A stretch of DNA of 64,000 nucleotides, taken from the IMG/VR virus record IMGVR_UViG_3300013121_000013, positions 1 to 64,000 of that record. One strand, given 5' to 3'. Below are positions 1 to 64,000 of the stretch, piece by piece. The stretch's first letter is position 1, and each line of letters begins with the position of its first letter. The DNA is from a virus (taxonomy: Duplodnaviria; Caudoviricetes). A model generated the notes under the pieces. It made no database searches, was not told the origin of the DNA, and saw only the letters and a program-made list of their open reading frames with translations. The position numbers and the translations under genes are program-made.

Positions 1-799
1 AGATCTTGTTGGTTCCTCTACTTTGGCTGGAATTTTAAGAAGTCAGATAGTAAAACGACTAAGAGATCCGTCTGGAGTGCATATACCAAATACAGAATTT
101 AATTTGGCCGCAAAAAAGAATTTAGTACCGGCAATGGTGAGTGACCCTAGATCTATTACCGGTTCTCCAATGACAAATCTTTTATCAGATGTGTTTTTTA
201 AAAATAGAACATCTAGAGAACAACTAGCAGACGAGTTGTCCAATATTCAGAATAAAAAGTTAAAGAATATAACTCCAGGCTTGACTAAAGGATTTGTTGA
301 GAGAACGTATAACGACTTGTCTTTAGGTCGTGGAGAAGAAACTGCTAAGTTAATAAATAAACTTTATAATGATAATTTATCAAATAAATCTACTAGAGAA
401 CAAATAGGCAATAGTATTATAGATGGTTTGATAGGAGAACGTAATCCCAAATGGCGTGAACATGGAGAGAGATTTAATAAGGCCTTTAAGCCAGAAGATT
501 TTGAATTAACTAGAAACTACTATAAAAATCATAGTGAATTATATCGTAAAATTATGGATGAGAGATGGGAAAGACATAGAGAAAGAGGGCTTCCTACAAA
601 TAGAGAAGATATAATGAAGCTTTGGATGCAAGCTATACAAAAGTCTGAAGAAGAAGCAGCTAGTCGTATGGACCCTGAGCTAAGATCAAAGGCATTACCT
701 ATTATTAAAAGGATAGACTCTTTTAAATCAATTGAACCGCCGGCCGTCATTTATCCGAATCGGCCAATGATTTTAAATTATTTATTAAGAAATAAATAA
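1..799 (+). CDS. Hypothetical protein, probably 5'-truncated by the window edge
   Basis: The frame of ORF 23..799 is open back to the window start; no recognisable motif. Confidence 0.6.
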   Translation, partial: DLVGSSTLAGILRSQIVKRLRDPSGVHIPNTEFNLAAKKNLVPAMVSDPRSITGSPMTNLLSDVFFKNRTSREQLADELSNIQNKKLKNITPGLTKGFVERTYNDLSLGRGEETAKLINKLYNDNLSNKSTREQIGNSIIDGLIGERNPKWREHGERFNKAFKPEDFELTRNYYKNHSELYRKIMDERWERHRERGLPTNREDIMKLWMQAIQKSEEEAASRMDPELRSKALPIIKRIDSFKSIEPPAVIYPNRPMILNYLLRNK

Positions 800-818
800 A
801 GACTAGGAGTTACTAATA

Positions 819-1694
819 ATGGAAAATAGTTTGTTTTGCGATCATCTTTATAATTTAGGATGGATAGACAGCGGTGAGTTATTGTCTATAGATCCAGACA
901 ACGCGGATGATCTGTCGCCATACGTTGTGAAATATCAAGAGTTCCATGGTCTACCTAAAACTGGAAAGCTCGATACTGAAACTAAGACCCATATGGTTCA
1001 GCCAAGGTTCTGCGGCCTGCCAGATGTCGTAGAAATGAGTATGGAAGAAGCAATCTGTGCTTGGTCAAAGAAAACTATTACTGTTAAAGTAGCCAACGAA
1101 CTTAATAATGTACCTTCCGATCTCTTTAGGTCAGCTGTTAGAGAGGCACTAGGTTATTGGAATGAAGTTTGTGGAATAAATCTTAAACTAGTAGATAGCG
1201 GTGTAACTGATATCACAATAACAACTGGCAGAATAGACGGGCCACAAGGAACTCTTGCCTGGAGCGAACTTCCATGCGGAGGAGTTTCTTCTGTTACTCA
1301 AAGGTATGATACTTCTGAGTCCTGGGTTGTAGCAGAGAGACCGACTAACGGTATAGATCTAGTTAGAGTTATTTGTCATGAAATAGGCCACGCGATTGGC
1401 ATTCCTCATATATCTTCCGGCAACCTAATGCAGCCAACTTATGATGTAAATATTCGTAAGCCCAAGAGTGGAGATATACAAGAAGCCGTTAAAAGATATG
1501 GAAGAGCAACTAATCCTACGCCTCCGACTGTGCCTGATGATGGCCCAGTAATTCCTGATCCTGTACCTGTACCGCCACAGACTGAAAGCGATTGTTCCAA
1601 GCTATTACAATCCTTCTTATCTACTCCTGAAGGCAAAGAGTTGGCTAAAAATTTAGTTAAAGCTTTACTGGACGCAATTAGAAAAGTTAGTTAA
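819..1694 (+). CDS. Matrixin (M10) zinc metalloprotease with PG-binding-like prodomain and cysteine switch
   Basis: PRFCGLPD (cf. PRCGxPD), HEIGHAIGIPH zinc motif, LMQP Met-turn, YQEFHGLPKTGKLD PGBD-like segment; AGGAG RBS. Confidence 0.9.
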   Translation: MENSLFCDHLYNLGWIDSGELLSIDPDNADDLSPYVVKYQEFHGLPKTGKLDTETKTHMVQPRFCGLPDVVEMSMEEAICAWSKKTITVKVANELNNVPSDLFRSAVREALGYWNEVCGINLKLVDSGVTDITITTGRIDGPQGTLAWSELPCGGVSSVTQRYDTSESWVVAERPTNGIDLVRVICHEIGHAIGIPHISSGNLMQPTYDVNIRKPKSGDIQEAVKRYGRATNPTPPTVPDDGPVIPDPVPVPPQTESDCSKLLQSFLSTPEGKELAKNLVKALLDAIRKVS

Positions 1695-1769
1695 TATATA
1701 GATATCTTCGTGGCAAGGTTTGCGCCATGAAGCCTCCTATCTAACCGTACCGTCGTTACGGTTTTAACC

Positions 1770-1812
1770 CCCGCCGAGCACAGCACAGTGCTTTGCGGGT
1801 TTTTTCTTTTTT
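1770..1812 (+). terminator. Intrinsic terminator
   Basis: CCCGC-CGAGCAC/GTGCTTT-GCGGG hairpin followed by a T tract. Confidence 0.75.
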
Positions 1813-1877
1813 TGATTGGCAATATTGTGTATTGTCTCTTCCTTACACGGATATGTAAAAAGTATAATGAGGTAGAA

Positions 1878-2066
1878 ATGGCATCTAAAATAGATATAAA
1901 AGAAGTTATAGACGATAAATCGCTAGATAGACATAACAAAGATAGATTAGTAACTTTTTATGCGTATGAAACAGTTGGCACGGCTATCGGCAGTATTAAG
2001 GGATTGTCTAAAGCTTCTTTCGATTGTATGTTTAAACTTAAATTTAAGAAAATAGGTAAGAACTAG
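1878..2066 (+). CDS. Small hypothetical protein
   Basis: ATG at 1878 after a GAGGT RBS; the longer 1788 start overlaps the terminator. Confidence 0.5.
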   Translation: MASKIDIKEVIDDKSLDRHNKDRLVTFYAYETVGTAIGSIKGLSKASFDCMFKLKFKKIGKN

Positions 2067-2075
2067 GAGACTTAT

Positions 2076-2384
2076 ATGAACCCACATTTGAAGGGTTGGA
2101 TAAAACTTCCAGATTCAGAAGAGTGGGTTGAAGTAGTTAGTGGCACTAGTATATCACAAGTCTTACACAAGATTAAACTATTACCATATACGTCAGGACA
2201 GTGGCAAATCTCTGACCAGAAACCAGTACCTATAAGCATAATCAGTCTTTTAACTCCAAGCCCAATACACGGCACTTTTGAGGATCAACATAACGATGAT
2301 GCAGATTATTTTTCTTACGATATTCTTTCAAGCGAAAGCTATCGAAGCAAAGAACGAACTACCAAATTTGCAGTATGCACATGA
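2076..2384 (+). CDS. Hypothetical protein
   Basis: AGGAG RBS; 102 aa ORF. Confidence 0.55.
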   Translation: MNPHLKGWIKLPDSEEWVEVVSGTSISQVLHKIKLLPYTSGQWQISDQKPVPISIISLLTPSPIHGTFEDQHNDDADYFSYDILSSESYRSKERTTKFAVCT

Positions 2385-2880
2385 AATATATAAACAGCCT
2401 AAGTCCGACAGAGTTTCTATTCTTATAAAAAACTTAGGATCAGATGACTGGTCTACTAGATGTAAAGCTAGTGATGAATTAAAAGAGTATGGAAGTTATG
2501 TTGAAAAAGAATTAAAACAAGCTTTAGAAAGTTCTGATCTTGAAGTTAAGAGTAGGGCTCTAAGGTTGCTTGAGTTATGCACTCTAGGTATAGGACAACC
2601 TTCTGATGGCTGCCATTTGTCCATTTTTGAAATGCTGGAAGAAAAAGGCAAAGACTATTATCTAGAAGAACTCTCTAATCTTTATGGCGGTAAATATTCT
2701 GAATATGATGCTTTTTACAGCGAAGCCGCAGACGAGAATGCAGCTCGTAAATATATTGCAAATTTAAAATTAATTGGTTTCGCTGATGCATCTATTAAGC
2801 CGCATATAAAATATCAACAAGAAGAAACTAGGGATTCTAAATTTACTAAAGTATTCCCTCAGGCTTATGGTGGTGATTGA
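2278..2880 (+). CDS. HEAT-repeat-like protein with hydrophobic N-terminus (start uncertain)
   Basis: LGSDDWSTRCKASDEL...LKQALESSDLEVKSRALRLL resembles HEAT repeats. Confidence 0.6.
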   Translation: MRINITMMQIIFLTIFFQAKAIEAKNELPNLQYAHEIYKQPKSDRVSILIKNLGSDDWSTRCKASDELKEYGSYVEKELKQALESSDLEVKSRALRLLELCTLGIGQPSDGCHLSIFEMLEEKGKDYYLEELSNLYGGKYSEYDAFYSEAADENAARKYIANLKLIGFADASIKPHIKYQQEETRDSKFTKVFPQAYGGD

Positions 2881-3587
2881 GTATAGGCATGGATTATTGT
2901 GTATTAGCTCCAGTTCGTAATGGTTCTAAATGGCTCCCAGAGTTCCTTAACTGCTTGGAGTCTTTTAAATTACAACCATTACGAACTTATTTTTTACTTA
3001 ACAATTGTTCTGATAGATCTAAAGACATACTTAAAAGCTATGCGAATAGAGTTGGTCGAACAACTATCATAGAATATGATTATAAAGATGCATTTTTTCA
3101 TCCAATTGAAGAGCGATATAAATACGTATCTCATTTATGTAAGGTTAGAAACGCTCTTATAGACGTCGCTATACAGCATGATAGTAAATGGAGTCACGCT
3201 TTAATTCACGACATAACAAAATTAAGCCCAATCAATCTTCCTGATAAATTATTATCAATAGATGAAAGCCTAGTCTCTCCATTGATTCTAAGGGAGGATG
3301 TTTGTTCTTTTTGGGATCTGTCCAACTTTCGTGATATTTATAATTGCCCATTTAAGTCCGCTCCACCATTTTTTACTGGGTCAATGATATCTGAAGTTGC
3401 TTCTGTTGGCAGTGTTGTTATGGTCAAGAGAGAAGTATTTTCTGTAGCTAGATTCACACCATCAAAAGATGATTTTGATGGTACGTTTGTAAATTTTTGT
3501 CATCAAGCAAGATCGTATGGTCATTCTTGCTGGGTTTTAAGAGATGTATGTAGCACGGCCCCAATTTTTTTGAGGAAAAAGTTATGA
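2877..3587 (+). CDS. GT-A fold glycosyltransferase (GT2/Anp1-like)
   Basis: VLAPVRN...NNCSDRS, KVRNALI, SVGSVVMVKREVF, FC..AR..G motifs. Confidence 0.7.
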   Translation: MSIGMDYCVLAPVRNGSKWLPEFLNCLESFKLQPLRTYFLLNNCSDRSKDILKSYANRVGRTTIIEYDYKDAFFHPIEERYKYVSHLCKVRNALIDVAIQHDSKWSHALIHDITKLSPINLPDKLLSIDESLVSPLILREDVCSFWDLSNFRDIYNCPFKSAPPFFTGSMISEVASVGSVVMVKREVFSVARFTPSKDDFDGTFVNFCHQARSYGHSCWVLRDVCSTAPIFLRKKL

Positions 3588-4252
3588 AGCGGCTGATGTC
3601 TTTACTTTTTCTATTTCTAATTTTTATTGGATCATCTTTTGCTGGCATAGAAGTTCCTATAGAGCACAGAGTAGAAAATATAGGAGATGGAGTTTGTACG
3701 TGGGCTAGTATAGAGATGCTGGCTAGAGTGCATGGTGTTAAGTCTTTATTTGGCCTGGCAGAAAAGAGAGCTAAGCAGTCTGAGGAATTGGTTGAAAAAG
3801 TTACTTACGAGTTAGGCTTACATCCAGCATTTGGTAACGTATGGTTTAAGAAGGTCGTTAAAGAGAAGAGAAACGACGCAGGAGGTTTTTGTTATAGAGT
3901 TGAACCTCAGCTAAAGACCCTTGGAGCAAATTTTGAGATACACTATGAAAAAACATTTCCCAAAAAAGCTTTATTAAACTCTCTAGATAAAGGCCTTGGA
4001 TCTGTCATATCAGTATTTAACTATCCAGATAAGGGTGATTATCATTCTGTCGTTGCTACTGGATATGACAAAGAGAAGATCTATTTTGTTGATCCTAATA
4101 AAATTAAAACAAATGGTTTATATTTCAAGTGGCCCTGGTTTGAAGAGAATTGGGATGGATCTCTTATTGTAATATTGCCTGACAAAGAGGTTACAAATCA
4201 TAACTTTAAACACGGCGTTCCATTTGTAACTATTCCGGAGCTTAAAAAATGA
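3584..4252 (+). CDS. Secreted papain-like (C39-like) cysteine peptidase
   Basis: Signal peptide; Cys (GVCTWAS), His (YHSVVATGYD) and Asp (VDPN) in catalytic order. Confidence 0.7.
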   Translation: MKRLMSLLFLFLIFIGSSFAGIEVPIEHRVENIGDGVCTWASIEMLARVHGVKSLFGLAEKRAKQSEELVEKVTYELGLHPAFGNVWFKKVVKEKRNDAGGFCYRVEPQLKTLGANFEIHYEKTFPKKALLNSLDKGLGSVISVFNYPDKGDYHSVVATGYDKEKIYFVDPNKIKTNGLYFKWPWFEENWDGSLIVILPDKEVTNHNFKHGVPFVTIPELKK

Positions 4253-4479
4253 TTATAGACGATCAGTATGCTAAATTAAAATCTCAGGCCATGAAGCTAT
4301 CTTCGATAATAGAGAAGGAAATTCTAGAAAGTGAATTTTCTGCGCCGTCTGAAGATTCTCTAAATAGATTGAGTAAAGCTACAAATGAATTTAAAACACT
4401 TGTTCAGGCAACTATTCGTCGGTTTAAAAAGACTGGTGTCTTTCGCTATGGTCTTAGTGAAGACACTAAAAAAGAATAA
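4249..4479 (+). CDS. Small hypothetical helical protein
   Basis: Start overlaps the 3' end of the upstream gene. Confidence 0.5.
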   Translation: MIIDDQYAKLKSQAMKLSSIIEKEILESEFSAPSEDSLNRLSKATNEFKTLVQATIRRFKKTGVFRYGLSEDTKKE

Positions 4480-4618
4480 AAATCAATTTAACAATTATGA
4501 GCTTAATCAATCTGGCTATTATGCGTTAATAGACTTGGAGAGATCAGAGAGAGCTATAAGATGCGGGTGTTCGTATTGTCGAAGTATATTAAAAATGAGG
4601 TTCAGAAAGGTGTAAATA

Positions 4619-4996
4619 ATGCAAAATAGACAACAACTTTTTGCAGAGTTTATGTGGAGATTGGTCTCTGTATCCCACTTGGCATTGATTCTCTTTCATA
4701 CTTTGGCCTTCTTTATTCTAGCTATCTACGGTATGACTGGAAAAATTGAATGGTATATAGCTCTTCCATGTTGTAGCTGGATTTATTATACGGCCTTCTC
4801 AACTGTTCCGTGTCCATTGACGACTTTAGAAAATAGCTATAGACAAAAGTGTGGACGACGCCAGATTAGAGGTTGGATTGGACATTATTTCCTCAAATTA
4901 CCAAAACAAATTTTTGGCTTGATGCCAAAGGATGAATTATATGTCACCGATAAGGTTGGGGTTCCTGACTCCATCTCTACGGCTGGGAGGCGCTGA
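4619..4996 (+). CDS. DUF2784-like membrane protein
   Basis: Two TM segments, H residues, CPLTTLEN and GWIGHY motifs. Confidence 0.7.
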   Translation: MQNRQQLFAEFMWRLVSVSHLALILFHTLAFFILAIYGMTGKIEWYIALPCCSWIYYTAFSTVPCPLTTLENSYRQKCGRRQIRGWIGHYFLKLPKQIFGLMPKDELYVTDKVGVPDSISTAGRR

Positions 4997-6080
4997 GAGA
5001 TGGATACTATCTCTGGCCAGTAATTTCGATCCAAAAAGAGTGTCCCTTGTCGGCACAGCACTCACGGAATATGCTTACTCCTCGACAAGTATAGCTGAAA
5101 AACTATCCAAATATATGCCTATATTCGCAGGTCCAATTCATAAGAATACCGCTGGCCTTCATGATACGTCAATTATTCAGAGATTTGAGCCAAACGCTTC
5201 AGTAGGTATCTCTAAAATAGCTTACAACTCCGATGTTATAATCTCATGGGGATGTTATCATCTAGATATCATCCTTAAAAATTATATCAAACATACTAAT
5301 TTGCTTTCTGTAAGTGTGTCACATTGTGAAGGACCAGTCGGAGAATTTTCTAAGTTTGACGACGGTGCAACTCATTTTGTTTCTGTTTGTAGGGTAGCCA
5401 AGAGCATTTTTTCTGAAGAAGCAAAAAAGAAATGTATTGTGATCCATAATGGAGCCGATATCGATAGGGTTACTCCTACTGTCCCTAGATCCAAAATTAG
5501 AGAAGAGTGGGGGCTTACAGATAGAGACAAAATTGTAGGATATGTCGGCAGATTTTCTCCTGAAAAGAATCCTACTGCTTTAGTTAAAGCTCTGCAGTGC
5601 CTATCGGCTGAGTATAAGGTTATTTTAATCGGTGAAGGCCTTATGGAGGCTGAGCTTAAAAAAGAATTACAGGACAAAGCTCCTGGAAGATATAAATTTA
5701 TTACTCCGATGAACCAGATTGGGAACGCTCTCCAAGCTTTTGATGCTTTAGTGCTTCCTAGTTACACTGAGGCATTTTCCTTATCCATGATAGAAGCTTG
5801 GTTGGCTGGTACGCCTGTGGTTTCTACACCGGTTGGTGCTTTAAGAGAGCTAGAGTCATTATTTGGGGATATTGTTATAGAAGTCCCCTACGCCCCAGAA
5901 GGATATCAACTAGCTGAAGGAATAAAAAGAGCTGTAGGTTTTGAAGGCTATCATTTAGCTAGAAAGTGTCGAAAGATAGCCTGGAGTAACTTTACTGCTG
6001 CGGCCATGACTGAACGATGGACTAGATATCTAGAATCAATAGTTTTAGATAGACGTCTATCAAAAGGAGAAAAATGCTAG
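4932..6080 (+). CDS. GT4 (GT-B) glycosyltransferase
   Basis: GGAER, IHNG, YVGRFSPEKN, EAFSLSMIEAWLAGTPVV. Confidence 0.9.
   Translation: MNYMSPIRLGFLTPSLRLGGAERWILSLASNFDPKRVSLVGTALTEYAYSSTSIAEKLSKYMPIFAGPIHKNTAGLHDTSIIQRFEPNASVGISKIAYNSDVIISWGCYHLDIILKNYIKHTNLLSVSVSHCEGPVGEFSKFDDGATHFVSVCRVAKSIFSEEAKKKCIVIHNGADIDRVTPTVPRSKIREEWGLTDRDKIVGYVGRFSPEKNPTALVKALQCLSAEYKVILIGEGLMEAELKKELQDKAPGRYKFITPMNQIGNALQAFDALVLPSYTEAFSLSMIEAWLAGTPVVSTPVGALRELESLFGDIVIEVPYAPEGYQLAEGIKRAVGFEGYHLARKCRKIAWSNFTAAAMTERWTRYLESIVLDRRLSKGEKC
6046..6063. promoter_or_regulatory. Palindromic motif copy 1 (TAGATAGACGTCTATCAA)
   Basis: 17/18 match to the perfect palindrome; lies just before an AGGAG RBS. Confidence 0.6.
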
Positions 6081-7195
6081 ATAGAAGAATGCCTGTTAAA
6101 GTTGGAATAGTTTGTAGAAATCTGTTACCTAGTTATAACAATAAGTGGCTGATACCTTTTGTTAAATACATGGATCCAAGTAGAGTTAAATTTACTGGTC
6201 TAGCACTATCAGAGTTTAGTCAAGAAGACGAGTCTATTTCTTTGCCTCTTTCTAAATTTATTAATATATATGGATCTCCTAGTGTTGATAAATATGGCAA
6301 GCATGACTTTAAAAACATACAAAGAATTGGAGAATCGTCTATTCTTGGAATAAGTCAAGTTTATGCAGCATCTAATATATTACTGACCGTAGGTATGGAG
6401 TCTACTTTTGTAGAAGCTTTATTGAACCCAGCCTATAAAAGTAAAGAATATGGGGCCAAGATTGTAACAGTTTCGCACAGTTATCAGCCGCCATACAAAG
6501 ACCCAAGGTACGGTAAGGGTGCGAATTATTTGGTAGCATCTTGCCAAGAAGCTGTACAGGCATTTTCGCAGCTATATAGATCGAAAGTTAAAATCATACA
6601 TAACGGTGTTGATGTTAATTCTGTATGTCCTACTGAACCTAGGGAAGAATCTCGTAAGAAGATAGGAATTCAAAATAACGAAATAGTTATAGGTTTACTT
6701 GGCGATAGAGAAGTCAACGATATAGACAATGCCGAGAAGGCTGTAGCAAAACTAAACGAAAATCTTATTAAGAATAGTAGTGAAAATTCTTACAAGCTAC
6801 TGGTTATTAGTGATTTTCCTGACATGCATCTCGGCAATATTTTAAACACGATAGACGTGGTGTTATATACATCGTTTGAGCCTATTTGTTATGATAACTT
6901 AATATTAGAAGCTATGTTTTCTAGCGTGCCTGTTATTACTACAAATACTGGTGTTTATAAGGACTTAAAGGAAATATCTAATTATAATATTGCCAAGGAA
7001 CTATCTTATAACGACCCAACCTCAATTGCACATGCAATTTCTGATGTAAGGACTTGCTGTTATGAAACCTCCACTGTAGATCCGGCTTTTAATCTTGTTT
7101 GGTCTAAGATGTCAGCCAGCTATTCTGCAGCTAGATGGGCAGAGTTTTTAGAAGATATTATGAAAAATAACGGTGAAAGCAATGCCCATGAATGA
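6074..7195 (+). CDS. Divergent GT4-like glycosyltransferase, paralog of the upstream gene
   Basis: Shares DP.RV...G.AL, IQR, VSH, IHNG.D...PT.PR and LEAM...PV motifs with 4932..6080. Confidence 0.7.
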   Translation: MLDRRMPVKVGIVCRNLLPSYNNKWLIPFVKYMDPSRVKFTGLALSEFSQEDESISLPLSKFINIYGSPSVDKYGKHDFKNIQRIGESSILGISQVYAASNILLTVGMESTFVEALLNPAYKSKEYGAKIVTVSHSYQPPYKDPRYGKGANYLVASCQEAVQAFSQLYRSKVKIIHNGVDVNSVCPTEPREESRKKIGIQNNEIVIGLLGDREVNDIDNAEKAVAKLNENLIKNSSENSYKLLVISDFPDMHLGNILNTIDVVLYTSFEPICYDNLILEAMFSSVPVITTNTGVYKDLKEISNYNIAKELSYNDPTSIAHAISDVRTCCYETSTVDPAFNLVWSKMSASYSAARWAEFLEDIMKNNGESNAHE

Positions 7196-7385
7196 TATTT
7201 TTAAGAGCTTTACAAGGCCTAAATTTTCTCGTCGAGCCATGCTAAGAATATTATCAGACGCAAAGCTTGGAAAGTATAGATTACGAGGCAGTACCATTAG
7301 CAAACTAAGATTTAAAAAATTAAAAAAAGACGATATAGTAGTAGAAAATCTTTTACAAAATCTTGATGAATTGTATCAAGCTTAA
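7188..7385 (+). CDS. Small basic hypothetical protein
   Basis: ORF overlapping the end of the upstream gene. Confidence 0.45.
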   Translation: MNDIFKSFTRPKFSRRAMLRILSDAKLGKYRLRGSTISKLRFKKLKKDDIVVENLLQNLDELYQA

Positions 7386-7410
7386 TTTAACTAAAAAACA
7401 GGTCATAATA

Positions 7411-7782
7411 ATGGCGACACTTCAAAAAAAATCGCTCGTTGAGCAGACTATGCGGACGCTACGGCTGAAAATGCCGAAAGCTGCGTGGGCGGCGACTTGC
7501 GAAGATGTGCAATGCTTTTTATCTAGTCTGGAGACTGGAAAAAATGAGATTTGGTTAACGCCCAAATCTCTTCAAGAGCTAGTTGATAAACTTCCGCTAC
7601 AAGAACGTGATTTATTATTTAGAAGTTTAATTAAATTTGGTAGACATTTAAAGTCTGGAGGGTATCATCTAGAGCAGGTACTAGATAGGCCAAAGGTTTT
7701 AGCAATAGCTTTAACCGTATTTTTACGTATTGGGTCTAAAATATTAGACAAACCTCCGATTGTAGATGTAGAAAATAGTTGA
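7411..7782 (+). CDS. Hypothetical protein
   Basis: ORF; start uncertain (7363 or 7411). Confidence 0.55.
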   Translation: MATLQKKSLVEQTMRTLRLKMPKAAWAATCEDVQCFLSSLETGKNEIWLTPKSLQELVDKLPLQERDLLFRSLIKFGRHLKSGGYHLEQVLDRPKVLAIALTVFLRIGSKILDKPPIVDVENS

Positions 7783-7787
7783 ACGTT

Positions 7788-7996
7788 ATAGTCAGCGATA
7801 GCTGAGGTGTCGGCTGGTTAGGACTTGTAGGGCGTGGCAGGATGCCCGCCCTACTAACTTGGAAAATCTGCTATCCTAGCTAGGCAGCAGATCGGCGGTT
7901 AGAGGAGTACACCCGTTAGCATCCTCTTATTAAAGCCATAATTTAATTTCTTGGCTGATTGGGCTCTAGGTGGGGAAACTAGAGATCGCTGACTAT
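7788..7996. ncRNA. Putative ~210 nt multibranched structured RNA
   Basis: 12-bp closing stem ATAGTCAGCGAT/ATCGCTGACTAT enclosing at least 4 internal hairpins; GC-rich intergenic region. Confidence 0.55.
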
Positions 7997-8730
7997 CTCA
8001 TTAATAGCTTTATAAGCTCTGGCACAAAATTAAGAATTAGAGCAAATATGGACACAAGAGAGCCTATTACAAAAACTAGTGAGAGATTTTGAGACCATGT
8101 CATTCGGCTAATTCTATCTATAGCCCATTCTGGAACTATGCCAAAGAGCTTTCTATTACCGACATTTGGATCTCTTGCTATTTCGTCTAGCTCTATACCA
8201 CTTTCGTCTAGAAGTGCCATAGTGATAGCTACAGGAAATCCACCCATTTTATCTCTAGATCTTACTTTAGCTAATTCAGCTTCGGTCATTTTAATAACCT
8301 CTGCTGGCCACGGTATTCTTATGACAACGAGTCTTCCCTTTTTAGCCTCTCCATTTTTAACTTTCCAAATTTTCGACATTCTATAGTGAGATACTTCGCC
8401 GGTTATCAGTTTTTTAAAGTTTGTCTTGTCTAGCAACCTTTCTTCAGAAGAAGAGAAGTTATCAAATCTCATGAATTGAAGCTCAAGTTCGCTGTATCCG
8501 GTAAAGTCTTGAAATTCTGAGTTGGCTGATATCATATAGCCGTTTAAACAAACAAGACTCATAGGAATCGGCAAAATATGCATAAGCTTATAAAGAGTTG
8601 ACTCTTTCCAACTTTCTGGAGAGACTCTTCCGTCTAGAAGTGCCTTAATTAGATTTAATTCTTTTTCTTTAAACTCGTTTAAATTCTTATCTTTCAAAAC
8701 TTCTGATACGGGCAGCTTAGACAATGTCAT
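7993..8730 (-). CDS. PAS-domain protein with C-terminal transmembrane helix
   Basis: PIPMSLVCLNG...ANSEFQDFTGYSELEL...KNG PAS S-box pattern; hydrophobic C-terminus. Confidence 0.75.
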   Translation of the reverse strand: MTLSKLPVSEVLKDKNLNEFKEKELNLIKALLDGRVSPESWKESTLYKLMHILPIPMSLVCLNGYMISANSEFQDFTGYSELELQFMRFDNFSSSEERLLDKTNFKKLITGEVSHYRMSKIWKVKNGEAKKGRLVVIRIPWPAEVIKMTEAELAKVRSRDKMGGFPVAITMALLDESGIELDEIARDPNVGNRKLFGIVPEWAIDRISRMTWSQNLSLVFVIGSLVSIFALILNFVPELIKLLMR

Positions 8731-8911
8731 TTTGTCTTTTCTCCATCTATGTCGGAAATATATACGTGGATTATATTTAAGTATATACGCTGCCAGTTGT
8801 TTACGTAAATAGATATGCTAAATTTTCGACAAAAACACGTTATAATATAGTGCAAAAGCTCATAAGTATGAGAGTTGCCGTTTTTATATCTATTTAAAAT
8901 TGATTTTTCAC

Positions 8912-8940
8912 TTGAATTGTTTAAGTTACTTATGTAACAT
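8912..8940 (+). promoter_or_regulatory. Sigma70-like promoter for the tRNA/Y-RNA operon
   Basis: TTGAAT-17 bp-TAACAT, 10 nt upstream of the first RNA element. Confidence 0.55.
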
Positions 8941-8949
8941 CTTTGAATC

Positions 8950-9018
8950 ATAACTGACTGCAGCATTGGACTACATCACTTGTAAGGCGAATGTCTAATG
9001 CGAACCCTTGTCAGTTAT
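8950..9018 (+). ncRNA. Y-RNA-like element Y1 (minimal)
   Basis: ATAACTGAC/GTCAGTTAT outer stem, GCATTGGAC/GTCTAATGC inner stem, TACATC. Confidence 0.75.
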
Positions 9019-9023
9019 AATGT

Positions 9024-9147
9024 GTGAGGGTAGCTCAATGGGCAGAGCACAAAGAGTTCTCTCTGGATAATTTTCGTTGATGTCGTCAACTGCCATCTTG
9101 AGTACATCATAATCTTTAGGTTGTAGGTTCGAATCCTACCCCTCACA
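9024..9147 (+). ncRNA. tRNA(CAU)-like RNA with a circularly permuted Y module inserted in the anticodon loop
   Basis: GTGAGGG/CCCTCAC acceptor stem, normal D and T arms; insert TTTTCGTTGA-TGTCG-TCAACTGC...GAGTACATC. Confidence 0.75.
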
Positions 9148-9152
9148 CTTTT

Positions 9153-9226
9153 TGCAGAGTGGACTGGAGAGGCGCCAGCGCGGCTTCATACGCCGTACGA
9201 CACGGGTTCGATTCCCGTCTCTGCGA
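9153..9226 (+). tRNA. tRNA-Met(CAU)
   Basis: Cloverleaf; GCGGC-TTCATAC-GCCGT anticodon arm; weak 1:72 pair; no encoded CCA. Confidence 0.8.
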
Positions 9227-9227
9227 C

Positions 9228-9376
9228 TTACCAACTGTTTGATAAGAGTACATCAATTTGAATGGTTCGATTCCATTTTCCCCCTATATCTACTATCGGG
9301 GGAAAAGCCACAAGGCGTGGCACTTACCCTTCTGGGGTAAGAATTTATGGATCTCTTGTCTACTCTTCGTTGGTAA
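9228..9376 (+). ncRNA. Y-RNA-like element Y2, YrlA-type with a permuted tRNA cloverleaf
   Basis: TTACCAAC/GTTGGTAA and GATAAGAG/CTCTTGTC stems; T arm, loop-closed acceptor stem, D arm, anticodon-like arm. Confidence 0.8.
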
Positions 9377-9379
9377 CAT

Positions 9380-9436
9380 GGTAGCTCTCTTAGATTTAAA
9401 TAATCTAAGGAGATGACTTTCGAAGGTCAAGCTACC
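9380..9436 (+). ncRNA. Small three-way-junction RNA
   Basis: GGTAGCT/AGCTACC stem closing two hairpins. Confidence 0.5.
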
Positions 9437-9440
9437 CCTT

Positions 9441-9576
9441 CCTGACTGCTAGAATGGAGTACATCCCTTCGGAGGACGAAGAATCGGTGCAAATCCGATC
9501 CCTGCAACTTCAAAATTTATTGCAGGGTAGTGTAATAGATAGCACGCGAAAAATCTCTATTCATCCCCTTGTCAGG
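9441..9576 (+). ncRNA. Y-RNA-like element Y3, YrlA-type with a permuted tRNA(UCG)
   Basis: CCTGAC/GTCAGG and GAATGGAG/CTCTATTC stems; anticodon loop CTTCGGA, T arm, CCCTGCA/TGCAGGG acceptor, D arm. Confidence 0.8.
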
Positions 9577-9582
9577 TTAATT

Positions 9583-9655
9583 GGGCAGTTAGTTCAGCGG
9601 CAAGAGCGCCTCGTTTACACCGAGGATGTCACAGGTTCGAGTCCTGTACTGCCCA
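9583..9655 (+). tRNA. tRNA-Val(UAC)
   Basis: Canonical cloverleaf; CCTCG-TTTACAC-CGAGG. Confidence 0.95.
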
Positions 9656-9657
9656 CT

Positions 9658-9781
9658 TCCGACTGCTGTTTTTAGTACATCGTTCTGCCAGGTGTGGTAA
9701 CTAGCCCACTCCAAGCGACGCCAGCAATGGTGATGGCCCTTAAAGTCGTGTAACTAAGTCTAAAAACAAATCTTTGTCGGA
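9658..9781 (+). ncRNA. Y-RNA-like element Y4 with a ~78 nt non-tRNA insert
   Basis: TCCGAC/GTCGGA and TGTTTTTAG/CTAAAAACA stems, TACATC. Confidence 0.75.
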
Positions 9782-9793
9782 CGTGCGTATTTT

Positions 9794-9877
9794 CGGGGTG
9801 TAGACCGTAACTTGGTAGCGGGCCTGCTTTGGGAGCAGGTGGTATATCCCCTGTAGGTTCAAATCCTATCACCCCGA
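9794..9877 (+). tRNA. tRNA-Pro(UGG) with enlarged variable region
   Basis: CGGGGTG/CACCCCG acceptor; CCTGC-TTTGGGA-GCAGG. Confidence 0.9.
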
Positions 9878-9881
9878 CTTC

Positions 9882-9980
9882 GACAAATAGGCGAGAGTGT
9901 GGCTCGGAGCAGTAATGCGACGGGTGGCTGGGTTTGTAGCATCATAGTGCAATCTCCACAGTATGCACCGTCTGTTTGTC
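9882..9980 (+). ncRNA. Unassigned structured RNA
   Basis: 12-bp closing stem GACAAATAGGCG/CGTCTGTTTGTC with G-U pairs; internal TGTGG/CCACA. Confidence 0.55.
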
Positions 9981-9987
9981 TTATTAT

Positions 9988-10060
9988 GGGACCGTAGCTC
10001 AATGGTCAGAGCAAGGAACTCATAATTCCCAGGTTGTAGGTTCGAATCCTACCGGTCCCA
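9988..10060 (+). tRNA. tRNA-Ile2 or Met (CAU)
   Basis: GGGACCG/CGGTCCC acceptor; CTCATAA loop; Ile2-like body. Confidence 0.9.
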
Positions 10061-10086
10061 CTGTAGGATAACTAACCTATATTTTT

Positions 10087-10173
10087 GGAAGGGCAAGCCA
10101 ATTGGCGGTGGCCGCGCTCTTGAAAAGCGTTAGGGGTTAACGACCCGTGTGGGTTCGACTCCCACCTCTTCCG
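10087..10173 (+). tRNA. tRNA-Ser(UGA)
   Basis: GGAAGGG/CTCTTCC acceptor, CTTGAAA loop, long variable arm, G discriminator. Confidence 0.95.
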
Positions 10174-10180
10174 CTAAACT

Positions 10181-10249
10181 TGGGCTGGGGCAGGGATCTA
10201 GAAATAGAGCTGCTTGCCATTATCATAGGGCTCGTAACCCACCAGTCCG
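10181..10249 (+). ncRNA. Reduced tRNA-like RNA
   Basis: GGGCTGG/CCAGTCC stem, one long arm, T-loop-like GGG-CTCGTAA-CCC. Confidence 0.4.
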
Positions 10250-10252
10250 CTT

Positions 10253-10322
10253 TGCTAACTGTTGGTCCGGATTACATCAATCATTTTTAACCGTTGACAT
10301 CCGGATCGTCACCTCGTTAGCA
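10253..10322 (+). ncRNA. Y-RNA-like element Y5 (minimal)
   Basis: TGCTAAC/GTTAGCA and GGTCCGGAT/ATCCGGATC stems, TACATC. Confidence 0.75.
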
Positions 10323-10333
10323 TAATATTCTTA

Positions 10334-10432
10334 TCGGCGGTGCCTGGAAGGCTTCCTTGTAGAAATCTGCGAATAGTCAGCTGTGCTAGTCTGATTAGAG
10401 GTAAACAGGTTCGATTCCTGTTACATGTCCGA
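10334..10432 (+). ncRNA. Atypical tRNA-like RNA (canonical T arm, aberrant body)
   Basis: AACAGG-TTCGATT-CCTGTT plus three small hairpins; poor acceptor stem. Confidence 0.45.
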
Positions 10433-10434
10433 AT

Positions 10435-10507
10435 GCCGTTCTGGTGTAGCCGGTCTGCACGCCTGCCTGAAGAGCAGGAGGTTCTGGTTCGAACCCAGAG
10501 GACGGTA
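10435..10507 (+). tRNA. tRNA-Phe(GAA)
   Basis: GCCGTTC/GGACGGT acceptor; CCTGC-CTGAAGA-GCAGG. Confidence 0.9.
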
Positions 10508-10890
10508 CTTGTCCACCGGCAGTCCGAAGACTGCTGAGGCCGCCATGTGGGGGTCAGGTAGGGCAGCCATAGAATGTAGGTCCCCTAGCAGGGAGGATGT
10601 CATGAAATCGATGTTTAGCTTTATTATAGCCACGGGTGCGTGTGGCACCCTTTAATAATACCTCAGCTTTTGTGCTTGGCGGCACGAGGATGACTGAGGG
10701 TAGATTTAAATTTGTTAAGTAAGCTTCGTACTTGTCAGAACATTCAGATTCAGTGAGAATACCAATGTAAGATGTAAGATAAGTTTTAGAATTTTAGAAC
10801 CAGGAGATTAGGAGTTGAGCTCCCTAATGTAGCGCCTGGGCAGTGCGCTCAAGTCCGACTGCTTTCTAGTCGGATCTTACTTTTATATAC

Positions 10891-10963
10891 GGGTCTGTGG
10901 CGTAATTGGGAACGCGCTGGATTTGCACTCCGGAGTTGAGGGTTCGATTCCCTCCAGTATCCA
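10891..10963 (+). tRNA. tRNA-Ala(UGC) with a 1-nt acceptor bulge
   Basis: CTGGA-TTTGCAC-TCCGG; G3:U70 is kept if one T of CAGTATCC is bulged. Confidence 0.8.
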
Positions 10964-10967
10964 TTAA

Positions 10968-11027
10968 GCCGACTATCGAACGGTTTACACCATAATGCCA
11001 AAATAAACTGTTCAAATCTTCGTCGGC
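10968..11027 (+). ncRNA. Y-RNA-like element Y6 (minimal)
   Basis: GCCGAC/GTCGGC and GAACGGTTTA/TAAACTGTTC stems, TACACC. Confidence 0.75.
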
Positions 11028-11038
11028 CTAAATCATTT

Positions 11039-11300
11039 TTCAACTGCGGTCAGCGGAGTACACCTGAAAATAGAATTGTTCGGGAGTAGCTTCCCATAAA
11101 GAGCGCTAGCACGTAGGAATGCTCTTTATAAGCAGGCGATCCCTCGTAGCAGCCGGAGGTTAAACGGCGCAAGTAGGAGTTACTTTGAAACCCCCCTGGT
11201 AAAGCTTGGGTTAAATGTGATGCTCGTGGCGACGAGCCTAAACTATAATAAGTGTGGGTGTTCCACGCTTGTTACGCCTCTCCGGACCATTTTCGTTGAA
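11039..11300 (+). ncRNA. Y-RNA-like element Y7 with a ~210 nt structured insert
   Basis: TTCAAC/GTTGAA and GGTC(AG)CGGAG/CTCCGGACC stems, TACACC. Confidence 0.75.
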
Positions 11301-11314
11301 TCTATATTGGTCTA

Positions 11315-11484
11315 GATCGACTGCGGCAGACGGCATTCATCATGCCTAGCTGTTTAAGGAAGGTAATAGGAGAAAGTTCGCGGCCTCCTGGGCACGTCCT
11401 TTAGCCAAAAGAAATCCGCGCATGCCGATAGCCTCTCGGCTGTATGAGGCACCTTAACCCTTGCTGCTGCAACTTTCGTCGATC
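11315..11484 (+). ncRNA. Y-RNA-like element Y8 with a ~120 nt pseudoknotted insert
   Basis: GATCGAC/GTCGATC and GCAG(A)CGGCA/TGCTGCTGC stems, TTCATC. Confidence 0.7.
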
Positions 11485-11487
11485 AAC

Positions 11488-11531
11488 GGAGCCCTGAGGA
11501 TTGTCCTCAGGGCTCCTTGTTTCTTTTTTTT
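11488..11531 (+). terminator. Intrinsic terminator closing the ncRNA operon
   Basis: Perfect 13-bp stem GGAGCCCTGAGGA/TCCTCAGGGCTCC plus a T-rich tract. Confidence 0.85.
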
Positions 11532-11555
11532 CGTTTCTTAATAGGAGAAACTGCA

Positions 11556-13181
11556 ATGTCGAATCCTGATCTCTTTAGCAGCAAATCAGCCACTTCTTCT
11601 TTCGGGCTGAAACATCCTAAGACTGATACTGTGAATAACGCTGGAGGCGTTGCTTATAAATTTACACCGATGCATGCCCTTGCTCAGATGGTTGCGACCG
11701 GAGTGTTTCGTAACACGTATTACACTTCTGGTGCAGAGCAATTGAAGGCATTCATGGAAATTACCGAAGATAAGAAAAGTATCAGTGATGAAAGGCTGGC
11801 TAAGTTAGCGATCTGGGGGCGGCACAACGCTTATATGAAGGACACCCCTGCAGCTTGCGTTATGCGTCTGTTGTCTAGAAACAACATGGACTTGTTCCAT
11901 AAGGTTTTCGATAAAGTAATCGACAACGGTCGAATGCTCCGTAATGCATTTCAGATGTTGAGGTCTGGTGTATTTGGTAGGCGTAGCATGGGATATTCGG
12001 TTCAACGTGCTTTTCAGCGCTGGTTCAATGAGAAGCCAGTACACGTTCTTGTTGCTGGAAGCGTAGGCAACAATCCTAGCCTTAAGGACGTTCTACGTGC
12101 AGCAAGGCCGACTCCTAAAGATCAAGAGAGAGACGCTCTCTTCGGATGGCTTGCTGGCAAGGCCACTGACGCACAGGCACAGAACTTCCCACAAATGTTG
12201 AAAGATATTTTGGAGTTCAGAGCAAACAAAGAACCTAGTGCTCAAATTGAGGTTCTTAACAGGATGGGCGGGTTGCGTTGGGAAATGCTATCTGACGCGA
12301 TTGCTGGTCCAGAGGTGTGGAAGGTAATTATCGGGCATATGGGCCATCAAGCACTTCGTATGAATCTCAATACCCTCGATCGGCATGATGTATTTAAGTC
12401 CAAAGAGACAGTTAATTATGTAGCCAGCAGGCTGTCTGATGTTGAAGAAATCAAGAAGGCAAGGCAGTGGCCTATTCAGTACTTCAGCGCATATATGAAT
12501 GCCGATAATGTCCCTCATAAGATTCGTGAAGCTCTGTGTTCGGCTGCCGAAGTAGCTTGTGGTAATATTCCAGAGCTAGATGGCCCTCTAGTAATTGGCG
12601 TGGATACTTCTGGTTCTATGGGTTCTCCCATTACAGGCGTCCATGCTAAAGGAGGCGCATCGTCCAAAGTGACTTGTAGAGATGCCGCAGCCCTGTTTGC
12701 TGCGGCCCTGATTCGAAAGAATCCGGACTCTCTAGTTGTTCCTTTTGACGATAGGATTCACAAGATCAAGATCGATCCTGGAGATACTATTCTTAGTATT
12801 AGCAAATCCTTGTCTAGACTTGGAGGTGGCGGCACTTGCTGTCATCTACCGCTGCAGCATGCAAATAGTCTTAACAGGCCGTTTGCTGGTTGCGTCATGA
12901 TTTCTGACAATGAAAGCTGGATCGGCACTGGTCGATACGGGTCAACAGGCGTCATGTCGGAGTGGAATATCTTTGTTGATAGGCAGAAAAAGCTTGGTGT
13001 ATATCCAGCGCCAAAGCTTCTAAATATTGACATCGCTCCATATGCATCAACTCAGGCTGTTGATAGGGTTGATATCTTGAATGTTGGAGGATTTTCTGAC
13101 TCTGTCTTTAGCGTTATTTCTGGATGGATGTTCAATAAAGCTGGAACGTTTGTCGATCAGATCGAAGCTGTCCAGCTCTAA
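11556..13181 (+). CDS. rsr: Ro60/Rsr TROVE-domain RNA-binding protein with C-terminal vWA domain
   Basis: N-terminal NNAGGVAY, ALRMNLNTL, MIDAS DTSGSM, GGGT, SDNESW, VGGFSDSVF; AGGAG RBS supports ATG 11556. Confidence 0.92.
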   Translation: MSNPDLFSSKSATSSFGLKHPKTDTVNNAGGVAYKFTPMHALAQMVATGVFRNTYYTSGAEQLKAFMEITEDKKSISDERLAKLAIWGRHNAYMKDTPAACVMRLLSRNNMDLFHKVFDKVIDNGRMLRNAFQMLRSGVFGRRSMGYSVQRAFQRWFNEKPVHVLVAGSVGNNPSLKDVLRAARPTPKDQERDALFGWLAGKATDAQAQNFPQMLKDILEFRANKEPSAQIEVLNRMGGLRWEMLSDAIAGPEVWKVIIGHMGHQALRMNLNTLDRHDVFKSKETVNYVASRLSDVEEIKKARQWPIQYFSAYMNADNVPHKIREALCSAAEVACGNIPELDGPLVIGVDTSGSMGSPITGVHAKGGASSKVTCRDAAALFAAALIRKNPDSLVVPFDDRIHKIKIDPGDTILSISKSLSRLGGGGTCCHLPLQHANSLNRPFAGCVMISDNESWIGTGRYGSTGVMSEWNIFVDRQKKLGVYPAPKLLNIDIAPYASTQAVDRVDILNVGGFSDSVFSVISGWMFNKAGTFVDQIEAVQL

Positions 13182-13202
13182 GATATTAAGTATTTAACAC
13201 GA

Positions 13203-13241
13203 TCAAACGCGGGTGCTTGTGGCCCGCGTTTGACTTTTTTT
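13203..13241 (+). terminator. Intrinsic terminator
   Basis: TCAAACGCGGGT/GCCCGCGTTTGA stem plus T tract. Confidence 0.8.
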
Positions 13242-13296
13242 ACCTATCAAAGTTTTGAAATTTTAGTAAGAATATAGAATGGGAAAGTAGTAGTTT

Positions 13297-14691
13297 ATGT
13301 CGCTAGAGGTAAAATACATGCAGCAAGTAATAGATAAGTTAATTGCTGGTCTATATCTTATAAAAAGAGGAGCTTCTCCAGAGCTATCATATGATATGCA
13401 TGGAGAGCTTTATTTAAGTAAGTCTGGATGGATTCTATTATCAGTTCCTAACTCTCTTGTTAGAGGATCATTTGATGCTCTTGGAGTTGTCGGAGCTGAA
13501 TTACCTCCAGGTCCTGATGGAAAGCTAAATGCGCATATTTCTGTTATTAGGCCAGAAGAACTTGAGCAGATAGGCGGCGCTGATAAAGTAACAGAAAGAG
13601 GAAAACAGTTTAAGTATAGGATTAAAAGCTTAAAAACTGTAGTTCCATCTAGTTGGCCTGAGATATCTAAAGTCTGGATGTTAGAAGTTCAATCGCCAGA
13701 ATTAGAAAATTTAAGAAAAAGTTATGGACTTTCAGCCAGGCCAAAAGATAACAAATACGAATTTCATATCACCATAGCGGTCAGAAGAAAACACGTCTTA
13801 AAAGAAAATGAAATAGTAAAAAAGAGTGGAGTAATAAAAGTGGCAAACTCAGATAACGCACCTTATAGGGAGCGCGCCGAGGTATTTGCTATTTCTCCTT
13901 CTAATAAAGTATTCGGAGCAATATGGGATAACGATAAGACATTTGCAATTCCTGGTGGAGGAATAGACCCAGGAGAAGATATTACAGAAGGGGCGCTTAG
14001 AGAGTTTAACGAAGAAACTGGATTAAAGATAAGAAATCCAAGATTAGCGCCTGATATAGAGCCAGTCGTGAATCTATGGCCTGAAGAATATAGGAAATCG
14101 GCACCTGAGGATAGAAAGCATTTTCTAGGCAGTAGAACACATTATGTCTTAGCTGATATCGACGATAACTTACTTGTAGATCCTTCTACCGACTACTGGG
14201 GTGCCAAAGACAAGCGCTATTACGATCTTGAAGAGGCTTTAAAGATTCATACTGGATCAGAAATTCCTCCAATGTCTAAACCTCATTGGGAGGTAAGAAA
14301 AAGAATTTTGGAAAATCTGCTTAAAGGCGTACAAAGTAAAAAAGCTGATAATACAACAGATGATGAAGTCTATAGAAATTCTCTTGAGGAGGCAGTAGAA
14401 CATGAATTAGAACACACAGATGACGAAGATATAGCAGAAGAAATAGCTAAAGACCATCTTAAAGAAGATCCAGAATATTATACAAATTTAGATAAGATGC
14501 ATGAATACGTTAATAATCTGGACGATGATTCTGAAGATGCTTTAAAAGACTCTATTGTCATAAAGCAGACAACTATGATTATTTCTTCAAAGAAAGGTAT
14601 TAAGCCTCCTAAAGAATTGGAAAAGATTTTCTCTAAGTCAGCGCCAGGGATACCAGAAGAGCTAGAAGAGTTATTTAACAGAGGTAGATAA
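13297..14691 (+). CDS. 2H-phosphoesterase + Nudix hydrolase + DUF5661-like fusion protein
   Basis: HISV and HITI 2H motifs; Nudix box GGGIDPGEDITEGALREFNEETG; ELEHTDD...IAKDHLKEDPEYY. Confidence 0.8.
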   Translation: MSLEVKYMQQVIDKLIAGLYLIKRGASPELSYDMHGELYLSKSGWILLSVPNSLVRGSFDALGVVGAELPPGPDGKLNAHISVIRPEELEQIGGADKVTERGKQFKYRIKSLKTVVPSSWPEISKVWMLEVQSPELENLRKSYGLSARPKDNKYEFHITIAVRRKHVLKENEIVKKSGVIKVANSDNAPYRERAEVFAISPSNKVFGAIWDNDKTFAIPGGGIDPGEDITEGALREFNEETGLKIRNPRLAPDIEPVVNLWPEEYRKSAPEDRKHFLGSRTHYVLADIDDNLLVDPSTDYWGAKDKRYYDLEEALKIHTGSEIPPMSKPHWEVRKRILENLLKGVQSKKADNTTDDEVYRNSLEEAVEHELEHTDDEDIAEEIAKDHLKEDPEYYTNLDKMHEYVNNLDDDSEDALKDSIVIKQTTMIISSKKGIKPPKELEKIFSKSAPGIPEELEELFNRGR

Positions 14692-15461
14692 TGCTATCTT
14701 TTCTTCATGGCGGCAGAATGGGGGATCTGATATTTGGTCTATCTGCAATTCGTGAGCTAGGTGGAGGAATCCTTTATTTAACTCGAAACTTTAGAATACA
14801 TAAAAATCGTCCTGGAAGTACTAGTTTATCCACTATTATGCCGTTCTTGCATACTCAGACATATCTTAAAGAGGTCAGAGTATGGGACGGTAAAGTAAAG
14901 GTAACTCACGATTTAAGAGATTTCCCTAATCATAGCCTTAATAGTGAAGGAAAAATATATAATCTAGTTGATATGCATAGAGCTGCTTGTGGACTAGATC
15001 ATAGCTCTGCTAATCATAACAGGCCCTGGCTGCAAGTAGATAAAACTAGAAAAATTATTGGTAGAGATATTCTTATACATCGAAGTCTTCACTATAGAAA
15101 TATAAATTTTCCATGGTCTAGACTTTTAAATAAGTTTCGAGATAGAGCTTTTTTTGTTGGACTAGTTGAAGAATATCAAGATTTTATTAATAAATTTGGA
15201 TGGATAGAATATGTCCCAACTCCAGATATAAACGAAGTTCTAAGATTGCTTTCAGGAGTTTCTCTATTTATAGGAAATCAGGGTGCTCCCTTTGCGCTTG
15301 CAGAAGGTCTTAAAAAACCTGTTTTCCTTGAAGCTTGTTGTACCGCTCCTTCTTGTATTTTTCCTAGACATAAAATGTATTGTTATTGGTGTGGGTCTAT
15401 TCCTCTGTGGCCGTCTGTATATAAACCCAAGAATCAAACAGATCAATGTTGGGAGTTTTAA
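14691..15461 (+). CDS. GT9/heptosyltransferase-like glycosyltransferase
   Basis: HGGRMGDLI...GGG and LFIGNQGAPFALAEGLKKP motifs. Confidence 0.65.
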   Translation: MLSFLHGGRMGDLIFGLSAIRELGGGILYLTRNFRIHKNRPGSTSLSTIMPFLHTQTYLKEVRVWDGKVKVTHDLRDFPNHSLNSEGKIYNLVDMHRAACGLDHSSANHNRPWLQVDKTRKIIGRDILIHRSLHYRNINFPWSRLLNKFRDRAFFVGLVEEYQDFINKFGWIEYVPTPDINEVLRLLSGVSLFIGNQGAPFALAEGLKKPVFLEACCTAPSCIFPRHKMYCYWCGSIPLWPSVYKPKNQTDQCWEF

Positions 15462-15478
15462 ATAAAGGAGCTATGTAA

Positions 15479-15751
15479 ATGTCTCTTGAAATTTGGAAAT
15501 TCCATGAAGCGCCAGTAGAATATCAAAATATGTTTCCTCTGTGTCCAAAGAGTAAGGCTAGATGGCTTTTACATTTGACTCCGGATATGGTCGAGGAAGC
15601 TTGTTGTTTGCCATTTTTATCTAAGAATGGAGTAGTTGGATATACGGTTGAACGTCGTCTATTAATAGGTACACACCACTTTTTATTCTTATTTTTGGAG
15701 AACTCGCATGAACAGACGATCGATAGCAGAACTACTACATACCAGATTTAG
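15479..15751 (+). CDS. Hypothetical protein
   Basis: AAGGAG RBS; 90 aa. Confidence 0.55.
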   Translation: MSLEIWKFHEAPVEYQNMFPLCPKSKARWLLHLTPDMVEEACCLPFLSKNGVVGYTVERRLLIGTHHFLFLFLENSHEQTIDSRTTTYQI

Positions 15752-16190
15752 AAAACAAGCTAGTAAGCGTCAGAATATTCTAGGAGAACTTTTATGTAAA
15801 TTAGCTGTTGAAAGACCTAACCCTTTTAATTACTTGACATATCCTGTTGTTGGAGGTCTTCTAGGGCATGCAGCTTCTGGTGGCAGCAATATACAAGCTT
15901 TAAGTGGTGCAGGTGCTGGCCTAGGTGCAGTTCTTGGAAGTGATTTGGCCATTAATGCAGTTGGCGAAAACTCCGGCGTTCCAGGTGTTTTAGCTAAATC
16001 TCTAGGTACAGCCGCTGGAGGTGTAGGTGGATATGGTTTGATAAGAGCGTTATTAGGAAAAGAAGAGAAAAAGAAAAAACAAGAAGAGCAGTTATTCTTA
16101 CATCCAAACATGAGTTCTTTGAGTCAGATGAGGCTGCCAGCAAGCTTTGACGATAGAGCGCTAGTCGCATCAATGCAGACACAGTTATAA
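15708..16190 (+). CDS. Glycine-zipper protein (possible internal virion protein)
   Basis: GxxxG-rich hydrophobic segments; GGAG RBS. Confidence 0.55.
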   Translation: MNRRSIAELLHTRFRKQASKRQNILGELLCKLAVERPNPFNYLTYPVVGGLLGHAASGGSNIQALSGAGAGLGAVLGSDLAINAVGENSGVPGVLAKSLGTAAGGVGGYGLIRALLGKEEKKKKQEEQLFLHPNMSSLSQMRLPASFDDRALVASMQTQL

Positions 16191-16201
16191 GGTATTAAAA
16201 T

Positions 16202-18043
16202 ATGCAAAGTTTTAAACAGTACTGCTATATGCTTGGAAAATCGGCTGCTTGGTCGTTTAACTCTAAAGGTTGTGTAGGAAAGATTAAGCAAGCTGCTCAA
16301 CTTTATCGTGGTTTGAAGACTGACTATGTAGAACCAAACATTGATAATAAGCGGTATAATGAATTGATTACCAGCGCACTAGATGGCGGTTTATCTAGAA
16401 AAGCACAACACGAATTGCAAATGCTTGGGCGCAGACGCGAACAATTTTACACTGACCAAGAGAATGAGGCGCGACAATATGCTGGTCCTGGCGGTACTTT
16501 GGTGAAATTAAATCTTCCTGATGCTGGCCTATCTGAGTTTAGGTGGACATACAACAATCTCGGTAGGCCAAATCAGTTTTTAACTGGTGCAATAGACTCA
16601 GCGCGATTACAGCGGTTGTTGCAGCGTAGACGATGGTTGCAAAGCATTGAAAAGATAATAATACAACATAACGAGAAACAAGCTGCTAAAGGTATACCAG
16701 ATAGAAAAGATTACGGAGATTTATCAAATATTAATATTGGTCAATTAGTTGATTGGATAGTTCAAAAACACGACGCAGAGAGAGCGGGAACTCATTATGA
16801 CGTTCGGTTTGGAACTCCAGAATCTGGATTGTACTCATGGGCAGCTAGAAAAGGCTTACCTAAACCTGGAGAGAAAAACTTAGCCGTTCAACAACCTCTT
16901 CACTCTTATGATTATAAAGATTTTGAAGGCCGAATTGAGGAAGGCTACGGCAAAGGAAACGTCAAGAAGCAAGATTCAGGAGAGATTCTATTAACTGATG
17001 TTTCTCCTAATAAGATTAATTTTACTACCGGTTCTAAGAGATTCCCAGAGAGATTCTCTTTAGTAAGAACAGGCAAAGGTAAGAACTGGCTTTTATTAAA
17101 CACAACACCAACAAAATCAGTAGGTGTAGATAAGGTACATTATAAGGTAGTAGACGCTGATAAAGTTCAGCCTTTGATAGACGATCTATCAAAAGGCTCG
17201 TCTGTTCAGGCTAAGATAGATGGAGCCTCTTCTTTAATTAATCTAGTTAAAGATAAAGTTGAGCTTCTTTCATATAGACAAAACAAAGCTACTGGATATC
17301 CAATCTTTCATACTGAAAGGGCTTTTGGTGGAATACCCAAAGGAGTTCCTAAAGATTTAAATGACACTACCTTGAGAGGAGAGCTTTATGGATTAAAGAA
17401 TAATAAAGTCATTCCTCCAAGCGAGTTAGGTGGGCTCCTTAACTCTGGAGTAGCTAAAAGCTTAAAAGATCAGAAAGATCGAGGCATACAACTTAGAAAT
17501 ATGGTGTATGATATAGCTAAGTATAAAGGAAAAGAAATAGATGTAAATAAAATACCATACGAGCAACGAATGAAATATATAAAAGAAATACTTGATAAGA
17601 TTCCGCACGGAGATAGATTTGAAGTTGCCCAGGAAGCTAAGACTCCAGACGAAGCAAGATCTTTACTAGATAGCATTAGATCCGGGCAGCACCCTCAAAC
17701 TTCTGAAGGAATAGTTATTCATCCTCCTACTGGAAATCCTATTAAGTCTAAGCTCCTTGAAGAACAGGATGTTCATATAAGAGAATTCTTCCCAGGAAAA
17801 GGAAGGTTGCTAGATAAGGGTGTAGGTGGGTTTAAATATAGCTTAACTCCTACAGGGCCTATATTAGGAGAAGTAGGGACCGGGCTGACAGATGATATGC
17901 GAAGTCAGATGCATCAGGACCAAGGGTCTTTTATAGGCCGCCGAGCCAGGGTCAGATCACAAGGAGCGCTGCCTAGCGGTGCATTAAGGGCGCCGGCTTT
18001 AATATCTTTACATGAAGATTATCCTCTTATGCAAGGACAATAA
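16202..18043 (+). CDS. ATP-dependent DNA ligase fused to a LigD-type 3'-phosphoesterase domain
   Basis: VQKHDA..HYDVRF..SWAARKG..H..DY.DFEG.I..GYGKG (PE domain); KIDG, GELY, YDI, EGIV, VGTGL (ligase/OB fold). Confidence 0.88.
   Translation: MQSFKQYCYMLGKSAAWSFNSKGCVGKIKQAAQLYRGLKTDYVEPNIDNKRYNELITSALDGGLSRKAQHELQMLGRRREQFYTDQENEARQYAGPGGTLVKLNLPDAGLSEFRWTYNNLGRPNQFLTGAIDSARLQRLLQRRRWLQSIEKIIIQHNEKQAAKGIPDRKDYGDLSNINIGQLVDWIVQKHDAERAGTHYDVRFGTPESGLYSWAARKGLPKPGEKNLAVQQPLHSYDYKDFEGRIEEGYGKGNVKKQDSGEILLTDVSPNKINFTTGSKRFPERFSLVRTGKGKNWLLLNTTPTKSVGVDKVHYKVVDADKVQPLIDDLSKGSSVQAKIDGASSLINLVKDKVELLSYRQNKATGYPIFHTERAFGGIPKGVPKDLNDTTLRGELYGLKNNKVIPPSELGGLLNSGVAKSLKDQKDRGIQLRNMVYDIAKYKGKEIDVNKIPYEQRMKYIKEILDKIPHGDRFEVAQEAKTPDEARSLLDSIRSGQHPQTSEGIVIHPPTGNPIKSKLLEEQDVHIREFFPGKGRLLDKGVGGFKYSLTPTGPILGEVGTGLTDDMRSQMHQDQGSFIGRRARVRSQGALPSGALRAPALISLHEDYPLMQGQ
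17174..17192. promoter_or_regulatory. Palindromic motif copy 2 (TTGATAGA-CGA-TCTATCAA), intragenic
   Basis: Same 8-bp arms as the other copies, 3-nt spacer. Confidence 0.45.
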
Positions 18044-18045
18044 TA

Positions 18046-18828
18046 GTGAATAACAACATTTTATTTGGCTTTACTATGGGTGTTAAAGCTAGCTCTTGCA
18101 AGACAGCTCAAGATAGGGCACCTCTTGACGAAAACGATATGAAGTCCGTACAAAACTACATATCAGATTTAAGAAAAAGAACTCCGCCCATGATAGATTG
18201 GCTAAAGGAGTGGGTTAAAGCATCCCCAACTGTCTTATCTCCTAGGGATGTTCTTAGAGATCGAATTTCTATTTTAGACGATAGAAATTTAATCGGAGAT
18301 AAGCCTCTTATGGGAAGTGCCAGATATCACAGACCGTCAGTAATAGAGCATATAAATCAATTTGATGCTGGAAGAAAGGCTATAAAAGATTTAGACCTAG
18401 TTAAAGTAGACCTAGATAAAAGTAATCAAGATAATGCAAAATTGCAGAAATGGACCACTAACCCTAGATTCTGGACAGGAATAGGTATAGGTGCCGGAAT
18501 TCCGTTAGTAGCATACGGAGCTAAGAAGTTATATGATTATGCGACTACTCCAGAGAAAAAGAAGCAAGTTAAAGTCGCTTCTCAAGGTCCGGTCAAGAAT
18601 CCTATATTAGAGCAGCTTTTACAGGCTAAGACCTTTTCAGATAAAAAGAAGTTTCAAGAAAAGCAGAGAATACTTAGAAAATTAATGTCTTCTTATCCTG
18701 AAGATTTTTTTGTAGATTCTAAACTTAATGATAAGTTTATAGGACTTACACACAGGCCTACAAATTTTCAATTACATCTTCCTGCAACAGCAGTTCCACA
18801 AGAGGTACAGTCTACCTATGTTAAATAA
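18046..18828 (+). CDS. Hypothetical protein with one TM segment
   Basis: 260 aa ORF in a tightly packed operon. Confidence 0.65.
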   Translation: MNNNILFGFTMGVKASSCKTAQDRAPLDENDMKSVQNYISDLRKRTPPMIDWLKEWVKASPTVLSPRDVLRDRISILDDRNLIGDKPLMGSARYHRPSVIEHINQFDAGRKAIKDLDLVKVDLDKSNQDNAKLQKWTTNPRFWTGIGIGAGIPLVAYGAKKLYDYATTPEKKKQVKVASQGPVKNPILEQLLQAKTFSDKKKFQEKQRILRKLMSSYPEDFFVDSKLNDKFIGLTHRPTNFQLHLPATAVPQEVQSTYVK

Positions 18829-19921
18829 ATCTATAGAGAATACTATTAATGAAGCTCTTTGGAAAACTGTTCCAGAACAAGCAATAGAATTTGCTAAAAG
18901 AGCTGCGCCTCAAGCTTTTTCTATATCTGAGGCCATAATAGATATGCCTACGTATGGTTATGTATATTACTTTCCTGTTGAGAAAGAGGCATACATTGTA
19001 ACAGATAAGAATTCTGAAGAAATTTGGAAAGATAAATTATCTAAAGTTGCTAATTTAAAAGTAGCAGTAGCTCCTCCGGTGCCTCCAAATCCTAGCCCAA
19101 GAGTTCCTATAGCAAATTCAAATATTAAAGCAAGGGACGTGTTTGGCCCTATTGCATCTTTTGCTGGTTGGAGAGAAGGACCAACTGCAAATCTATTTGG
19201 AGGTCCAAACACGCTTTCAGCTGCTATAGGGACTGGTTTACTGGGAGCAGGAGTTGGCTATGGTGCCGGATGGCTTGGAGAACTGTTAGCTGGCGATGAA
19301 AATCTTAAAAAGGGAAGATTAAGAAACTCCCTAGCTCTACTAGGTGGTGCAGCCGGCACTATGCCAGCATTATGGGCTGGATATAATGGCTGGTTTAAAC
19401 AGTCTTCCTGTATTAATATTCCAAATCCTTTAAAAGAAGGGTATAAGGATTTAGTTAAATCTTTGCCGTCTAATATATACATTAAAACCTTAGAGAAAAA
19501 ATCTGACGACGGATGGCTGCCAGGCGTTGGATTTAGAAGTAATATTAATAGAATGCTGGACCCCTCGTCGTACAGCACGACAGGTGCTTTTGGAGAAGGT
19601 TACTGGGAGCCAACTATTCCAAAAGATAATTTTAATCAGGCCATATGGAATGATCCTATGACTCCGACCTCTATTCGTGCTGGTGCAGCTGGCCTTGTCT
19701 CTGGAGCTTCTGCAATAAGAGGAGGAGATACATGGGTGTCACCGGCAGATATAGCTAGAGTCGCAGTAGGTATGGGATCTGGATATGTTTCTGGTAAGAT
19801 AGTTGGCAAGGCTTTAGGAGCCTTAGCCGGCCTACAACCTAAAGCTCAAGAAAGACTTCAGGACGCTGGTATATGGGCTGGCCTTTTAACTAATGTAATT
19901 CCGAAAGCGTTTGGAAATTGA
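18818..19921 (+). CDS. Glycine-zipper hypothetical protein
   Basis: 367 aa; several Gly/Ala-rich hydrophobic segments. Confidence 0.7.
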   Translation: MLNKSIENTINEALWKTVPEQAIEFAKRAAPQAFSISEAIIDMPTYGYVYYFPVEKEAYIVTDKNSEEIWKDKLSKVANLKVAVAPPVPPNPSPRVPIANSNIKARDVFGPIASFAGWREGPTANLFGGPNTLSAAIGTGLLGAGVGYGAGWLGELLAGDENLKKGRLRNSLALLGGAAGTMPALWAGYNGWFKQSSCINIPNPLKEGYKDLVKSLPSNIYIKTLEKKSDDGWLPGVGFRSNINRMLDPSSYSTTGAFGEGYWEPTIPKDNFNQAIWNDPMTPTSIRAGAAGLVSGASAIRGGDTWVSPADIARVAVGMGSGYVSGKIVGKALGALAGLQPKAQERLQDAGIWAGLLTNVIPKAFGN

Positions 19922-19935
19922 TAGATGTCTATCAA
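19918..19935. promoter_or_regulatory. Palindromic motif copy 3 (TTGATAGATGTCTATCAA)
   Basis: Overlaps the upstream TGA stop and precedes an AGGAG RBS. Confidence 0.65.
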
Positions 19936-19953
19936 AAAGTTCTAGGAGAAAAA

Positions 19954-20493
19954 ATGAATCCTTGTTTTGTAGATTTTTTAAATAAGCAAGTGTCTAAAAC
20001 TCAGTCTTATGTTAACAAAGTTAAGAATTACTTATTTGGTTGGTTCAAGAAAGAGGAAGCTAAGAATCAAGACGATCAGCCGTATACTCCTCCAGAGGGG
20101 TATGTTTCAGAGCTAGAGGCTATCAGTGAAGCGTTTAAACTTAGTATGCAAAATCCAGGAAATTCGTATAGAGTTATTAAAGACGGTCGAGGATTTGCTA
20201 AAGTAGAAAGATTTGATCTAGACACGAAGCAAATCAAAAAGAATAAAGATGACCATCCATCTATTCCTCTAGTCAGTATGCCAAAGCCTGATGTTCAGAT
20301 TGTTGACTTTGCCAGAATCGGCAGCAGAGCTTGCGCAGTATGTCCATATTGTAGGTCTACAATTATGCCTGATATCTCTGTAGAGGCAGAGTCGTATAAG
20401 ATTGAGATGGGCAGCGAAGCAGCTAAATTTTTCGAAGAACAAAAGAAGCAAATTCTAGACGAAGAAGAGAAGAAACGTAAGGGATTACAGTAA
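19954..20493 (+). CDS. Hypothetical protein with a CPYC motif
   Basis: AGGAG RBS before ATG 19954. Confidence 0.6.
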   Translation: MNPCFVDFLNKQVSKTQSYVNKVKNYLFGWFKKEEAKNQDDQPYTPPEGYVSELEAISEAFKLSMQNPGNSYRVIKDGRGFAKVERFDLDTKQIKKNKDDHPSIPLVSMPKPDVQIVDFARIGSRACAVCPYCRSTIMPDISVEAESYKIEMGSEAAKFFEEQKKQILDEEEKKRKGLQ

Positions 20494-20628
20494 TATATTG
20501 AATTAATATTAGATTAATTTAGACAGTCCTTGCGGTGCTAAATATACCAGATAAATCTGGTATTATATAGTGCTGCGAGGACTTTAGTATTCTTTGGAAT
20601 CAAGTTTTTTAGTTGTTAGGAGAGCAAG

Positions 20629-21705
20629 ATGCGTTTGACACACCAAATCGCTATTCAATCTGGTGTTCCGACTTTGTTCTATGGCGAGCCGGGAGTTGGT
20701 AAGTCCAGCTCTCTTATGGCGTTCGGAGCTGCTCTTAATGAGCCGACAGAAGTCGTTATTTCTTCTGTTCGAGAACCGTCTGATTTTGCCGGTCTTCCTG
20801 TTCTGACAGAACAAGGCGTTATTCTTCACGCTCCGTCGTGGGCGCACCGGCTGTGCAAGGCTGGTCATGGAATTCTATTTTTGGACGAGATTTCTACTGC
20901 AGCGCCTGCCGTACAGTCAGCGCTATTGCGAGTGGTACTCGATGGTGTTGTAGGTGATCTAGAGCTGCCAAAGCGTGTCAAGGTGGTTGCTGCCTGTAAT
21001 CCAGTGGATCAGGCAGCGAATGGTTGGGATCTGGCTCCACCTCTTGCAAATCGATTCTGCCATATCAAATGGCGAGTTGATACCGAGAAGTGGATCGATG
21101 GAATGGTGTCTGGATTCCCGACACCTGAAGTAACTAAGCTGCCGGACGATTGGTACGAGCAGTGTATGCCTCAGTCCAGGGCTATCGTCGCTTCTTTTAT
21201 TAAGGCTCGACAGGCGCTCCTTCTGAATCTCCCTAAAGACGAGTCTCAGATGGGTGGTGCATGGGCATCGCCTCGATCCTGGACTATGGCGGCTCAAATG
21301 CTTGCTGCCTGTGATTCCATCAAGGCTCCTAAAGAATGCAAGATGGAACTTATCGCCGGCTGCGTTGGCGAGGCCCCGGCTCTGGAGTTCGTGAATTGGG
21401 CAGAAGAGCTGGATCTTCCTGATCCGGAGTTCGTCCTGGCCAATCCAGAGAAGTTCAAGCTACCAAAGCGTGGCGATCGTGTTTACGCTTGCTTGTCTAC
21501 TATCGTGGCCGCTGTGCTTAATAACAACACTCCTAAGCGATGGGTGGCGTGTTGGAAGGTGCTGGCGCTTACTCAGGATGAGGGTATGGCTGACGTTGGA
21601 GCGTCGGCAGCTATTACTCTTAGTAAGAATCGTCCGCCCAAGACCAGCCCACCTCCTGAGGCTAATAAGTTCATGAAGCTTCTGGTTCAAGCTGGAGTTT
21701 ACTAA
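20629..21705 (+). CDS. MoxR-like AAA+ ATPase
   Basis: Walker A GEPGVGKS, Walker B LFLDE, VVAACN, PPLANRF, SPRSW. Confidence 0.92.
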   Translation: MRLTHQIAIQSGVPTLFYGEPGVGKSSSLMAFGAALNEPTEVVISSVREPSDFAGLPVLTEQGVILHAPSWAHRLCKAGHGILFLDEISTAAPAVQSALLRVVLDGVVGDLELPKRVKVVAACNPVDQAANGWDLAPPLANRFCHIKWRVDTEKWIDGMVSGFPTPEVTKLPDDWYEQCMPQSRAIVASFIKARQALLLNLPKDESQMGGAWASPRSWTMAAQMLAACDSIKAPKECKMELIAGCVGEAPALEFVNWAEELDLPDPEFVLANPEKFKLPKRGDRVYACLSTIVAAVLNNNTPKRWVACWKVLALTQDEGMADVGASAAITLSKNRPPKTSPPPEANKFMKLLVQAGVY

Positions 21706-22532
21706 TGCTAGATAGACCGAAGTCTGTATACATTTCTATATTTTGCTGCGGGGACGAGCATCTAGTTAAGATCAAACCCAATGGAACTATTTGTTTATTA
21801 AATCATATCTTAAAACAAGAAAGAATATTAAAGGCATTGAGTAAGGATGAAGTTCCTTGCATGAAATTCTTGACTATGTGGAACGACATCATGACTCAGC
21901 ATAAAAGATACAATATACTTAGAGAAATAAATTTTCAAACTTTAGCCTCAACTTTGAATAAGTTATTGCCAGGTATAAGAACTGGACGTAAGCATTCTAA
22001 AGGAAATTGTCTAGAAAACAGCGACTCATCGTTAAGACATTTAAAGCCATTCTTTCGATCTTGCCTAGACAAAAGAGAAAAACGTATAGAATTATCAGTT
22101 CTTGTAAATAAAAGTAAAACTTATCAGCCTTTAATGGATAGGGTTCGTAGAAGTATAATCGAAGCAGCCGCCGGATGTCTTCAATCATCAGAGTTTTACT
22201 TAAAACTTAGATCTCCTCCATATAAAATATATCCTTACATAAATAAACAAATAGACCTCCTATTTGAAGAGAACGTTAACTCTATGCCTGCTATTTGGAA
22301 AAGTGAAAACGGTTCCTTAAACTTGTTTCTAGATAGTTCATTCTTATGGTTATCAAAACATAAACTAGTTATTATAGATAACGCATTCGTAATTAATATC
22401 TTAGACAAAGAAAAGCTAATAGTAGGATACGTTAATTTAATAAGAACCTCAGACAAACATTGGGATATAGATAGTAAACAAATTGGTAGAATTATCTTCC
22501 AAGGAGACGGTAAATGTCCAAAAATTGTCTGA
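21705..22532 (+). CDS. Hypothetical protein with a Cys/His N-terminal motif
   Basis: CCGDEH...LNH...ERILKAL...C; translationally coupled to the MoxR gene. Confidence 0.65.
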   Translation: MLDRPKSVYISIFCCGDEHLVKIKPNGTICLLNHILKQERILKALSKDEVPCMKFLTMWNDIMTQHKRYNILREINFQTLASTLNKLLPGIRTGRKHSKGNCLENSDSSLRHLKPFFRSCLDKREKRIELSVLVNKSKTYQPLMDRVRRSIIEAAAGCLQSSEFYLKLRSPPYKIYPYINKQIDLLFEENVNSMPAIWKSENGSLNLFLDSSFLWLSKHKLVIIDNAFVINILDKEKLIVGYVNLIRTSDKHWDIDSKQIGRIIFQGDGKCPKIV

Positions 22533-23047
22533 GTAGATCTAAAGTAATTCCTATTATTAAAGACCTAGTGTGTGGATCTGAAAGGCATTCGATTGGATTA
22601 AACTACAAGGGTCAATTTGTATTTTTAAATCATAGCAATAATCTAGAAGTCATGGCTGAAAGAGTGATTAAATCGCTCGGAGGCCGACCTTCTGGTTGTG
22701 GGGCTTTTTTCTTATTCTTGACAAACAAAATTCCTATATTTTGGAATAGCGAAGAAGATGCAGGATATAGATTTTGCGACTCTAGCAATGAGACCCTGCA
22801 ACTTCTATTGGCTATAGCTAGACTTAAGAGGTTCTACAGAGAAGTTAGAGACTCGGCCAAAGTTGAAAATACTCCTTTAAATAAACTTTTTTTTGAAGCA
22901 GGTTTCATAAAAGCATTTCTGGAAGGTATATTTGACTCTAAAGATATGGAGTATATAGGTAAATGCGTATTTGATGACGGTATGTTTATTAATTGTAAAG
23001 TTTCCAGACCTTTAGTTTGGGAGATACTTAATGGGAACACCGATTGA
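22514..23047 (+). CDS. Hypothetical protein, paralog of the upstream gene
   Basis: CGSERH...LNH...ERVIKSLGG...C. Confidence 0.6.
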   Translation: MSKNCLSRSKVIPIIKDLVCGSERHSIGLNYKGQFVFLNHSNNLEVMAERVIKSLGGRPSGCGAFFLFLTNKIPIFWNSEEDAGYRFCDSSNETLQLLLAIARLKRFYREVRDSAKVENTPLNKLFFEAGFIKAFLEGIFDSKDMEYIGKCVFDDGMFINCKVSRPLVWEILNGNTD

Positions 23048-24446
23048 GTTATCGGCGGCTCGCTTTAGAGCTGCGAGCGAACGTCCTTACTTAGCTACTG
23101 CGATTATGTCAATGATCCCCATCGAAACCAAAGGTCTAGGAACTCTTGCCTGCGATCGGTGGTGGCGACTATACTACGATCCAGCGATTCTGACCGAGTG
23201 GAGCGTTCAAGATCTATCAAGTGTGGTTATACACGAGGTGGGTCATCTTATTCGAAATCATATGGAGAGGTTTGAACGACTAGGAGTACAAAATTTTTAT
23301 GGATCTCAGTTAGCTAACGTCGCTGGCGATATGGAGATCAATGACGATCTCAAGGCAGAAGGTTTGACCCTGCCTGGTACGCCAGCTTTGCCGTCTCAAA
23401 TTAATATGCCGGACGGACTCCTATGCGAACAGTACTACACAGAACTGGTTAAGCAGAACCCACAGGCTATGTCCCAATCTGGGATGTGCCAAAGTGGAAC
23501 AGGACAGGGACAAAAATCTGGCCAATCACAACCTGGTCAGCAGGGTAACAATAAAGGCAACTCCTCTACGTGGGGACGACAAGGACAATCCGGCCAGAAA
23601 GGCAACAACCAGCAAGGCAAAGGGTCTGGATCTACTCCGGGTAAACTGCCAGATGATTTTCAAACTGGCCTAGGCTCAGGACAATGCGGTAGTTGCGCAT
23701 CTGGGGTGCAGCAGCCCTGGGAGCTAGGACCTCCTGATGGCGGCGCCAGTGGAGACCCAGATCGACAGAGCGGAATCCATTCTATGGAAGGCGAGCTTAT
23801 TCGCAGGAAGGTCGCTCAAGAAATTCTAGAGCATAGCAAGAGCAGAGGCACTATCCCTGCTGGATGGAAACGATGGGCTGAACTTCATATGAAGCCCAAG
23901 ATCGATTGGCGCAAACAGCTCGGTACTATTATTCGCAGCACTATGGCTACGATTTCCGGCGCTGTTGATTATTCTAGATCCAGGCCAAATCGTAGGCAGC
24001 ATGCTATGGGTAAAGTAATTCTTCCGGCATTGCGGCAACCAACGCCAAATGTCGCTGTGGTGATTGATACGTCCGGATCCATGGACGATGCACGCATTAA
24101 CGCAGCTATGAGTGAAATTCAAGGCATCCTTAGTCAGATTGGCCAAAAGGATGGACTTAATGTCCTTTCTTGCGACTCAGCCGTTCACACTGCCAAGCGT
24201 GTGTTTAACATGAAACAAGTTAAGCCTCTAGGTGGCGGTGGTACAGACATGCGTATTGGTATCGATGCGGCTTTAAAGTCAAAGCCTAGGCCAGATTGTA
24301 TCATCTGCCTTACGGATGGCTATACCCCATGGCACGACAAACCAATTGGTACTAAGCTGGTAGTCTGTATGGTTGGCACTAAAGAAAAGGGCCCTCCTTA
24401 TGCTAAGACAATCTATATCGAAGAAAAAGACGTAATCAATGTTTAA
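23031..24446 (+). CDS. DUF2201-type putative metallopeptidase + vWA domain protein
   Basis: HEVGH, N.A.D.EIND, Gln/Gly linker, DTSGSM, GGGGTDM, CLTDGY. Confidence 0.9.
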   Translation: MGTPIELSAARFRAASERPYLATAIMSMIPIETKGLGTLACDRWWRLYYDPAILTEWSVQDLSSVVIHEVGHLIRNHMERFERLGVQNFYGSQLANVAGDMEINDDLKAEGLTLPGTPALPSQINMPDGLLCEQYYTELVKQNPQAMSQSGMCQSGTGQGQKSGQSQPGQQGNNKGNSSTWGRQGQSGQKGNNQQGKGSGSTPGKLPDDFQTGLGSGQCGSCASGVQQPWELGPPDGGASGDPDRQSGIHSMEGELIRRKVAQEILEHSKSRGTIPAGWKRWAELHMKPKIDWRKQLGTIIRSTMATISGAVDYSRSRPNRRQHAMGKVILPALRQPTPNVAVVIDTSGSMDDARINAAMSEIQGILSQIGQKDGLNVLSCDSAVHTAKRVFNMKQVKPLGGGGTDMRIGIDAALKSKPRPDCIICLTDGYTPWHDKPIGTKLVVCMVGTKEKGPPYAKTIYIEEKDVINV

Positions 24447-24451
24447 AGAAC

Positions 24452-24492
24452 ATGGACCTGGCCTTAGGCCAGGTCCATATTGCTTTTTCTTT
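24452..24492 (+). terminator. Terminator-like palindrome
   Basis: ATGGACCTGGCC/GGCCAGGTCCAT stem followed by a T-rich tract. Confidence 0.7.
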
Positions 24493-24580
24493 AGCTATTA
24501 GACAAAATCTAACTTCCAGTTAATAGCCTGTTTAGATATCATAAAATAATATATCCACTACTCGAAGAGAGATCAATTTA

Positions 24581-24979
24581 ATGGTTAACGTATTTCTGGC
24601 TAACACCTATGTATATAAAAATACAAGATTCTGGCCTGAATCTGGTATGATTTGGATTGAGGATACAAATACAGGTGAAGCCCAGGCCATCACTCGCAAA
24701 CAAGCGCTTTTAAGGGCTAAAAGCATAAACGATATGATTAATTTCTATCCGCACGCATCCGAAAGAGACGAGCAGCATAAGCTTGTTTCTGACCTTATAG
24801 AATGTGTGCGTAAAGCTAAAGAACAAGGCGATCCAACTGATCCAGAAGTTATAAAGCAAAAAGTTGCTGAGGCAAAAAGAACTAGTAGAGCCAAGATTCT
24901 TCTTCCTCCAGCTGGTATTAAACTCAATCCTAATGCGAAGCCTCTAGACCTTCCTGGACTTCGTAAAGTAGACTTTTAA
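24581..24979 (+). CDS. Hypothetical protein
   Basis: 132 aa ORF. Confidence 0.65.
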   Translation: MVNVFLANTYVYKNTRFWPESGMIWIEDTNTGEAQAITRKQALLRAKSINDMINFYPHASERDEQHKLVSDLIECVRKAKEQGDPTDPEVIKQKVAEAKRTSRAKILLPPAGIKLNPNAKPLDLPGLRKVDF

Positions 24980-25003
24980 TTATTTTAGATAATGGAGGCA
25001 GCC

Positions 25004-25831
25004 ATGCCATTTAAAAGTGAAGCACAACGCAAATATTTATATGCAAAACATCCAGAGCTTGCTAAAAAATGGCAACAGCACACCCCAAAGGGAGCGGATC
25101 TGCCAGAACATGTAACTAGCTCTGATAATGAAAAGAAAGCATCATTTCTTCTTAAGCTTTTAGAGAAAAGGTCAGAGTCTACGCCTCCTCCAGGTCTTAG
25201 GCCAGCTGGAAGTATTGGAGAAGGTAGCTGTCAATCTTGCACCAATTTCGACGGACAAGGAAATTGTTCTAAATTTAACAGCCCGGTTCAGCCTACAGAT
25301 GTATGTGACGCATTCGAAGCTATGAAGGTCGGAACTAACGAAGTAGTCAGTCCAGAAAAACCAGTAGGTATTGATTCTCAAAGCTCTTCTAGTCTTGGAC
25401 TTCCTGGAGGAGAAGAAATAGATTTACCAGACTCGCCTATGGACGCAGAGAAGAATTTTAAATTTGCATTTCTTCTCAAGTGCGCCGAAGAGGGCCTCTC
25501 CTCTAAAGAAACACTTCTTAGAATAAAAATGGCAAGAAAAGCTTTAAGAGTTAAGCAGGCTGGATTTTGGTCAACACTTCTAGGTTTGAGCAAGCCAGTG
25601 TCAGACATAGCTTTCACAGCTGGTATTGCTGCTCCTATAGTTGGAGGTGGAGTAACAGGATATGGCTTGAGACAAATCCTAGGCCCATCGAAATCTCCTT
25701 TTGAGGATAGACTAAGAATTCAAAGAAAGAAAGACCTATCAGAAGAATATGAGAGACTAGCAGCTGAAACAGAGTATAAGCAGAAGCTTAGAGATGCAGC
25801 AGGTAAATCTGGTTTGATCAGATTGGGGTAA
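25004..25831 (+). CDS. Multidomain hypothetical protein with a 4-Cys HiPIP-like motif
   Basis: GGAGG RBS; MPFKSEAQRKYL N-terminus; CQSC..C..C cluster; TM segment. Confidence 0.65.
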   Translation: MPFKSEAQRKYLYAKHPELAKKWQQHTPKGADLPEHVTSSDNEKKASFLLKLLEKRSESTPPPGLRPAGSIGEGSCQSCTNFDGQGNCSKFNSPVQPTDVCDAFEAMKVGTNEVVSPEKPVGIDSQSSSSLGLPGGEEIDLPDSPMDAEKNFKFAFLLKCAEEGLSSKETLLRIKMARKALRVKQAGFWSTLLGLSKPVSDIAFTAGIAAPIVGGGVTGYGLRQILGPSKSPFEDRLRIQRKKDLSEEYERLAAETEYKQKLRDAAGKSGLIRLG

Positions 25832-25835
25832 TTTT

Positions 25836-26204
25836 ATGCCTGGAAGTTTGAGCAAATACTGGAAACAAAAGAAAGATACGTCTGGTAATAATTTATTTTG
25901 GCCTGGAACCTCTGACGGATATCCAGTTAGAGGTTCTATTCCACCGACACTAAAGCAAGATGAGTTTGAAGACATTCCTCTTGTTTATGATGCAAAAGCT
26001 GATTATTTTCGACTGCCAGAACAATTAGATGAATATTTAAACGTAATAGACAAAGCAGCCAATGGCTGGTTCCAGCTTAGACATGAACGTGTCGTTAAGC
26101 CATATAATCCAGAAACTGGCGAAGAGGTTATTTTCCTACAATGGCTAGAAATTCACGGAGAAGTACCAGATGTTAAATCAGGTTCGAAAGCTCGCAAGTT
26201 ATAA
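25836..26204 (+). CDS. Hypothetical protein
   Basis: 122 aa ORF. Confidence 0.65.
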   Translation: MPGSLSKYWKQKKDTSGNNLFWPGTSDGYPVRGSIPPTLKQDEFEDIPLVYDAKADYFRLPEQLDEYLNVIDKAANGWFQLRHERVVKPYNPETGEEVIFLQWLEIHGEVPDVKSGSKARKL

Positions 26205-27195
26205 AAAAGCAAATCCTGCTGACAAGCCGACTATTCAAGGTGATGCTTTAAGGGCTATGCTTTACACAGCCCTCGCTAGTGCTGGAGCAGGAATGGGATT
26301 TAGAGGTTTAACTGGCGCTTTAAACGCTTTTAAACAACCATATCCAAAAGATCGATTATCTAAAATGCCGACCATAGTTGACATTCCTTATCCTAGACGT
26401 GTGCAAGAAGACAAAGAGAAGCAGCGTCTAAGTTTAATGAAGACTTCCAATTATCTTTGGGATTTGTTAACAAATCCCAAAGCTACAACTCAGTCAGAGG
26501 TTCCTTTTATATATCCTGGGTTGTTACTGGCTGGAGCCGGCGGCGCAGCAATGGGATATAAAGGAATGGATAAATTCTTAAAAAATAGGCAAGAAAATGT
26601 ATTAGAAACCGACCTTGCTGCGGCTAGAAAGAGATATCACAAAGCGCTGATCTCTCAATATTTAAACCCTTCTTTACAAAAGAGCAGTGAATGTGAAGAG
26701 GAGGTAGAGGCTGGCCCAGATATAGACAATGATGAGGCAATGCCGTCTGACGCTCAAATGGAATATTATGCCGGGGATGATGACTTCTTCGATTATTATG
26801 AAGACTTCGATTTTGACGACATAGAGGACGAAGACGAAAAAGAAGCAGCGTATGCAGAGAAGATAGGATCAGAATTGGATGCCTTGTATCACGAAGCTAC
26901 AGAGAAGAAAGCTAATAATTGGTTCGACAAAGTTTGGCCTCATGCTATGGGTGCATATCTAGGCATTGCCGCGCCTGCTGCTGTCGGCAGTGGCATACTT
27001 GCATATAACTATGCAGACAAGAGAGATCCTAAAAAGATGCTTGATGAAGCAATAGAAGCTAGAGAACAAGAAGCTCTTGTTAGAAGGCCTAGAGAAGTCT
27101 TTATCAGGCCAGTTCCTATTGACGTAACAGACGAAAATAGAGAAAAGAAGATGCGTCAAGCATTGAGTAAAATTAAGTTACCCGCAGATCTATAA
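26170..27195 (+). CDS. Hypothetical protein with 3 Gly/Ala hydrophobic segments and an acidic tract
   Basis: 341 aa ORF. Confidence 0.7.
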   Translation: MLNQVRKLASYKKANPADKPTIQGDALRAMLYTALASAGAGMGFRGLTGALNAFKQPYPKDRLSKMPTIVDIPYPRRVQEDKEKQRLSLMKTSNYLWDLLTNPKATTQSEVPFIYPGLLLAGAGGAAMGYKGMDKFLKNRQENVLETDLAAARKRYHKALISQYLNPSLQKSSECEEEVEAGPDIDNDEAMPSDAQMEYYAGDDDFFDYYEDFDFDDIEDEDEKEAAYAEKIGSELDALYHEATEKKANNWFDKVWPHAMGAYLGIAAPAAVGSGILAYNYADKRDPKKMLDEAIEAREQEALVRRPREVFIRPVPIDVTDENREKKMRQALSKIKLPADL

Positions 27196-27213
27196 ACAGA
27201 AATAGCGAGAACC

Positions 27214-30200
27214 ATGTTACCAGATATCCTAAAGCCAAGAGAACCAGCCCCAGCCACGCCACAACAGGCTGGGGTTTTGTCCAATCCTCCATCTTCTCAA
27301 TGGGGGAAGCCCACATCTATTAATATGCCTCCAGCGCCTGAGGTTAATCAACGATCTTTTGGTGATATAGACGCCACTAGAAAATTGATCTTCGATAACG
27401 TACTGGCAGCGGCACAAAGAATAGAGCCTGTCGGTAACTCCAGGCACATCATGGAGGTTAGCGATGTTCATTATCATGGGCCAGATAGATACTCTATCAA
27501 AGAAAGAAAGAAAGCTATTCTTGCGGGTAACTCGTTGCAAAGAAGATTAAGAGGAACCATAGTTTTAAAGAATGCTGCTACTGACGAGCCTATAGATAAA
27601 GTTACTACGACTTTAGCTCATGTACCGTATTTAACGGAAGGCGGTACGTTTGTTTTAAATGGAAACGAGTATACGTTAGCCCACCAAATGAGGCTTAGAC
27701 CTGGAATCTTTGCGCGTATTAAAGAGAACGGCGAGATCGAATCTCACGTTAACATTCTTCCAGGTAAGGGCGTATCGCATCGTTACTATCTGGACCCTGA
27801 GTCTGGACAATTTAAAATTAACATCGGACAAGCTAGAATGCCGCTAATGCCTTTGTTGAGGGCGATGGGTGTAACAGATACTCAGCTGAGAGAGCATTGG
27901 GGTAACGACATCTACAATAGCAATGCTCCTTTGGATGATCCATCTGTTATCGATAAGCTTTATAAGAGATTGTTTAAAAGTTCCAAAGAGCAAACTCCAG
28001 CTGGGAGGCGTAAAGCTGTTGCTGAAGCATTTTCTAAAATGGAATTAGACTCTGATGTAACCAGAGCTACTCTTGGTAAAGGATTTAAAAACCTAAGCCC
28101 AGCCGCTATTCTATCAGCAACCAGAAAATTGATTTCGCTTAATAAAGGAGAGACAGATCCTGACGATAGAGATCACTTGGCGTATCAGACCTTCCTTGGC
28201 CCAGAGGATCTCTTTGCAGAAAGAATTAGAAGAGATAAAGGCGTATTAAGAAATATACTTTGGAAAAGCAGCTTTAAAGGCGACTTGAAATCCGTAACTC
28301 CCGGAACTCTTACTAAGCACTTGCATGCAGCTATAATGGGTAGCGGCCTAGGTCTTCCTTTGGAAGAAATTAATCCTTCTGACATCTTCGATCAGCAGAT
28401 GCGCGTAACTCGACTTGGCGAAGGCGGTATACCCAATATTGACGCCGTTCCAGATGAAGCTAGAAGCGTGCAGCCTTCTCACCTTGGGTTTATTGATCTT
28501 ATTAGAAGCCCGGAAAGCTTTAAAGTAGGCATTGATTCAAGAATGGCATACGCTGCTAAAAAGGGTAGCGATGGTAGGATCTATACACCTCTCTGGGATA
28601 TTAAGAGCAATAAAGTAGTTTATAAATCTCCTCAGGATATTTCCGAGTCTGTAATAGCATTTCCAAATCAGCTAAATAGAGGAATGTCTCACGTAGCGGC
28701 GTTAAAAGCTGGAAAGCTAAGCTACGTACCAAGAGACGAAGTTGAAATGGAAATACCAGACTTTGAAAGCTCCTTTTCGCCTTTAGCTAATCTTGTTCCA
28801 ATGAAGTCAGCTGTTAAAGGACAGAGAGTGGCTATGGGTAGTAGAATGTATACCCAGGCTCTTCCTGTCAGAAATGCAGAGGCTCCGTTGGTACAGACAG
28901 GTATTCCTGGAAAGCAAGAAAGTTTTGAACGACTATTCGGACGACAAATGGGCGCTGCGTTTGCCGATTCAGATGGAGTTGTAGAATCTGTAACGCCAGA
29001 TGAAATTGTCATTAGAAATGCTGATGGTAGTAAGTCTGTAAAAGAGCTGTATAACAATCTGCCATATAATCGTAAGACATTTTTGCACAATTCTCCTGTT
29101 GTGCAGCCAGGCCAAAGAGTTAAAGCTAATCAGGTTCTTGCTGCTAGCAACTATACAAGTAAAGACGGAGAAGTAGCTTTGGGTCTAAACCCCAGAGTAG
29201 CATTCTTGCCGTATAAAGGTAAGAACTATGAAGACGCTATAGTTATATCGGAAGACTTTGCTAAAAGACTAACTTCTGAACATATGTATCAGAATGATAT
29301 AGAGTGGGATCCGAGCCATAAAAAGGGCAAGAACACATTTACGTCTATCTTTCCAAGCAAGTATTCAAGAGAAGTGCTTGATAATATGGACCAAGACGGA
29401 ATTGTCAAGCCTGGAACTACCGTAAACTATGGCGATCCGCTTATCTTGGTGGCTGCACAAAAGCAGCTTGGACATGGTAGTGTTATGAAGGCCAGATCTA
29501 ATGCGTTTAGTGATAAATCGGTAATCTGGGAACATCATTTCCCAGGTGTTGTAACAGACGTATCGCCAACTAAAAAAGGCGCCACTGTCGCCGTTAAAGC
29601 TTATGTACCTACGCAGGTAGGCGATAAGATGTGCTACTCAGAGGATACTCAGGTTTTAACATATAATGGTTGGAAATTTATTTACGAGATAACGACAAAT
29701 GATTTAATTGCAACGCTAGTAGATGGACGTGAACTACAATACTTTAAACCTGTAGCTGTTCATAAATATCCACATAAAGATAGAATGTATTCTTTAGAAA
29801 CTACGCAAGTTAGCTTACTAGTCACGGATAATCATAGACTATATGCAAAACCAAGAGATAGAGAAGAATACTCTCTTATCGAGGCTAAGAATCTTTTTGG
29901 ATCTAGATTTAGTTTAAAACGTAATGTTGAGATTTTTGACGGGAAGAATGTAGATACAGTAAAGTTAGAAGATATAATTATAAGATGCGGAAGAGGAGGA
30001 GCTGCCACAAAAACTGTTGTAGGTCCAGAAATACCTATAGACACTTACTTAATGCTACTTGGAATGTACTTAAGCGAGGGTAATCTTGTAGACCAACCAT
30101 CGAGTGGAAGCTTTGGCTTTGATATAACACAAGTCAAACCGGACTTCAAATTGAAAATGATAACTGCTTTATCTAAAGCAGGAATCAAATTTTGTAGCCA

Positions 30201-33200
30201 TAGTAGAAATAATAAAATACGCATATATAGTAAACATTGGCTGCATCATCTTAAAAGTTTTGGGTCGCGTTGTTACTATAAACGAATTCCTTCTTTTATA
30301 TTTGATTTAGATGTAGACAAGCAGAAGTTATTATTAGACTGGTTGATGTGGGGCGACGGCCATATTTCTAAGACCACTGGATCAATGTCCTACACAACCA
30401 CATCTAGACGCCTTGCTGATGATATACAACGTCTTGTATTGAATATCGGTATGTCTGCTAACATAAAGCATAAGACTGGTGGCAAAACCGTATACATACG
30501 AAATAGAAAGTGTATAACTTCAGATATATATAGAATTTCTATATACAGATATAAGAATTTTCCAACTATAAATCATGGTCATTGTGATAACCAAAATGGA
30601 CAACGTGAGCAATGGGTAGACTATGATGGTTATGTGTATTGTCCGACCATGCCGCATAGTAATGTTATATATGTACGAAGAAATGGCAAACCTGTCTGGT
30701 GTGGAAATAGCAACAGATTTGGCGGTAAAGGTGTAATAGCTGAAGTAGTGCCAATGGATGAAATGCCAACTGACAAGGACGGAAAACCCTTTGAAGTTTT
30801 GCTAAATCCGCTTGGAGTAGTAAGCCGATGCTACGATGAGCAAACAGAGTTTCTAACAAAGCGCGGATGGGTATTCGGAAAAGATGTTCGAGATGAGGAC
30901 ATCTTTGTTTGCTATCATCCATGGACTAAAGGTTTATTTGAATTAGAACAGCTAGAACGATTTTATGCTGCGGACTACAAAGGAAAGATGCTTAAGTTTG
31001 AAAACAAAATGACAAACTTCTGTGTTACTCCTAATCATAGAATGTGGGCCGCTTGTGGATATCCTGGTGCGCCTTGGCAGGAAGTAACAGCGGAAAGAAT
31101 TGCTGGAAGAAAGGGTTGGAAGGTTCCAGTTGCTGGTAGGCCGATTCCTGGAGTTGAGCAAGCCTTCGTTCTTCCGCATTTTGATTATCACAAAAAGGAC
31201 ACAGCATCAAATAAAGAAGAAATTGTCATTAACGCTGGTGATTGGGCTGAGCTTCTCGGATGGTATATCGCAGAGGGAAATTCTGATGAAAAGGTACATA
31301 TAAGCCAGAGCAGTACAGCCAATGCGGAAAACTGTAGAAAGATAGTCAAGCTTTTAAATAGACTTCCTTTCTCTTGGCATTACAACCCTAAGAATTGTCA
31401 GTTTCATATTACTTCTAAGAGACTAGTTGAGGTTCTAAAGTCCTTTGGATTATGTGACAAGAAATATATACCAGACTGGTTATTTAGACAGCCTCCGCAT
31501 ATTAGGCAGAGATTTATTGATTCGTATCTGGCTGGTGACGGAAGTAAAGATAAATCCTATAGAGACAGCCAGTACTCTGGTGCGTCTACTATGTCTGAAC
31601 GTTTAGCCTCAGACCTTCAGAGATTGTTTGTATATCAAGGTATTTCTGCCAATATTAGTAAACACAAATCTGGAATTTGGAGAGTTGGTATACACCAGAA
31701 GAAGCACAGAATTCTTGAATCGCAGAACTGGAGCGAGATAGACTACGACGGAAAAGTATATTGCCCGACTGTACCTACAGGCTATATAGTTACTAGGCGA
31801 GCAGGTAAGATACTTATAGCAGGAAACACTAATCCAGCCCAGGTATTAGAGATGGCCTTGTCCAAAATAGCTAAAAAATACGGACGACCAGAGGTTGTAC
31901 ATGACTTCAGCGAAATAGAAGATTTAACTGAATGGGTTAAAAAGAGAATGGACGAAGAAGGTTTATCTTCTACTGAAGACCTTATAGATCCTAAGACTGG
32001 AAAGAAGATACCAAATATTTTGACCGGCCATCAGTTTATGATGAAGCTTCACCATACTTCCGAGTGCTTTAGTGCTGACACTGAAGTCTTAACTTCTGAA
32101 GGTTGGAAGAAGTGGCCAACTGTAACGAGCAAAGATAAACTAGCTACAGTAGAATTAGGAAGTAATAAGTTATTCTTTGAAGAGCCTCTGGAGTTAGTTA
32201 AGTATCATTTCAATGGTGATCTATTACAAGTTTCCAACCAATGTATAGATTATGCCGTTACGCCGAACCATCGATTGCTGTGTAGTTTTGAGAAATCTTC
32301 TGATCTAGAATTTAACACAGCTAAGAATGTTTATTCTAGAGACTTCTATATACCTCAATCTGGATTTATAAACTCTGAGAATATTGACGAAGGCGAAGTT
32401 AATATAAACGGGTTAAGCTTTAAATGGGATGACCTTTCAGAGCTTATTGCCTGGTGGGCAGCTAGAGGCAGTGCTACATCTTTAAAAGGCAAAAACATAG
32501 TAACCATATATCAAAATGAAAACCTTAAACCCGAAGGCTTTGCCTCAATTGATCAGCTACTGTCGAGACTAAAGCTTAACTATAAAGTTATAAATATATA
32601 TGGCAGAAAACTTGGCTTTACTATAAAGGGTAAAGAGCTTTCTAAATATTTTGTAAAGCTTGGGTCTAAAATATGTAATAAAAAGCTGCCAAGAGAGTTT
32701 GTTACACAAACTTCTTTAGAGACTCGTAGAAAGTTTTTAGGCATAATAGCCTTTAATAGCGTTGTGGAAAAAGAAGATGGAAGGAAGTTTTATTCTTTCT
32801 CTACGAAGTCCAGACAGTTGGCAGACGATATTCAAGAAGTTGCTATCAGATCCGGCTTCTCAGCTGTCGTAAAAAATGTAGTTATGGATAAGATGTTGAC
32901 CGGATTTAAAGTAGAGATCTTTACTAACAATAAGCGTGTGAAAGTAGACCAAAACAGCCATTCTTATCTACAGTATTCTGGAATGGTATACTGCGCCAAT
33001 ATGAGAAATGGCCTGCTGTACGTTAGAAGAAACGGGAAGCCAATGCTTTCTGGAAATTCTAAGTCTCAAGGTAGAGGTCTTGGCGGCTATACAGCAGAAG
33101 GAATTCCCGCAAAGGGCGGGGACGATGCTAGTAAAAGAATGGCTATGATGGATACTTACGCTTTGCTGTCTCATGGAGGTATAGATATCCTTAGAGATTC

Positions 33201-34743
33201 TAATTTAATCCGTGGGCAGAGAAATGATGAGTATTGGCAGGCGTTTATGACTGGTCATAGGCCGCCTGCTCCTAAAGTTCCATTTGTATATGAAAAGTTT
33301 GTTAATTCTTTAAAGGCTTCTGGTATTAATGTAGTGCGAAAAGGTTCACAGACTCAATTAATGGGATTAACTGATAAAGATATAGAACAGATGGCTGGAG
33401 ATAGATATATAACAAACGCCGAGACTGTTGACTGGAAAGAAGGATTAAAGCCCGTTAAGGGAGGTTTATTTGATCAAGCTTTAACAGGCGGGCACGACGG
33501 CACGCGATGGGCGCGAATTAAGTTACACGAACCTATGCCAAATCCTGTTTTTGAAGAGCCTATCAGGAAGATCTTGAATCTTACTCAGTCTCAATTTGAT
33601 GATGTTATTAAAGGTAAGAGAAGTATTCATGGTCACACCGGGGCGAGCGGTATAAAGAAGCTTTTAGAGAATATTAATCTGGATAGAGCAATAGAGACAG
33701 CTAGAGCTGAAATAGCTGGAGGAAAAAAGAGCGCCAGAGATATGGCTATCCGTAAACTGGGATATCTAAAAGCTGCACAAGCTACTGGTGTTCATCCAAA
33801 AGATTGGGTAGTTTCTTCAATTCCAGTTTTGCCTCCAGCTTTCAGGCCTGTGTCGGTCATGAAAGGAAGCGGAGGTCAGCTAGTAGCTGATCCTAATTAT
33901 CTCTATAAAGAAGTGTTTGACGCTAATGAAACTTTGTCACAGCTGGCGACCATGGTCGATGATGTTGGGGAAGAGCGACTAAATGTATATAAAGCGTTTA
34001 AAGCAGTGACTGGTCTAGGCGACCCAACTCAACCAAAAAATCAAGAGCGTCAAATTCGCGGTCTTCTCAGACACGTATTTGGCGATTCTCCTAAATTTGG
34101 AATGGTGCAACAAAAGTTATTAGCGTCTTCTGTAAACTTAGTCGGTAGATCAGCGATTACTCCTAATGCAGATTTGGACATGGATCAGGTAGGCCTTCCA
34201 GAACCAACTGCTTGGTCTGTGTATAAACCATTCATTATTCGTAGACTCGTTCGTAAAGGTTTAAAGCCTTTAGATGCGGCCAGATCTGTTGCTGATCAAA
34301 CAAAAGTGGCTAGGGAAGCTTTAATTCAAGAAATGGAAGATAGGCCAGTAATTGTTGACCGTGCGCCTGTACTTCATAAGTATGGTATTATGGCTTTTAA
34401 ACCCTTATTAACTAAGGGGCATACACTTCAAGTCAACCCGGTAGTAACTAAAGGCTTTGGTGCCGACTTTGACGGCGATCAAATGAATTATCACGTACCA
34501 GCTGACGACGACGCTGTTGAAGAGGCACTTCATAAGATGTTGCCATCTAAGAATCTCTTTGCCACTTCTAGCTTTAAAGCTCATTATCTGCCTAACCAGG
34601 AATATGTAGGCGGTCTTTATGCGGCATCAGTTAATAAGAATAAAAATAGGCCACGAAGGTTTGCTACCAAAGCGGACCTTTATAAAGCTATAAAATCTGG
34701 AAATGTTAATATTGACGATCCAGTCGAAGTCGTACAAACCTAA
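27214..34743 (+). CDS. DNA-directed RNA polymerase beta subunit fused to the N-terminal (catalytic) part of beta', with 3 inteins
   Basis: GTFVLNG, NYEDAIVISE, GDKM|SNRFGGKGV, LNPLGVVSR|TN, KLHH; then GGLFD, PVLPPAFRP, RAPVLH, ADFDGDQM. Confidence 0.95.
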   Translation: MLPDILKPREPAPATPQQAGVLSNPPSSQWGKPTSINMPPAPEVNQRSFGDIDATRKLIFDNVLAAAQRIEPVGNSRHIMEVSDVHYHGPDRYSIKERKKAILAGNSLQRRLRGTIVLKNAATDEPIDKVTTTLAHVPYLTEGGTFVLNGNEYTLAHQMRLRPGIFARIKENGEIESHVNILPGKGVSHRYYLDPESGQFKINIGQARMPLMPLLRAMGVTDTQLREHWGNDIYNSNAPLDDPSVIDKLYKRLFKSSKEQTPAGRRKAVAEAFSKMELDSDVTRATLGKGFKNLSPAAILSATRKLISLNKGETDPDDRDHLAYQTFLGPEDLFAERIRRDKGVLRNILWKSSFKGDLKSVTPGTLTKHLHAAIMGSGLGLPLEEINPSDIFDQQMRVTRLGEGGIPNIDAVPDEARSVQPSHLGFIDLIRSPESFKVGIDSRMAYAAKKGSDGRIYTPLWDIKSNKVVYKSPQDISESVIAFPNQLNRGMSHVAALKAGKLSYVPRDEVEMEIPDFESSFSPLANLVPMKSAVKGQRVAMGSRMYTQALPVRNAEAPLVQTGIPGKQESFERLFGRQMGAAFADSDGVVESVTPDEIVIRNADGSKSVKELYNNLPYNRKTFLHNSPVVQPGQRVKANQVLAASNYTSKDGEVALGLNPRVAFLPYKGKNYEDAIVISEDFAKRLTSEHMYQNDIEWDPSHKKGKNTFTSIFPSKYSREVLDNMDQDGIVKPGTTVNYGDPLILVAAQKQLGHGSVMKARSNAFSDKSVIWEHHFPGVVTDVSPTKKGATVAVKAYVPTQVGDKMCYSEDTQVLTYNGWKFIYEITTNDLIATLVDGRELQYFKPVAVHKYPHKDRMYSLETTQVSLLVTDNHRLYAKPRDREEYSLIEAKNLFGSRFSLKRNVEIFDGKNVDTVKLEDIIIRCGRGGAATKTVVGPEIPIDTYLMLLGMYLSEGNLVDQPSSGSFGFDITQVKPDFKLKMITALSKAGIKFCSHSRNNKIRIYSKHWLHHLKSFGSRCYYKRIPSFIFDLDVDKQKLLLDWLMWGDGHISKTTGSMSYTTTSRRLADDIQRLVLNIGMSANIKHKTGGKTVYIRNRKCITSDIYRISIYRYKNFPTINHGHCDNQNGQREQWVDYDGYVYCPTMPHSNVIYVRRNGKPVWCGNSNRFGGKGVIAEVVPMDEMPTDKDGKPFEVLLNPLGVVSRCYDEQTEFLTKRGWVFGKDVRDEDIFVCYHPWTKGLFELEQLERFYAADYKGKMLKFENKMTNFCVTPNHRMWAACGYPGAPWQEVTAERIAGRKGWKVPVAGRPIPGVEQAFVLPHFDYHKKDTASNKEEIVINAGDWAELLGWYIAEGNSDEKVHISQSSTANAENCRKIVKLLNRLPFSWHYNPKNCQFHITSKRLVEVLKSFGLCDKKYIPDWLFRQPPHIRQRFIDSYLAGDGSKDKSYRDSQYSGASTMSERLASDLQRLFVYQGISANISKHKSGIWRVGIHQKKHRILESQNWSEIDYDGKVYCPTVPTGYIVTRRAGKILIAGNTNPAQVLEMALSKIAKKYGRPEVVHDFSEIEDLTEWVKKRMDEEGLSSTEDLIDPKTGKKIPNILTGHQFMMKLHHTSECFSADTEVLTSEGWKKWPTVTSKDKLATVELGSNKLFFEEPLELVKYHFNGDLLQVSNQCIDYAVTPNHRLLCSFEKSSDLEFNTAKNVYSRDFYIPQSGFINSENIDEGEVNINGLSFKWDDLSELIAWWAARGSATSLKGKNIVTIYQNENLKPEGFASIDQLLSRLKLNYKVINIYGRKLGFTIKGKELSKYFVKLGSKICNKKLPREFVTQTSLETRRKFLGIIAFNSVVEKEDGRKFYSFSTKSRQLADDIQEVAIRSGFSAVVKNVVMDKMLTGFKVEIFTNNKRVKVDQNSHSYLQYSGMVYCANMRNGLLYVRRNGKPMLSGNSKSQGRGLGGYTAEGIPAKGGDDASKRMAMMDTYALLSHGGIDILRDSNLIRGQRNDEYWQAFMTGHRPPAPKVPFVYEKFVNSLKASGINVVRKGSQTQLMGLTDKDIEQMAGDRYITNAETVDWKEGLKPVKGGLFDQALTGGHDGTRWARIKLHEPMPNPVFEEPIRKILNLTQSQFDDVIKGKRSIHGHTGASGIKKLLENINLDRAIETARAEIAGGKKSARDMAIRKLGYLKAAQATGVHPKDWVVSSIPVLPPAFRPVSVMKGSGGQLVADPNYLYKEVFDANETLSQLATMVDDVGEERLNVYKAFKAVTGLGDPTQPKNQERQIRGLLRHVFGDSPKFGMVQQKLLASSVNLVGRSAITPNADLDMDQVGLPEPTAWSVYKPFIIRRLVRKGLKPLDAARSVADQTKVAREALIQEMEDRPVIVDRAPVLHKYGIMAFKPLLTKGHTLQVNPVVTKGFGADFDGDQMNYHVPADDDAVEEALHKMLPSKNLFATSSFKAHYLPNQEYVGGLYAASVNKNKNRPRRFATKADLYKAIKSGNVNIDDPVEVVQT
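29632..30708 (+). mobile_element. Intein 1 with LAGLIDADG homing endonuclease (359 aa)
   Basis: CYSEDT...VTDNH...LLGMYLSEG...LMWGDG...CGN|S; interrupts the GDKM-SNR motif. Confidence 0.9.
30829..31827 (+). mobile_element. Intein 2 with LAGLIDADG homing endonuclease (333 aa)
   Basis: CYDEQT...VTPNH...LLGWYIAEG...YLAGDG...AGN|T. Confidence 0.9.
32065..33057 (+). mobile_element. Intein 3 with degenerate homing endonuclease (331 aa)
   Basis: CFSADT...VTPNH...SGN|S; LAGLIDADG acidic residues lost (WWAARG, IIAFNS). Confidence 0.88.
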
Positions 34744-34755
34744 AAAGGACTAATA

Positions 34756-35217
34756 ATGTTAAAAAGCGTTAAGAACTTTTGTGTATATATGTTTCTATCT
34801 GCTAGAATGTATTTAAAGAATAGGCAACTTCTTAAAAATATTAATTTTGAGATAGATAAAATTAATAAGAATAAGTTTAAATATTACGAAGACGTAACTA
34901 AGTCGGATTTATTATGCAGGCTAAATGAATTGCAAGTAGACTTGCATTCTTTTAAACTAAATTACGTTAAGAGATCGACTAGTGACGTTTTGGGTGGTTA
35001 TGATATTAACATAGAAGTGGGCGGTCGTAATTTATCTGATTGTGGCGTCCTGGTTCAGGGTGTGGACATCAGTATTAGTTCTAAAGATTTTATACCTAAG
35101 GTTACGCTTCATACAGTAACTTTACCTAACGATTTTGTCTCGTCTAAGGAGCCGACAAGAAATGAAAAACCTGAGCAGGTCGTTGATAAAAACAGCGTCC
35201 ATAAGGGCGAAGTCTGA
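34756..35217 (+). CDS. Hypothetical protein
   Basis: AAGGA RBS; 153 aa. Confidence 0.55.
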   Translation: MLKSVKNFCVYMFLSARMYLKNRQLLKNINFEIDKINKNKFKYYEDVTKSDLLCRLNELQVDLHSFKLNYVKRSTSDVLGGYDINIEVGGRNLSDCGVLVQGVDISISSKDFIPKVTLHTVTLPNDFVSSKEPTRNEKPEQVVDKNSVHKGEV

Positions 35218-36346
35218 TCATATAAATGGACTCATAAAGCAAGGTGCATCTTTGTATAAAAATGTACTGAGTCCTTTAAATGAAAAACTAGCCTATAGAG
35301 ATTTAAAAGATCCTCTTGGTCCTTACGAAGCGGATAGATCGGCGGCTGTTTCTGGTTTAGACAACCAGGTTGCAGTTGACGAATACATTCGTGAAAAGCA
35401 CCCAGTTCAATATTGGCTAAATCCTCTGGTAAACGGGCCAATATCTGAAATTATGCATAGACTTTCTAGACGTCATAATGCGTCAATGGGAAGAAGTATG
35501 GGTATGGAAGTTGGTAGGGGTGCAGCTGGGCTTATAGGCGGCATAAATGTTCCGTTAGCCCCTGGGTTAGGAGTACATGCCGGCACTGATATATTTGATA
35601 TAGGAGCGACCATTGCTGGCGGTGCGGGGTCTAAAACAAGGGCCAGAGATACCTTCAATACCAAGCTTAAACCAAGATTAGATATGACAAAAAAAAGAGA
35701 CGAGGAAGATGAAGCTGAAAAAACTTCATCTGATAAAGACTCAGATATCGGGGCTTATACTGCAACTCAGTTAGGGCAATTTAGAGAATCTGATGCGGCT
35801 GTAGCAGCAAATGAGTTTAACAGGAGTAATAGACCCTTCCATTATTGGTTAAACCCTTATGTACAAGGTCCACTCGGAGAGTTTAAGAATAGATATTTAA
35901 GAAGACTTGCAGCTGCAAGGGGCACATCCACTCCAGCTGCTGTAGCTTCGAGTATTCCGTTGTTGAACTTAATCGGGGCTCCTGCAGCAGCTTTATTGTC
36001 TGGAGGACTTAAAAATAAAAATAAGATGCGAAGAATGAGTTCTCCAGATATAGAAGATAGAAAGAAAAAAGAAGTAGAAAAAGATGTCGATGTTATGACC
36101 TATGGCAGTAACCAAAATTATGCCAGACAAAGAACTAAAGAATCTATGCACGTTCCTAGATACCTAGCTTTCAGCTATAGACTAGGGAAGTCAGCTGCGG
36201 AGGTAGGCATGCCGCAAGTTTCTCCTAGCGGCTCTACTTCTTCAAAGTTACCAATTTCGAAAGTAGGTAGGCCTAGAGGGTTAATGTCCATAAAAGCTCC
36301 TCTAGCTGGAGGTTCACAAGCTGGAAATAATTTTTTTTTTAACTGA
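35162..36346 (+). CDS. Hypothetical protein with two internal repeats
   Basis: YWLNPLVNGP...RR and YWLNPYVQGP...RR; AAGGAG RBS. Confidence 0.7.
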   Translation: MKNLSRSLIKTASIRAKSDHINGLIKQGASLYKNVLSPLNEKLAYRDLKDPLGPYEADRSAAVSGLDNQVAVDEYIREKHPVQYWLNPLVNGPISEIMHRLSRRHNASMGRSMGMEVGRGAAGLIGGINVPLAPGLGVHAGTDIFDIGATIAGGAGSKTRARDTFNTKLKPRLDMTKKRDEEDEAEKTSSDKDSDIGAYTATQLGQFRESDAAVAANEFNRSNRPFHYWLNPYVQGPLGEFKNRYLRRLAAARGTSTPAAVASSIPLLNLIGAPAAALLSGGLKNKNKMRRMSSPDIEDRKKKEVEKDVDVMTYGSNQNYARQRTKESMHVPRYLAFSYRLGKSAAEVGMPQVSPSGSTSSKLPISKVGRPRGLMSIKAPLAGGSQAGNNFFFN

Positions 36347-36383
36347 CAACGATCCGTCTGTCAGTGTAAAGAAGGCTGGCATC

Positions 36384-36773
36384 TTGTATAAAAAGATGGA
36401 TCCAACAGAGCCTATATTAACAAGGCTTAAAAAAAGAAACGATAAGACCGGAGAAACCGAAATAGGTAATTTTTGGGCTGGCGTAGAGCAGTATCAAAAA
36501 CCTAGATTTTTAACTAGACTATTTACTGACGACGAGAACAAGCAATACAACACGGCCACTAACCATTCATTTGCTGTGGACCTGGATGAATATAAAAATA
36601 GACCAGAGTCTTTAAAGAAAGAGGTCGATGCAAGATCTGCACTGTGGTTGGCAGCACTAGTTGAAAACTATCCTAAGCAGTATAGATTTGAAGGTGAAGA
36701 TCTATATACAGTGCCAGAAGAAGTTGCTTTAAAAGGTCCAAAAAGTAACACCAACTTAGAGTATAAAGTTTGA
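36384..36773 (+). CDS. Hypothetical protein
   Basis: 129 aa ORF; start uncertain. Confidence 0.6.
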   Translation: MYKKMDPTEPILTRLKKRNDKTGETEIGNFWAGVEQYQKPRFLTRLFTDDENKQYNTATNHSFAVDLDEYKNRPESLKKEVDARSALWLAALVENYPKQYRFEGEDLYTVPEEVALKGPKSNTNLEYKV

Positions 36774-36787
36774 TAGACGTCTAGCAA
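36770..36787. promoter_or_regulatory. Palindromic motif copy 4 (TTGATAGACGTCTAGCAA)
   Basis: Overlaps the upstream TGA stop and precedes an AAGGA RBS. Confidence 0.6.
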
Positions 36788-36801
36788 AAAGGAAATGTTT
36801 T

Positions 36802-37542
36802 ATGCCAATGTATAACCCCGAGTTAATGAGACTTGCGCAGAAAAAGGCTTCTGCTCGAAAGAAGCAAGCATTTGTACCAGGCGATCCGGCTGCAGCAGCA
36901 GGTGGAGGAGGTGGAATGCCTATGGATCCTGCAATGATGGGTGGCGCTCCTCCTATGGATCCTGCAATGATGGGTGGCGCTCCTCCTATGGATCCTGCAA
37001 TGATGGGTGGCGGGGGAATGCCGCCAGCTGCACCACCACCTCCTCCTCCAGCACCTCCTGCACCTCAGCCAGCTACAGCTGAATCAGGAGGAAAACCTCC
37101 TAAGCCTGATATCAATACAGTTGCTAACGACATTTGGCAAGTTAAAAAGATGGTTGAAGGCATCTATCATAGAAATGAATGGCCATTACCTCAAGGCTTG
37201 ATAGACGGCCCTAATAGAGACCCAGCGACAGGCGCTGCTGTGCCGCCTGGAACACCTGGATCTACAAGCGACATGTCGGCACCTACTCAGAATCCTGCAG
37301 GCGGGGGCGGCGGCGCTATACCAGCCATAGAGCCGATGGAAGCCGCCAGTTTTGGAGGAGGCGGAGAAAAGAGTGGAAGCTTTAAGCGGACAGAAGTTGT
37401 AGGTGAGCCTTATGCAGATTCGTCTAGAACTGGCCGACATAGAAACAATATAACTACAATGTCTAAAGCAGCTGCCGTGGCCAGATTGGTTCAGGGTCTG
37501 GCTATGAAACGGGAGAAAGAACGTGCGTCTAGAAGCTCATAA
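36802..37542 (+). CDS. Pro/Gly/Met-rich low-complexity protein
   Basis: 246 aa; PMDPAMMGG repeats. Confidence 0.7.
   Translation: MPMYNPELMRLAQKKASARKKQAFVPGDPAAAAGGGGGMPMDPAMMGGAPPMDPAMMGGAPPMDPAMMGGGGMPPAAPPPPPPAPPAPQPATAESGGKPPKPDINTVANDIWQVKKMVEGIYHRNEWPLPQGLIDGPNRDPATGAAVPPGTPGSTSDMSAPTQNPAGGGGGAIPAIEPMEAASFGGGGEKSGSFKRTEVVGEPYADSSRTGRHRNNITTMSKAAAVARLVQGLAMKREKERASRSS
36919..37012 (+). repeat. 33-bp in-frame tandem repeat, 2.8 copies
   Basis: Exact copies of CCTATGGATCCTGCAATGATGGGTGGCGCTCCT. Confidence 0.95.
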
Positions 37543-37786
37543 TGCTTTTGGAGATGTCATCAACTCAGAAGTGACTAGGGTTGTTGTATATGATGACTAT
37601 GACAACCCTATTTCTGTAACATTTAAATACAACGACGGCAATATCTTTACAGCTAATGTCACCGACCCTGATTTTCAAAGAATTCTTTCTTTTTTAGGTA
37701 TTAAAAAAATTGTAAAGGTATCAACTTTAAAGTCTACGAGTATAAAAGATGCTATCGACAACAGCAGGACAATTCTTAATCAATGA
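37523..37786 (+). CDS. Hypothetical protein
   Basis: GGGAG RBS, GTG start. Confidence 0.55.
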   Translation: MRLEAHNAFGDVINSEVTRVVVYDDYDNPISVTFKYNDGNIFTANVTDPDFQRILSFLGIKKIVKVSTLKSTSIKDAIDNSRTILNQ

Positions 37787-39638
37787 ATCGCTTCCACCAG
37801 ATCTCAGAGACTACAATAGAGTTCTGGATATGAAAGGCATTAAAAAATTATTTCAAGATATAGCTGAAAAGCATCCTGATAACTATAAGGATATAACAAA
37901 GAAGTTATTTGATATAGCCAGAACTAGTGCTTACGAGACTGGAGGCTATTCTTTTGCTTTAGAGCATTTAACTAAAGCTAAGTCGGCTAAGGCAATAACT
38001 GAGAAGATAAGACAAAAAGTTAATGCTATAAATATGGACAATACGTTGTCCAAAGACGAAAAAGAAAAGAAAATTCTAGAGACTGTCTTAGGCGAAGATG
38101 AAAATTTAACTAATGCTGTCTATAAAGAAAGTCTAGAAGAAAACAATCCTATAGCATTGCAAGTTAAATCTGGTGCTAGGGGTAAGCCTATGAACTTGAG
38201 AAGTCTACGTGGAGCAGACTTAACGTATGTTGATCACAGAGATAGACCGATTCCTATACCTATTTTAAGGAGCTATAGCGAAGGTTTGTCTCCAGCTGAA
38301 TACTTCGCTGCAGCTTTCGGAGCTAGAAAGGGCATTATCGATGTTAAGTTTGCAACTCAAGATGCTGGGTATTTTTCAAAACAGCTAAATCAAGCTACAC
38401 ATAGACTAATGGTGTCTGCTACAGATTCAGAAACTGAACCCACTAACATTAGGGGACTTCCAGTAGATACAAATGATTCGGATAACGAAGGAGCACTATT
38501 GGCTTACCCTGTTGGCGGGTATCCAAGAAATACAGTACTAACTCCTAAAATATTAAATGATCTACAAAATAAGGGCATAGACAAGCTCTTAGTAAGGAGC
38601 CCTCTAGTAGGCGGACCTGAAGATGGTGGAGTGTATGCTAGAGATGTAGGGGTCAGAGAAAGAGGAACTCTCGCGCCTATCGGAGATATGGTAGGAATTA
38701 CAGCCTCGCAGGCATTAAGCGAGCCTCTAAGTCAAAGCCAACTTTCATCAAAGCACAGTGGAGGCGTTGCCGGAGCAGCTAAGGGTGTCAGCGGATTCAA
38801 GCTGATGGATCAATTAGTTCAGGTTCCAAAAACATTTCCAGGCGGTGCTACTCACGCACAGATTGACGGTAGGGTAGAACAGATAGTCGAAGCTCCTGCT
38901 GGAGGTCATTATGTAACTATATCAGGAGAGCGACATTACGTCCCTTCTGGTCTAGATCTTAAGGTTAAAAAAGGTGATCCGATAGAAGCTGGCGATGTCC
39001 TGTCTGCCGGTATTCCCAATCCTTCAGAAATTGTAAAACATAAAGGAATTGGTGAAGGTAGACGTTATTATGCAAATTTATTCAAGTCCTCTTTAACGGA
39101 ATCAGGAATACCAGCAAATAGAAGGAATGTTGAACTTCTAGCTAGGGGCTTGATAAACCATGTCAGAATCACAGAAGAAATGGGCGAATACGTACCAGGT
39201 GATGTATTGCCATATAACGTCTTAGAGAGTCGCTATCAGCCACGTGAAGGGCATAAGGTAATGGACCCAAAACAAGCTGTTGGCCACTACCTTGAAGAGC
39301 CTGTACTTCACTACAGTATAGGCACAAAGATTAGACCAACGATGATACCTGATTTACAGAGATACGGTGTAAGTAATGTCAAGGTGCATCCCGATCCAGC
39401 GTATTTTGAACCTGAAATGGTCAGAGGAATGCAGAACGTGACACAAGACCCAGATTGGATGACGAAGATGCTTGGTTCTAACCAGCAACGAAGTCTGTTA
39501 TCAAGTGTCCATAGAGGTAATAGAAGTGACGAACAAAGCACTAGCTTTGTCCCAGCTTTAGCCAAGGCCGAGGGCTTTGGTATAACAAGTAAAGTAAAAG
39601 ATTGGCATAAGACGCCAAAGGAGTTGTTCAGTGACTAG
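37749..39638 (+). CDS. RNA polymerase beta' subunit, C-terminal part
   Basis: SGARG; EGLSPAEYF..GARKG..D.K.AT.DAGY (bridge helix); GITASQALSEP..Q..L..KHSGG (trigger loop). Confidence 0.92.
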   Translation: MLSTTAGQFLINESLPPDLRDYNRVLDMKGIKKLFQDIAEKHPDNYKDITKKLFDIARTSAYETGGYSFALEHLTKAKSAKAITEKIRQKVNAINMDNTLSKDEKEKKILETVLGEDENLTNAVYKESLEENNPIALQVKSGARGKPMNLRSLRGADLTYVDHRDRPIPIPILRSYSEGLSPAEYFAAAFGARKGIIDVKFATQDAGYFSKQLNQATHRLMVSATDSETEPTNIRGLPVDTNDSDNEGALLAYPVGGYPRNTVLTPKILNDLQNKGIDKLLVRSPLVGGPEDGGVYARDVGVRERGTLAPIGDMVGITASQALSEPLSQSQLSSKHSGGVAGAAKGVSGFKLMDQLVQVPKTFPGGATHAQIDGRVEQIVEAPAGGHYVTISGERHYVPSGLDLKVKKGDPIEAGDVLSAGIPNPSEIVKHKGIGEGRRYYANLFKSSLTESGIPANRRNVELLARGLINHVRITEEMGEYVPGDVLPYNVLESRYQPREGHKVMDPKQAVGHYLEEPVLHYSIGTKIRPTMIPDLQRYGVSNVKVHPDPAYFEPEMVRGMQNVTQDPDWMTKMLGSNQQRSLLSSVHRGNRSDEQSTSFVPALAKAEGFGITSKVKDWHKTPKELFSD

Positions 39639-40191
39639 AAATAGTAGAATGCTTAAAGCCGCGTTCTTAGGCTCTGGCGGCGGCCAGGGAGCTAGTGCTG
39701 GCGGCTTCTCTTCTGGTAATTTATTTAATAGAAGTGCTGGACAGACAGCAACTAATGTTAGACCTGCTTCAACTCCTTACGACAGAAGTACGGGAGTTAA
39801 TCTTGGGGCTAGAGCTGGAAATACTGGAACCAATACAGGCGCTAATAAACCACCAACCACTACAGCAAATGGCTCGCCAACTACAACAACGTCTGGGCAA
39901 TCTATTGGAGATATGACCTCCGGTATAGGCAATTTCTTAAAAGGAATGGTATTGCCGAGAAGTGGAAGTGGACAAGATATGGGGCAGTGGTTAGGAGGGC
40001 CTATGGGTAAGATGATAATGCCAATGTTAGGTGCCACTGGCCCTATGGCCCTTCCAGCTATTATGTGGATGCAGCAAATGATGAATGGCAATATGAAAGA
40101 TTGGAATACTATTACTGCTGGACCTGGAAAAGAAGTAAGATCTTCGTTATCTAAAGATATCAAATGCATTATGGGCATAAGAGAGAGCTAA
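39631..40191 (+). CDS. Gly/Thr/Met-rich hypothetical protein
   Basis: 186 aa ORF. Confidence 0.55.
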   Translation: MTRNSRMLKAAFLGSGGGQGASAGGFSSGNLFNRSAGQTATNVRPASTPYDRSTGVNLGARAGNTGTNTGANKPPTTTANGSPTTTTSGQSIGDMTSGIGNFLKGMVLPRSGSGQDMGQWLGGPMGKMIMPMLGATGPMALPAIMWMQQMMNGNMKDWNTITAGPGKEVRSSLSKDIKCIMGIRES

Positions 40192-40265
40192 ACAATTATT
40201 GCAGAGATATTTAAATACTTGTTATTCTAGGTTAGTAAGCTTTAACAACGGCAAGGAGACTGAAC

Positions 40266-42647
40266 GTGCCTATTACATCAAATCAAAAAAGAGCGAACAT
40301 GGGCGGCGGACAAGATACGCCGTTTGAACAAGCATTTGCTAATCTAGCGCATACGCATTTGAAAGATAAAGCACCTTCGTTGCTAGATTACGAGGTCGGC
40401 TTTCAACTTGTGGATAGAAACGAAGACAACACAAAAGCTGTAGGTATTTTTGGATTTAAAGTTGGTAATCAGTGGCTGTATGCTCCTGTGTTCTTTTTAA
40501 ATGGTGAGCTTAAAGGCCACGAACTTCTCTACATTAAAAATCAAGATAGCTTCGTTCCTTTGAAGGAAAATTGGCTTAGTTATTTATTAAATAGGAAGCC
40601 GAGTGTCTTAGGAGAAGAGACAGATAAAAATCTATCTCACATTGGAATTATTCCTCCTCACCTATACCAGCTGTCTAGATCGCCGCATAAATTCGCTTCG
40701 GCCATACCTAGAATGTCTGATTGGGCACAGCAAGTGATGCCGGATATTGCAACATTTGCAACAGAGAATCCTCTTACTTCTGAAAAGTATAAAGACATTA
40801 GAACTGCTACTCAGTTTATAAAAGATGCTGGGGCCAATGTAGCCATTACCTTTATCAGAGCTATACAGGAGAATCCGCAGCTTGAGAAAGTGTGCTATGA
40901 TGTGTATGGCAAGGACGAGGTAATTGCTGCTGTAAAGGAAGCTAGAGATTCTTTAAAGAAATCAGCTTCAGTTTTAAATGTTAAAAAAGCTGCTGTTCAA
41001 CCTAGGACTATTAGACAAGTCTTAAATGTTGACCCTCTTTATAAGATGGCTCAAGTACAGAAAAAGATACGAATATTAAAACTGTCGGAAGATAAAAAAG
41101 CTCCTGATGGTCTAGACCAGGGCTTGTCTGGGCTAGACGACAAAGAAAAAGAACAGATTGTGAGATCTGGAGTCGTCATAAAAGATACTAGAGGGCCAGA
41201 AGAAACTACTCTTGCGTATAGAACAGAAGGCCCTGAAAAACTTACGAATCCGTTTGCGAGTGGTATATACGATGTTCTAACTTCTCCAGGGAAGTTCGAA
41301 CGTTGCTATATAGTATTTGGCCCATATAGTTCTAGAAGAAGAAATAGTTTCTGCACGTTGTTCAGACTTGAGGGTTCCAAGTCTGTACTTAATACACATC
41401 CGTCTAACATATGGGTATCCAATAAAGTTGAAGATAAAGAGTTCGATTCTTGGTGGGACAGCTTAGAAGATGTTAAGAGTTTGTCCAAATCTTCGGCTGA
41501 ATATGTTCTTATAACTAAAACTGGAGAAGGTACAGTACCTTTTCGAGTTGAATCTGAGGTAGCAGATGAAAATGGCTACAAGACATATAATGTATGCTTT
41601 GATGACTATGCTAGAAAGTGTAGAGCAGGATATCTGCCCAAAATAGGCCCTGACTCTGATAGAAGATTTGGATTTGAAGGCTCTGGATACGACGATGAAT
41701 ATAGTTCTGACTATCCTAGAATAACTTTAACCGAAAGGCATGGTGGAAGAATTCGTCTAATGAAGGGCGAGCTATTTGTTCCAAATGGAACTAAGATTGT
41801 TAAAGTAACTGATGAAGAGTCGGATAAATCTGAAAAGGATGAGCCTTTAACATTGTCTAGCCTTATTGATATCCAAATGAAGATAATCAATAAGTCGCCT
41901 AAGCTAATGATACAGAAGATGGGAAGTGGCTTTATTCTTAACGGAAAGCCTCAAAAAGATAAGATAGATTCAATCATATATCTTATTAGACAGCACGGGT
42001 TAGGAGAAAAGCAAGCTTCGCTTCTTCTTGATGAAGCTTATGAAAATGGAAAAGCTTCTTATGTCTTAAAATATGCTGCGCCATGGGATTTGTTAAATCA
42101 AGGACCAACAGCTCCAAGCGACCCAGGTCCGTTTATGGGATATGATCCTATGACCAGCGGAGGAGTTCCAACTCAATTCTCGTCTGAGTATATGCAAAAT
42201 ATACCAGAAATGTCTGCTGCAAACACGGATAGGTCTATCTACGCACCAATGGGACCTGAACCTAAATATCAAGGTCCATCTAAGCCAGATCAATCAACGC
42301 TTCAAGCGGCTATGCAAGCTAGCCAGACAGGGCAAAAGGAAGTCTTTGATACAGCTATGCTTGGCTCGCTTTTAAAAGCTACTAAAGATGAAAATCTTGT
42401 AGATAGGTATTTAGGCGATCTGATGAAGGGCATAGACCGTCTTGGACGAATACTCTTCATGTTCTACTGGCACCAGGAAGAGTTTGAGGGCAGATATGGA
42501 AAAGACGATCTTGTTGAATTAGAAGACGGGCTAAGAAATGCGTTTGAGTCACTTGGAGATATTACCTTGTTCTTGAAGCAGAAGACTATAGATCCAGGCC
42601 AAGACAACGCTTACGGACCAGATATAGAAGATATTTCTTCAATATAA
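40266..42647 (+). CDS. Large hypothetical protein, probably a virion protein
   Basis: 793 aa; AAGGAG RBS; upstream of the head module. Confidence 0.75.
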   Translation: MPITSNQKRANMGGGQDTPFEQAFANLAHTHLKDKAPSLLDYEVGFQLVDRNEDNTKAVGIFGFKVGNQWLYAPVFFLNGELKGHELLYIKNQDSFVPLKENWLSYLLNRKPSVLGEETDKNLSHIGIIPPHLYQLSRSPHKFASAIPRMSDWAQQVMPDIATFATENPLTSEKYKDIRTATQFIKDAGANVAITFIRAIQENPQLEKVCYDVYGKDEVIAAVKEARDSLKKSASVLNVKKAAVQPRTIRQVLNVDPLYKMAQVQKKIRILKLSEDKKAPDGLDQGLSGLDDKEKEQIVRSGVVIKDTRGPEETTLAYRTEGPEKLTNPFASGIYDVLTSPGKFERCYIVFGPYSSRRRNSFCTLFRLEGSKSVLNTHPSNIWVSNKVEDKEFDSWWDSLEDVKSLSKSSAEYVLITKTGEGTVPFRVESEVADENGYKTYNVCFDDYARKCRAGYLPKIGPDSDRRFGFEGSGYDDEYSSDYPRITLTERHGGRIRLMKGELFVPNGTKIVKVTDEESDKSEKDEPLTLSSLIDIQMKIINKSPKLMIQKMGSGFILNGKPQKDKIDSIIYLIRQHGLGEKQASLLLDEAYENGKASYVLKYAAPWDLLNQGPTAPSDPGPFMGYDPMTSGGVPTQFSSEYMQNIPEMSAANTDRSIYAPMGPEPKYQGPSKPDQSTLQAAMQASQTGQKEVFDTAMLGSLLKATKDENLVDRYLGDLMKGIDRLGRILFMFYWHQEEFEGRYGKDDLVELEDGLRNAFESLGDITLFLKQKTIDPGQDNAYGPDIEDISSI

Positions 42648-42660
42648 AGGACTTTAAAGA

Positions 42661-43119
42661 ATGAAGGTTTATAATCAAAGTTATTCAACACTGGCTAAAG
42701 CTGCCGCATCAGCTGCGTTTAATAATATTGTTATAGCTGCGGGGCAAAGCTATTTTTTGCAGGTACCCTTCCCGTATGAAGGTGTTCTGGAAAAGATTAG
42801 ATGCAAGCAAGCGTCAGGCCCATCTGTAGCGTTTACAGTAGATGTGTATGAGTCTGATCTTGGAATTACAAATTTCGGGTCTGCAGTTCATTCGATTCCA
42901 GCATGGGCTCCTTTGTTTGAAGTCGTCAATCAAATGAGTGCCACAGCGGGAAATGTTATTAGGGAGTTGACTAGCGGTATAGACGCTACATTTAGAAATG
43001 TAGATGGAACACAGACAGTTCCACAGAGATTTCTTTATGTTCATATAGCACCCACTGGGGCAGCGGACGTTACTGAATGGATGCTGTCCTTAGAGGCTAG
43101 AACACACGTCGGTGGCTAA
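42661..43119 (+). CDS. Beta-rich hypothetical structural protein
   Basis: 152 aa; composition only. Confidence 0.6.
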   Translation: MKVYNQSYSTLAKAAASAAFNNIVIAAGQSYFLQVPFPYEGVLEKIRCKQASGPSVAFTVDVYESDLGITNFGSAVHSIPAWAPLFEVVNQMSATAGNVIRELTSGIDATFRNVDGTQTVPQRFLYVHIAPTGAADVTEWMLSLEARTHVGG

Positions 43120-43139
43120 GTCGAATTGGAGAAGACCTT

Positions 43140-44195
43140 ATGTCCATTAATTCGAGTATCACAAGGCTTAGGGTGGATTCTCCATATCGTCCAGCAGACT
43201 GGAGATGGCAAAAAGCCTGCTATTTAAAGAATAAAAAATCTTTAGCGTCTAAAAGAAAAGACGATAAATGGATAGCCGAAGCGTTGCGATTTAAGATAGC
43301 ACTGGACGCATGTAAAACACAAAAGGACTTAGAGGAACTAACTCGAACCTGGTATTACATGTATTTGGCATATGAAATATATGACGAAAGCGATGAGGGC
43401 GATATCCCTAAAGGACGACCTCATCCAACCAGATATGAAATAGAGGCAAGGATATTAGCAGAAGAATCGTTTGCTTCTATTGGTTGGAAGACTCACGTTG
43501 CTGAAGGCGCTATTGAAATATATGAAAAACTATTTTTCAATGTATTAGATAGAATAGACAGTGAAAGCTATATCTGTAATCAGATCATAGGAAGCGAAGC
43601 CCTTCAAAAAGGTCTTGGTGATAGAGATTATGACAAAATTTGGAAGCTGTACGGATATCACCATGGCGAAGGTGCTGTCGATGAGCTTGTTACAACTTTT
43701 CCTCAAAAGAGAAAAAAACTAGCTCGCGGTGAAATGGAGTCAGTCTGGGAAGAGGACAAACGAGCTACCATGAACCGTAAAGCAGCACTAGCTGCTAGAA
43801 GTATGGCCGTTAATAATTTTACTAATCTCCCTATTTTCGACGCACAAACTAAAGCTACAGAAGTTGCAAATAAATCTTTGTCTGGAGTTGGCGGCGGTGG
43901 GGCCTTAAGTGAAGACTGGCTAAAGTTAATCGGCAACATACTTTTAAATTTACCATGGGTTTCAGGAAAAAAATTAGAAGACGCACATATAGTAGCGCCT
44001 TTTGTAGATCAAGGTTATGATAAAGATAGAGGTTATCCTGTAGAGCCTAGAGCCGATCAAATTTTAATGCTAGCATATAAAAATGGAAGACTACCTAAAC
44101 TTGCTAAAGCTGAATTTCCAGACCAGCCAGCAGACTTAGTAGACGAGTCACAAAACGAGGAGACCGACAATGGAGAAGTTGAGCAAGGAAGCTGA
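43140..44195 (+). CDS. Hypothetical protein
   Basis: 351 aa; GGAG RBS. Confidence 0.75.
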   Translation: MSINSSITRLRVDSPYRPADWRWQKACYLKNKKSLASKRKDDKWIAEALRFKIALDACKTQKDLEELTRTWYYMYLAYEIYDESDEGDIPKGRPHPTRYEIEARILAEESFASIGWKTHVAEGAIEIYEKLFFNVLDRIDSESYICNQIIGSEALQKGLGDRDYDKIWKLYGYHHGEGAVDELVTTFPQKRKKLARGEMESVWEEDKRATMNRKAALAARSMAVNNFTNLPIFDAQTKATEVANKSLSGVGGGGALSEDWLKLIGNILLNLPWVSGKKLEDAHIVAPFVDQGYDKDRGYPVEPRADQILMLAYKNGRLPKLAKAEFPDQPADLVDESQNEETDNGEVEQGS

Positions 44196-45669
44196 GAGTC
44201 TCATAATTGAGTCTGTCTCACGCGTGAATGAATTAGTCAATTCTGGTTTGAATCCAACAGACGCAGCCATTAAAGTTGCTGAAGAGAACAGTTTACAACC
44301 TGACTATATCCAGCTAGTAGCCCAAGCATATAATATCGGAGCTACTAATGAACATCGTCAAAATGAAAAAACGGTCCTTGGAAAAGCAGCTAGTTTTCCT
44401 ATCATAGACCCGAAGAAAGTTGTTAAAGCTAGATATCCAGATGAATTAAAATCTGCAGCACAGCTGTTAAGGCAGGAAGCTGTTGCGGATGATTATTCTC
44501 ATCCGCCTCACTGGGTAAGAGAAAGAAATAGATTAAAGGTGGCATGCATTGATCAGAACTGGGCGCTTACTGAAAAGAAGGCTTCTTATCAGACAGATCC
44601 AGAACTAGAAGTTAAAAAAGAAATAGCCCATCAAGACAGACTTCAAAAGAAGGCAGAAAATGCAAGAACTGAAATGTCTAGATACTATAACCAAGTTATG
44701 GGTATAACAAATTCTTTACGCCTATATTTCAAGCAAGCTTCTAAGCACATTCCATTCAAAACAGTAGAAGCTAATTGCAAGATGAAGTATGGCGATAAAG
44801 TTAACTCTTTATTCGATAGACTTTTAGATAGTAATCCAGAGTTTACTAAGTCAGCTTCAAAGAGTTCTATACTTGGTCCAATGATTGGACGACCATATGA
44901 CTTAGTGAGAGATTGGCTGGATAGTGTTGACAAATTTGCAGAGTCTAAAAATAACTTTTCTAAGCTAGCTGGTGAGTACAACGATTCAAGAGTTATAAAG
45001 CCAGAACTAGCTAAGAGAGCTAGGCCAATGCATGTCCTAGATGGAGTTATTTCACTTTCTGAAAAATCCAGTAGTGAGGTATCAAAAGGCCACCCTTCTG
45101 TTACGGGTAACGTATTAAACCCTACAATAGTTAAAGAGGCTGCCTCTGCTAAGAAGATAGAAGATGGCAAGATATTAAGTAAGAAGGCAGAAAATAATCC
45201 TAAGCCTTGGTTTGGAAATAGTGCTACTTTCCTTAGATCAATTAAGCCGTTATTTAGCTCTACTCCTCAAAGCTTAAGCTCAGTGCAAAAGGCAGATATG
45301 GATCACGCCAAACGACTTGCATACGATCCAAAAGGAATGGCCAATATAGACAATCTTCGAACTCAAGCCATGCTTCACGATATGCTTCTAAACGATGACG
45401 TTATTTCTGGCTATGACCCATCTGAAGTAGCCCTAGCCTATAACGATCTTAGAGGCCTAGTGCCAGAAATTGCTGTCAATCCAGTTACAGCCAGGGCTTT
45501 CTTAAGGAAGCATCTAGCACAAGGCCAGACAGATCCATATGACCTAGATCTAGCGGCTGGCCTAGAGAATAAAGTTAGAAAACGTAACGAGCAGCACCTA
45601 ACAGTAGAGGGTGCTAGAATGGGTATAGCTTCTAAACCGAAAATTCGAAGCGAAAAAGAAGAGGAGTAA
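44170..45669 (+). CDS. Helical hypothetical virion protein, rich in KxA motifs
   Basis: 499 aa; GAGGAG RBS. Confidence 0.75.
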   Translation: MEKLSKEAESLIIESVSRVNELVNSGLNPTDAAIKVAEENSLQPDYIQLVAQAYNIGATNEHRQNEKTVLGKAASFPIIDPKKVVKARYPDELKSAAQLLRQEAVADDYSHPPHWVRERNRLKVACIDQNWALTEKKASYQTDPELEVKKEIAHQDRLQKKAENARTEMSRYYNQVMGITNSLRLYFKQASKHIPFKTVEANCKMKYGDKVNSLFDRLLDSNPEFTKSASKSSILGPMIGRPYDLVRDWLDSVDKFAESKNNFSKLAGEYNDSRVIKPELAKRARPMHVLDGVISLSEKSSSEVSKGHPSVTGNVLNPTIVKEAASAKKIEDGKILSKKAENNPKPWFGNSATFLRSIKPLFSSTPQSLSSVQKADMDHAKRLAYDPKGMANIDNLRTQAMLHDMLLNDDVISGYDPSEVALAYNDLRGLVPEIAVNPVTARAFLRKHLAQGQTDPYDLDLAAGLENKVRKRNEQHLTVEGARMGIASKPKIRSEKEEE

Positions 45670-45671
45670 TA

Positions 45672-47021
45672 ATGAATATTCCACAACCAAAAACGGTTAA
45701 AGAAGCTGCGGCTATTCTAGCTACTGTTAAAGCTAATTCTTTGGCCTTTAAAAAATCTGCTGAAGACCCATGGTATAGTTTTCCTGGCGCTCTTAGACGA
45801 ATTGATACAGCCTCAAACGCTGCTGCAGACGTTATCGGCGCTGCTGCTACTGGAGCTTTGGACAAAGCCAGAGATGGCATTAATTACTTTAAAGGCCATT
45901 TTTCTGACCCTTCAAATGCGCTAGGAATTTCTCCTCTAGGCCAGACTGTTGCAGGAGGTCTAGCTGGTGGTGCGGTTGGAGGCTTAACCGGTCTTACGAC
46001 AGGCCTGTCGCGTAAAAATAAACGACCACTTAGAGATATGCTTACTGGAATTGGTTTAGGTGGTCTTACAGGCGCAGGTCTTGGAGCTGCATATGGCTAT
46101 GGCCATAAAGCTTTATACGATACAGGAGAAGGAGCATCTAGAGCTGGCTTGGACGCTGGAGCTAAAGCCATTGAAGAAGCTAAGGCACATAATGCAACGT
46201 ATGCTATAGCTAGGCCTATAGCTTCTTTAGCCAGGGCTCCTGGTGACACATTATCAAGAGCCGGGACTAAAGTCTTGGATCCAAATATGGCTGACGAAAC
46301 CTGGGCTGGAGCAGCAGGCGGTGGTACGTATTTGGGGGTTAAGGGGTATAAAGGCCTAAGAAATTTGGTGGCTAAATATAAGGGGCTAGACGACAATCGT
46401 GGATGGAGAGCCCTTGCCTCAACTATGAGCGAGCCAACAGCTAAAGGGATGCCAGCAAGTCCTGGAGCTGGAATTGGCAAGCCGAAATCAATACCCTATC
46501 AATTGGCTCAAAGATTATCTACTGGAAAAGAAATTTTTGCTGATGAGATGAATAACATGTTAAATACTTTAGGTCGAAAAGGTGGCGGACTATCTAACAA
46601 GCAAATGATCGAATTGAGGAAGGTGTTAGCCGGAGTAGGCGTTAACGCGCCGACAAGAGCCAAGATTTTAAATGTTATAAAGAATCATGGTCTAGGAAAT
46701 TTAAATGCCAATGAATTACAGCGGCAAATGAACACTGCTGTCAAGACTAGATACGGTGCTAAGCCTACAGTCAGGGGCTTTGGAGCATCAGTTCTAGCGC
46801 CGATGGCTATAACAAGAGGAATAAAGACTCTAACGGATTCTGCTGCACTGAGAGATGAGTTAGAGGCGTTTGTTAAAGCCCAACCGTCTAGCATACAAGG
46901 AAACGGACCTATGCTAGCTAAAGCTTATAAAAAAATGATAGAAGAACAGGCCAACGCGTCCGGCGGTAATCCTCAAGTTTCTCCTGCGATAATAGATAGA
47001 CTTATGAATTGGGGTAAATAA
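45672..47021 (+). CDS. Glycine-zipper protein (possible ejected internal virion protein)
   Basis: GGLAGGAVGGLTGL and GLGGLTGAGLGAAYG segments. Confidence 0.7.
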   Translation: MNIPQPKTVKEAAAILATVKANSLAFKKSAEDPWYSFPGALRRIDTASNAAADVIGAAATGALDKARDGINYFKGHFSDPSNALGISPLGQTVAGGLAGGAVGGLTGLTTGLSRKNKRPLRDMLTGIGLGGLTGAGLGAAYGYGHKALYDTGEGASRAGLDAGAKAIEEAKAHNATYAIARPIASLARAPGDTLSRAGTKVLDPNMADETWAGAAGGGTYLGVKGYKGLRNLVAKYKGLDDNRGWRALASTMSEPTAKGMPASPGAGIGKPKSIPYQLAQRLSTGKEIFADEMNNMLNTLGRKGGGLSNKQMIELRKVLAGVGVNAPTRAKILNVIKNHGLGNLNANELQRQMNTAVKTRYGAKPTVRGFGASVLAPMAITRGIKTLTDSAALRDELEAFVKAQPSSIQGNGPMLAKAYKKMIEEQANASGGNPQVSPAIIDRLMNWGK

Positions 47022-47039
47022 TACCAGAGGTGACAACAT

Positions 47040-48497
47040 ATGCTTAAGGTTATCACGCCAGGTAGCTACGACTTTGATACAAGCTCTACTCAGCTTATAA
47101 AGGTTTCGAGTAGGGGTTTAAGAGGTCATGACCTGAATGAATTTATAAAAAGAGCAGGCCATGCTTTTGTAGATATGGTCAAGAAGCCTGGAATGGTTAA
47201 AGAAGGTGAAGTTCCTATACACCTTATAGCAATTGGAGCCACTGAGTTTTACGGCCCCAATCGAAACGGAGACGGCTTTACTGAAAGTACTTGCAGAGAC
47301 TACCATCAAGAGTTTAAAAAGAACGCTAGATGGTATAGGAACCATTCTAATAAGAATCCATCTGCAAGTTATGGGTTAGTCAAGGAGTCTTATTATAATG
47401 AGAAAATGCATCGTATTGAATTGTTCTGCGTCCTCAATGGAACAAAAGAAGCAGCCAAGAGAAACGGAGGACTTGTCGCAGATCAAGAGCTCGAAAAACT
47501 TGCAAGAGAAGAAGACATCCCTGTTTCCATGGCCTGTCTTGTACCCTATGACATCTGCTCAGAGTGCGGCCATCAAGCAAGGAATAAAAAAGAATACTGT
47601 ACAGGAAAGAGCGAGGGAGGATTCTGCACTAGAGACGGTGCTAAGACAGCTCTTTGTAAAGTCTACTCAGATGGTCGTATTCATCATGTAGACAATCCTA
47701 GACCTAAATTTTTTGATATATCCAAGGTTGTAAGGCCGGCCGATAGGATTGCCTATACTATGGGCAAATTAGCTAGCTGTGCTAGTGTGAAGAGCGGAGC
47801 AGAGATAGCAGAAGAACTAAAGATAACTGCTCCAGCAATGCTATCAATAGATGAGTTTATGCCATATAAAGTGGCAGAACAGATTAAACTCGCTTACGAG
47901 CTTGCTGCTGTAGAAGACTCTATAGAGAATAATTTTAATAACAGACTAAATCTCGCGTTTACAAAAGAAGCCTCTGATCGCCATAGGTTTAACGATGCGC
48001 CCTCTGGCCTTGGCGTGCAACTTTGGAGCGCTTTAGCACAATCAAAAGTGATGCTACCGCTTGAAGGGTTCCTACAGTTGACTACTGGCGATATTGAGAA
48101 ATCGGCCTCTATCGCCCCTGTAGTTCAAGCTGCTCTGCCAGGCGTATATGGAAGAATGATAAATGATGGAACCCTAACGTCATCAGTCGAAAATAATTTA
48201 TTCACAGTTAATGATATATTACCAAATAATAAGCTAAGAAATTGGGCTACCAAATATTCTAAAGATTATTCTTTAGACCCAAATATTGTAGATAAAAGAA
48301 TTGTTAAAGCTGCTATATATAATCCTAAAGTTAGAAAGCCAGCTATGATAAAAATGGCAGCTAATCAAGAAGCTATAGAGCAGCTAGCTAGAAGCTACGC
48401 ATTATACAAGCTTGCAGCATTGCAATATTTACAGGAAAGAGACGTAAAATTTGACCTTACTAAAGAGTTAGCAATACGTCAAAATTACGTAAGCTAA
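47040..48497 (+). CDS. Putative prohead maturation protease with zinc-finger insert
   Basis: PNRNGDGF, YRNH, PVSMAC, CSECG; position before scaffold and capsid genes (function inferred). Confidence 0.5.
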   Translation: MLKVITPGSYDFDTSSTQLIKVSSRGLRGHDLNEFIKRAGHAFVDMVKKPGMVKEGEVPIHLIAIGATEFYGPNRNGDGFTESTCRDYHQEFKKNARWYRNHSNKNPSASYGLVKESYYNEKMHRIELFCVLNGTKEAAKRNGGLVADQELEKLAREEDIPVSMACLVPYDICSECGHQARNKKEYCTGKSEGGFCTRDGAKTALCKVYSDGRIHHVDNPRPKFFDISKVVRPADRIAYTMGKLASCASVKSGAEIAEELKITAPAMLSIDEFMPYKVAEQIKLAYELAAVEDSIENNFNNRLNLAFTKEASDRHRFNDAPSGLGVQLWSALAQSKVMLPLEGFLQLTTGDIEKSASIAPVVQAALPGVYGRMINDGTLTSSVENNLFTVNDILPNNKLRNWATKYSKDYSLDPNIVDKRIVKAAIYNPKVRKPAMIKMAANQEAIEQLARSYALYKLAALQYLQERDVKFDLTKELAIRQNYVS

Positions 48498-48662
48498 AGT
48501 CCTGTATGTTCAATCTTGTTAAATATTTTGTATAAAACATCTTGTGTAGTTATTGTAAAACCGTCACAATTATATTATTACCTTATGGGTACGGTACATT
48601 TTCTGACACCCGGTAACAACCGGCCGGACCCAGTCAGCAAGAAAGTTTAAAGGAGTGGCCAA

Positions 48663-49955
48663 ATGCCAAGAGCGATGCAAGCACCTACGTATGACGAGAT
48701 CGGCCGGTGGCTAGAAACCGCAACAGCCAGAACTCAGAAGACTGCCAAAGCTAAGTCTGCTTCTGAGATGGAGACTAGCGGCCAAGGTACTAAAGATCCA
48801 GGAGGATACACTGGAGCTAGTAGCCATCCATCCGCAAGAAATGCCTCTAATACACAAAGTGCTCCTATGGGCGCCAGAGCTAAAGAAAATGAGGCGGATA
48901 ATAAGGAAGACAGAGGTCCAGCTTCTGTTGATAGTGTCAGTCCTTCGAGCGGCGGAGATCAGGACGACAAACAGATCCATGTCGGCATGAACCCATCTTC
49001 TACTGGAGAAGATCCGAGCGTAGAGGACGACTACAAGAGTGACAAGGAAGACGGCACAACAGCGCATCCAGCCGACGCTGAAGACGTTGGAGAAAAATAT
49101 AGCTCATGGAAACTTGATCGGCTATGCAAAACTGCTGAATCTCTTCAGAATAATATTTTAGCAAATATAACAATGGGGTTTGGATTTGAAGAGGACGCCA
49201 AGCAGCCAGTAAGAAAGACTGCTGCAGCGAATAGCAAAGCACAAAACAATAGATCGAATTCATCCTCTACACCCTCGAATGAGACAGTTCAGCAAGGTTA
49301 TGAGCTAGCTGCATTAATGGGTCTAACTAAGCAGGCCGCAGACGAGAATGTTAGCTTGTTCCTAGCTGGTATGATGAAGGAAGCTGCTGAAGATGCCGAC
49401 AGCGTTGGCGCATTCCTTGCCGGATATGTACAGAAGCTGGCTGAAGAAGAGGCTGCGGAGCTGCAATGTGGAGAGAACCACGGCTCGCCAGGCGGTGCAG
49501 GCGGCGGCGAGGAACTACCTCCTGAACTTCTTGCGGCTATGCAGGGAGGTGGAGGAGGTGCGCCAGGCGGAGAAGGCGGCGGTGTCCCAGGAGGCGGCCT
49601 CGGAGAGCCCGGCGGAGAAGGCGGTAGTGAAGAAGACGATATGCAGCAACTTGCTATGGCGCTAATGGAAGCTGGGATTCCTCCAGAGAAGCTTCCTGAG
49701 TTAGTCGCTGCAGCACAGGACGCGTCTGGCGAGGGCGATGGAGGCGGACTGCCACCTGGCGGCGATGCGATGCTTGGCGGCGGCGGAGGCGCAGAACCAC
49801 CATCCCCAGCAGAAATGGGAGCTAAGATTGCATCAGCGGTAACCTCGTATAAGAGAAGTGGAAAATTCCGATTTTCTGAGGCCAAGACAGCCGCACAGCG
49901 TCGCAAGCGTGATGCGATGAAAAATTATATTTTAGAGATAGCGGGCCAACGATAA
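48663..49955 (+). CDS. Putative scaffolding or internal head protein
   Basis: Acidic, Gly-rich, disordered; AAGGAG RBS; synteny. Confidence 0.5.
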   Translation: MPRAMQAPTYDEIGRWLETATARTQKTAKAKSASEMETSGQGTKDPGGYTGASSHPSARNASNTQSAPMGARAKENEADNKEDRGPASVDSVSPSSGGDQDDKQIHVGMNPSSTGEDPSVEDDYKSDKEDGTTAHPADAEDVGEKYSSWKLDRLCKTAESLQNNILANITMGFGFEEDAKQPVRKTAAANSKAQNNRSNSSSTPSNETVQQGYELAALMGLTKQAADENVSLFLAGMMKEAAEDADSVGAFLAGYVQKLAEEEAAELQCGENHGSPGGAGGGEELPPELLAAMQGGGGGAPGGEGGGVPGGGLGEPGGEGGSEEDDMQQLAMALMEAGIPPEKLPELVAAAQDASGEGDGGGLPPGGDAMLGGGGGAEPPSPAEMGAKIASAVTSYKRSGKFRFSEAKTAAQRRKRDAMKNYILEIAGQR

Positions 49956-50011
49956 CCTGTTACCCGCGCTTCTAAAGCCGGGCAATTGCACTGTAAGGAG
50001 TTATAAGAAAA

Positions 50012-50428
50012 ATGCCTAATTTGACAACTGCTCAAGAAGTCATCGAGCACATCAAGGTTTCTAGCGAGATTGCTGAACGTGCAATGAAGATGGCTAACGA
50101 AAAGAAAGCTCAGGACCAGGCAATTGCGGCCAAAATTCCAGAGGCTGTAGATGCATTGATCCAGAGAGGATTTGTACCTAGTGAGTACGCAGAAGAAGCC
50201 AAGCAAGCTCTTGCTGATCCTGTGCGTGCTCTTGATGTCTTAATTAATACAGCTTGCTATTCGCCAGATAACACTAATCATCTAGGTGAACAAGTTTCAA
50301 ACGGAAGAAGTGAGAAACAAGCTTCTACCAGAGGCAACGTAGACAGCCCTTATTGCGGAGTTCGCTCGTCTACAAAGAGAGCTTCTGATCTTGCGTTTGA
50401 GCAAGGTATTCTTGGTAGAAGAATATAA
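50012..50428 (+). CDS. Helical head-module protein
   Basis: 138 aa; AAGGAG RBS. Confidence 0.65.
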   Translation: MPNLTTAQEVIEHIKVSSEIAERAMKMANEKKAQDQAIAAKIPEAVDALIQRGFVPSEYAEEAKQALADPVRALDVLINTACYSPDNTNHLGEQVSNGRSEKQASTRGNVDSPYCGVRSSTKRASDLAFEQGILGRRI

Positions 50429-50446
50429 TTGATAGATGTCTATCAA
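50429..50446. promoter_or_regulatory. Palindromic motif copy 5 (TTGATAGATGTCTATCAA)
   Basis: Immediately after a stop codon; symmetry extends over 50426-50449. Confidence 0.65.
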
Positions 50447-50617
50447 TTAGTGTAAATTTTAAATTATTGTAAGCTAGAGAATAGGCATACTTTGAGTGCC
50501 AACTGTAATTGGGCTAGAGGTTGAATAGTTTAGCCTCGTGCCAAACATAGAAAAAACTAGCACAAGATTCTAGTATAATCGATTTAATCTATTAACTTTT
50601 TTATGGAGGGTATTAGA

Positions 50618-51283
50618 ATGCCCAGTTATCCAGGCCAGATGTTCGACCACACTTTAGATGGATTGAAGGGTTGGCCAAGACCACACGCAGTAGACATGAG
50701 CGGTACTTTAAGCTCTAACGTTAACAGAGGAAGCGCAGCTTTGCCTATTTATGGTGGTATGTGCGTTCACGTAGTCTCTGTTACTGCCGGTGTCCCGCCC
50801 GAGCCAGTCTTTGAAATGGGTGCGAACCTAACTAAGATGCCGATCTTCTTATGGGTTGGCGATGCGGATTACGATGTAAGCAACCCTGGCGTACCAGCCG
50901 GAACACCTCTTGGTGGATCCGGTGGCGTACTTGGAACTCCAGGCGCTGGAACAGTTCCAGGATGGGTTCCAATTCGCCCTAGCGGTCACGTAATGGGTCT
51001 TGTGGCCATCGGTGGGTACGAACTTGAAACAACCGAGTTTGATACTGATCAGTCTTATTCGCCAAACGACCCGCTTCGCGCTGTAACTAGCAACACAAAT
51101 ACCAATGCTGGAAGGCTCACTAACAAGGGCAACACTGGTGCAGGAAATCCAGGCTATACCAGTTCAGCGTTTACTGTATATACCGACTCTACTGTAGGGA
51201 TTGTAAGTCGCGGTTCATATACTAACAAACATGGTGTACAGGCTCTAGCTTTCTGGCCAGTGTTTTTGCCAGGAAGTAGATAA
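50618..51283 (+). CDS. Putative head decoration/cement protein
   Basis: GGAGG RBS; directly upstream of the major capsid gene; ELETTEFD...Y.PND.L pattern. Confidence 0.5.
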   Translation: MPSYPGQMFDHTLDGLKGWPRPHAVDMSGTLSSNVNRGSAALPIYGGMCVHVVSVTAGVPPEPVFEMGANLTKMPIFLWVGDADYDVSNPGVPAGTPLGGSGGVLGTPGAGTVPGWVPIRPSGHVMGLVAIGGYELETTEFDTDQSYSPNDPLRAVTSNTNTNAGRLTNKGNTGAGNPGYTSSAFTVYTDSTVGIVSRGSYTNKHGVQALAFWPVFLPGSR

Positions 51284-51335
51284 GTTTAGGCCTGAAGTAC
51301 ATATATATCAATTATAACACGGAGGTTAGCAAACC

Positions 51336-52265
51336 ATGCCACAGACTCGTGATGAAACCAGACTGCTAAACGACACATTGTTTGAGCAGTTAAGCACTCC
51401 TGGCATGGAGAAGACCGCGATTGATGCCGTCAACGACTTCACCCGCATCAGAATGCGTGAAGACGGATTCTATCGCAGAATTCTCCCGCCATTGCAAATT
51501 ACTAATGACGAGCTAGATCGTCAAGTAGACACAGATAAGCCAGTGAAGGTTGTAGACAAGGAGCCAGACAGCCCGGCTGCTGTAAGTATTCCTTTCGCCA
51601 CACTGCCGACCAACTTCTACATTCGCGGACCTCGCTATCGAGTAATGTTTGACAGACTAGTAACTCCAAGATTTACTAAGGACGTAGACGAGCTTCGCAC
51701 CTGGGTAATGGACATCAGACAGGTAATGTCTGACAATGCGATTAAGGACATGTTGGCTGAAGAAGACAACAAGTTCATTGCCGCTGTAAACGCTTCTCTC
51801 ATCTCTCAAGGCGCTGTAGCCCCTACTTCTGGCGAAGTCCAGTGGACACAGATCTTTGGAGGTATTACTCGAGATACATTCCAGGACAGCTTGAAGGTTA
51901 TGCCTTCTACGCCGTTCCACTTAGAGGCGCACACTGGCCTTATCAATAACGTAACCATTAGAGAGTTCCTCAAGTGGGGCCGTGACGAAGTCGGCGGCGA
52001 TATGTCGCAGGACCTTCTAAGAAATGGCTGGTCCGAAACCGAATTTGCAAACGTTCGTTGGATCATCACTATCAAGAGAGATCTTGTACCTGATGACACA
52101 ATCTTCTACTTTGCAGATCCTAAGTTCATCGGCAAGAGCTATATGCTTGAAGATACAACTATGTATATCAAGAGAGAAGCATACTTACTAGAGTTCTTTG
52201 CTTATGAAACTCTTGGCGGATCTATCGGCCATACTGGCGGTCTTGTCAGAGTAGACTTCGCGTAA
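51336..52265 (+). CDS. Putative major capsid protein (HK97 fold)
   Basis: 309 aa, GGAGG RBS, strong C-ending codon bias, synteny; REDGFYRRILPP...EEDNKFI. Confidence 0.7.
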   Translation: MPQTRDETRLLNDTLFEQLSTPGMEKTAIDAVNDFTRIRMREDGFYRRILPPLQITNDELDRQVDTDKPVKVVDKEPDSPAAVSIPFATLPTNFYIRGPRYRVMFDRLVTPRFTKDVDELRTWVMDIRQVMSDNAIKDMLAEEDNKFIAAVNASLISQGAVAPTSGEVQWTQIFGGITRDTFQDSLKVMPSTPFHLEAHTGLINNVTIREFLKWGRDEVGGDMSQDLLRNGWSETEFANVRWIITIKRDLVPDDTIFYFADPKFIGKSYMLEDTTMYIKREAYLLEFFAYETLGGSIGHTGGLVRVDFA

Positions 52266-52295
52266 TATCCTTGTCTTGTAAGGATCTAATACGTA

Positions 52296-52808
52296 ATGAG
52301 CAGATACTCAGAGCTAAGGTTAAGAAATCTTTGCTGCTCTTGTAGACAGCCAGCACAGACACCAAGATGTGCTGGCTGTTGTAAGAAGCGCCGTGAAAAT
52401 GATCAACGTACTAGACAATTACGAAGACAAGATAAAAGATGTATAGATTGTGATTCTAAAGAGCTGTTTGACAATACAGCATATTGCAAACGACACGCTA
52501 TAGCCAGACGACTAAGAGATAAAAAATTTAGACAACGTCTAAAGACTAGGGTTTTTAATGCCTATGGCGGCTTTAAATGTAGCTGCTGTGGAGAAACGGG
52601 AGAGTCCTTCTTAGCTATAGACCATATTAATAATGACGGCGCAGAGCATCGTAAAAAGCTGTCACAAGGTACTGGCAGTAGGTTTTATCAGTGGTTAAGT
52701 AGTAACAACTTTCCAGACGGCTTCCAAGTTCTGTGCTTTAATTGCAATCACTCCAAGTCAATTAATCGTGGAGTGTGTGAACACCAAATAAAAAGAGGTG
52801 ATAAATGA
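52296..52808 (+). CDS. HNH endonuclease-like protein with Zn-finger N-terminus
   Basis: YGG.KCSCCGE...LAIDHINNDG...QVLCFNCNHSK. Confidence 0.8.
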   Translation: MSRYSELRLRNLCCSCRQPAQTPRCAGCCKKRRENDQRTRQLRRQDKRCIDCDSKELFDNTAYCKRHAIARRLRDKKFRQRLKTRVFNAYGGFKCSCCGETGESFLAIDHINNDGAEHRKKLSQGTGSRFYQWLSSNNFPDGFQVLCFNCNHSKSINRGVCEHQIKRGDK

Positions 52809-53233
52809 CAAATGAGACTTTGACTCCAGAACAGCAAAAGGCTGCAATGGATCAGGCTTATAATAACTCATACGCGACACTAGTTGACCGAGTGTGGGGG
52901 CCTGTATTCTTTGAAAAGCTGGCTAGAGATTGGGGCATTCAACCTACGGACGCCGAAGAGGCAGACAAGCTAATAGCTCTGTCACATAGATTAAGAGCTG
53001 GTCGGCATGATCAGTTGAACAAGCAAGCAAATGCTAGTAAATCCTTGTTGGACAGAGCGCTAGATGATGTAGGTGTTGCGCTTCAGCAACAAGGGGTTGG
53101 CCTTCCTCCAGATGTAGCATTTATAAACGAAGCAAAAGAAGTAGCAGCAGCAGCTGTACAGAATGATCCTTCATTAAGAGACGCTGCTTTGCTATACCAA
53201 GACTTTTTGACCCAAGTTCTAAGAAATAACTAA
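52805..53233 (+). CDS. Hypothetical protein
   Basis: 142 aa; GAGGTG RBS. Confidence 0.7.
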   Translation: MTNETLTPEQQKAAMDQAYNNSYATLVDRVWGPVFFEKLARDWGIQPTDAEEADKLIALSHRLRAGRHDQLNKQANASKSLLDRALDDVGVALQQQGVGLPPDVAFINEAKEVAAAAVQNDPSLRDAALLYQDFLTQVLRNN

Positions 53234-53266
53234 TAACTTCTTAGATTATTCACGAAAGGATTAATC

Positions 53267-53599
53267 ATGCCAGATACCTCTGCATTGTACACGACTGTAA
53301 GAAATACATCTGGCGGAGTTGCGAAGCTTGGGTTCATCCCTCCACATGGAAAGAGCTTGGCCAACAACGCAGATGTGACAGTATTCGGCGATATTTGGGA
53401 TAGAATGACAAAGGGTGGCAGACTAAACGAGCGTGCGAGAGCTTCTTTCGAAGCCGCGCTTCTATCTGGCGATATAGAGATTATTAAGTCGCCGGCGCTG
53501 CTAGTTCAAGATTCATCAACTCTTGAAGTAAAGCAAGTTAGTTTAACTGGTGGCACGCTAGGTGTTAGCGACCCCAGCTGGGGTTCGTTTAGCCCATAA
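53267..53599 (+). CDS. Hypothetical structural protein
   Basis: 110 aa; AAGGA RBS. Confidence 0.7.
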   Translation: MPDTSALYTTVRNTSGGVAKLGFIPPHGKSLANNADVTVFGDIWDRMTKGGRLNERARASFEAALLSGDIEIIKSPALLVQDSSTLEVKQVSLTGGTLGVSDPSWGSFSP

Positions 53600-53630
53600 T
53601 ATAGTTCTTACCTTAGGACTATTTCATAGT

Positions 53631-53670
53631 AAGAAAAGGAAATGCATAAATAGCATTTCCTTTTCTTTTT
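53631..53670 (+). terminator. Terminator of the head operon
   Basis: AAGAAAAGGAAATGC/GCATTTCCTTTTCTT inverted repeat plus T run. Confidence 0.75.
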
Positions 53671-53672
53671 AA

Positions 53673-53701
53673 TAGACAAACTATCACTACCGTTGTATAA
53701 A
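53673..53701 (+). promoter_or_regulatory. Sigma70-like promoter
   Basis: TAGACA-17 bp-TATAAA. Confidence 0.4.
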
Positions 53702-53740
53702 ATGGTCTTACTTTACTAGTTTGTCCATTAGAGGTAACCC

Positions 53741-55015
53741 ATGCCAAAGATTGTAGTTTACACACCGACTCACCATAACAAGTTTATTCTAGAGGCGTAT
53801 AATTCATTAAAAAATCAAACTATAGATAATTGGACTTGGTTGCTTGTTCCGAATGGAAGCTCTTCAATACCAGATGTCATAAAGAGCGATAAAAGGGTCG
53901 TCGTTATAAACTGGCCAGTAGGTCTGGAGAATATATTTGAAACCAATATCGGAGCTCTTAAGAATTTTGCCTGTGCGCAGGCCATACAAAATGGATTTGG
54001 GGATATTCTTGTAGAACTTGATCATGACGATATTTTATTACCCAACTGTTTAGAAGAGATATTAAAAGCTATAACTGAGGATCCAGAGTCTGGGTTTCTA
54101 TATTCTGATACAATTGGATTTACAGAATCTGGAGAGTCTAGAATATACTCAAAGAAGTACGGCTGGGAAGAATACACCAAAGTTGTTGATGGCAAGCTAT
54201 GGAAAGTAATGAAAACTTTTCCTATAAATGCTAGATCCTTATGCGAAATATTTTATAGCCCAAATCACGTCAGATGCTGGACAGTCGATGCATATAAAAG
54301 ATCTGGTGGTTATGACCCTAGAAGAAAAGTAATAGATGATCATGATCTTATATGTAGAACGTACCTTGCCGGTGTTAAATTCAAATACTTAGGCGATGCC
54401 CTATATATGCAGAGAGCGCATAGCAACTCCATGAGTGTTAAACTAAATTCTTTAATACAGACGGAACAAGCTAATGTTAGAAATAAGTTTTTGCTGCCTT
54501 TGGTTAAAGAATGGTGTAAAAGAGAAGGATTGCAGATGTTTGACCTGGGTGGCGCTCATGCGTTAGAAAGTGGATTTAAGTCCGTAGACTTGTATAATTC
54601 TGATATAATTCATGATGTAACAAAAGGACCTTGGGCAGATGAAAATTCCGTGGGCGTCATAAGGTGCGCAGATTTTATAGAGCATATTCCTATCCCTGAT
54701 ATTATTCCTTTTGTTAATAATGTATATAAGCAACTGGCTCCAGGAGGTTGGTGGCTCACATCAACACCATCTACAGATGGTAGGGGCGCTTTTTGTGATC
54801 CAACTCACGTATCCTTCTGGAATGAGTTAAGTTTTAGATATTATTGTGATAAAAATTTCTCCAAATATATACCTGCAATGACTGCTAGATTTCAACAAGT
54901 TAGGCTCGAGACAATAAAGCCTACTAAGTGGCATGTAGACAATAATGTCCCATATGTAATATGTGATATGTGTGCTTTAAAAGGACAAAGGCAGCCAGGT
55001 GATTGCCATATTTAA
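53741..55015 (+). CDS. GT2 glycosyltransferase fused to a SAM-dependent methyltransferase-like domain
   Basis: YTPTH, SLKNQT, ELDHDD, DDHDL; DLGG, DFIEHI, LAPGGW, DPTH. Confidence 0.85.
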   Translation: MPKIVVYTPTHHNKFILEAYNSLKNQTIDNWTWLLVPNGSSSIPDVIKSDKRVVVINWPVGLENIFETNIGALKNFACAQAIQNGFGDILVELDHDDILLPNCLEEILKAITEDPESGFLYSDTIGFTESGESRIYSKKYGWEEYTKVVDGKLWKVMKTFPINARSLCEIFYSPNHVRCWTVDAYKRSGGYDPRRKVIDDHDLICRTYLAGVKFKYLGDALYMQRAHSNSMSVKLNSLIQTEQANVRNKFLLPLVKEWCKREGLQMFDLGGAHALESGFKSVDLYNSDIIHDVTKGPWADENSVGVIRCADFIEHIPIPDIIPFVNNVYKQLAPGGWWLTSTPSTDGRGAFCDPTHVSFWNELSFRYYCDKNFSKYIPAMTARFQQVRLETIKPTKWHVDNNVPYVICDMCALKGQRQPGDCHI

Positions 55016-55029
55016 TACTGGAGGTTCTC

Positions 55030-56004
55030 ATGCCTATTACTAATTCTTCAGTTCCGCCTTCTGACCCAGGAGCGGCTAACGAAGCTGCGCAGACAGATCT
55101 AAGCGCATTCATTATACGCCCTGTCACTACTAGATTTTACGACAATATCGTACAGGGCAAACGTAGAGGTGTTCAAATCTCTCAAGGACAATACGCTAAT
55201 ATAGTAATGGAAATGAGGGACCCACAAGGAAACGTTGTAGACTTAACACCATTTAGCCTACCTCTTAGCATTCCCACAGAACAAGTTCTAGTTAGATTTG
55301 GTGAAGCAGTTTATGCAACTACAGGAGTTAGCGGCAATGCAGCCATTACTTTAGAAGAAGAAACTGGAGAAATAACTGACGCGGCAAGTGGTTTGGTCCA
55401 ATTCCCTATATCAACTTCTGTTTCTGAATTACCAGGAGTGTATATAGCAGAAGTTGGAATTTTTAGTGCTGGTGGTCATATGCACTTTTCTAACACAATA
55501 TACATATATGTAAATAAGGGCCTTTTTACAGGTACTTCTAGCGCTGCTGCTGTTAGTAATTTTGGTCCACCTACATTGGAAGAGATAAGAGTAGCTATTA
55601 GGGATAATGGTCCTCAAGAAAATCTACTACTTGACGACTTAGAGTTTGATATAGCAGAAATAGGAGATTGTGTTAAAAGAGCTGTTATGGCGTGGAATGA
55701 GGCCCAGCCCCCTATAAACGTCTTCTACACTACTAGGAATTTTCCGTTTAAGGAAAATCTTCTGAGAGGCACTATCGGACTTTTGTTTAGAACTGCCGGA
55801 ATGAGATCTTTCAGAAATGAATTCCAGTACTCAGCTGGAGGTTTATCTATAAACGATCAGAGTCAGTGGAAGCAATACCTTCCTATAGGCAACGAATTTT
55901 GGGAAGAGTACAGAACTTGGGTAAGGCAGAAGAAAGCTCAATTTAATGCAGAAGCTGCAATGGGCTCACTTGGATCTGCTTATGGTTTCTATAGAAAAGG
56001 ATAA
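55030..56004 (+). CDS. Putative head-tail adaptor (neck) protein
   Basis: GGAGG RBS; IRD....N.LLD, YSAGGLSINDQ; synteny. Confidence 0.5.
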   Translation: MPITNSSVPPSDPGAANEAAQTDLSAFIIRPVTTRFYDNIVQGKRRGVQISQGQYANIVMEMRDPQGNVVDLTPFSLPLSIPTEQVLVRFGEAVYATTGVSGNAAITLEEETGEITDAASGLVQFPISTSVSELPGVYIAEVGIFSAGGHMHFSNTIYIYVNKGLFTGTSSAAAVSNFGPPTLEEIRVAIRDNGPQENLLLDDLEFDIAEIGDCVKRAVMAWNEAQPPINVFYTTRNFPFKENLLRGTIGLLFRTAGMRSFRNEFQYSAGGLSINDQSQWKQYLPIGNEFWEEYRTWVRQKKAQFNAEAAMGSLGSAYGFYRKG

Positions 56005-56009
56005 CTATT

Positions 56010-56027
56010 TTGATAGATGTCTATCAA
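56010..56027. promoter_or_regulatory. Palindromic motif copy 6 (TTGATAGATGTCTATCAA)
   Basis: Between a stop codon and a GGAGG RBS. Confidence 0.65.
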
Positions 56028-56040
56028 CGGAGGCAGCCCT

Positions 56041-56922
56041 ATGACTCTTAGAAAGAGAATTCAACAATCTGCAAATCCAGAACGAGTTCCTATCTTTCCA
56101 ATAGATCAGGATGCTTTTCATAGGGTTTCTGTTGATTACCTAACCAAGGGCGGCGCTAGAATAAGATGGGAAATGGCTCATCATTTTGTAAGGCCTGCAC
56201 CGCACACTTTTCAGTTACAAACTACTTCTGGTAATGTAGCGGAAGCTGATGATTGGGAAGATGTTGGAAGTCCGGTCGTTAATACATTTTATGCCATGGA
56301 TAATACAAGAAGATTATATGGCAAAACTAGGCATATTTCTTATAGAATAAAGTTAACAGATGCGGCTAATGTAGTTTACTACTCTAAGCCTGCGTTAACT
56401 TTAGGACAGTGGACCAAAAGAGACTGGGTTATAGCCCAAGAAATACTTCGCAGAGAACAATTAAGAGCAAAAAGATACACTTCAGTTGATGGTTACATAT
56501 TTAAACGAAGACGATATGGAACTCAATGCCCAGAGGATAATTGCCTAGATCCTATAACTGGGGAAATCATGAATAGTAACTGCGAAGTTTGCGGAGGTAC
56601 TGGAATTGTATTTGGATATTACGATCCAGTAGCTGCGTCGTACGCAGATGTAACTAATGAAAATTCTAGAGAGCATAGAGATAATCAATCAAGGGCTACG
56701 GTAAACGACGTTACTATATCAGGAAGATTCTTTAATTTTCCACCTCTTGTTCAGGGCGATATATGGGTAAACAGATTCTCTGATGAAAGATACTATATTC
56801 ATCAAGTCGGAGAACTGGCGTCACATAGAGGGGTTCCTATAGTCTGGAATGTAGAATTAAGAAAAGCGGAAGATACAGATAAGATTTATCATGACCCAAT
56901 TTTTAATGTAGAAGATAAATAA
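56041..56922 (+). CDS. Putative neck/head-closure protein with Zn finger
   Basis: C..C...CEVCGGTG motif; synteny. Confidence 0.5.
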   Translation: MTLRKRIQQSANPERVPIFPIDQDAFHRVSVDYLTKGGARIRWEMAHHFVRPAPHTFQLQTTSGNVAEADDWEDVGSPVVNTFYAMDNTRRLYGKTRHISYRIKLTDAANVVYYSKPALTLGQWTKRDWVIAQEILRREQLRAKRYTSVDGYIFKRRRYGTQCPEDNCLDPITGEIMNSNCEVCGGTGIVFGYYDPVAASYADVTNENSREHRDNQSRATVNDVTISGRFFNFPPLVQGDIWVNRFSDERYYIHQVGELASHRGVPIVWNVELRKAEDTDKIYHDPIFNVEDK

Positions 56923-56932
56923 GGGCGATAGC

Positions 56933-57133
56933 ATGTCACAAAATAAAGTTCTCGAAGGCGGCGTTCTACCTAAAAAGAAAGATAGACAGGCATTGCGTAA
57001 AATTAAGATCTTGGAGACAATAAAGCTATCTATGTATAAACCCAATCAGGACCTGATAGATGAAGCTATGCCTGATATCTTTAATAGTGAGTCTAGAGAT
57101 AGAAAAAGCTCTGGAGGCCTAAGAGTTATATAA
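56933..57133 (+). CDS. Small hypothetical protein
   Basis: 66 aa, coupled to the next gene. Confidence 0.5.
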   Translation: MSQNKVLEGGVLPKKKDRQALRKIKILETIKLSMYKPNQDLIDEAMPDIFNSESRDRKSSGGLRVI

Positions 57134-57768
57134 TGTCAGGTTCTACTATAAACCTTCAGGAATTCTGTACAAAGCTTTGTTCAGTTTGTAGAACTGGATG
57201 GAGATTAAGGCTTTTAACTGGTTTCGTAACTCTATGGATGAGATCTCACTTCTCTAGTGCTGATTCAATAGATGACCCAGCGTTAAAGCACAGAATATGG
57301 AAACCAACACAAGATACCGGAATACTGATTGAAAGTATTAGTAAATGGGACCCAAAAACTACTGGTAAAAGACCAGCTATTATAGTTAAAAGAAATCCAC
57401 AAAAGATATTAAGGCAAATTATAGAAGATAGGCTAATGCCTGGTATGGGGCCTGAAAGCACAAGAAATATCTTCTCTTCATTTAGACAGGGCAGTCATAC
57501 TATTTTTTGCATAGGCGGAGAAAGTGCAGAGACAGAAATATTAGCTGAAGAAGTTGCCATAGAGTTAATACAGTTTGCTGCTGTATTAAGACAGCCTTTA
57601 AGATTACATAAATTACAAACAACGGAAATAGGTGATCTTTCATTGGTAGAAGAAGCCGATGAAAATTTTGTTGTGCCTATTACACTGGCGTATGCGTTTG
57701 AAGACACATGGGAACTCACAAACCGGGCTCCTCCGATTAGAAGAGTTGACCTGTCTGTGTTTATTTAA
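57133..57768 (+). CDS. Putative tail terminator/completion protein
   Basis: RPAIIVKR motif; directly upstream of the sheath gene. Confidence 0.5.
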   Translation: MSGSTINLQEFCTKLCSVCRTGWRLRLLTGFVTLWMRSHFSSADSIDDPALKHRIWKPTQDTGILIESISKWDPKTTGKRPAIIVKRNPQKILRQIIEDRLMPGMGPESTRNIFSSFRQGSHTIFCIGGESAETEILAEEVAIELIQFAAVLRQPLRLHKLQTTEIGDLSLVEEADENFVVPITLAYAFEDTWELTNRAPPIRRVDLSVFI

Positions 57769-57787
57769 CATCTGGTAGGAGGACAAA

Positions 57788-60589
57788 ATGCCACAAGTTT
57801 TAACAGCTGGGTCAGTAATTGACAGCGGACGTAGAATCAAGACCTCATTCGGCGCCCCTCTTCGTCCACTTATTTTTGGATCGAAAGCTGGGTTACATAG
57901 ATATTCGGTCGCAGGAGAAAAGACAGAGATCTCTCTTGGTGATTACGACGTAAACCAAAATACTGTTTATAGCTATCCGGATAAGGCTTCTGGCTCTATT
58001 GTAGATCTGGACTATGTGAAGCTTTACATGGACGATGCGTATTTACAGTACTTAGCTAAATATATAGGTGTAGGTAGCGGGACTGTTGCTCCAGTAGCTA
58101 ATTACAATAATAGAGTTAGGGCATCAGATTTAGTATTTAAAGAATACACAAATGCTGCAGGTACGACTTTTTCTAGATCTTCTGACTTCTATGACAGAGA
58201 CGTAGCTGTAGGAGACATAGTAAGAGTTAGAGGAACAGTAGGAAGCCAATCTACTACGTTCACTACCAGCGTTAATGGATTTATAAACGAATCAATCCCA
58301 TCTGTTATAGGCGCAGCCTCCGCAGACTCTGACAATGCCGCAAGCCAAAGCTCTAGTACTTCTATCAGTCAAGTAGCTGATACTCCAGTCAATGAAGTTG
58401 TAGCTACCGCCGATGGTAGCGCTTATGATGGCCTTGCTGACGGGGATATTAGTGAAACCTACACTATCACTGTCATACAATCATCAACCAATAGTGATGC
58501 CACTACAGCAAGACTTCAAGTTACCAGCGCCAGCGGTAATGATGATCAGGCTTCTGTAACTCCAGCCGCTTTTGGGGATCCTACAGATATCGGAACTAGA
58601 GGCCTAACTGTCACATTTGCACTAAGCGGTCCAGGAACGTCTGAATCTATAGATCAAAACGATCTTGTGGTGGGGCAATCTTGGACGGTAACTGTAGAGC
58701 AAAGCTTCACTCCTCCGACAGCTACCTCTGGAGGAACAGCAGCGACAGGTCTACCCACAACAACCTATATAATCACTGTTACAAGAGGCGGGTCGTTCGT
58801 AGATCCAACTCCTCCTCAAATCACGGTCTCTACAACAACTGGCGTTGATGTGAGCGGACCAACTAACGCTACTGTATCAACAGCTTTGGCGGTAGGTACA
58901 TATGGAGTCACTGTCACTTTTACAGGGTCTGCACTGCGTAAGGGGGATATTTATCACATCTCCACAACTCGTACACAGCTTGGTGCTTATAAAACAATTA
59001 TCTTGAAGGATAGTCTTCCCTCAGGCTTAGTTGGAGCTACAGATCTTGATATTTGGTTATTCATTGAGAAAAATGGATTACTCATTACTGAAAATAGGCT
59101 GCCCAGTCCTCCAGATAAGAACTGGGTTGCAGCAGCGTCAACTTTTACAGTGAATTCAGATATAGAAGTTTACGAGGATAGTTGGACAGACGACGGCACG
59201 CCTCTAAGTCTGCCTGTCGTTGAAGGCACTATGTATCTTGAATACAGAGAGTGGCTGACGTCTGGTGGAAATACTATATACAACATATATGACGTTTCTG
59301 AAGTAGAAGCTACGTTCGGAACGGTTGATCCAGATAATCCAATTGCCTATGCCGTGGACAAGGCTCTTAGAAATACTGGATATAACAACCTTACCGGAGT
59401 ATCCGTAGATGATATAGACATCGTTAGGGCAGTATGGCTAGCTGATGACCCATCAGAAACTCAAAGCTGGCAGGATGTTCTAGATCTAGTTGAAGGTGTA
59501 GAGAGCATTTATAATCTCATACCTCTCACTACAGATACCGATGTTCTAAATATCGTAGCGTCTCACGTTTCGACTGAATCGGCGGCAGAAGTGGCCAGCT
59601 TTAGAGCCGCAATATTCCAGCTTACAGCGCCCAGCGTACAGACTATAAGATCTACAAACGACGACTCGTCGGTTATCTTGGCTACACTCGTCCAAAATCC
59701 TGAAGTTACATCTACCTCTTATAGTCAGTTTGTGGTTGAGGGACAAACACCGAAATTTATTACAAGCGGTGTAGTGGCGGGTGACGTTGTGAGATATCTA
59801 TATACCACAGACGGGTTCGGAAGCGAAACATACACGGAGTTCACAATCGCTTCTGTAGTCTCTGAAGATACACTTCTAGTAGAGACGGGGCATACATCTG
59901 CAGTGAACGTGGCGCAAAAGATAGTAATCGTAAGATATCCTAGTAAGGCAGAAATTATCACTGATCTTATAACTCAGGCAGAGTCTTATGGTTCTGATAG
60001 AGTTCTTGCTATTTGGCCTGATACTATTAACGACGCTGGACAAGAAGTCGCAGGATATTATCTTGCAGCAGCTCTCGGAGGATTAATGGGCTCTGTTGCC
60101 CCACATCAGCCTTTGACAAATGTTGAAGTCCTTGGTTTCGATGCTGTTTCTAGATCTAAAGATTTCTTCACCAATAAGCAACTTCAGCAACTCGCAGATG
60201 GTGGCGTATTTGTTGTTACAGAGGCACCAGATGGTACTGTCTATATTCGAAAAGCTTGGACAACCGATCCTTCGTCTATAGGCTCTAGAGAGGAAATGGC
60301 TAGACGCAATAGTGATGCAGCCAGATTTGCAATACTTAGTAAGTGGCACGACTACATCGGTAATGCAAACAATGTCCCATCAACTTATGCTGCGATGAAT
60401 GGTGACTTTACCGGCGTTATCGGAGAAATGAGAAGTGACACCTTCTTACCTAGATTAGGGTCTATGGTACTGGCGGGCAGTCTTGACGAATTGCGATCTC
60501 ATGCTGTACTTGCTGATAGGGCAGTTGCAAACATAACTTTACAGGTGCCTTATCCTCTTAATGTTATAGAGCTAAACGTTGTTATATAA
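57788..60589 (+). CDS. Contractile tail sheath protein
   Basis: 933 aa; FGTVDPDNPI, YYLAAALGGL...PHQPLTN, C-terminal VPYPLNVIEL. Confidence 0.85.
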   Translation: MPQVLTAGSVIDSGRRIKTSFGAPLRPLIFGSKAGLHRYSVAGEKTEISLGDYDVNQNTVYSYPDKASGSIVDLDYVKLYMDDAYLQYLAKYIGVGSGTVAPVANYNNRVRASDLVFKEYTNAAGTTFSRSSDFYDRDVAVGDIVRVRGTVGSQSTTFTTSVNGFINESIPSVIGAASADSDNAASQSSSTSISQVADTPVNEVVATADGSAYDGLADGDISETYTITVIQSSTNSDATTARLQVTSASGNDDQASVTPAAFGDPTDIGTRGLTVTFALSGPGTSESIDQNDLVVGQSWTVTVEQSFTPPTATSGGTAATGLPTTTYIITVTRGGSFVDPTPPQITVSTTTGVDVSGPTNATVSTALAVGTYGVTVTFTGSALRKGDIYHISTTRTQLGAYKTIILKDSLPSGLVGATDLDIWLFIEKNGLLITENRLPSPPDKNWVAAASTFTVNSDIEVYEDSWTDDGTPLSLPVVEGTMYLEYREWLTSGGNTIYNIYDVSEVEATFGTVDPDNPIAYAVDKALRNTGYNNLTGVSVDDIDIVRAVWLADDPSETQSWQDVLDLVEGVESIYNLIPLTTDTDVLNIVASHVSTESAAEVASFRAAIFQLTAPSVQTIRSTNDDSSVILATLVQNPEVTSTSYSQFVVEGQTPKFITSGVVAGDVVRYLYTTDGFGSETYTEFTIASVVSEDTLLVETGHTSAVNVAQKIVIVRYPSKAEIITDLITQAESYGSDRVLAIWPDTINDAGQEVAGYYLAAALGGLMGSVAPHQPLTNVEVLGFDAVSRSKDFFTNKQLQQLADGGVFVVTEAPDGTVYIRKAWTTDPSSIGSREEMARRNSDAARFAILSKWHDYIGNANNVPSTYAAMNGDFTGVIGEMRSDTFLPRLGSMVLAGSLDELRSHAVLADRAVANITLQVPYPLNVIELNVVI

Positions 60590-60607
60590 AATTTGACAAA
60601 TAACTAA

Positions 60608-60631
60608 TCGGCGGATAGAGATATCCGCCGA
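60608..60631 (+). other. GNRA-capped hairpin between the sheath and tube genes
   Basis: TCGGCGGATA-GAGA-TATCCGCCGA, no U tract. Confidence 0.6.
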
Positions 60632-60658
60632 CTATTGAAATGACATGGAGGTCCTAAT

Positions 60659-61309
60659 ATGGCCGATATTTTTAACCGACGGTCTATGCAAATAGGTAAT
60701 TCCTTTGCAGCAGATTCGGCGGTAATCAACTTTAGTGGTGGAGGTCTTGCTCCAGGTGCTGGATCTGGATTGTTGGTACAGAATATGGGCTTCCAGTATC
60801 AGCAGCCAGTTACTCGTATCTACGAGCTTGGAACTCAGTTAACATATTATATTGCCGGCAGGCCTCAAGGTAACGGTAATATCGGAAGAATACTAGGTCC
60901 GGGCCCTGTTGTATTATCATTTTATACTGCATATGGCGACGTATGTAAGGCTGCCAGAAACAATATCAACATTTGGGCGTCTGCTCTATGCAACCCGTCC
61001 TTGGGGCAATCACTAGGACCAACGGCAAACGCTTTGTTAGGCTTAGTTGGACTTGGAGGCGCTAGAATAGCCCCAGGCATTAAATGGTGCCTTACTGGTG
61101 TAGTTCTTAATAGCGTAGGTATGACTATAGCCGCGCAAGATATGATAATGAATGAGACCCTAGGATTTATGTTCGTTGCCTTGGAAGTATGTCAGGCTTC
61201 ACAGTTTGCGCTACCTTGGTCAGCCGGAGCCTGCTGCCCAGTTTCTGCACCAGCAGCAACACAAGCAGGTGCTGCTCCACTACCTTTACTTAGAACAGTT
61301 AGCGGCTAA
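60659..61309 (+). CDS. Putative tail tube protein
   Basis: Follows the sheath gene; LVQN..FQYQQPVTRIYELG motif. Confidence 0.7.
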   Translation: MADIFNRRSMQIGNSFAADSAVINFSGGGLAPGAGSGLLVQNMGFQYQQPVTRIYELGTQLTYYIAGRPQGNGNIGRILGPGPVVLSFYTAYGDVCKAARNNINIWASALCNPSLGQSLGPTANALLGLVGLGGARIAPGIKWCLTGVVLNSVGMTIAAQDMIMNETLGFMFVALEVCQASQFALPWSAGACCPVSAPAATQAGAAPLPLLRTVSG

Positions 61310-61360
61310 TTTTCCATAGACAATTCTAGTGATTTAGAGAAGCCCAGAAATAAGGAATGA

Positions 61361-64000
61361 ATGAACGACAGCACTTTAGATCTGGACTATTTAATTGAAT
61401 CCTACATCGATAACGAAGTTATTCCAAAATCCGAAGCGATGCGAGATCGCTTCGGATCTTATTGGTTACACCGTCAAGATCTGGGCAATTCAAGTATAAT
61501 ACGCTTTGGCCGTATAGTAGATTACGTGCCATACGCTAATGCATACAAAGTACAAGCTGATCAACAATCTATAATTTGGTGTACAACACTAACAGACACC
61601 GGGCTGCAGCCGTTTGGCGCGAAGTCAATTAATACCCTTCCGGCCGGTGCTGGCGTTTTCTATTTATGGTATAGAGAATCCCATTGGGGCTACATTATAG
61701 GGGTAGTTCCAGATTTTATTACAAATAAAGAAAAAGGGCAGTCTGACTATATAAGTCCTGGAAGCAGGGCTGGAATATTAGCAGATGCAGCTCATAGAAA
61801 TCTGATGAGCTTGCAATTCAACGGAGGCGTGGTCAACTGGTCTGCCGGCAGACCAGTTGACTCTACAGGTGTAGGCGAGTGGGGTGCTATTACTGAAACT
61901 GGCTTAATGTTCTTTCTAGACCCATATATGGCTTGCATGAAGGTTAATGAAGAGACTGGTATTTGGGGATTTTTCTACGATCAACTCTTAAGAATAGCTG
62001 GACATAATTTGCAATTTAGAACAGCTATGCGTGATCAATATGAATTTGATGACCAAGACGAACCTTCTATGGTGTCCGGTATTACGCCATATACGTGGGA
62101 AAGATTGGGACTTTGGTCGTGGGGTAATACTTCAGGCCATAGAGTAAACTCGCCGCTTAAAACTCAAGTCTCCAATACAGAGCTAGCCAGGATAGAGCCC
62201 GCATATTCTGATCAACAGCCATTCATGCGTAAGTTAGAGTTTGAAGGCTACTTAGGTCAGGGTGGATCTAGATTAATTTCTTTACCTCCTTGTCCAGTCC
62301 CAGAATCGGATTTAGATCTTAATAGATTTTCTATTGATAGAAGCTTCCCAGGAGCGTTTGAAGAGCACATAGCTCTGACAGGTGCGTATTCAATAAGGAG
62401 CGCCAAAGAGATAATAATCTCCAAACGCTGGGGCGTTACGCCTAAACAAAAAGTATTGCCTGAGGACGATAACGGCGATAATGAAACAAATTATAAATCA
62501 GGCGGTATGCTCGGAGATGGCGATGCACACCTTATTAAGGGAGAGCTTTCGCTCCACGAGGATGAAGATCTACAAGAAAATATACTTAGAAGATTAAGTA
62601 GTGCTGATTCTGAAGTTTGGGTGTTTAACTGGAAAAACCTACATCAGTTTCACTACCATAAGCGGGACTGGTACCTACCAGAACACTCTGAGCTTCCATG
62701 CACATTAGGTATTAGTTCCAGTATTTGTGAAAGTCTGGCTGAACTCAGTACTAATCAGTATATGTCTGCTCCTACACCTGTCGAAGTATACGTTGACCAT
62801 AGATATGGAAATACTAAATATTGGCTCAACGAAAGTGTGTTCATACTAACAGAGGATGGAGGAGTATCTCTTATAGACGGATATGGCGTCGAATGGAGGT
62901 CCACTGGCGGAAATCTTGATATATTTGCTCCAGCAGATATTAATCTCCATGCTGGAAGAAGCTTTAATCTTATAGCCGGAAAAGACATAAACCTTAGAGC
63001 AAATAACTCTATTGATATTATTTCTAACAATAAAGACGTAAGAATCAAAGCCGAGCATAACTTTATGGCACTATCTGGCAATGACGGATGTGGCGGTACG
63101 TTACTTGAAAATAGAGCTATCTGCCCAGCCTATGATTTTTGTCCAAATGTGGGCGAAGATGTGGTTCATAGTGGGATCTTTTTAAAGTCTTTTTCTAGCC
63201 GAGTTGCAGTTCAAGCTGCAGATGTTGTAATAGAAGCTAACTGCAATCCTCACTATGATGGGCAGTTAGTTCTTGACACTAACGATAGCCGATTGAGGGT
63301 TAGAACTGGATTCCTGGAAAGATTTGTTAGTTCAGCTATTCTTGACTTTTTTATAAACGACAACAATGAAGTAGTAAATGGTAATGAATGGTGGCAGAAT
63401 CAAACCGTAATAGGATCTCCAGTTTCTATTCATGGATGTATGCACGTATACGGTATACACAGCAAGGGAAATGTGGTAATCATAGATGGGCACATTGGAA
63501 CAAGTGAAGCAGCGACTAACAACTATACTGTGGCCCAAGTCACTAATGTTTCAACTATAGACGGACAATTTACGTCGCTAGATTCAGAACTTGCACAACT
63601 TGTTAGTGTTACCGGACCCCAAGAGTTTGATTTTGCGGCATATACAGCTTTAAAAAATATACATAATTCTGTAGAGTATTCACTAAGAACTAGTGAACAA
63701 TACGGAACTAATGGATATGTATTAGCCGAGAGTAGATGGCAGCAGACAGCAAGGTTATGCGAAGCTGGTGCTAGATGGGTAGAAAATCCTGTAGCGACTA
63801 GTTGTAGCACGCATGAGTTTATGTATCCATGGCCAGGCCCAGCTGTTTGGTGTAGCGATAGTGGTTACAAAATTTATAATCCTAAGTTTAAAAATCCAGC
63901 TTCTGGAAGTGTTGTTGATAGAGATACGGTGGATGGCGACTCGACAACTACTATCTATGAAGACGCAGTTCTTGCTAAATCTGCTAGCTTGAAGCCAGAT
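61361..64000 (+). CDS. Baseplate hub/spike (gp5/VgrG/GpV-like) protein, 3'-truncated; missing from the supplied ORF track
   Basis: ATG 61361 after AAGGA; frame appears open to the window end (translated only in part); OB-fold-like GRIVDY...YKV and beta-helix repeats DINLHAGRSFNLIAGKDINLRA. Confidence 0.7.
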   Translation, partial: MNDSTLDLDYLIESYIDNEVIPKSEAMRDRFGSYWLHRQDLGNSSIIRFGRIVDYVPYANAYKVQADQQSIIWCTTLTDTGLQPFGAKSINTLPAGAGVFYLWYRESHWGYIIGVVPDFITNKEKGQSDYISPGSRAGILADAAHRNLMSLQFNGGVVNWSAGRPVDSTGVGEWGAITETGLMFFLDPYMACMKVNEETGIWGFFYDQLLRIAGHNLQFRTAMRDQYEFDDQDEPSMVSGITPYTWERLGLWSWGNTSGHRVNSPLKTQVSNTELARIEPAYSDQQPFMRKLEFEGYLGQGGSRLISLPPCPVPESDLDLNRFSIDRSFPGAFEEHIALTGAYSIRSAKEIIISKRWGVTPKQKVLPEDDNGDNETNYKSGGMLGDGDAHLIKGELSLHEDEDLQENILRRLSSADSEVWVFNWKNLHQFHYHKRDWYLPEHSELPCTLGISSSICESLAELSTNQYMSAPTPVEVYVDHRYGNTKYWLNESVFILTEDGGVSLIDGYGVEWRSTGGNLDIFAPADINLHAGRSFNLIAGKDINLRANNSIDIISNNKDVRIKAEHNFMALSGNDGCGGTLLENRAICPAYDFCPNVGEDVVHSGIFLKSFSSRVAVQAADVVIEANCNPHYDGQLVLDTNDSRLRVRTGFLERFVSSAILDFFINDNNEVVNGNEWWQNQTVIGSPVSIHGCMHVYGIHSKGNVVIIDGHIGTSEAATNNYTVAQVTNVSTIDGQFTSLDSELAQLVSVTGPQEFDFAAYTALKNIHNSVEYSLRTSEQYGTNGYVLAESRWQQTARLCEAGARWVENPVATSCSTHEFMYPWPGPAVWCSDSGYKIYNPKFKNPASGSVVDRDTVDGDSTTTIYEDAVLAKSASLKPD

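What the first reader, a model, noticed from the sequence alone, without database searches (positions are those of the whole stretch)
8912..13181. Phage Ro60 gene preceded by an array of nine Y-RNA-like modules, each with a different insert
Seen: nine elements share one scaffold (8950, 9024 permuted, 9228, 9441, 9658, 10253, 10968, 11039, 11315). The scaffold is an outer stem ending RAC, then TG(Y) (TA in Y6), an 8-10 bp inner stem, TACAYC (TTCATC in Y8), a variable insert, the inner stem complement, a pyrimidine-rich bulge and GTY. Both stems differ in sequence in every copy yet stay paired, which is within-genome covariation. Inserts range from about 10 to about 210 nt: three tRNA-like, three unrelated folds, three minimal. 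The elements are interleaved with 7 tRNAs between one promoter and one terminator, immediately upstream of a Ro60/TROVE gene. Known: bacterial Y RNAs (Yrn, YrlA/YrlB) have a Ro-binding stem plus an effector domain and usually occur as one or a few genes near rsr. Inference: a modular phage toolkit in which one Ro60 ring is directed by many RNA adaptors to different partners (nucleases, ribosome, synthetases, host defence proteins). I do not know of a described array of this size and insert diversity.
Basis: partly seen in the sequence, partly recalled or inferred. Interest (0 to 1): 0.95.

Follow-up and report, generated by a model that had tools for sequence, protein, structure and literature searches.

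The report
Phage Ro60 gene with nine-module Y-RNA array
A large phage, probably of planctomycete bacteria, carries a Ro60 RNA-binding protein gene preceded by seven tRNA genes and eight to nine small RNAs that share one Ro60-type docking stem but carry different payloads; it is an enlarged, diverged copy of a multi-RNA layout that is standard, and seemingly undescribed, in planctomycete bacteria.

Summary
Observation confirmed. They are the top hits in 64 kb and all lie on the Ro60 strand. The ninth, a tRNA-shaped permuted form, is plausible but rests on motif and geometry only.

The scaffold is not phage-specific. The same stem lies upstream of Ro60, on the same strand, in 76 of 80 Planctomycetota genome loci and 60 of 80 metagenome loci (488 hits, none antisense). 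Each locus has 1-8 modules, usually at the end of a 20-32 gene tRNA array. The roughly 130-nt bacterial modules match Rfam YrlA below its cut-off (E 1e-9 or lower), so this is a YrlA-type Ro60-binding stem.

The phage array has the most modules seen. Three payloads have no detectable relatives. 2H/Nudix and 3'-phosphoesterase-ligase genes lie 0.1 and 3 kb downstream of Ro60.

Ro60 binding and "different partners" remain inferred. "One promoter, one terminator" is not established.

No held paper describes such arrays. Earlier notes of this scan report similar arrays on other DNA, including planctomycetes.

Verdict: new variant of a known kind, of solid interest.

The parts
8731..8949 (+). Intergenic region after a strand switch; presumed promoter region of the array (not verified)
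   Evidence: The upstream ORF 7993-8730 is on the minus strand. No consensus sigma-70 match passed the scan here.
8950..9018 (+). Y1, minimal module (15-nt loop)
   Evidence: Bacterial-only model R2 42 bits, E 1.4e-10. MFE recovers the scaffold, z -3.7.
9024..9147 (+). Y2p, tRNA(CAU)-like RNA with a 57-nt insert in the anticodon loop that reads as a circularly permuted Y stem (probable)
   Evidence: Rfam tRNA 50.3 bits. D and T arms are nearly identical to the tRNA at 9988. The motif and a 5-6 bp closed outer arm are present. The stem is not recovered by MFE.
9153..9227 (+). tRNA-Met (CAU)
   Evidence: ARAGORN; Rfam tRNA 37 bits.
9229..9376 (+). Y3, module with a permuted cloverleaf payload (T arm, closed acceptor-like hairpin, D-like hairpin, extra hairpin)
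   Evidence: R2 38 bits, E 2e-9. MFE z -6.3.
9441..9576 (+). Y4, YrlA-like module (hairpin, T arm, closed acceptor-like hairpin, D arm)
   Evidence: R2 38.8 bits, E 1.3e-9. MFE z -3.7.
9583..9656 (+). tRNA-Val (UAC)
9658..9781 (+). Y5, module with a 78-nt non-tRNA payload
   Evidence: R2 31.5 bits, E 2e-7. MFE recovers the scaffold. No similar payload in 240 loci.
9794..9878 (+). tRNA-Pro (UGG)
9988..10061 (+). tRNA-Met (CAU)
10087..10174 (+). tRNA-Ser (UGA)
   Evidence: Rfam scores it under the tRNA-Sec model of the tRNA clan.
10253..10322 (+). Y6, minimal module
   Evidence: R2 41.3 bits, E 2e-10. MFE z -3.9.
10435..10508 (+). tRNA-Phe (GAA)
10854..10874 (+). Hairpin that looks like an outer stem without an inner stem, followed by a T-rich tail; possible internal terminator or degenerate module
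   Evidence: R2 14.9 bits through a local end. Terminator-like site.
10891..10962 (+). tRNA-Ala (UGC)
10968..11027 (+). Y7, minimal module (TA and TACACC variants)
   Evidence: R2 25.8 bits, E 1.3e-5. MFE z -4.3.
11039..11300 (+). Y8, module with a payload of about 210 nt of unknown fold; inner stem of 4+5 bp with a 2-nt bulge
   Evidence: R2 14.0 bits, E 0.057 window-wide and 0.002 within the array. MFE closes on the scaffold. No Rfam match and no similar sequence in 240 loci.
11315..11484 (+). Y9, divergent module with a payload of about 120 nt of unknown fold
   Evidence: R2 17.6 bits, E 0.0045. MFE recovers the outer and inner stems.
11488..11516 (+). Intrinsic-terminator-like hairpin (13 bp, 9 G-C, T-rich tail)
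11556..13181 (+). Ro60/Rsr orthologue, 541 aa, with a DTSGS (DxSxS-type) metal-site motif
   Evidence: Pfam TROVE 4e-9 and vWA_Ro60 5e-14. PDB Ro60 chains 9KOP, 2NVO, 9NEN and 1YVP matched. 50-56% identical to Planctomycetota Ro60. Translation.
13297..14691 (+). 2H phosphoesterase / Nudix / DUF5661 fusion protein
   Evidence: Pfam; PHROGs Nudix families.
16202..18043 (+). LigD-type 3'-phosphoesterase fused to an ATP-dependent ligase domain
   Evidence: Pfam LigD_N 2.4e-15 and DNA_ligase_A_M 8e-10.

Best explanation
Window 8950-11485 is a densely packed tRNA/Y-RNA gene array of a large tailed phage. Eight RNAs (nine with the permuted one) are built on the same YrlA-type stem. That stem has an outer helix ending RAC/GUY, an asymmetric internal loop (UG(C) on the 5' side, a pyrimidine-rich run ending YUUY on the 3' side), an inner helix with a conserved G-U wobble, and UACAUC. 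In planctomycete bacteria this stem is the constant part of 1-8 RNAs encoded just upstream of Ro60. The phage has a diverged copy of that host cassette (tRNAs, Y RNAs, Ro60). Inferred mechanism, step 1: the array is transcribed as one or a few precursors. RNase P and tRNA 3'-end processing cut out the tRNAs and so define the ends of the abutting Y RNAs, since spacers are 0-14 nt. Step 2: the phage Ro60 ring binds the constant stem. Step 3: the variable payloads (tRNA mimics, short loops, three unknown folds) give the particle different partners or substrates, or act as gates. Step 4: with the neighbouring 2H/Nudix and 3'-phosphoesterase-ligase genes, the locus probably serves RNA surveillance or repair during infection, for example coping with damage to tRNAs. 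Shown here: the scaffold family, its covariation, its linkage to Ro60, and its homology to YrlA through the bacterial members. Inferred: binding, processing and function.
For: Covariation is strong within the phage and across 37 sequences: 95% paired, 12 of 18 pairs with double changes, slid controls 17-49%. Linkage to Ro60: 241 model hits, all on the Ro60 strand, in 80 genome loci. The 5'-half profile gives 283 hits on the + strand and 0 on the - strand in 76 of 80 loci, mostly within 2 kb upstream. This replicates on metagenome contigs with 205 hits on + and 0 on -. In 4 of 5 whole genomes every hit lies at a Ro60 locus. Bacterial modules of about 130 nt match Rfam YrlA over the full model at 25-54 bits, E to 1e-9 (8e-12 when the stretch is searched alone), and the alignment maps the outer stem, loop, inner stem, CUAC and 3' bulge onto the scaffold. 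Y RNAs co-transcribed with a tRNA, and Y RNAs next to phage Ro60 genes, are documented (PMC4201824; PMC12135203). The Ro60 gene is intact with TROVE, vWA and a metal-site motif. End-healing and sealing enzymes lie 0.1 and 3 kb downstream.
Against: There is no direct evidence of transcription, processing or Ro60 binding. No phage module matches Rfam YrlA or Y_RNA even at E 10. The published motif GNCGAA(N)G is not literally present. The phage inner-stem sequences differ from the near-invariant bacterial ones, so binding to the phage Ro60 is assumed. A strong terminator separates the array from Ro60. One Gemmataceae genome has a minimal module behind three tRNAs 1.66 Mb from its only Ro60 gene. 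Y8 and Y9 score weakly, and Y2p is unsupported by folding.
Confidence: 0.8

Rival explanations
1. The scaffolds are processing, stability or termination elements of tRNA operons and work independently of Ro60. Their nearness to Ro60 would only reflect Ro60 sitting at the end of tRNA arrays.
For: In bacterial loci the first, minimal module starts 7-8 nt after the last tRNA of a 20-32 gene array. In one Gemmataceae genome a minimal module follows three tRNAs 1.66 Mb from Ro60. In the phage the modules abut tRNAs with 0-14 nt spacers.
Against: The modules cluster between the tRNA array and Ro60, often within 100-500 nt of the Ro60 start and far from any tRNA. They were not seen inside the long tRNA arrays. 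The tRNA-like members are homologous to YrlA, a demonstrated Ro60 ligand class (PMC4201824). The exceptional genome still encodes Ro60.
Confidence: 0.1
2. The phage RNAs are decoys aimed at the host's own Ro60 or at host tRNA-binding enzymes and nucleases, rather than adaptors for the phage Ro60.
For: The likely hosts encode their own Ro60 with the same stem type. Three payloads mimic tRNA.
Against: The phage keeps an intact Ro60 directly downstream. The phage inner stems have diverged from the bacterial consensus, and the bacterial 5'-half profile scores them at no more than 11 bits. This fits a private protein-RNA pair better than mimicry of host RNAs.
Confidence: 0.08
3. The repeats are chance similarities or a selfish repeat family without RNA function.
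For: None beyond the weak scores of Y8, Y9 and Y2p.
Against: Strand-specific, position-specific conservation across 136 loci from many genera, with compensatory changes.
Confidence: 0.02

Closest known systems
Bacterial YrlA/YrlB Y RNAs with Rsr (Salmonella rsr-yrlBA-rtcBA; Mycobacterium smegmatis; Rfam RF02553; PMC4201824)
   Same: Encoded on the same strand within a few kb of Ro60. A terminal stem with an internal loop forms the protein-binding part. The payload is a tRNA mimic in T arm, closed acceptor, D arm order (Y3, Y4) or a short loop (Y1, Y6, Y7, like YrlB). A repair-type enzyme neighbourhood is also shared. Bacterial relatives of the phage modules match RF02553 over its full length.
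   Different: There are eight to nine modules instead of the one to two per genome reported (355 RNAs in 276 genomes). The loop reads RAC-UG(C) rather than CGA-AUGC / GNCGAA(N)G. No phage module reaches any Rfam score. Three payloads are unrelated to tRNA, and one module is permuted into a tRNA-shaped RNA.
Deinococcus radiodurans rsr locus (Yrn1, Yrn2, tRNA-Asp, small RNAs a, b, d; PMC4201824)
   Same: [quoted passage not shown]
   Different: That locus has two clear Y RNAs and three doubtful ones, with one tRNA. There is no shared invariant scaffold across all of them. It is not a phage locus.
Thermus phage phiLo Ro60 with Yrl1/Yrl2, and mycobacteriophage YrlA RNAs (PMC12135203; PMC4201824)
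   Same: A phage-encoded Ro60 with Y-RNA-like genes directly upstream. The phiLo protein is the best PDB match of this Ro60.
   Different: Those phages have one or two RNAs with a CGAA motif. Protein identity is only about 24%.
Planctomycetota cassette of tRNA array, Y-RNA array and Ro60
   Same: Same scaffold (model R2), same strand and position relative to Ro60, same mix of minimal and tRNA-like payloads, and co-location with tRNA genes. The Ro60 proteins are 50-56% identical.
   Different: The bacterial loci have 1-8 modules with a nearly invariant inner-stem sequence and 20-32 tRNAs. The phage has 8-9 modules with diverged inner stems, only 7 tRNAs, payloads without bacterial counterparts, and modules interleaved with the tRNAs rather than following them.

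Membership tests
Bacterial Y RNA (YrlA/YrlB type) | Encoded within about 4 kb of a Ro60/TROVE gene on the same strand (criterion of PMC4201824) | tested here: met
   All nine modules lie 72-2606 nt upstream of Ro60 on the + strand.
Bacterial Y RNA (YrlA/YrlB type) | Stem formed by the 5' and 3' ends, interrupted by an internal loop or bulge that holds the Ro60-binding nucleotides | tested here: met
   MFE folds. Covariation in both helices. The permuted Y2p is the exception.
Bacterial Y RNA (YrlA/YrlB type) | Conserved 5' motif GNCGAA(N0-1)G | tested here: not met
   The positional equivalent reads RAC-UG(C/U). The Rfam alignment of a bacterial relative places GACUGCC opposite cgaAUGCu. This is a variant, not the literal motif.
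Bacterial Y RNA (YrlA/YrlB type) | Score at or above the Rfam RF02553 gathering threshold (69 bits) | tested here: not met
   No hit in the window or the whole phage record, even at E 10. Bacterial relatives score 25-54 bits, E 0.24 to 1e-9.
Bacterial Y RNA (YrlA/YrlB type) | YrlA only: tRNA-like domain with T arm, closed acceptor-like stem and D arm in that order | tested here: met
   Y3 and Y4 by MFE and inspection against the RF02553 consensus. Not applicable to the minimal modules or to Y5, Y8 and Y9.
Bacterial Y RNA (YrlA/YrlB type) | Bound by Ro60 and stabilised by it in cells | not testable with these tools
   Needs pull-down or gel-shift experiments.
   Six modules at E 1e-5 to 1e-10. 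Y9 at E 0.0045 and Y8 at E 0.057 over 128 kb searched. Y2p cannot be scored by a non-permuted model.
Ro60/Rsr protein | TROVE (HEAT-repeat ring) domain followed by a vWA domain with a DxSxS metal site | tested here: met
   Pfam PF05731 and PF25045. DTSGS in the translation. Matches to solved Ro60 structures.
tRNA (for Y2p) | Cloverleaf scoring above the Rfam tRNA threshold with a 7-nt anticodon loop | tested here: inconclusive
   50.3 bits against a threshold of 29, but with 57 nt in place of the loop. ARAGORN does not call it.

The most novel reading that the evidence does not exclude
The phage uses one Ro60 ring with a set of private adaptor RNAs. These would include a tRNA-shaped, RNase P-processable Y RNA and three payload domains of unknown fold. 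They would sense or intercept host attacks on tRNAs and feed damaged RNAs to the adjacent end-healing and ligase enzymes, making a phage counter-defence RNA-repair particle. More broadly, planctomycete Ro60 would work with up to eight conserved adaptor types rather than one or two.
Probability: 0.2. Interest if true: 0.85.

Novelty: new variant of a known kind. Interest (0 to 1): 0.62.

Why it matters
Ro60/Y-RNA particles are conserved from bacteria to humans, yet what the variable half of a Y RNA does is known for only a few cases, such as tethering PNPase. A system with eight or nine RNAs sharing one docking stem and carrying different payloads is a natural experiment in Y-RNA modularity. 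A bacterial phylum where 1-8 conserved module types sit beside Ro60 and a large tRNA array extends that experiment. Both give defined RNAs for pull-downs to identify partners. The permuted tRNA-form RNA links Y RNAs to tRNA processing in a new way. The locus also points to a phage use of Ro60 together with RNA end-repair enzymes.

Tried and rejected
- Rfam at gathering and at E 10 on the window and on sub-regions gave no Y_RNA or YrlA hit. The only other hit, HCV_SLVII at 23.6 bits, was dismissed as chance.
- Three further regex hits at 40258, 61385 and 62627 lack the stems and were rejected.
It was replaced by the bacterial-only model R2.
- No closer phage relatives were found. Megablast against phages found nothing but a tRNA fragment. 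Single-protein scans of viral and metagenome contigs found nothing. Profile scans returned only loci at 56% identity or less.
- A search for permuted modules in bacterial loci gave only tandem-neighbour artefacts.
- BLAST of the payloads of Y5, Y8 and Y9 and of the unassigned gaps against 240 loci found nothing.
- The phylum-wide co-occurrence test was uninformative. Only 42 candidates per genome were scored, and most sampled Ro60 genes belong to a different branch at about 40% identity.
- Genes downstream of bacterial Ro60 are not conserved.
- The reviews PMC10870794 and PMC6047535 and the supplement of PMC4201824 are not held, so I could not check whether planctomycete Y RNAs were listed there.

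Full report
**What is in the sequence**

The stretch 8950-11485 is non-coding on the + strand and lies just upstream of a 541-aa gene at 11556-13181. That gene has Pfam TROVE and vWA_Ro60 domains and a DTSGS metal-site motif. It matches solved Ro60 structures from Thermus phage phiLo, Deinococcus, human and Xenopus. ARAGORN and Rfam confirm seven tRNA genes.

Nine of them lie in this 2.4-kb stretch, against about four expected on both strands of shuffled sequence. Each of the nine has a complementary outer arm preceded by a pyrimidine-rich run; the other three do not. Thermodynamic folding of each element on its own recovers the outer helix, asymmetric loop and inner helix in eight of nine.

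**Is it a phage?**

The window belongs to a 155.6-kb IMG/VR record that CheckV rates 76% complete. It encodes a tail-sheath-like protein, a multisubunit RNA-polymerase-beta-like protein and an HNH endonuclease. Nearly all genes are on one strand.

Its Ro60 is 50-56% identical to Ro60 of Planctomycetota such as Gimesia, Rubinisphaera, Pirellulaceae and Isosphaeraceae. It is only 38% identical to the best isolated-phage protein, from Myxococcus phage Mx1. A planctomycete host is therefore likely.

**The scaffold is a bacterial family linked to Ro60**

I fetched 80 genome loci around the closest Ro60 genes. The same regex plus stem test hit upstream of Ro60 on the Ro60 strand in most of them.

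An alignment of 37 short members, three from the phage and 34 bacterial, shows 95% paired cells. Twelve of 18 pairs carry changes on both sides, against 17-49% pairing when partners are slid. The A-U and C-G pairs closing the outer helix are invariant, and the inner helix has a conserved G-U wobble.

- The covariance model R1 found 241 matches in the 80 loci, every one on the Ro60 strand.
- A profile of the 5' half found 283 hits on that strand and none on the other, in 76 of 80 loci. Most lie within 2 kb upstream of the start codon, with 1-8 per locus and a mode of 3.
- On 80 independent metagenome contigs the result repeats: 205 hits, none antisense, 1-6 per locus.
- In four of five whole genomes, all hits lie at Ro60 loci.
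- The exception is a Gemmataceae genome. One minimal module follows three tRNA genes 1.66 Mb from the only Ro60 gene.

**Link to known Y RNAs**

Rfam's YrlA model (RF02553, gathering score 69 bits) matches the roughly 130-nt bacterial modules over its full length at 25-54 bits, with E down to 1e-9 (8e-12 when the stretch is searched alone). The alignment places the family's outer helix, loop, inner helix, CUAC and 3' bulge onto the scaffold. The planctomycete loop reads GAC-UGCC where the Rfam consensus has CGA-AUGC.

So the scaffold is a lineage variant of the YrlA Ro60-binding stem described by Chen et al. 2014 (PMC4201824). That paper reports 355 candidate RNAs in 276 genomes, about one or two per genome, and Deinococcus Y RNAs co-transcribed with a tRNA.

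**An unbiased test of the phage copies**

Model R2 was built from 150 bacterial matches only and run without filters over the window. It returns Y1, Y6, Y4, Y3, Y5 and Y7 at 42-26 bits (E 1e-10 to 1e-5), Y9 at 17.6 bits (E 0.0045) and Y8 at 14.0 bits (E 0.057). No further module lies elsewhere in the phage record.

Among the phage copies, 96.8% of cells pair and 13 of 15 pairs have compensatory changes, with slid controls at 24-47%. This confirms the within-genome covariation. That alignment was fitted to the model, so it leans toward the structure.

**The ninth element**

Element 9024-9147 scores 50 bits as a tRNA. Its D arm and T arm are almost identical to the tRNA(CAU) at 9988. Fifty-seven nucleotides replace the anticodon loop.

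Read in order, they contain:
- a pyrimidine-rich run;
- a 5-6 bp hairpin matching the outer helix;
- UG, a 10-nt strand and UACAUC.

This is the scaffold circularly permuted, with tRNA ends open and the Y stem closed.

Against this reading, the inner helix is only 3+3 bp and the MFE fold prefers another pairing (-37.9 versus -36.0 kcal/mol when the outer hairpin is forced). The bacterial 5' profile scores it at background level, and no bacterial analogue was found. I rate the permuted reading at about 0.65.

**Payloads**

- Y1, Y6 and Y7 have loops of 14-20 nt.
- Y3 and Y4 carry a T arm, a closed acceptor-like hairpin and a D-like arm in the YrlA order, plus one extra hairpin each.
- Y5 (78 nt), Y8 (about 210 nt) and Y9 (about 120 nt) have no Rfam match and no similar sequence in any of 240 fetched loci. 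Their folds cannot yet be tested by covariation.

Bacterial modules also fall into conserved payload types held at characteristic distances from Ro60:
- a YrlA-like type in 57 loci;
- T-arm-only types;
- small-hairpin types about 100 nt from the start codon;
- minimal types that begin 7-8 nt after the last tRNA.

The idea of several adaptors for one Ro60 therefore applies to the bacteria too.

**Context and likely function**

Bacterial loci have 20-32 co-oriented tRNA genes upstream of the modules. Genes downstream of Ro60 vary.

In the phage, modules and tRNAs are interleaved with 0-14 nt spacers. RNase P and tRNA 3' processing would therefore define most Y RNA ends. This is an inference, supported by the Deinococcus and Mycobacterium precedents in PMC4201824.

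Downstream of Ro60 lie a 2H-phosphoesterase/Nudix/DUF5661 fusion and a LigD-type 3'-phosphoesterase fused to an ATP-dependent ligase. This arrangement recalls Salmonella rsr-yrlBA-rtcBA and points to RNA end repair.

The claim of one promoter and one terminator is not secure. A strong terminator-like hairpin follows Y9 (11488-11516), but a promoter-like site (10732-10760) and a terminator-like hairpin (10853-10875) lie inside the array.

**Other phages**

Two large phage contigs with a 37%-identical Ro60 have a single minimal Y RNA next to the gene. It has the canonical GAAUGCC loop and UACAUC. No phage locus retrieved approaches nine modules.

**Novelty**

Full-text searches found no paper on planctomycete Y RNAs or on arrays of more than a few Y RNAs. 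Two reviews and the key supplement are not held.

Earlier notes of this scan report similar multi-RNA arrays beside Ro60-type genes on other DNA. One describes a six-RNA array in a planctomycete at the end of a long tRNA array. I reached the same layout independently here.

**Verdict**

This is a real, well-supported Y-RNA-type array. It is a new variant of a known kind, not categorically new. The phage-specific features are:
- the highest module count seen;
- diverged stems;
- three payloads without relatives;
- a probable tRNA-form permutation.

Noticed in passing
L003-L082 and L164-L243 (e.g. L077:85-3949, L010:401-4086, L083:3061-7552): Planctomycetota Ro60 genes sit at the end of co-oriented arrays of 20-32 tRNA genes, followed by 1-8 Y-type modules. 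One such cassette (L083) is filed as a viral contig in IMG/VR but looks like the bacterial layout.
   Followed up: partly
L163:6012-6382 (G004:C1:2080011-2080381): In a Gemmataceae genome a 69-bit minimal module follows tRNA-His, tRNA-Arg and tRNA-Cys by 5 nt. It lies 1.66 Mb from the genome's only Ro60 gene, so linkage to Ro60 is not obligatory.
   Followed up: partly
window 9879-9987: A 109-nt gap between tRNA-Pro and tRNA-Met folds into a long closing stem with internal hairpins (-38.7 kcal/mol, z -3.2). It has no Y motif and no Rfam match.
   Followed up: partly
window 10323-10434: An unassigned 112-nt stretch ends in a good T-arm-like hairpin (GGTTCGATTCC loop region) but is not called as a tRNA. 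It may be a degenerate tRNA or another tRNA mimic.
   Followed up: partly
window 10509-10890: A 382-nt stretch inside the array has little predicted structure, an AT-rich part with a promoter-like site (10732-10760) and a terminator-like hairpin (10853-10875) that resembles an outer stem without an inner stem.
   Followed up: partly
window 9377-9440: The 64-nt spacer between Y3 and Y4 appears, by eye, to have a closing stem and an inner hairpin. It could be another small RNA.
   Followed up: no
window 16202-18043: A 613-aa protein joins a LigD-type 3'-phosphoesterase domain to an ATP-dependent ligase domain, 3 kb downstream of Ro60. An AAA_5 ATPase follows at 20629-21705.
   Followed up: partly
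window 27214-34743: A single 2509-aa open reading frame on the + strand; not examined.
   Followed up: no
L087:7832-7900 and L086:4336-4404: Large phage contigs with a 37%-identical Ro60 carry one minimal Y RNA with the canonical GAAUGCC loop plus UACAUC about 100 nt upstream of the gene, after interspersed tRNAs.
   Followed up: partly

What the first reader, a model, noticed from the sequence alone, without database searches (positions are those of the whole stretch)
9024..9147. Circularly permuted Y RNA: a tRNA(CAU) with the Ro module inserted in its anticodon loop
Seen: normal tRNA ends. The D arm and the AGGTTGTAGGTTCGAATCCTACC segment are nearly identical to the tRNA(CAU) at 9988. About 50 nt are inserted between AAAGA and TCATAA-TCTTT. 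The insert is the Y scaffold in reversed order: the 3' arm TTTTCGTTGA comes first, then a TGTCG loop, then the 5' arm TCAACTGC...GAGTACATC. The CAT anticodon is still present. Inference: a Y RNA with free, potentially aminoacylatable tRNA ends, or an intron-like insert whose removal restores a tRNA. It suggests how YrlA-type RNAs could arise from tRNAs.
Basis: partly seen in the sequence, partly recalled or inferred. Interest (0 to 1): 0.88.

Follow-up and report, generated by a model that had tools for sequence, protein, structure and literature searches.

The report
tRNA-shaped Y RNA beside phage Ro60
A phage that carries its own Ro60 RNA-quality-control protein encodes a 124-base RNA with the full body and free ends of a tRNA, and in place of a normal anticodon loop it carries a loop-closed copy of the Ro60-docking arm of Y RNAs, the reverse wiring of the known bacterial Y RNAs.

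Summary
9024-9147 is a full-length tRNA match (Rfam 50.3 bits) with a 57-nt "anticodon loop". The 50 extra bases carry both strands of the local Y-RNA stem in reversed order, closed by a 5-nt loop.

It lies 2.4 kb upstream of the phage Ro60 gene, on the same strand, in an array of ordinary tRNAs and canonical Y units.

It is a paralogue of tRNA(CAU) at 9988. Thirteen of 15 substitutions fall in the acceptor and anticodon stems, and every pair is kept.

Best reading (about 0.55): a Ro60-binding Y RNA in unpermuted tRNA topology, not an intron-bearing tRNA.
- There is no BHB motif, no EndA or RtcB gene, and no group I core.
- The phage already has two other CAU tRNAs and tRNA-Ile(UAU).

Caveats:
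- No orthologue was found.
- The inner stem is degenerate (7 of 11 positions pair).
- Energy folding prefers a competing hairpin.
- Binding is untested.

Apparent look-alikes in Planctomycetes are read-across artefacts of tandem canonical units. True tRNA-topology elements do occur upstream of Ro60 genes in at least ten other viral contigs.

This scan has already noted the same layout in other phages. I found no description of it in the papers I could search.

The parts
9024..9030 (+). acceptor stem, 5' strand (GUGAGGG)
   Evidence: Pairs 7/7 Watson-Crick with 9140-9146.
9033..9048 (+). D arm (GCUC-AAUGGGCA-GAGC), with A14, G18, G19 and A21 in place
   Evidence: Rfam tRNA alignment. Together with U8 and A9 it is 19/20 identical to the tRNA at 9988.
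9051..9055 (+). anticodon-stem 5' strand (AAAGA). One extra C (9050) precedes it.
   Evidence: Pairs 5/5 with 9113-9117.
9056..9066 (+). first strand of the Y 'inner stem' (GUUCUCUCUGG)
   Evidence: Read in register with 9093-9103, 7 of 11 positions pair, around a central 4x4 pyrimidine loop. Canonical units have 8-10 contiguous pairs.
9067..9075 (+). pyrimidine-rich 3'-strand bulge (AUAAUUUUC)
   Evidence: Same place and size as the 7-8-nt bulges of canonical units Y1, Y2, Y4 and Y6. It matches the ...CUUC-GUYG consensus of 223 foreign units.
9076..9090 (+). outer stem closed into a hairpin: GUUGA - UGUCG - UCAAC
   Evidence: 5 Watson-Crick pairs with a 5-nt cap, read from the sequence. Pair probability is only 0.14-0.17 in the energy ensemble. 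None of 347 other Planctomycete-type 5' arms is capped this way.
9086..9108 (+). Y-module 5' arm (UCAAC-UGCC-AUCUUGAG-UACAUC), the presumed Ro60-contact strand
   Evidence: nhmmer with a profile of 223 units from other genomes: E 0.036, third-best hit in the window. The consensus there is GCTCGACTGCCGGTTCGGAGTACATC.
9106..9112 (+). anticodon-loop remnant AUCAUAA (U33, CAU, A37). Its first three bases overlap the UACAUC motif.
   Evidence: UCAUAAU is identical to the loop of the tRNA at 9988.
9113..9117 (+). anticodon-stem 3' strand (UCUUU)
9118..9139 (+). variable loop AGGUU (U48 can pair with A15) and T arm GUAGG-UUCGAAU-CCUAC
   Evidence: Identical to 9988. Rfam alignment.
9140..9147 (+). 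acceptor 3' strand CCCUCAC plus discriminator A73. No CCA is encoded, and a 5-nt spacer leads to the next tRNA at 9153.
8950..9018 (+). canonical minimal Y unit (Y1), ending 5 nt upstream. RNase P cleavage at 9024 would free its 3' end.
   Evidence: MFE fold equals the scaffold, z = -3.45. It is the best 5'-arm profile hit. The processing step is inferred.
9988..10061 (+). ordinary tRNA(CAU), paralogue of the element's tRNA body
   Evidence: Rfam 73.8 bits. 58/73 identical, with 13 of 15 differences in the acceptor and anticodon stems.
11289..11299 (+). 3' arm of canonical unit Y7, sharing AUUUUCGUUGA with the insert. Y7's 5' arm at 11040 shares UCAACUGC.
   Evidence: An 11-mer match alone is near chance expectation. 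The match is suggestive only because it is in register with the scaffold.
11556..13181 (+). phage Ro60/Rsr gene, the presumed protein partner
   Evidence: Pfam TROVE plus vWA_Ro60. Best relatives are Planctomycetes Ro60 at 50-56% identity.

Best explanation
The element is a Y-RNA-type partner of the phage's Ro60 (Rsr) built in ordinary tRNA topology.

Proposed course of events:
- It is transcribed within the tRNA/Y-RNA array upstream of rsr.
- The host tRNA-end enzymes (RNase P and the 3' processing enzymes, probably followed by CCA addition) cut it out, because it has a perfect 7-bp acceptor stem, an intact D/T elbow and A73.
- Its anticodon arm is prolonged by a loop-closed copy of the lineage's Ro-docking helix: the outer stem, the UGCC strand facing a pyrimidine bulge, the inner stem and UACAUC.
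- Ro60 is inferred to bind this arm. The tRNA body then presents a tRNA elbow and a free acceptor end to some tRNA-binding factor. It also acts as a processing punctuation mark for its neighbours.

Shown here: the anatomy, the paralogy with the tRNA at 9988 under structural constraint, the module homology, the genomic association with rsr, and the recurrence of the layout in other phages.

Inferred: processing, Ro60 binding and the effector.

It most likely arose in this phage lineage from local parts, namely a tRNA(CAU) copy and arms like those of unit Y7.
For: 1. tRNA frame. Rfam tRNA scores 50.3 bits over model positions 1-71. All 26 pairs of the acceptor, D, anticodon, T and outer stems are Watson-Crick. 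U8, A14, G18, G19, A15 with U48, G53-C61 and UUCGAAU are all in place.
2. Constraint. Against its paralogue at 9988, 13 of 15 substitutions lie in the acceptor and anticodon stems (24 of 73 positions; Fisher p = 2e-6). Six pairs changed on both sides and none is broken. This is not neutral decay.
3. Module. The 5' arm is hit by a profile built from 223 foreign units (E 0.036, third best in 64 kb). The 3' strand has the ...UUC-GUYG junction, and the two arms are mutually complementary across a 5-nt cap.
4. Context. It lies 2.4 kb upstream of rsr on the same strand, inside the only cluster of this motif in the 155-kb genome.
5. Precedent.
   - ARAGORN calls with a 25-130-nt insert run 33 on the rsr strand against 1 on the other strand across 80 viral rsr loci.
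   - In at least ten viral contigs the acceptor stem pairs 7/7 within the element, so these are not read-across artefacts.
   - Eight are full-length Rfam tRNA matches of 115-125 nt at 39.6-52.6 bits, with no YrlA hit in those loci.
   - Acceptor pairs covary with none broken in 10 sequences.
   - Their inserts carry CUUG...CGRA...GGUUAUC in that order in 11 of 20 cases, against 0.09 in shuffles. That is the 3' strand then the 5' strand of the Y/sbRNA consensus shown.
6. Redundancy as a decoder. The phage has two other CAU tRNAs and tRNA-Ile(UAU), and this is its only tRNA call with an insert.
7. Published precedent for the end state. M. smegmatis YrlA is cut by RNase P and receives CCA (PMC4201824).
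Against: - No orthologue of this element was found, so there is no covariation for the insert itself.
- The inner stem pairs at only 7 of 11 positions. The outer stem is 5 bp, against 6-9 bp in the neighbouring canonical units.
- The scaffold-like fold scores -29.4 to -31.7 kcal/mol against an MFE of -37.9. A competing helix UGAUGU/ACAUCA has probability 0.81, and the anticodon stem has probability 0.002. The insert alone has z = -1.1.
- A sequence profile of the capped modules of other phages does not find this insert. Membership of that class therefore rests on architecture, not on demonstrated homology.
- Rfam YrlA (RF02553) does not match. It also misses the canonical Planctomycete units.
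- Ro60 binding, expression and processing are all untested.
Confidence: 0.55

Rival explanations
1. It is a by-product. A tRNA(CAU) copy was disrupted by recombination with Y-unit arms. It is kept only as a tRNA-shaped processing signal (RNase P/Z punctuation) in the polycistronic array, or not kept at all. The insert has no Ro60 function.
For: - The inner stem is degenerate, at 7 of 11 positions.
- The insert is not a favoured fold: z = -1.1, with a competing hairpin.
- It is the only capped unit among 348 Planctomycete-type 5' arms.
- No orthologue was found.
- There is short identity with the Y7 arms, as expected from a recent recombination.
- It sits 5 nt from a Y unit on one side and 5 nt from a tRNA on the other.
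Against: - The substitutions against the paralogue are concentrated in stems and all are compensated (p = 2e-6). At least the tRNA body is therefore under structural selection.
- The conserved single-stranded motifs of the module (UGCC, UACAUC, the U-rich bulge) and the outer stem are intact.
- The same layout arose or persists in many other Ro60 phages.
Confidence: 0.22
2. It is an intron-bearing tRNA(CAU). The 50-nt insert is excised and the halves are joined, possibly with help from the neighbouring 2H phosphoesterase/Nudix and 3'-phosphoesterase-ligase genes. The product is a working Met or Ile2 tRNA.
For: - Removing exactly 50 nt leaves a 7-nt loop AUCAUAA with U33, CAU and A37.
- End-healing and sealing domains are encoded 2-7 kb downstream.
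Against: - There is no bulge-helix-bulge motif at positions that would restore the loop.
- The record has no EndA or RtcB. Note that the record is 76% complete.
- 50 nt is far too short for a group I intron, and no intron or ribozyme family matches at E <= 10.
- The restored tRNA would have a purine at position 32 and an extra base at position 26.
- The phage already has two CAU tRNAs and tRNA-Ile(UAU).
- In the analogous elements of other phages, the 'anticodons' ARAGORN infers include AUG, AAU, AUC, AUU and AAG. On general knowledge, bacteria do not use these.
Confidence: 0.08
3. It is a tRNA-shaped RNA whose long arm adopts the alternative hairpin, with UGAUGU/ACAUCA and UCAA/UUGA stems and ACUGCC displayed in the loop. 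It works in some way unrelated to, or switching with, Ro60 docking.
For: This is the MFE and centroid fold, with pair probability 0.81.
Against: - A 6-bp complement within a ~60-nt stretch is not unlikely by chance (my estimate, not a computed result).
- The fold sequesters UACAUC, which is unpaired in every canonical unit.
- It abolishes the anticodon stem even though that stem shows three compensated changes.
- Energy models often miss tRNA folds.
Confidence: 0.1

Closest known systems
YrlA-type bacterial and phage Y RNAs (Chen et al. 2014, PMC4201824; Wang et al. 2018, bioRxiv 10.1101/312249; Rfam RF02553)
   Same: - It is encoded just upstream of Ro60 on the same strand.
- It is modular: a Ro-docking stem plus a tRNA-like domain with conserved D and T arms and tRNA tertiary nucleotides.
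- The docking stem emerges where the anticodon stem would be.
   Different: - The topology is inverted. In YrlA the T arm precedes the D arm, the acceptor-like stem is a closed loop and the RNA ends lie in the Ro stem. [quoted passage not shown] Here the acceptor stem is open and the Ro stem is closed.
- The element keeps its own 5-bp anticodon stem, its variable loop and a CAU loop remnant.
- The motif is RACUGCC...UACAUC, not GNCGAAN0-1G.
- RF02553 does not match.
[quoted passage not shown] 2014)
   Same: The end state has an open, tRNA-like acceptor end on an RNA that is bound by Rsr.
   Different: That RNA becomes two pieces, because both the Ro stem and the acceptor stem are open. The element here would be one piece with a capped Ro stem.
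tRNA-shaped Y RNAs upstream of Ro60 in other phages
   Same: - Full tRNA frame of 115-155 nt with a 7/7 acceptor stem.
- A 28-76-nt insert in the anticodon arm that carries the Ro-module strands in the order 3' strand, cap, 5' strand.
- Same strand as rsr, within 2.6 kb upstream.
   Different: - Their module is the classical type (AACUUG ... GNCGRA ... GGUUAUC).
- No sequence homology to this insert is detectable, so origin here is probably independent.
- Most of them fold into the module by MFE, and this one does not.
Intron-containing and permuted tRNA genes (archaeal BHB introns; the permuted tRNAs of algae cited in Wang et al. 2018)
   Same: A tRNA gene interrupted in the anticodon loop region.
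   Different: There is no BHB motif and no splicing endonuclease or RtcB gene. The insert sits at 31/32-33/34 rather than 37/38, and it is a recognisable protein-docking module.

Membership tests
YrlA-type Y RNA (Chen 2014; Rfam RF02553) | Encoded within about 4 kb of a Ro60 orthologue, on the same strand | tested here: met
   The element ends at 9147. rsr (TROVE plus vWA_Ro60) starts at 11556 on the + strand.
YrlA-type Y RNA (Chen 2014; Rfam RF02553) | Match to the curated covariance model RF02553 | tested here: not met
   No hit at the gathering score, or at E <= 10 in 8700-11700. The model also misses the canonical Planctomycete units.
YrlA-type Y RNA (Chen 2014; Rfam RF02553) | GNCGAAN0-1G motif in the 5' strand of the Ro stem | tested here: not met
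   The strand reads UCAACUGCCAUCUUGAG. It fits the Planctomycete-lineage variant (consensus ...CGACUGCCGGUUCGGAGUACAUC; profile hit at E 0.036), not the literal motif.
YrlA-type Y RNA (Chen 2014; Rfam RF02553) | tRNA-like domain with D and T arms and tRNA tertiary nucleotides | tested here: met
   Rfam tRNA 50.3 bits. U8, A14, G18, G19, A15 with U48, G53-C61 and UUCGAAU were read directly.
YrlA-type Y RNA (Chen 2014; Rfam RF02553) | Permuted order (T arm 5' of D arm), closed acceptor-like stem, RNA ends in the Ro stem | tested here: not met
   The order is acceptor, D, Ro module (capped), T, acceptor. This is the inverse arrangement.
YrlA-type Y RNA (Chen 2014; Rfam RF02553) | Bound by Ro60/Rsr | not testable with these tools
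   Needs EMSA or co-immunoprecipitation.
tRNA (Rfam RF00005) | Cloverleaf with a 7-bp acceptor stem, D arm and T arm | tested here: met
   All pairs are Watson-Crick.
tRNA (Rfam RF00005) | 7-nt anticodon loop on a 5-bp stem, and a single base at position 26 | tested here: not met
   57 nt lie between the stem strands, and there is an extra C at 9050.
tRNA (Rfam RF00005) | Aminoacylation and decoding | not testable with these tools
   Needs an acid-gel or charging assay.
Intron-bearing tRNA (BHB or group I) | Bulge-helix-bulge motif placing both cuts so that a 7-nt loop is restored | tested here: not met
   An exhaustive scan of the 124 nt found only four weak motifs with 2-bp flanking helices, all at unusable positions.
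Intron-bearing tRNA (BHB or group I) | Splicing endonuclease (PF01974) or RtcB ligase (PF01139) available in the genome | tested here: not met
   No match in the 155,646-nt record, while the controls gave matches. The record is 76% complete, and the host genome was not searched.
Intron-bearing tRNA (BHB or group I) | Self-splicing intron core | tested here: not met
   The insert is 50 nt. No intron or ribozyme family matches at E <= 10.
tRNA-shaped (unpermuted) Y RNAs beside phage Ro60 (seen in this scan; not found in print) | Full-length tRNA match of about 115-155 nt, self-complementary acceptor stem, upstream of rsr on its strand | tested here: met
.
tRNA-shaped (unpermuted) Y RNAs beside phage Ro60 (seen in this scan; not found in print) | Insert carries the Ro-module strands in the order 3' strand, cap, 5' strand | tested here: met
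   Direct reading and the 5'-arm profile hit.
tRNA-shaped (unpermuted) Y RNAs beside phage Ro60 (seen in this scan; not found in print) | Sequence homology of the insert to other members | tested here: not met
   nhmmer with a profile of 15 other inserts gives no hit at 9050-9118 even at E <= 100.

The most novel reading that the evidence does not exclude
This RNA catches the birth of a Y RNA from a working tRNA. A tRNA(CAU) copy acquired a capped Ro60-docking hairpin in its anticodon loop while keeping an acceptor end that can be processed, CCA-tailed and perhaps charged.

If so, tRNA-like Y RNAs can arise by module insertion, with permutation coming later through tandem duplication, and need not arise from dimeric tRNA transcripts. 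In addition, some phage Ro60 particles would carry a tRNA end able to engage CCA-adding enzyme, synthetases, EF-Tu or tRNA-repair enzymes.
Probability: 0.2. Interest if true: 0.85.

Novelty: new variant of a known kind. Interest (0 to 1): 0.62.

Why it matters
Bacterial Y RNAs of the YrlA type are described as circularly permuted tRNA mimics with a closed acceptor stem and no anticodon loop. Their proposed origin is a dimeric tRNA transcript (Wang et al. 2018, citing Sim and Wolin 2018).

An unpermuted form, with a real tRNA frame, open ends and the Ro60 site closed into the anticodon arm, gives a simpler route from tRNA to Y RNA. It also makes several questions directly testable: whether such Y RNAs receive CCA, whether they are charged, and which tRNA-binding factor they bring to Ro60.

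This instance is useful for three reasons:
- Its parent-like tRNA lies 840 nt away.
- Canonical Y units and genuine tRNAs lie in the same transcript-sized array.
- A compact set of RNA end-healing and ligase genes follows the Ro60 gene.

It also carries a practical lesson. tRNA finders run with intron options produce false 'intron tRNAs' across tandem YrlA units.

Tried and rejected
1. Planctomycetes 'tRNAs with 44-105-nt introns containing the motif' (L088, L092, L112, L151 and others) looked like homologues. Reading L088 and testing acceptor pairing showed them to be read-across of two tandem canonical units. Self-pairing was mostly 4-6 of 7, while pairing with their own neighbouring partner strands was 6-7 of 7. 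Rfam's tRNA model makes the same false call at L092 (36.9 bits).
2. Searches for an orthologue all failed.
   - GenBank phages by blastn gave only ordinary tRNA matches.
   - IMG/VR by the Rsr protein gave nothing close.
   - The exact pattern TTCGTYGR-N3-8-YCRACTG-N8-14-TACATC in IMG/VR gave 36 hits, none in a tRNA-like context and most read as coding sequence.
   - A longer pattern including the T loop, run against metagenome contigs, gave 0 hits.
3. A capped hairpin among other Planctomycete-type units: 0 of 347. Six short-spacer candidates were read by eye and all were canonical.
4. A profile of the 3' arm from foreign units is too weak (0.5 bit per position) and does not find the insert's 3' arm.
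5. A profile of the capped inserts of other phages does not find this insert.
6. MAFFT plus RNAalifold on the inserts of the class recovered only the acceptor, D and T helices. I therefore have no formal covariation for the Ro hairpin of the class.
7. Encoded CCA is uninformative. None of the 19 tRNA-shaped elements encodes it, but only 7 of 39 ordinary tRNAs in those loci do.
8. The sigma-70 promoter scan found nothing above the shuffle level upstream of the array.
9. The two Wolin-lab reviews (PMC6047535, PMC10870794) are not held, so I could not check them for a mention of unpermuted forms.

Full report
**What is there**

The window is the first 64 kb of a 155,646-nt IMG/VR virus record. 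Between a leftward gene ending at 8730 and a Ro60/Rsr gene at 11556-13181 lies a 2.6-kb non-coding array. The Rsr gene carries Pfam TROVE and vWA_Ro60 domains. Its best relatives are Planctomycetes Ro60 at 50-56% identity.

The array holds seven ordinary tRNAs and a series of units sharing one scaffold:
- an outer stem ending in RAC;
- UG(C) on the 5' strand, facing a 7-8-nt pyrimidine-rich bulge on the 3' strand;
- an 8-10-bp inner stem;
- the motif UACAUC, followed by a variable head.

Four of these canonical units fold into exactly this shape by minimum free energy (MFE), with z-scores from -1.9 to -5.6. A strong terminator closes the array at 11488-11516.

**The element**

9024-9147 matches Rfam's tRNA model over all 71 positions at 50.3 bits, with 57 nt where the 7-nt anticodon loop belongs. 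ARAGORN finds it only when introns are allowed: tRNA-Met(cat) with a 50-nt insert at position 33.

Read directly, it has these parts:
- a 7-bp acceptor stem and A73;
- a D arm with A14, G18, G19 and A21;
- one extra C after position 26;
- a 5-bp anticodon stem AAAGA/UCUUU;
- the variable loop AGGUU, whose U48 can pair with A15;
- a T arm with UUCGAAU.

Between the anticodon-stem strands the order is GUUCUCUCUGG, AUAAUUUUC, GUUGA, UGUCG, UCAAC, UGCC, AUCUUGAG, UACAUC, AUAA. This is the 3' arm of the scaffold, a 5-nt cap, then the 5' arm.

**Is the module match more than chance?**

I collected 80 Planctomycetes rsr loci and 80 viral rsr loci. The motif RACUGCC...GGA.UACAUC is present upstream of rsr in nearly all Planctomycetes loci.

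From 223 distinct units of other genomes I built profiles of the two arms. The 5'-arm profile (consensus GCTCGACTGCCGGTTCGGAGTACATC) hits 9086-9108 at E = 0.036 over the whole window. That ranks third, after two canonical units. The 3'-arm profile carries too little information to find anything reliably.

The module is a lineage variant of the classical Y/stem-bulge RNA helix. The Rfam alignment shows that consensus as ...GGUCCGGAG...GGGUUAUC on the 5' strand and ...CAACUUGACC on the 3' strand.

**Relation to the tRNA at 9988**

With the insert and the extra C removed, the element is 58/73 identical to tRNA(CAU) at 9988. Of the 15 substitutions, 13 lie in the acceptor and anticodon stems, which make up 24 of the 73 positions (Fisher p = 2e-6). 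Six pairs differ on both sides and no pair is broken. The D arm, T arm, variable loop and the UCAUAAU of the anticodon loop are almost unchanged.

This is not the pattern of a decaying pseudogene. The tRNA body has been kept as a structure while its two identity-bearing stems were replaced.

**A trap**

ARAGORN with introns found dozens of 'tRNAs with 40-100-nt inserts' on the rsr strand in both sets of loci. In Planctomycetes they even showed the same order of parts as the window element.

Reading L088 showed what they are. Each is the D arm and 3' arm of one canonical unit, read together with the 5' arm and T arm of the next. The canonical units are permuted, in the order T arm, closed acceptor-like stem, D arm.

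In these calls the 'acceptor' strands pair mostly at only 4-6 of 7 positions with each other, but at 6-7 of 7 with their own partners next door. Rfam's tRNA model makes the same false call (L092, 36.9 bits).

The window element is not such an artefact:
- The unit upstream (8950-9018) is complete in itself.
- The gene 5 nt downstream is a tRNA.
- The acceptor stem is 7/7 Watson-Crick.
- The two arms are joined by only 5 nt.

Among 348 Planctomycete-type 5' arms in my loci, it is the only one capped in this way.

**True relatives in layout**

In at least ten viral contigs with more distant Rsr genes, ARAGORN's calls have 7/7 acceptor stems that differ from element to element. These are L017, L031, L039, L047, L052, L058, L060, L064, L077 and L082.
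- Eight are full-length Rfam tRNA matches of 115-125 nt at 39.6-52.6 bits. Those loci have no YrlA hit at all.
- In an alignment of ten such RNAs, including the window element, every acceptor pair is kept in every sequence, with many double changes.
- Most fold by MFE into acceptor, D arm, a long irregular hairpin and T arm.
- Their inserts carry CUUG, then CGRA, then GGUUAUC in 11 of 20 cases, against 0.09 in shuffles. That is the 3' strand followed by the 5' strand of the classical Ro helix.
- Across the 80 viral loci, insert-bearing calls run 33 to 1 in favour of the rsr strand.

The layout 'tRNA frame with a capped Ro arm' is therefore a recurrent partner of phage Ro60 genes. Earlier notes of this scan report it in several other phage genomes. 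I reached it independently before that look-up.

A sequence profile of those inserts does not detect the window's insert. I therefore treat the window element as an independent construction from local parts. Consistent with that, its bulge and outer stem (AUUUUCGUUGA) and UCAACUGC recur in the arms of canonical unit Y7 at 11289 and 11040. That match is suggestive only.

**Why not an intron?**

- No bulge-helix-bulge motif is placed so that excision restores a 7-nt loop.
- The record has no tRNA-splicing endonuclease and no RtcB, while the control genomes gave matches.
- Fifty nucleotides cannot hold a group I core, and no intron or ribozyme family matches at E <= 10.
- The phage has 24 ordinary tRNAs, including two other CAU tRNAs and tRNA-Ile(UAU). 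This is its only insert-bearing call.
- A restored tRNA would have A32 and an extra base at position 26.
- In the analogous RNAs of other phages, the inferred 'anticodons' are often ones that bacteria do not use, such as AUG, AAU, AUC and AUU (the usage rule is general knowledge).

**Weak points**

- There is no orthologue, so there is no covariation for the insert itself.
- The inner stem, read in register with the scaffold, pairs at only 7 of 11 positions around a 4x4 pyrimidine loop.
- The outer stem is 5 bp.
- In the energy model the scaffold fold scores -29.4 to -31.7 kcal/mol against an MFE of -37.9. The MFE contains a competing helix, UGAUGU/ACAUCA, at probability 0.81.
- The insert alone is no better than shuffles (z = -1.1).

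Nearest-neighbour models often miss tRNA folds, and they ignore bound protein. Still, this is real evidence that the module here is weaker than its neighbours.

**Mechanism proposed**

Shown here:
- a structurally constrained tRNA frame;
- a recognisable Ro-module in capped, reversed order;
- linkage to rsr;
- recurrence of the design.

Inferred:
- The array is transcribed as one precursor. M. smegmatis YrlA and YrlB are processed from a single precursor.
- RNase P and the 3'-end enzymes release the element and its neighbours, and CCA is added. RNase P-cleaved M. smegmatis YrlA receives CCA.
- Rsr docks on the prolonged anticodon arm.
- The exposed elbow and acceptor end recruit a tRNA-binding factor.

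The genes just downstream encode a 2H phosphoesterase-Nudix fusion and a LigD-type 3'-phosphoesterase fused to an ATP-dependent ligase. A role in tRNA damage or repair during infection is therefore plausible but untested.

**Comparison with the literature**

Chen et al. 2014 and Wang et al. 2018 describe YrlA as a permuted tRNA mimic with a closed acceptor stem and no anticodon loop. They discuss an origin from dimeric tRNA transcripts. The 2025 study of Thermus phage phiLo Ro60 describes only stem-bulge-stem Y-like RNAs.

I found no description of the unpermuted layout in the papers I could search. Two reviews were not available.

**Verdict**

The element is a new variant of a known kind, already seen by this scan in other phages. 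Here it is built from a different, Planctomycete-type module, and its parent-like tRNA lies beside it.

Noticed in passing
L083-L162 (for example L088:2960-3990): Planctomycetes rsr genes are preceded by tandem arrays of 2-6 Y units, both minimal and tRNA-like. They share the 5'-arm consensus GCTCGACTGCCGGTTCGGAGTACATC and the 3' junction ...CUUC-GUCG, and large tRNA arrays often lie further upstream. Rfam RF02553 (YrlA) hits none of them at its gathering score.
   Followed up: partly
L088:3544-3686, L092:3533-3679 and similar: ARAGORN -i, and also Rfam's tRNA model (36.9 bits), call false 'intron-bearing tRNAs' that span two adjacent canonical YrlA-like units. This is a systematic annotation artefact in tandem Y-RNA arrays.
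   Followed up: yes
L039:4613-4696: Between two tRNA-shaped Y RNAs lies an 84-nt RNA that weakly matches Rfam RF01656, a nematode sRNA family (25.8 bits, E 0.0034, below its gathering score). From memory, these nematode stem-bulge RNAs are regarded as Y-RNA homologues. This phage therefore mixes a classical minimal Y RNA with tRNA-shaped ones.
   Followed up: partly
window 13297-14691 and 16202-18043: Downstream of rsr there are two multi-domain proteins. One is a 2H phosphoesterase + Nudix + DUF5661 fusion. The other is a 613-aa protein with a LigD 3'-phosphoesterase domain and an ATP-dependent ligase domain. Together they look like an end-healing and sealing set next to Ro60, with no RtcB in the record.
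   Followed up: partly
window 9879-9987: About 110 nt between tRNA-Pro and tRNA(CAU) match no tRNA, no Y scaffold and no Rfam family at E <= 10.
   Followed up: no
window 9078-9109: The cap loop and part of the outer stem (UGAUGU) are perfectly complementary to ACAUCA, which overlaps the conserved UACAUC motif. This gives a competing hairpin that dominates the predicted ensemble. It could be chance or a switch.
   Followed up: partly
G000 121154-148739 (outside the window): The phage carries 17 further tRNAs in three clusters, including Ile(UAU), four Leu isoacceptors and two Gln. None of them has an insert, and no further Y-motif cluster exists outside 8950-11320.
   Followed up: partly
L058:3931-4703: One viral contig has four tRNA-shaped Y RNAs in a row just upstream of its rsr, each with a different acceptor stem. 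About 20 ordinary tRNAs lie downstream of rsr.
   Followed up: partly

What the first reader, a model, noticed from the sequence alone, without database searches (positions are those of the whole stretch)
9228..9376. Y2 carries a full permuted cloverleaf with the Ro module at the variable-arm position
Seen: T arm AATGG-TTCGATT-CCATT, acceptor TTCCCCC/GGGGGAA closed by a 13-nt loop, D arm GCCA/TGGC, and an anticodon-like arm CTTACC-CTTCTGG-GGTAAG (UCU, Arg-like). A short AATTT/GAATT helix links to the Y scaffold. This is a third Y-tRNA junction point, after the anticodon loop (9024) and the anticodon stem (Y3). Inference: Ro-module/tRNA fusions arose repeatedly and independently.
Basis: partly seen in the sequence, partly recalled or inferred. 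Interest (0 to 1): 0.72.

Follow-up and report, generated by a model that had tools for sequence, protein, structure and literature searches.

The report
Phage Y RNA with rearranged tRNA
This 149-base phage RNA gene is a Ro60-binding "Y RNA" whose head is a circularly rearranged tRNA that, unusually, keeps a closed anticodon-like hairpin; it is a rare variant of a known class of tRNA mimics and shows no sign of a separate origin.

Summary
It lies 2.1 kb upstream of a phage Ro60 gene on the same strand. Its scaffold (RACUG, 8-bp helix, UACAUC, CUUCGUYGG) recurs upstream of Ro60 in 72 of 160 loci and covaries.

Circularised and opened in the acceptor loop, native letters only, it is called tRNA-Arg(UCU) by ARAGORN (0 of 1000 shuffles), and only if the hairpin is the anticodon arm. 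That test is permissive.

So [quoted passage not shown] is a fair topological reading. It is rare: among 163 related modules only Y2 has it, plus one analogue with a UUCG loop in a distant phage Ro60 locus.

Independent origin is not shown. Its CAU/AUG pairing matches the anticodon-stem equivalent of hairpin-less relatives, so a 24-nt insertion explains it as well. No homologues exist to test the hairpin or link by covariation.

The scan had already noted neighbouring modules of this array. Verdict: new variant of YrlA-type Y RNAs.

The parts
9228..9235 (+). Helix 1, 5' strand (UUACCAAC). It contains the family's RAC of the RACUG motif (AACUG 9233-9237) and pairs with 9369-9376.
   Evidence: pair probability 0.95-1.0. 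The same helix covaries in 49 short relatives: GAC/GUC alternates with AAC/GUU.
9241..9248 (+). Helix 2, 5' strand (GAUAAGAG), pairs with CUCUUGUC 9353-9360.
   Evidence: probability about 1.0. The homologous helix has compensatory changes at 5 of 7 pairs in 49 relatives. Strain variant G9241A opens only the terminal pair.
9249..9254 (+). UACAUC, the invariant scaffold motif that follows helix 2.
   Evidence: Invariant in 49 aligned short Y RNAs. It is part of the RACUG-N-UACAUC signature found in 72 of 160 Ro60 loci.
9251..9258 (+). Link helix, 5' strand: CAU (outer), unpaired C, AAUU (inner). It pairs with 9342-9349.
   Evidence: 0.85-0.92 outer, 0.62-0.78 inner. The outer part matches the ACAU/AUGU anticodon-stem equivalent of hairpin-less relatives.
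9261..9277 (+). T arm: AAUGG, loop UUCGAUU, CCAUU. The G53-C61 and U54-A58 equivalents are present.
9278..9304 (+). Acceptor-like 7-bp stem closed by a 13-nt loop. It follows the T stem with no base between them.
   Evidence: Strain changes: C9282U keeps a G-U pair, and the 9285 deletion and C9293G lie in the loop.
9307..9321 (+). D arm: GCCA(C) / (G)UGGC with GG in the loop, preceded by AA instead of the family's UA.
   Evidence: 1.0. Strain change C9308U keeps a U-G pair.
9323..9341 (+). Closed anticodon-like hairpin (X): CUUACC, loop CUUCUGG, GGUAAG. One base (A9322) separates it from the D arm.
   Evidence: 0.93-1.0. ARAGORN reads it as the anticodon arm with anticodon UCU. It is invariant in the strain variants.
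9342..9349 (+). Link helix, 3' strand: AAUU, unpaired U, AUG.
9353..9360 (+). Helix 2, 3' strand (CUCUUGUC).
9365..9376 (+). 3' scaffold motif CUUCGUUGG running into helix 1, 3' strand (GUUGGUAA).
   Evidence: The UCGU core is invariant, and the pairs with the 5' strand covary in relatives.
9153..9227 (+). Upstream tRNA-like gene (CAU) that ends one base before Y2. Its 3' processing would make the Y2 5' end.
   Evidence: ARAGORN; Rfam tRNA 37 bits; fold. The processing itself is inferred.
9380..9438 (+). Downstream mini tRNA-like element: 7-bp acceptor-type stem, a long hairpin and a T-like hairpin. RNase P-type cleavage at its 5' end would make the Y2 3' end.
   Evidence: Fold -21.3 kcal/mol, z -3.7. 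The processing is inferred.
11517..13181 (+). Phage Ro60 (TROVE plus vWA) gene, the presumed protein partner.
   Evidence: Pfam vWA_Ro60 5e-14 and TROVE 5e-9. It has 3231 homologues, the best 56% identical and mostly Planctomycetota. The metal-site residues D350, S352 and S354 are invariant.

Best explanation
Y2 is a non-coding Y RNA of the phage's Ro60 system, YrlA-like in function.

Shown: it has the two covarying scaffold helices and the invariant motifs (RACUG, UACAUC, CUUCGUYGG) of a large family of RNAs that sit upstream of Ro60 genes, on the same strand, in Planctomycetota and some phages. Its apical insert is a circularly permuted tRNA-like domain in the order T arm, closed 7-bp acceptor stem, D arm. 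One base after the D arm comes a closed 6-bp hairpin in the position and register of an anticodon arm. The scaffold is therefore attached through a 7-bp AU-rich helix that leaves the five-way junction between that hairpin and the T arm, which is the place of a class II variable arm.

Inferred:
- It is transcribed as part of the tRNA/Y-RNA array 8950-11490 and released by RNase Z and RNase P acting on the tRNA-like elements that abut it.
- Ro60 binds the scaffold helices.
- T-loop and D-loop (UUCGA with GG) form a tRNA elbow.
- The hairpin stacks under the D stem to complete the long arm of the L. The tRNA-shaped head then serves as the effector or tether module and nuclease-resistant cap, as proposed for YrlA.
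- The 7-bp acceptor stem makes cleavage by RNase P at 9297/9298 plausible, as seen for Mycobacterium smegmatis YrlA.
- Its most likely origin is a hairpin insertion, or a shift of the junction, within an existing family member, not a fresh tRNA capture.
For: Context: the Ro60 gene lies 2.1 kb downstream on the same strand. The array holds eight scaffold motifs.

Family: the motif occurs in 72 of 160 Ro60 loci, and all but five hits are on the Ro60 strand. 145 of 151 instances have a complementary 3' strand. 11 of 15 scaffold pairs show compensatory changes in 49 short members.

Fold: z -6.2; pair probabilities as.

tRNA likeness: ARAGORN calls tRNA-Arg(UCU) on native letters circularised at 9251/9349 and opened anywhere from 9282 to 9301. 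It of 1000 shuffles. It makes no call without the hairpin or with the link as anticodon stem.

Spacing matches tRNA: 0 nt between T and acceptor, 2 nt between acceptor and D, 1 nt between D and hairpin.

Strain variants: two stem changes keep G-U pairs, three changes lie in loops, and one opens a terminal pair.

Precedents: YrlA is a tRNA mimic with a closed acceptor. M. smegmatis YrlA, which has a 7-bp stem, is cut by RNase P and gains CCA (PMC4201824; 10.1101/312249).

Origin: the CAU/AUG pairing corresponds to ACAU/AUGU of hairpin-less relatives. About six relatives carry a hairpin on the 3' side of the junction. One analogue with the same strand order lies in a distant phage locus, L132:4801-4885.
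Against: There is no expression, end-mapping or Ro60-binding data for this RNA.

The hairpin and link are invariant in all strain variants, and no diverged homologue exists, so they have no covariation support.

The Rfam YrlA model does not recognise it: 11 bits against a cut-off of 69.

The YrlA 5' motif GNCGAA and the UA linker are absent.

U8 and A14 equivalents are missing, so the core tertiary fold may differ from tRNA.

The inner link helix is only four A-U pairs (probability 0.62-0.78).

Which helix stacks on the D stem cannot be decided from sequence.
Confidence: 0.62

Rival explanations
1. Ordinary YrlA-type module with an accessory hairpin. The link helix (CAU-C-AAUU / AAUU-U-AUG) is the anticodon-stem equivalent and stacks under the D stem as in relatives. 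The hairpin 9323-9341 is a lineage-specific insertion between positions 26 and 27. It sticks out as a stabilising or protein-binding add-on, so its anticodon-like look is accidental.
For: - In 13 of 14 hairpin-less short-connector relatives the D arm is followed by A-AUGU, complementary to ACAU of UACAU. Y2 keeps CAU/AUG.
- Accessory hairpins near this junction occur in other members, capped by GNRA, UUCG or UCU loops rather than 7-nt loops.
- The Y2 loop prefers an 8-bp stem with a UCU triloop.
- The outer 5 bp of the hairpin are identical to the outer 5 bp of helix 1, which suggests a local duplication.
Against: - Only U9259 and G9260 would be left as the variable loop, against 4-5 nt in all relatives.
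- ARAGORN rejects this reading at default threshold.
- A 19-nt hairpin at position 26 would sit exactly where the D stem and anticodon stem stack.
- In the other 3'-side-hairpin relatives the hairpin always comes after 3-5 anticodon-stem pairs, not before them.
Confidence: 0.28
2. Cryptic permuted tRNA-Arg gene. RNase P and 3' trimming plus CCA addition would open the acceptor loop. The result would be a two-piece, chargeable tRNA-Arg(UCU) held together by the Y scaffold, which would supply AGA/AGG decoding to the phage.
For: - AGA is 57% and AGG 17% of Arg codons in 124 long ORFs of this 40% GC phage.
- The phage has 24 tRNA genes, none for Arg, by ARAGORN and by Rfam tRNA.
- Y2 has a 7-bp acceptor stem, and M. 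smegmatis YrlA with such a stem is cut by RNase P and gains CCA (PMC4201824).
Against: - G stands at position 37 where tRNAs that read A-starting codons carry A (own knowledge).
- C stands at position 20, where bacterial ArgRS needs A20 (own knowledge).
- A stands at position 8.
- The anticodon stem has 6 bp, and positions 32 and 38 are Watson-Crick complementary.
- A scaffold of about 70 nt, probably with Ro60 bound, would sit in the variable arm.
- The record is only 76% complete, so a tRNA-Arg gene may lie in the missing part.
Confidence: 0.05
3. Non-functional remnant: a decayed junction of two tandem tRNA genes that happens to lie inside a Y scaffold.
For: Tandem tRNA junctions give the same T - acceptor 3' - spacer - acceptor 5' - D - anticodon order and were picked up by the Y2 covariance model. 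The dimeric-tRNA origin model for YrlA exists in the literature (10.1101/312249).
Against: - The acceptor strands pair perfectly, 7 of 7.
- All helices are intact and the scaffold motifs are intact.
- Strain variants change stems only to G-U pairs.
- The element is exactly flanked by processing signals.
Confidence: 0.05

Closest known systems
YrlA (Y RNA-like A) of Salmonella Typhimurium and about 250 bacteria and phages; Rfam RF02553; crystal structure 6CU1 (Chen et al. 2014, PMC4201824; Wang et al. 2018, 10.1101/312249)
   Same: - It is encoded within a few kb of Ro60, on the same strand.
- A Ro60-binding stem is formed by the 5' and 3' ends.
- The effector domain is a permuted tRNA mimic in the order T arm, closed acceptor stem, D arm.
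- The T loop and the GG of the D loop are conserved.
   Different: - In YrlA the anticodon stem is formed by the two strands that lead to the Ro module, and there is no anticodon loop. Y2 has a closed hairpin directly after the D arm, and the Ro module leaves between it and the T arm.
- Y2 lacks the GNCGAA motif and the UA linker.
- Y2 scores 11 bits on RF02553, against a cut-off of 69.
Planctomycete/phage 'UACAUC' Y RNAs found here (about 160 tRNA-like modules and about 80 short ones next to Ro60 genes)
   Same: The scaffold is identical: RACUG, covarying helices 1 and 2, UACAUC, CUUCGUYGG. The T - acceptor - D order and the genomic position are also the same.
   Different: Relatives have either a 5'-side hairpin before the T arm (71), no hairpin (74), or rarely a 3'-side hairpin placed 3-9 nt after the D arm below a short anticodon-stem piece (about 6). 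Only Y2 has the hairpin 1 nt after the D arm together with a 6-nt 5' connector.
L132:4801-4885, a Y-like RNA upstream of a distant phage Ro60 (IMG/VR contig; Ro60 about 25% identical)
   Same: It has the same strand order: link, T, acceptor, D, one base, 6-7 bp hairpin, link. It scores 34.5 bits, E 3e-6, with the Y2 model.
   Different: It uses a different scaffold family (GUUCGGUUAUC ... CCGAUCUUCGC). Its hairpin is capped by a UUCG tetraloop, not a 7-nt loop. It has 5 nt rather than 2 nt before the T arm and 4 nt after the hairpin.
Mycobacterium smegmatis YrlA (PMC4201824)
   Same: It has a 7-bp acceptor-like stem closed by a loop. That RNA is cut by RNase P and receives CCA, and the halves stay bound to Rsr.
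   Different: It has the canonical junction at the anticodon stem. Cleavage of Y2 is only predicted.
Deinococcus radiodurans Yrn1 (PMC4201824)
   Same: It is a Y RNA with a T arm and a closed anticodon-like arm (5 bp, 6-nt loop).
   Different: In Yrn1 the Ro stem takes the place of the acceptor stem and the order is not permuted. Y2 has a closed acceptor as well.
Circularly permuted tRNA genes of Cyanidioschyzon merolae and class II tRNAs with long variable arms (own knowledge; the permuted genes are cited in 10.1101/312249)
   Same: The tRNA segments are in permuted order, with the acceptor initially closed. A helix emerges between the anticodon arm and the T arm.
   Different: Those precursors are matured into ordinary tRNAs through a circular intermediate. 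Nothing suggests that here, and the 'variable arm' here is a protein-binding scaffold of about 70 nt.

Membership tests
YrlA (Rfam RF02553) | Scores at or above the Rfam gathering threshold (69 bits) | tested here: not met
   Searching the phage's own genome gives 11.1 bits (E 3) at 9194-9270, which only partly overlaps Y2, and no hit over the cut-off anywhere. No Y-RNA family was reported at E <= 10.
YrlA (Rfam RF02553) | Encoded within about 4 kb of a Ro60/TROVE gene on the same strand (Chen et al. 2014) | tested here: met
   Y2 is at 9228-9376 (+) and Ro60 at 11517-13181 (+).
YrlA (Rfam RF02553) | GNCGAAN0-1G motif near the 5' end | tested here: not met
   The 5' part UUACCAACUGUUUGAUAAGAG has no such motif. 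The family here uses RACUG ... UACAUC instead.
YrlA (Rfam RF02553) | Order T arm, closed acceptor-like stem, D arm, with tRNA-type T loop and GG in the D loop | tested here: met
YrlA (Rfam RF02553) | Conserved UA dinucleotide between acceptor stem and D arm | tested here: not met
   Y2 has AA at 9305-9306, whereas relatives have UA, or UG in a minority.
YrlA (Rfam RF02553) | Anticodon-stem equivalent formed by the strands that lead to the Ro module, with no anticodon loop (Wang et al. 2018) | tested here: not met
   A closed hairpin follows the D arm after one base, and the Ro module is joined by a separate helix.
YrlA (Rfam RF02553) | Bound by Ro60/Rsr; carries tRNA modifications (pseudouridine 55, dihydrouridine) | not testable with these tools
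   This needs co-immunoprecipitation or EMSA and modification mapping.
Planctomycete/phage UACAUC-type Y RNA scaffold (defined here) | RACUG, then an 8-10 bp helix, then UACAUC on the 5' side; helix complement, pyrimidine-rich spacer and YUYGUY on the 3' side; outer helix pairing RAC with GUY | tested here: met
   Y2 matches every element. The AAC/GUU form is one of the two covarying states.
Canonical tRNA | Cloverleaf recognised by a tRNA finder | tested here: inconclusive
   As encoded it is not found. After un-permutation it is called tRNA-Arg(UCU) at default threshold, against 0 of 1000 shuffles. The same procedure with free joins of 99 relatives, so the test is permissive.
Canonical tRNA | Free 5' end and 3' CCA end on the acceptor stem | tested here: not met
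   The acceptor is closed by a 12-13 nt loop and no CCA is encoded.
Canonical tRNA | Core tertiary nucleotides U8, A14, R15-Y48, G18, G19, U54-A58, G53-C61 | tested here: inconclusive
   G18, G19, U54, U55, C56, A58 and G53-C61 are present. U8 is A, and A14 is C in the 4-bp reading. A15 could pair with U9259 as Y48. These assignments were made by eye.
Canonical tRNA | 5-bp anticodon stem, open 7-nt loop with U33 and the purine 37 expected for the anticodon | tested here: not met
   The stem is 6 bp. U33 is present. Position 37 is G, where A is expected for UCU. Positions 32/38 (C-G) and 33/37 (U-G) can pair, at probability 0.99 and 0.80.

The most novel reading that the evidence does not exclude
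Y2 (UCU) and its neighbour Y3 (read as UCG) display arginine-type anticodon arms on Ro60-binding scaffolds. The phage uses AGA/AGG for 74% of its arginine codons and carries 24 tRNA genes, but none for arginine.

The most novel reading not excluded takes these as functional anticodon-arm displays, in one of two forms. In the first, RNase P opens the acceptor loop and yields a two-piece, chargeable tRNA-Arg. In the second, which is more plausible, they act as decoys or sensors for a host tRNA-Arg anticodon nuclease. They would bring Ro60 and the adjacent RNA-repair genes (2H phosphoesterase-Nudix; 3'-phosphoesterase-ligase) to damaged tRNA.
Probability: 0.08. Interest if true: 0.85.

Novelty: new variant of a known kind. 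Interest (0 to 1): 0.5.

Why it matters
Y RNAs tether Ro60 to partners, and bacterial YrlA does so with a tRNA mimic whose partner is still unknown. Published descriptions say YrlA lacks an anticodon loop and joins the Ro module through the anticodon stem.

Y2 shows that the same scaffold can carry a tRNA mimic joined at another point, with a contiguous D arm plus anticodon-like arm. The relatives collected here show that the junction point wanders along the anticodon arm. That points to the elbow and the overall L shape as the conserved parts, not the anticodon end. It also gives natural variants for testing which parts of the mimic the unknown effector reads.

For the origin of Y RNAs, Y2 resembles the intermediate that the published dimeric-tRNA model predicts: T arm of one tRNA, spacer, then acceptor, D and anticodon arm of the next. 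The evidence here does not show that it arose that way.

Tried and rejected
- **Rfam.** No Y-RNA or YrlA family hit in 8400-11600 even at E <= 10. RF02553 on the whole phage record gave nothing over the cut-off.
- **Close relatives of the phage.** The single-protein Ro60 search of viral contigs found none. The best Ro60 relative among 5.8 billion proteins is 56% identical. blastn against 50,697 phage records matched only tRNA genes.
- **DNA pattern scans of viral contigs.** One for the scaffold motif alone and one for scaffold plus a nearby T arm returned only chance matches.
- **Sequencing runs.** No RNA holder is listed. Ten wastewater DNA runs from three studies hold the stretch. Contigs laid on it gave strain variants but none in the hairpin or link.
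- **Parental tRNA.** The un-permuted Y2 is at most 70% identical to any of 772 tRNAs from the phage and all loci, and 64% to the phage's own. No parent was identified.
- **Alternative register for helix 2** (AGAGUA/UACUCU), considered by eye, has probability 0 and does not fit the family alignment.
- **Covariance model of the Y2 core.** Most hits below about 30 bits are tandem tRNA genes or canonical modules forced onto the model.
- **PHROGs** added nothing for the neighbouring genes beyond Nudix.
- **Terminator reading of the hairpin** was rejected: no U tract follows it.

Full report
**What is there**

The window is part of a 155.6-kb virus record, estimated 76% complete. Between 8950 and 11490 on the + strand lies an array of tRNA genes and structured RNAs. 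It ends at a strong hairpin with a U tract at 11488-11516. The next gene, 11517-13181, encodes a Ro60 orthologue, with Pfam vWA_Ro60 at 5e-14 and TROVE at 5e-9. Further downstream come a 2H-phosphoesterase/Nudix fusion and a 3'-phosphoesterase/ATP-dependent ligase fusion.

The finding, 9228-9376, begins one base after a tRNA-like gene (9153-9227). It ends three bases before a small tRNA-like element (9380-9438; fold z -3.7).

**Check of the observation**

- T arm: AAUGG-UUCGAUU-CCAUU, 9261-9277.
- Acceptor: a 7-bp stem, UUCCCCC with GGGGGAA, following the T stem directly and closed by 13 nt.
- Spacer: AA.
- D arm: GCCA/UGGC with GG in its loop, 9307-9321.
- One base: A9322.
- Hairpin: CUUACC-CUUCUGG-GGUAAG, 9323-9341.

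The whole element folds at -54.8 kcal/mol, against -33.3 +/- 3.5 for dinucleotide shuffles (z -6.2). In the ensemble all helices are predicted: scaffold helices about 1.0, hairpin 0.93-1.0, D stem 1.0, acceptor 0.70-1.0, link 0.62-0.92 and T stem 0.44-0.80. The model also pairs C9329-G9335 and U9330-G9334, so an 8-bp stem with a UCU triloop competes with the 7-nt loop.

**It is a Y RNA**

The signature RACUG, 6-12 nt, UACAUC occurs six times in 8950-10330 of the window. Two close variants (UACACC at 11042, UUCAUC at 11319) follow before the Ro60 gene.

I collected 160 loci around Ro60 homologues, 80 from viral contigs and 80 from genomes that are nearly all Planctomycetota. The signature occurs in 72 of them. 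All but five hits are on the Ro60 strand, typically upstream of the gene. 145 of 151 instances have a complementary 3' strand preceded by pyrimidines.

An alignment of 49 short members gives two helices with compensatory changes at 11 of 15 pairs. ACUG, UACAUC and UCGU are invariant. Y2 has all of these elements, in the AAC/GUU state of the covarying outer helix.

This scaffold is not the GNCGAA type described for YrlA. The Rfam YrlA model does not see Y2: 11 bits against a cut-off of 69.

**The tRNA-like insert**

Published YrlA has the order (variable stem-loop), T arm, closed acceptor, D arm. The strands that lead to the Ro60 site form the anticodon-stem equivalent, and there is no anticodon loop (PMC4201824; 10.1101/312249). 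Y2 shares T, closed acceptor and D, but adds a closed hairpin one base after the D arm. Only U9259 and G9260 lie between the link and the T arm.

With artificial loops, and then with native letters only (9251-9349 circularised and opened in the acceptor loop), ARAGORN at default settings calls tRNA-Arg(UCU). It places the hairpin as anticodon arm and the link as variable arm. None of 1000 dinucleotide shuffles is called, and only openings between 9282 and 9301 give a call. The competing reading (link as anticodon stem, hairpin removed) is not called until the threshold is lowered to 85%.

A control tempers this result. When the 5' and 3' parts of 99 related modules are joined at all possible points, 91 give some call, with anticodons that change with the join. 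So ARAGORN needs little more than good T, acceptor and D arms. For Y2, however, all 118 calls have the same anticodon, and none is obtained unless the hairpin is included.

Several features argue against a decoding tRNA:
- A at position 8.
- C at position 20.
- G at position 37.
- A 6-bp stem.
- Pairable positions 32 and 38.

**How unusual the topology is**

Among 163 non-redundant UACAU-type modules from 240 Ro60 loci:
- 71 have a hairpin between UACAU and the T arm.
- 74 have none.
- About six have a clear hairpin on the 3' side (L210, L345, two in L353, L354, L365). In these it starts 3-9 nt after the D arm, below a short anticodon-stem segment that pairs with the 5' strand. It is capped by GNRA, GCCA or UCU loops.

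Only Y2 has the hairpin 1 nt after the D arm together with a 6-nt 5' connector.

A covariance model of the Y2 core found one analogue with the same strand order. L132:4801-4885 lies directly upstream of a distant phage Ro60 (34.5 bits, E 3e-6) and has a 6-7 bp hairpin capped by UUCG. Other hits were tandem tRNA genes or canonical modules.

The junction between Ro module and tRNA mimic therefore sits at different points along the anticodon arm in different members. Y2 is the extreme case, in which the whole arm is contiguous with the D arm.

**Origin**

For the neighbouring element at 9024-9147 this is plausible. Its D arm and its T arm with the variable loop are nearly identical to the tRNA at 9988 (alignments).

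For Y2 I found no parental tRNA. The best global identity among 772 tRNAs is 70%, and 64% to the phage's own, against a median of 54%.

In 13 of 14 hairpin-less short-connector relatives the D arm is followed by A-AUGU, complementary to ACAU of UACAU. Y2 has CAU paired with AUG at the corresponding place. The hairpin plus AAUUU can therefore be read as a 24-nt insertion between positions 26 and 27.

The outer five pairs of the hairpin (UUACC/GGUAA, with the preceding AC) are identical to the outer five pairs of helix 1. This hints at a local duplication.

The published dimeric-tRNA model (10.1101/312249) would also produce this order. The data do not discriminate between these routes, so independent origin is not shown.

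**Variation**

Wastewater metagenome contigs from three studies hold the region. Within Y2 they differ at six places:
- U9239C lies in the internal loop.
- G9241A lies at the end of helix 2.
- C9282U and C9308U both convert G-C to G-U.
- A 1-nt deletion at 9285 and C9293G both lie in the acceptor loop.

This pattern is compatible with the fold but weak, since any C-to-U change in a stem keeps a wobble pair. Nothing varies in the hairpin or link.

**Likely function**

By analogy with characterised Y RNAs, the scaffold binds the phage Ro60 and the tRNA-shaped head recruits a tRNA-binding partner or protects the RNA. That is inference. So are release by RNase Z and RNase P at the abutting tRNA-like elements, and possible RNase P cleavage at 9297/9298. 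The latter rests on the 7-bp stem, as in M. smegmatis YrlA (PMC4201824).

**A coincidence worth recording**

The phage (40% GC) uses AGA for 57% and AGG for 17% of arginine codons. It has 24 tRNA genes, none for arginine, by ARAGORN and by the Rfam tRNA model.

The sequence features listed above speak against decoding, and the record is incomplete. I therefore give a functional anticodon display (split tRNA or nuclease decoy) about 8%.

**Verdict**

The topological reading is acceptable but rests on a single sequence, and independent origin is not supported. Y2 is a new variant of the YrlA kind of Ro60-associated tRNA mimic.

Noticed in passing
whole phage record (window = bases 1-64000 of it): The phage has 24 tRNA genes (7 in the window, the rest at 121-122 kb and 143-149 kb) but none for arginine. 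AGA is 57% and AGG 17% of arginine codons in 124 long ORFs, and GC is 40%. The record is estimated 76% complete.
   Followed up: partly
window 9380-9438: A 59-nt mini tRNA-like element fills the gap between Y2 and Y3: a 7-bp acceptor-type stem GGUAGCU/AGCUACC, a 10-bp hairpin and a T-like hairpin, with no D arm (z -3.7). No tRNA finder calls it. It may serve only as a processing signal.
   Followed up: partly
window 9226-9232 and 9322-9328; 9337-9341 and 9372-9376: The 7-mer ACUUACC occurs twice, and so does GGUAA. The hairpin stem is therefore a copy of the outer five pairs of Y2's terminal helix. The hairpin's 3' half (CUUCUGGGGUAAG) matches the 3' terminal strand (CUUCGUUGGUAAC) at 9 of 13 places. 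This may be a local duplication or may allow alternative pairing.
   Followed up: no
L201:2839-2948, L207:3454-3566, L248:3253-3371: Some planctomycete Y RNAs of the same scaffold carry a non-permuted cloverleaf-like insert: a stem, two hairpins, then a T arm. The Ro module sits where the acceptor stem would be, as described for Deinococcus Yrn1.
   Followed up: no
L221:3752 onward, L207:3793 onward and similar modules (L295, L311, L323, L329): Another insert type has a T arm and a closed acceptor stem, followed by ACC and a long GC-rich hairpin instead of a D arm.
   Followed up: no
phage record 121330-121447 (outside the window; L280): This is the best RF02553 (YrlA) match in the phage, 18 bits, E 0.03, over the full model length. 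It overlaps tRNA-Asn at 121308-121382, so it is probably a tandem-tRNA artefact.
   Followed up: no
window 13297-14691 and 16202-18043: Two RNA end-healing/sealing type genes lie just downstream of Ro60: a 2H phosphoesterase-Nudix-DUF5661 fusion and a LigD-type 3'-phosphoesterase fused to an ATP-dependent ligase domain. This fits the RNA-repair neighbourhood known for bacterial rsr loci (PMC7790460).
   Followed up: partly
window 9024-9147 versus 9988-10060: The tRNA with a 57-nt insert carrying a looped-back Y scaffold shares its D arm, and its T arm with the variable loop, almost letter for letter with the tRNA(CAU) at 9988 (alignments). This points to a recent duplication followed by insertion.
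   Followed up: partly
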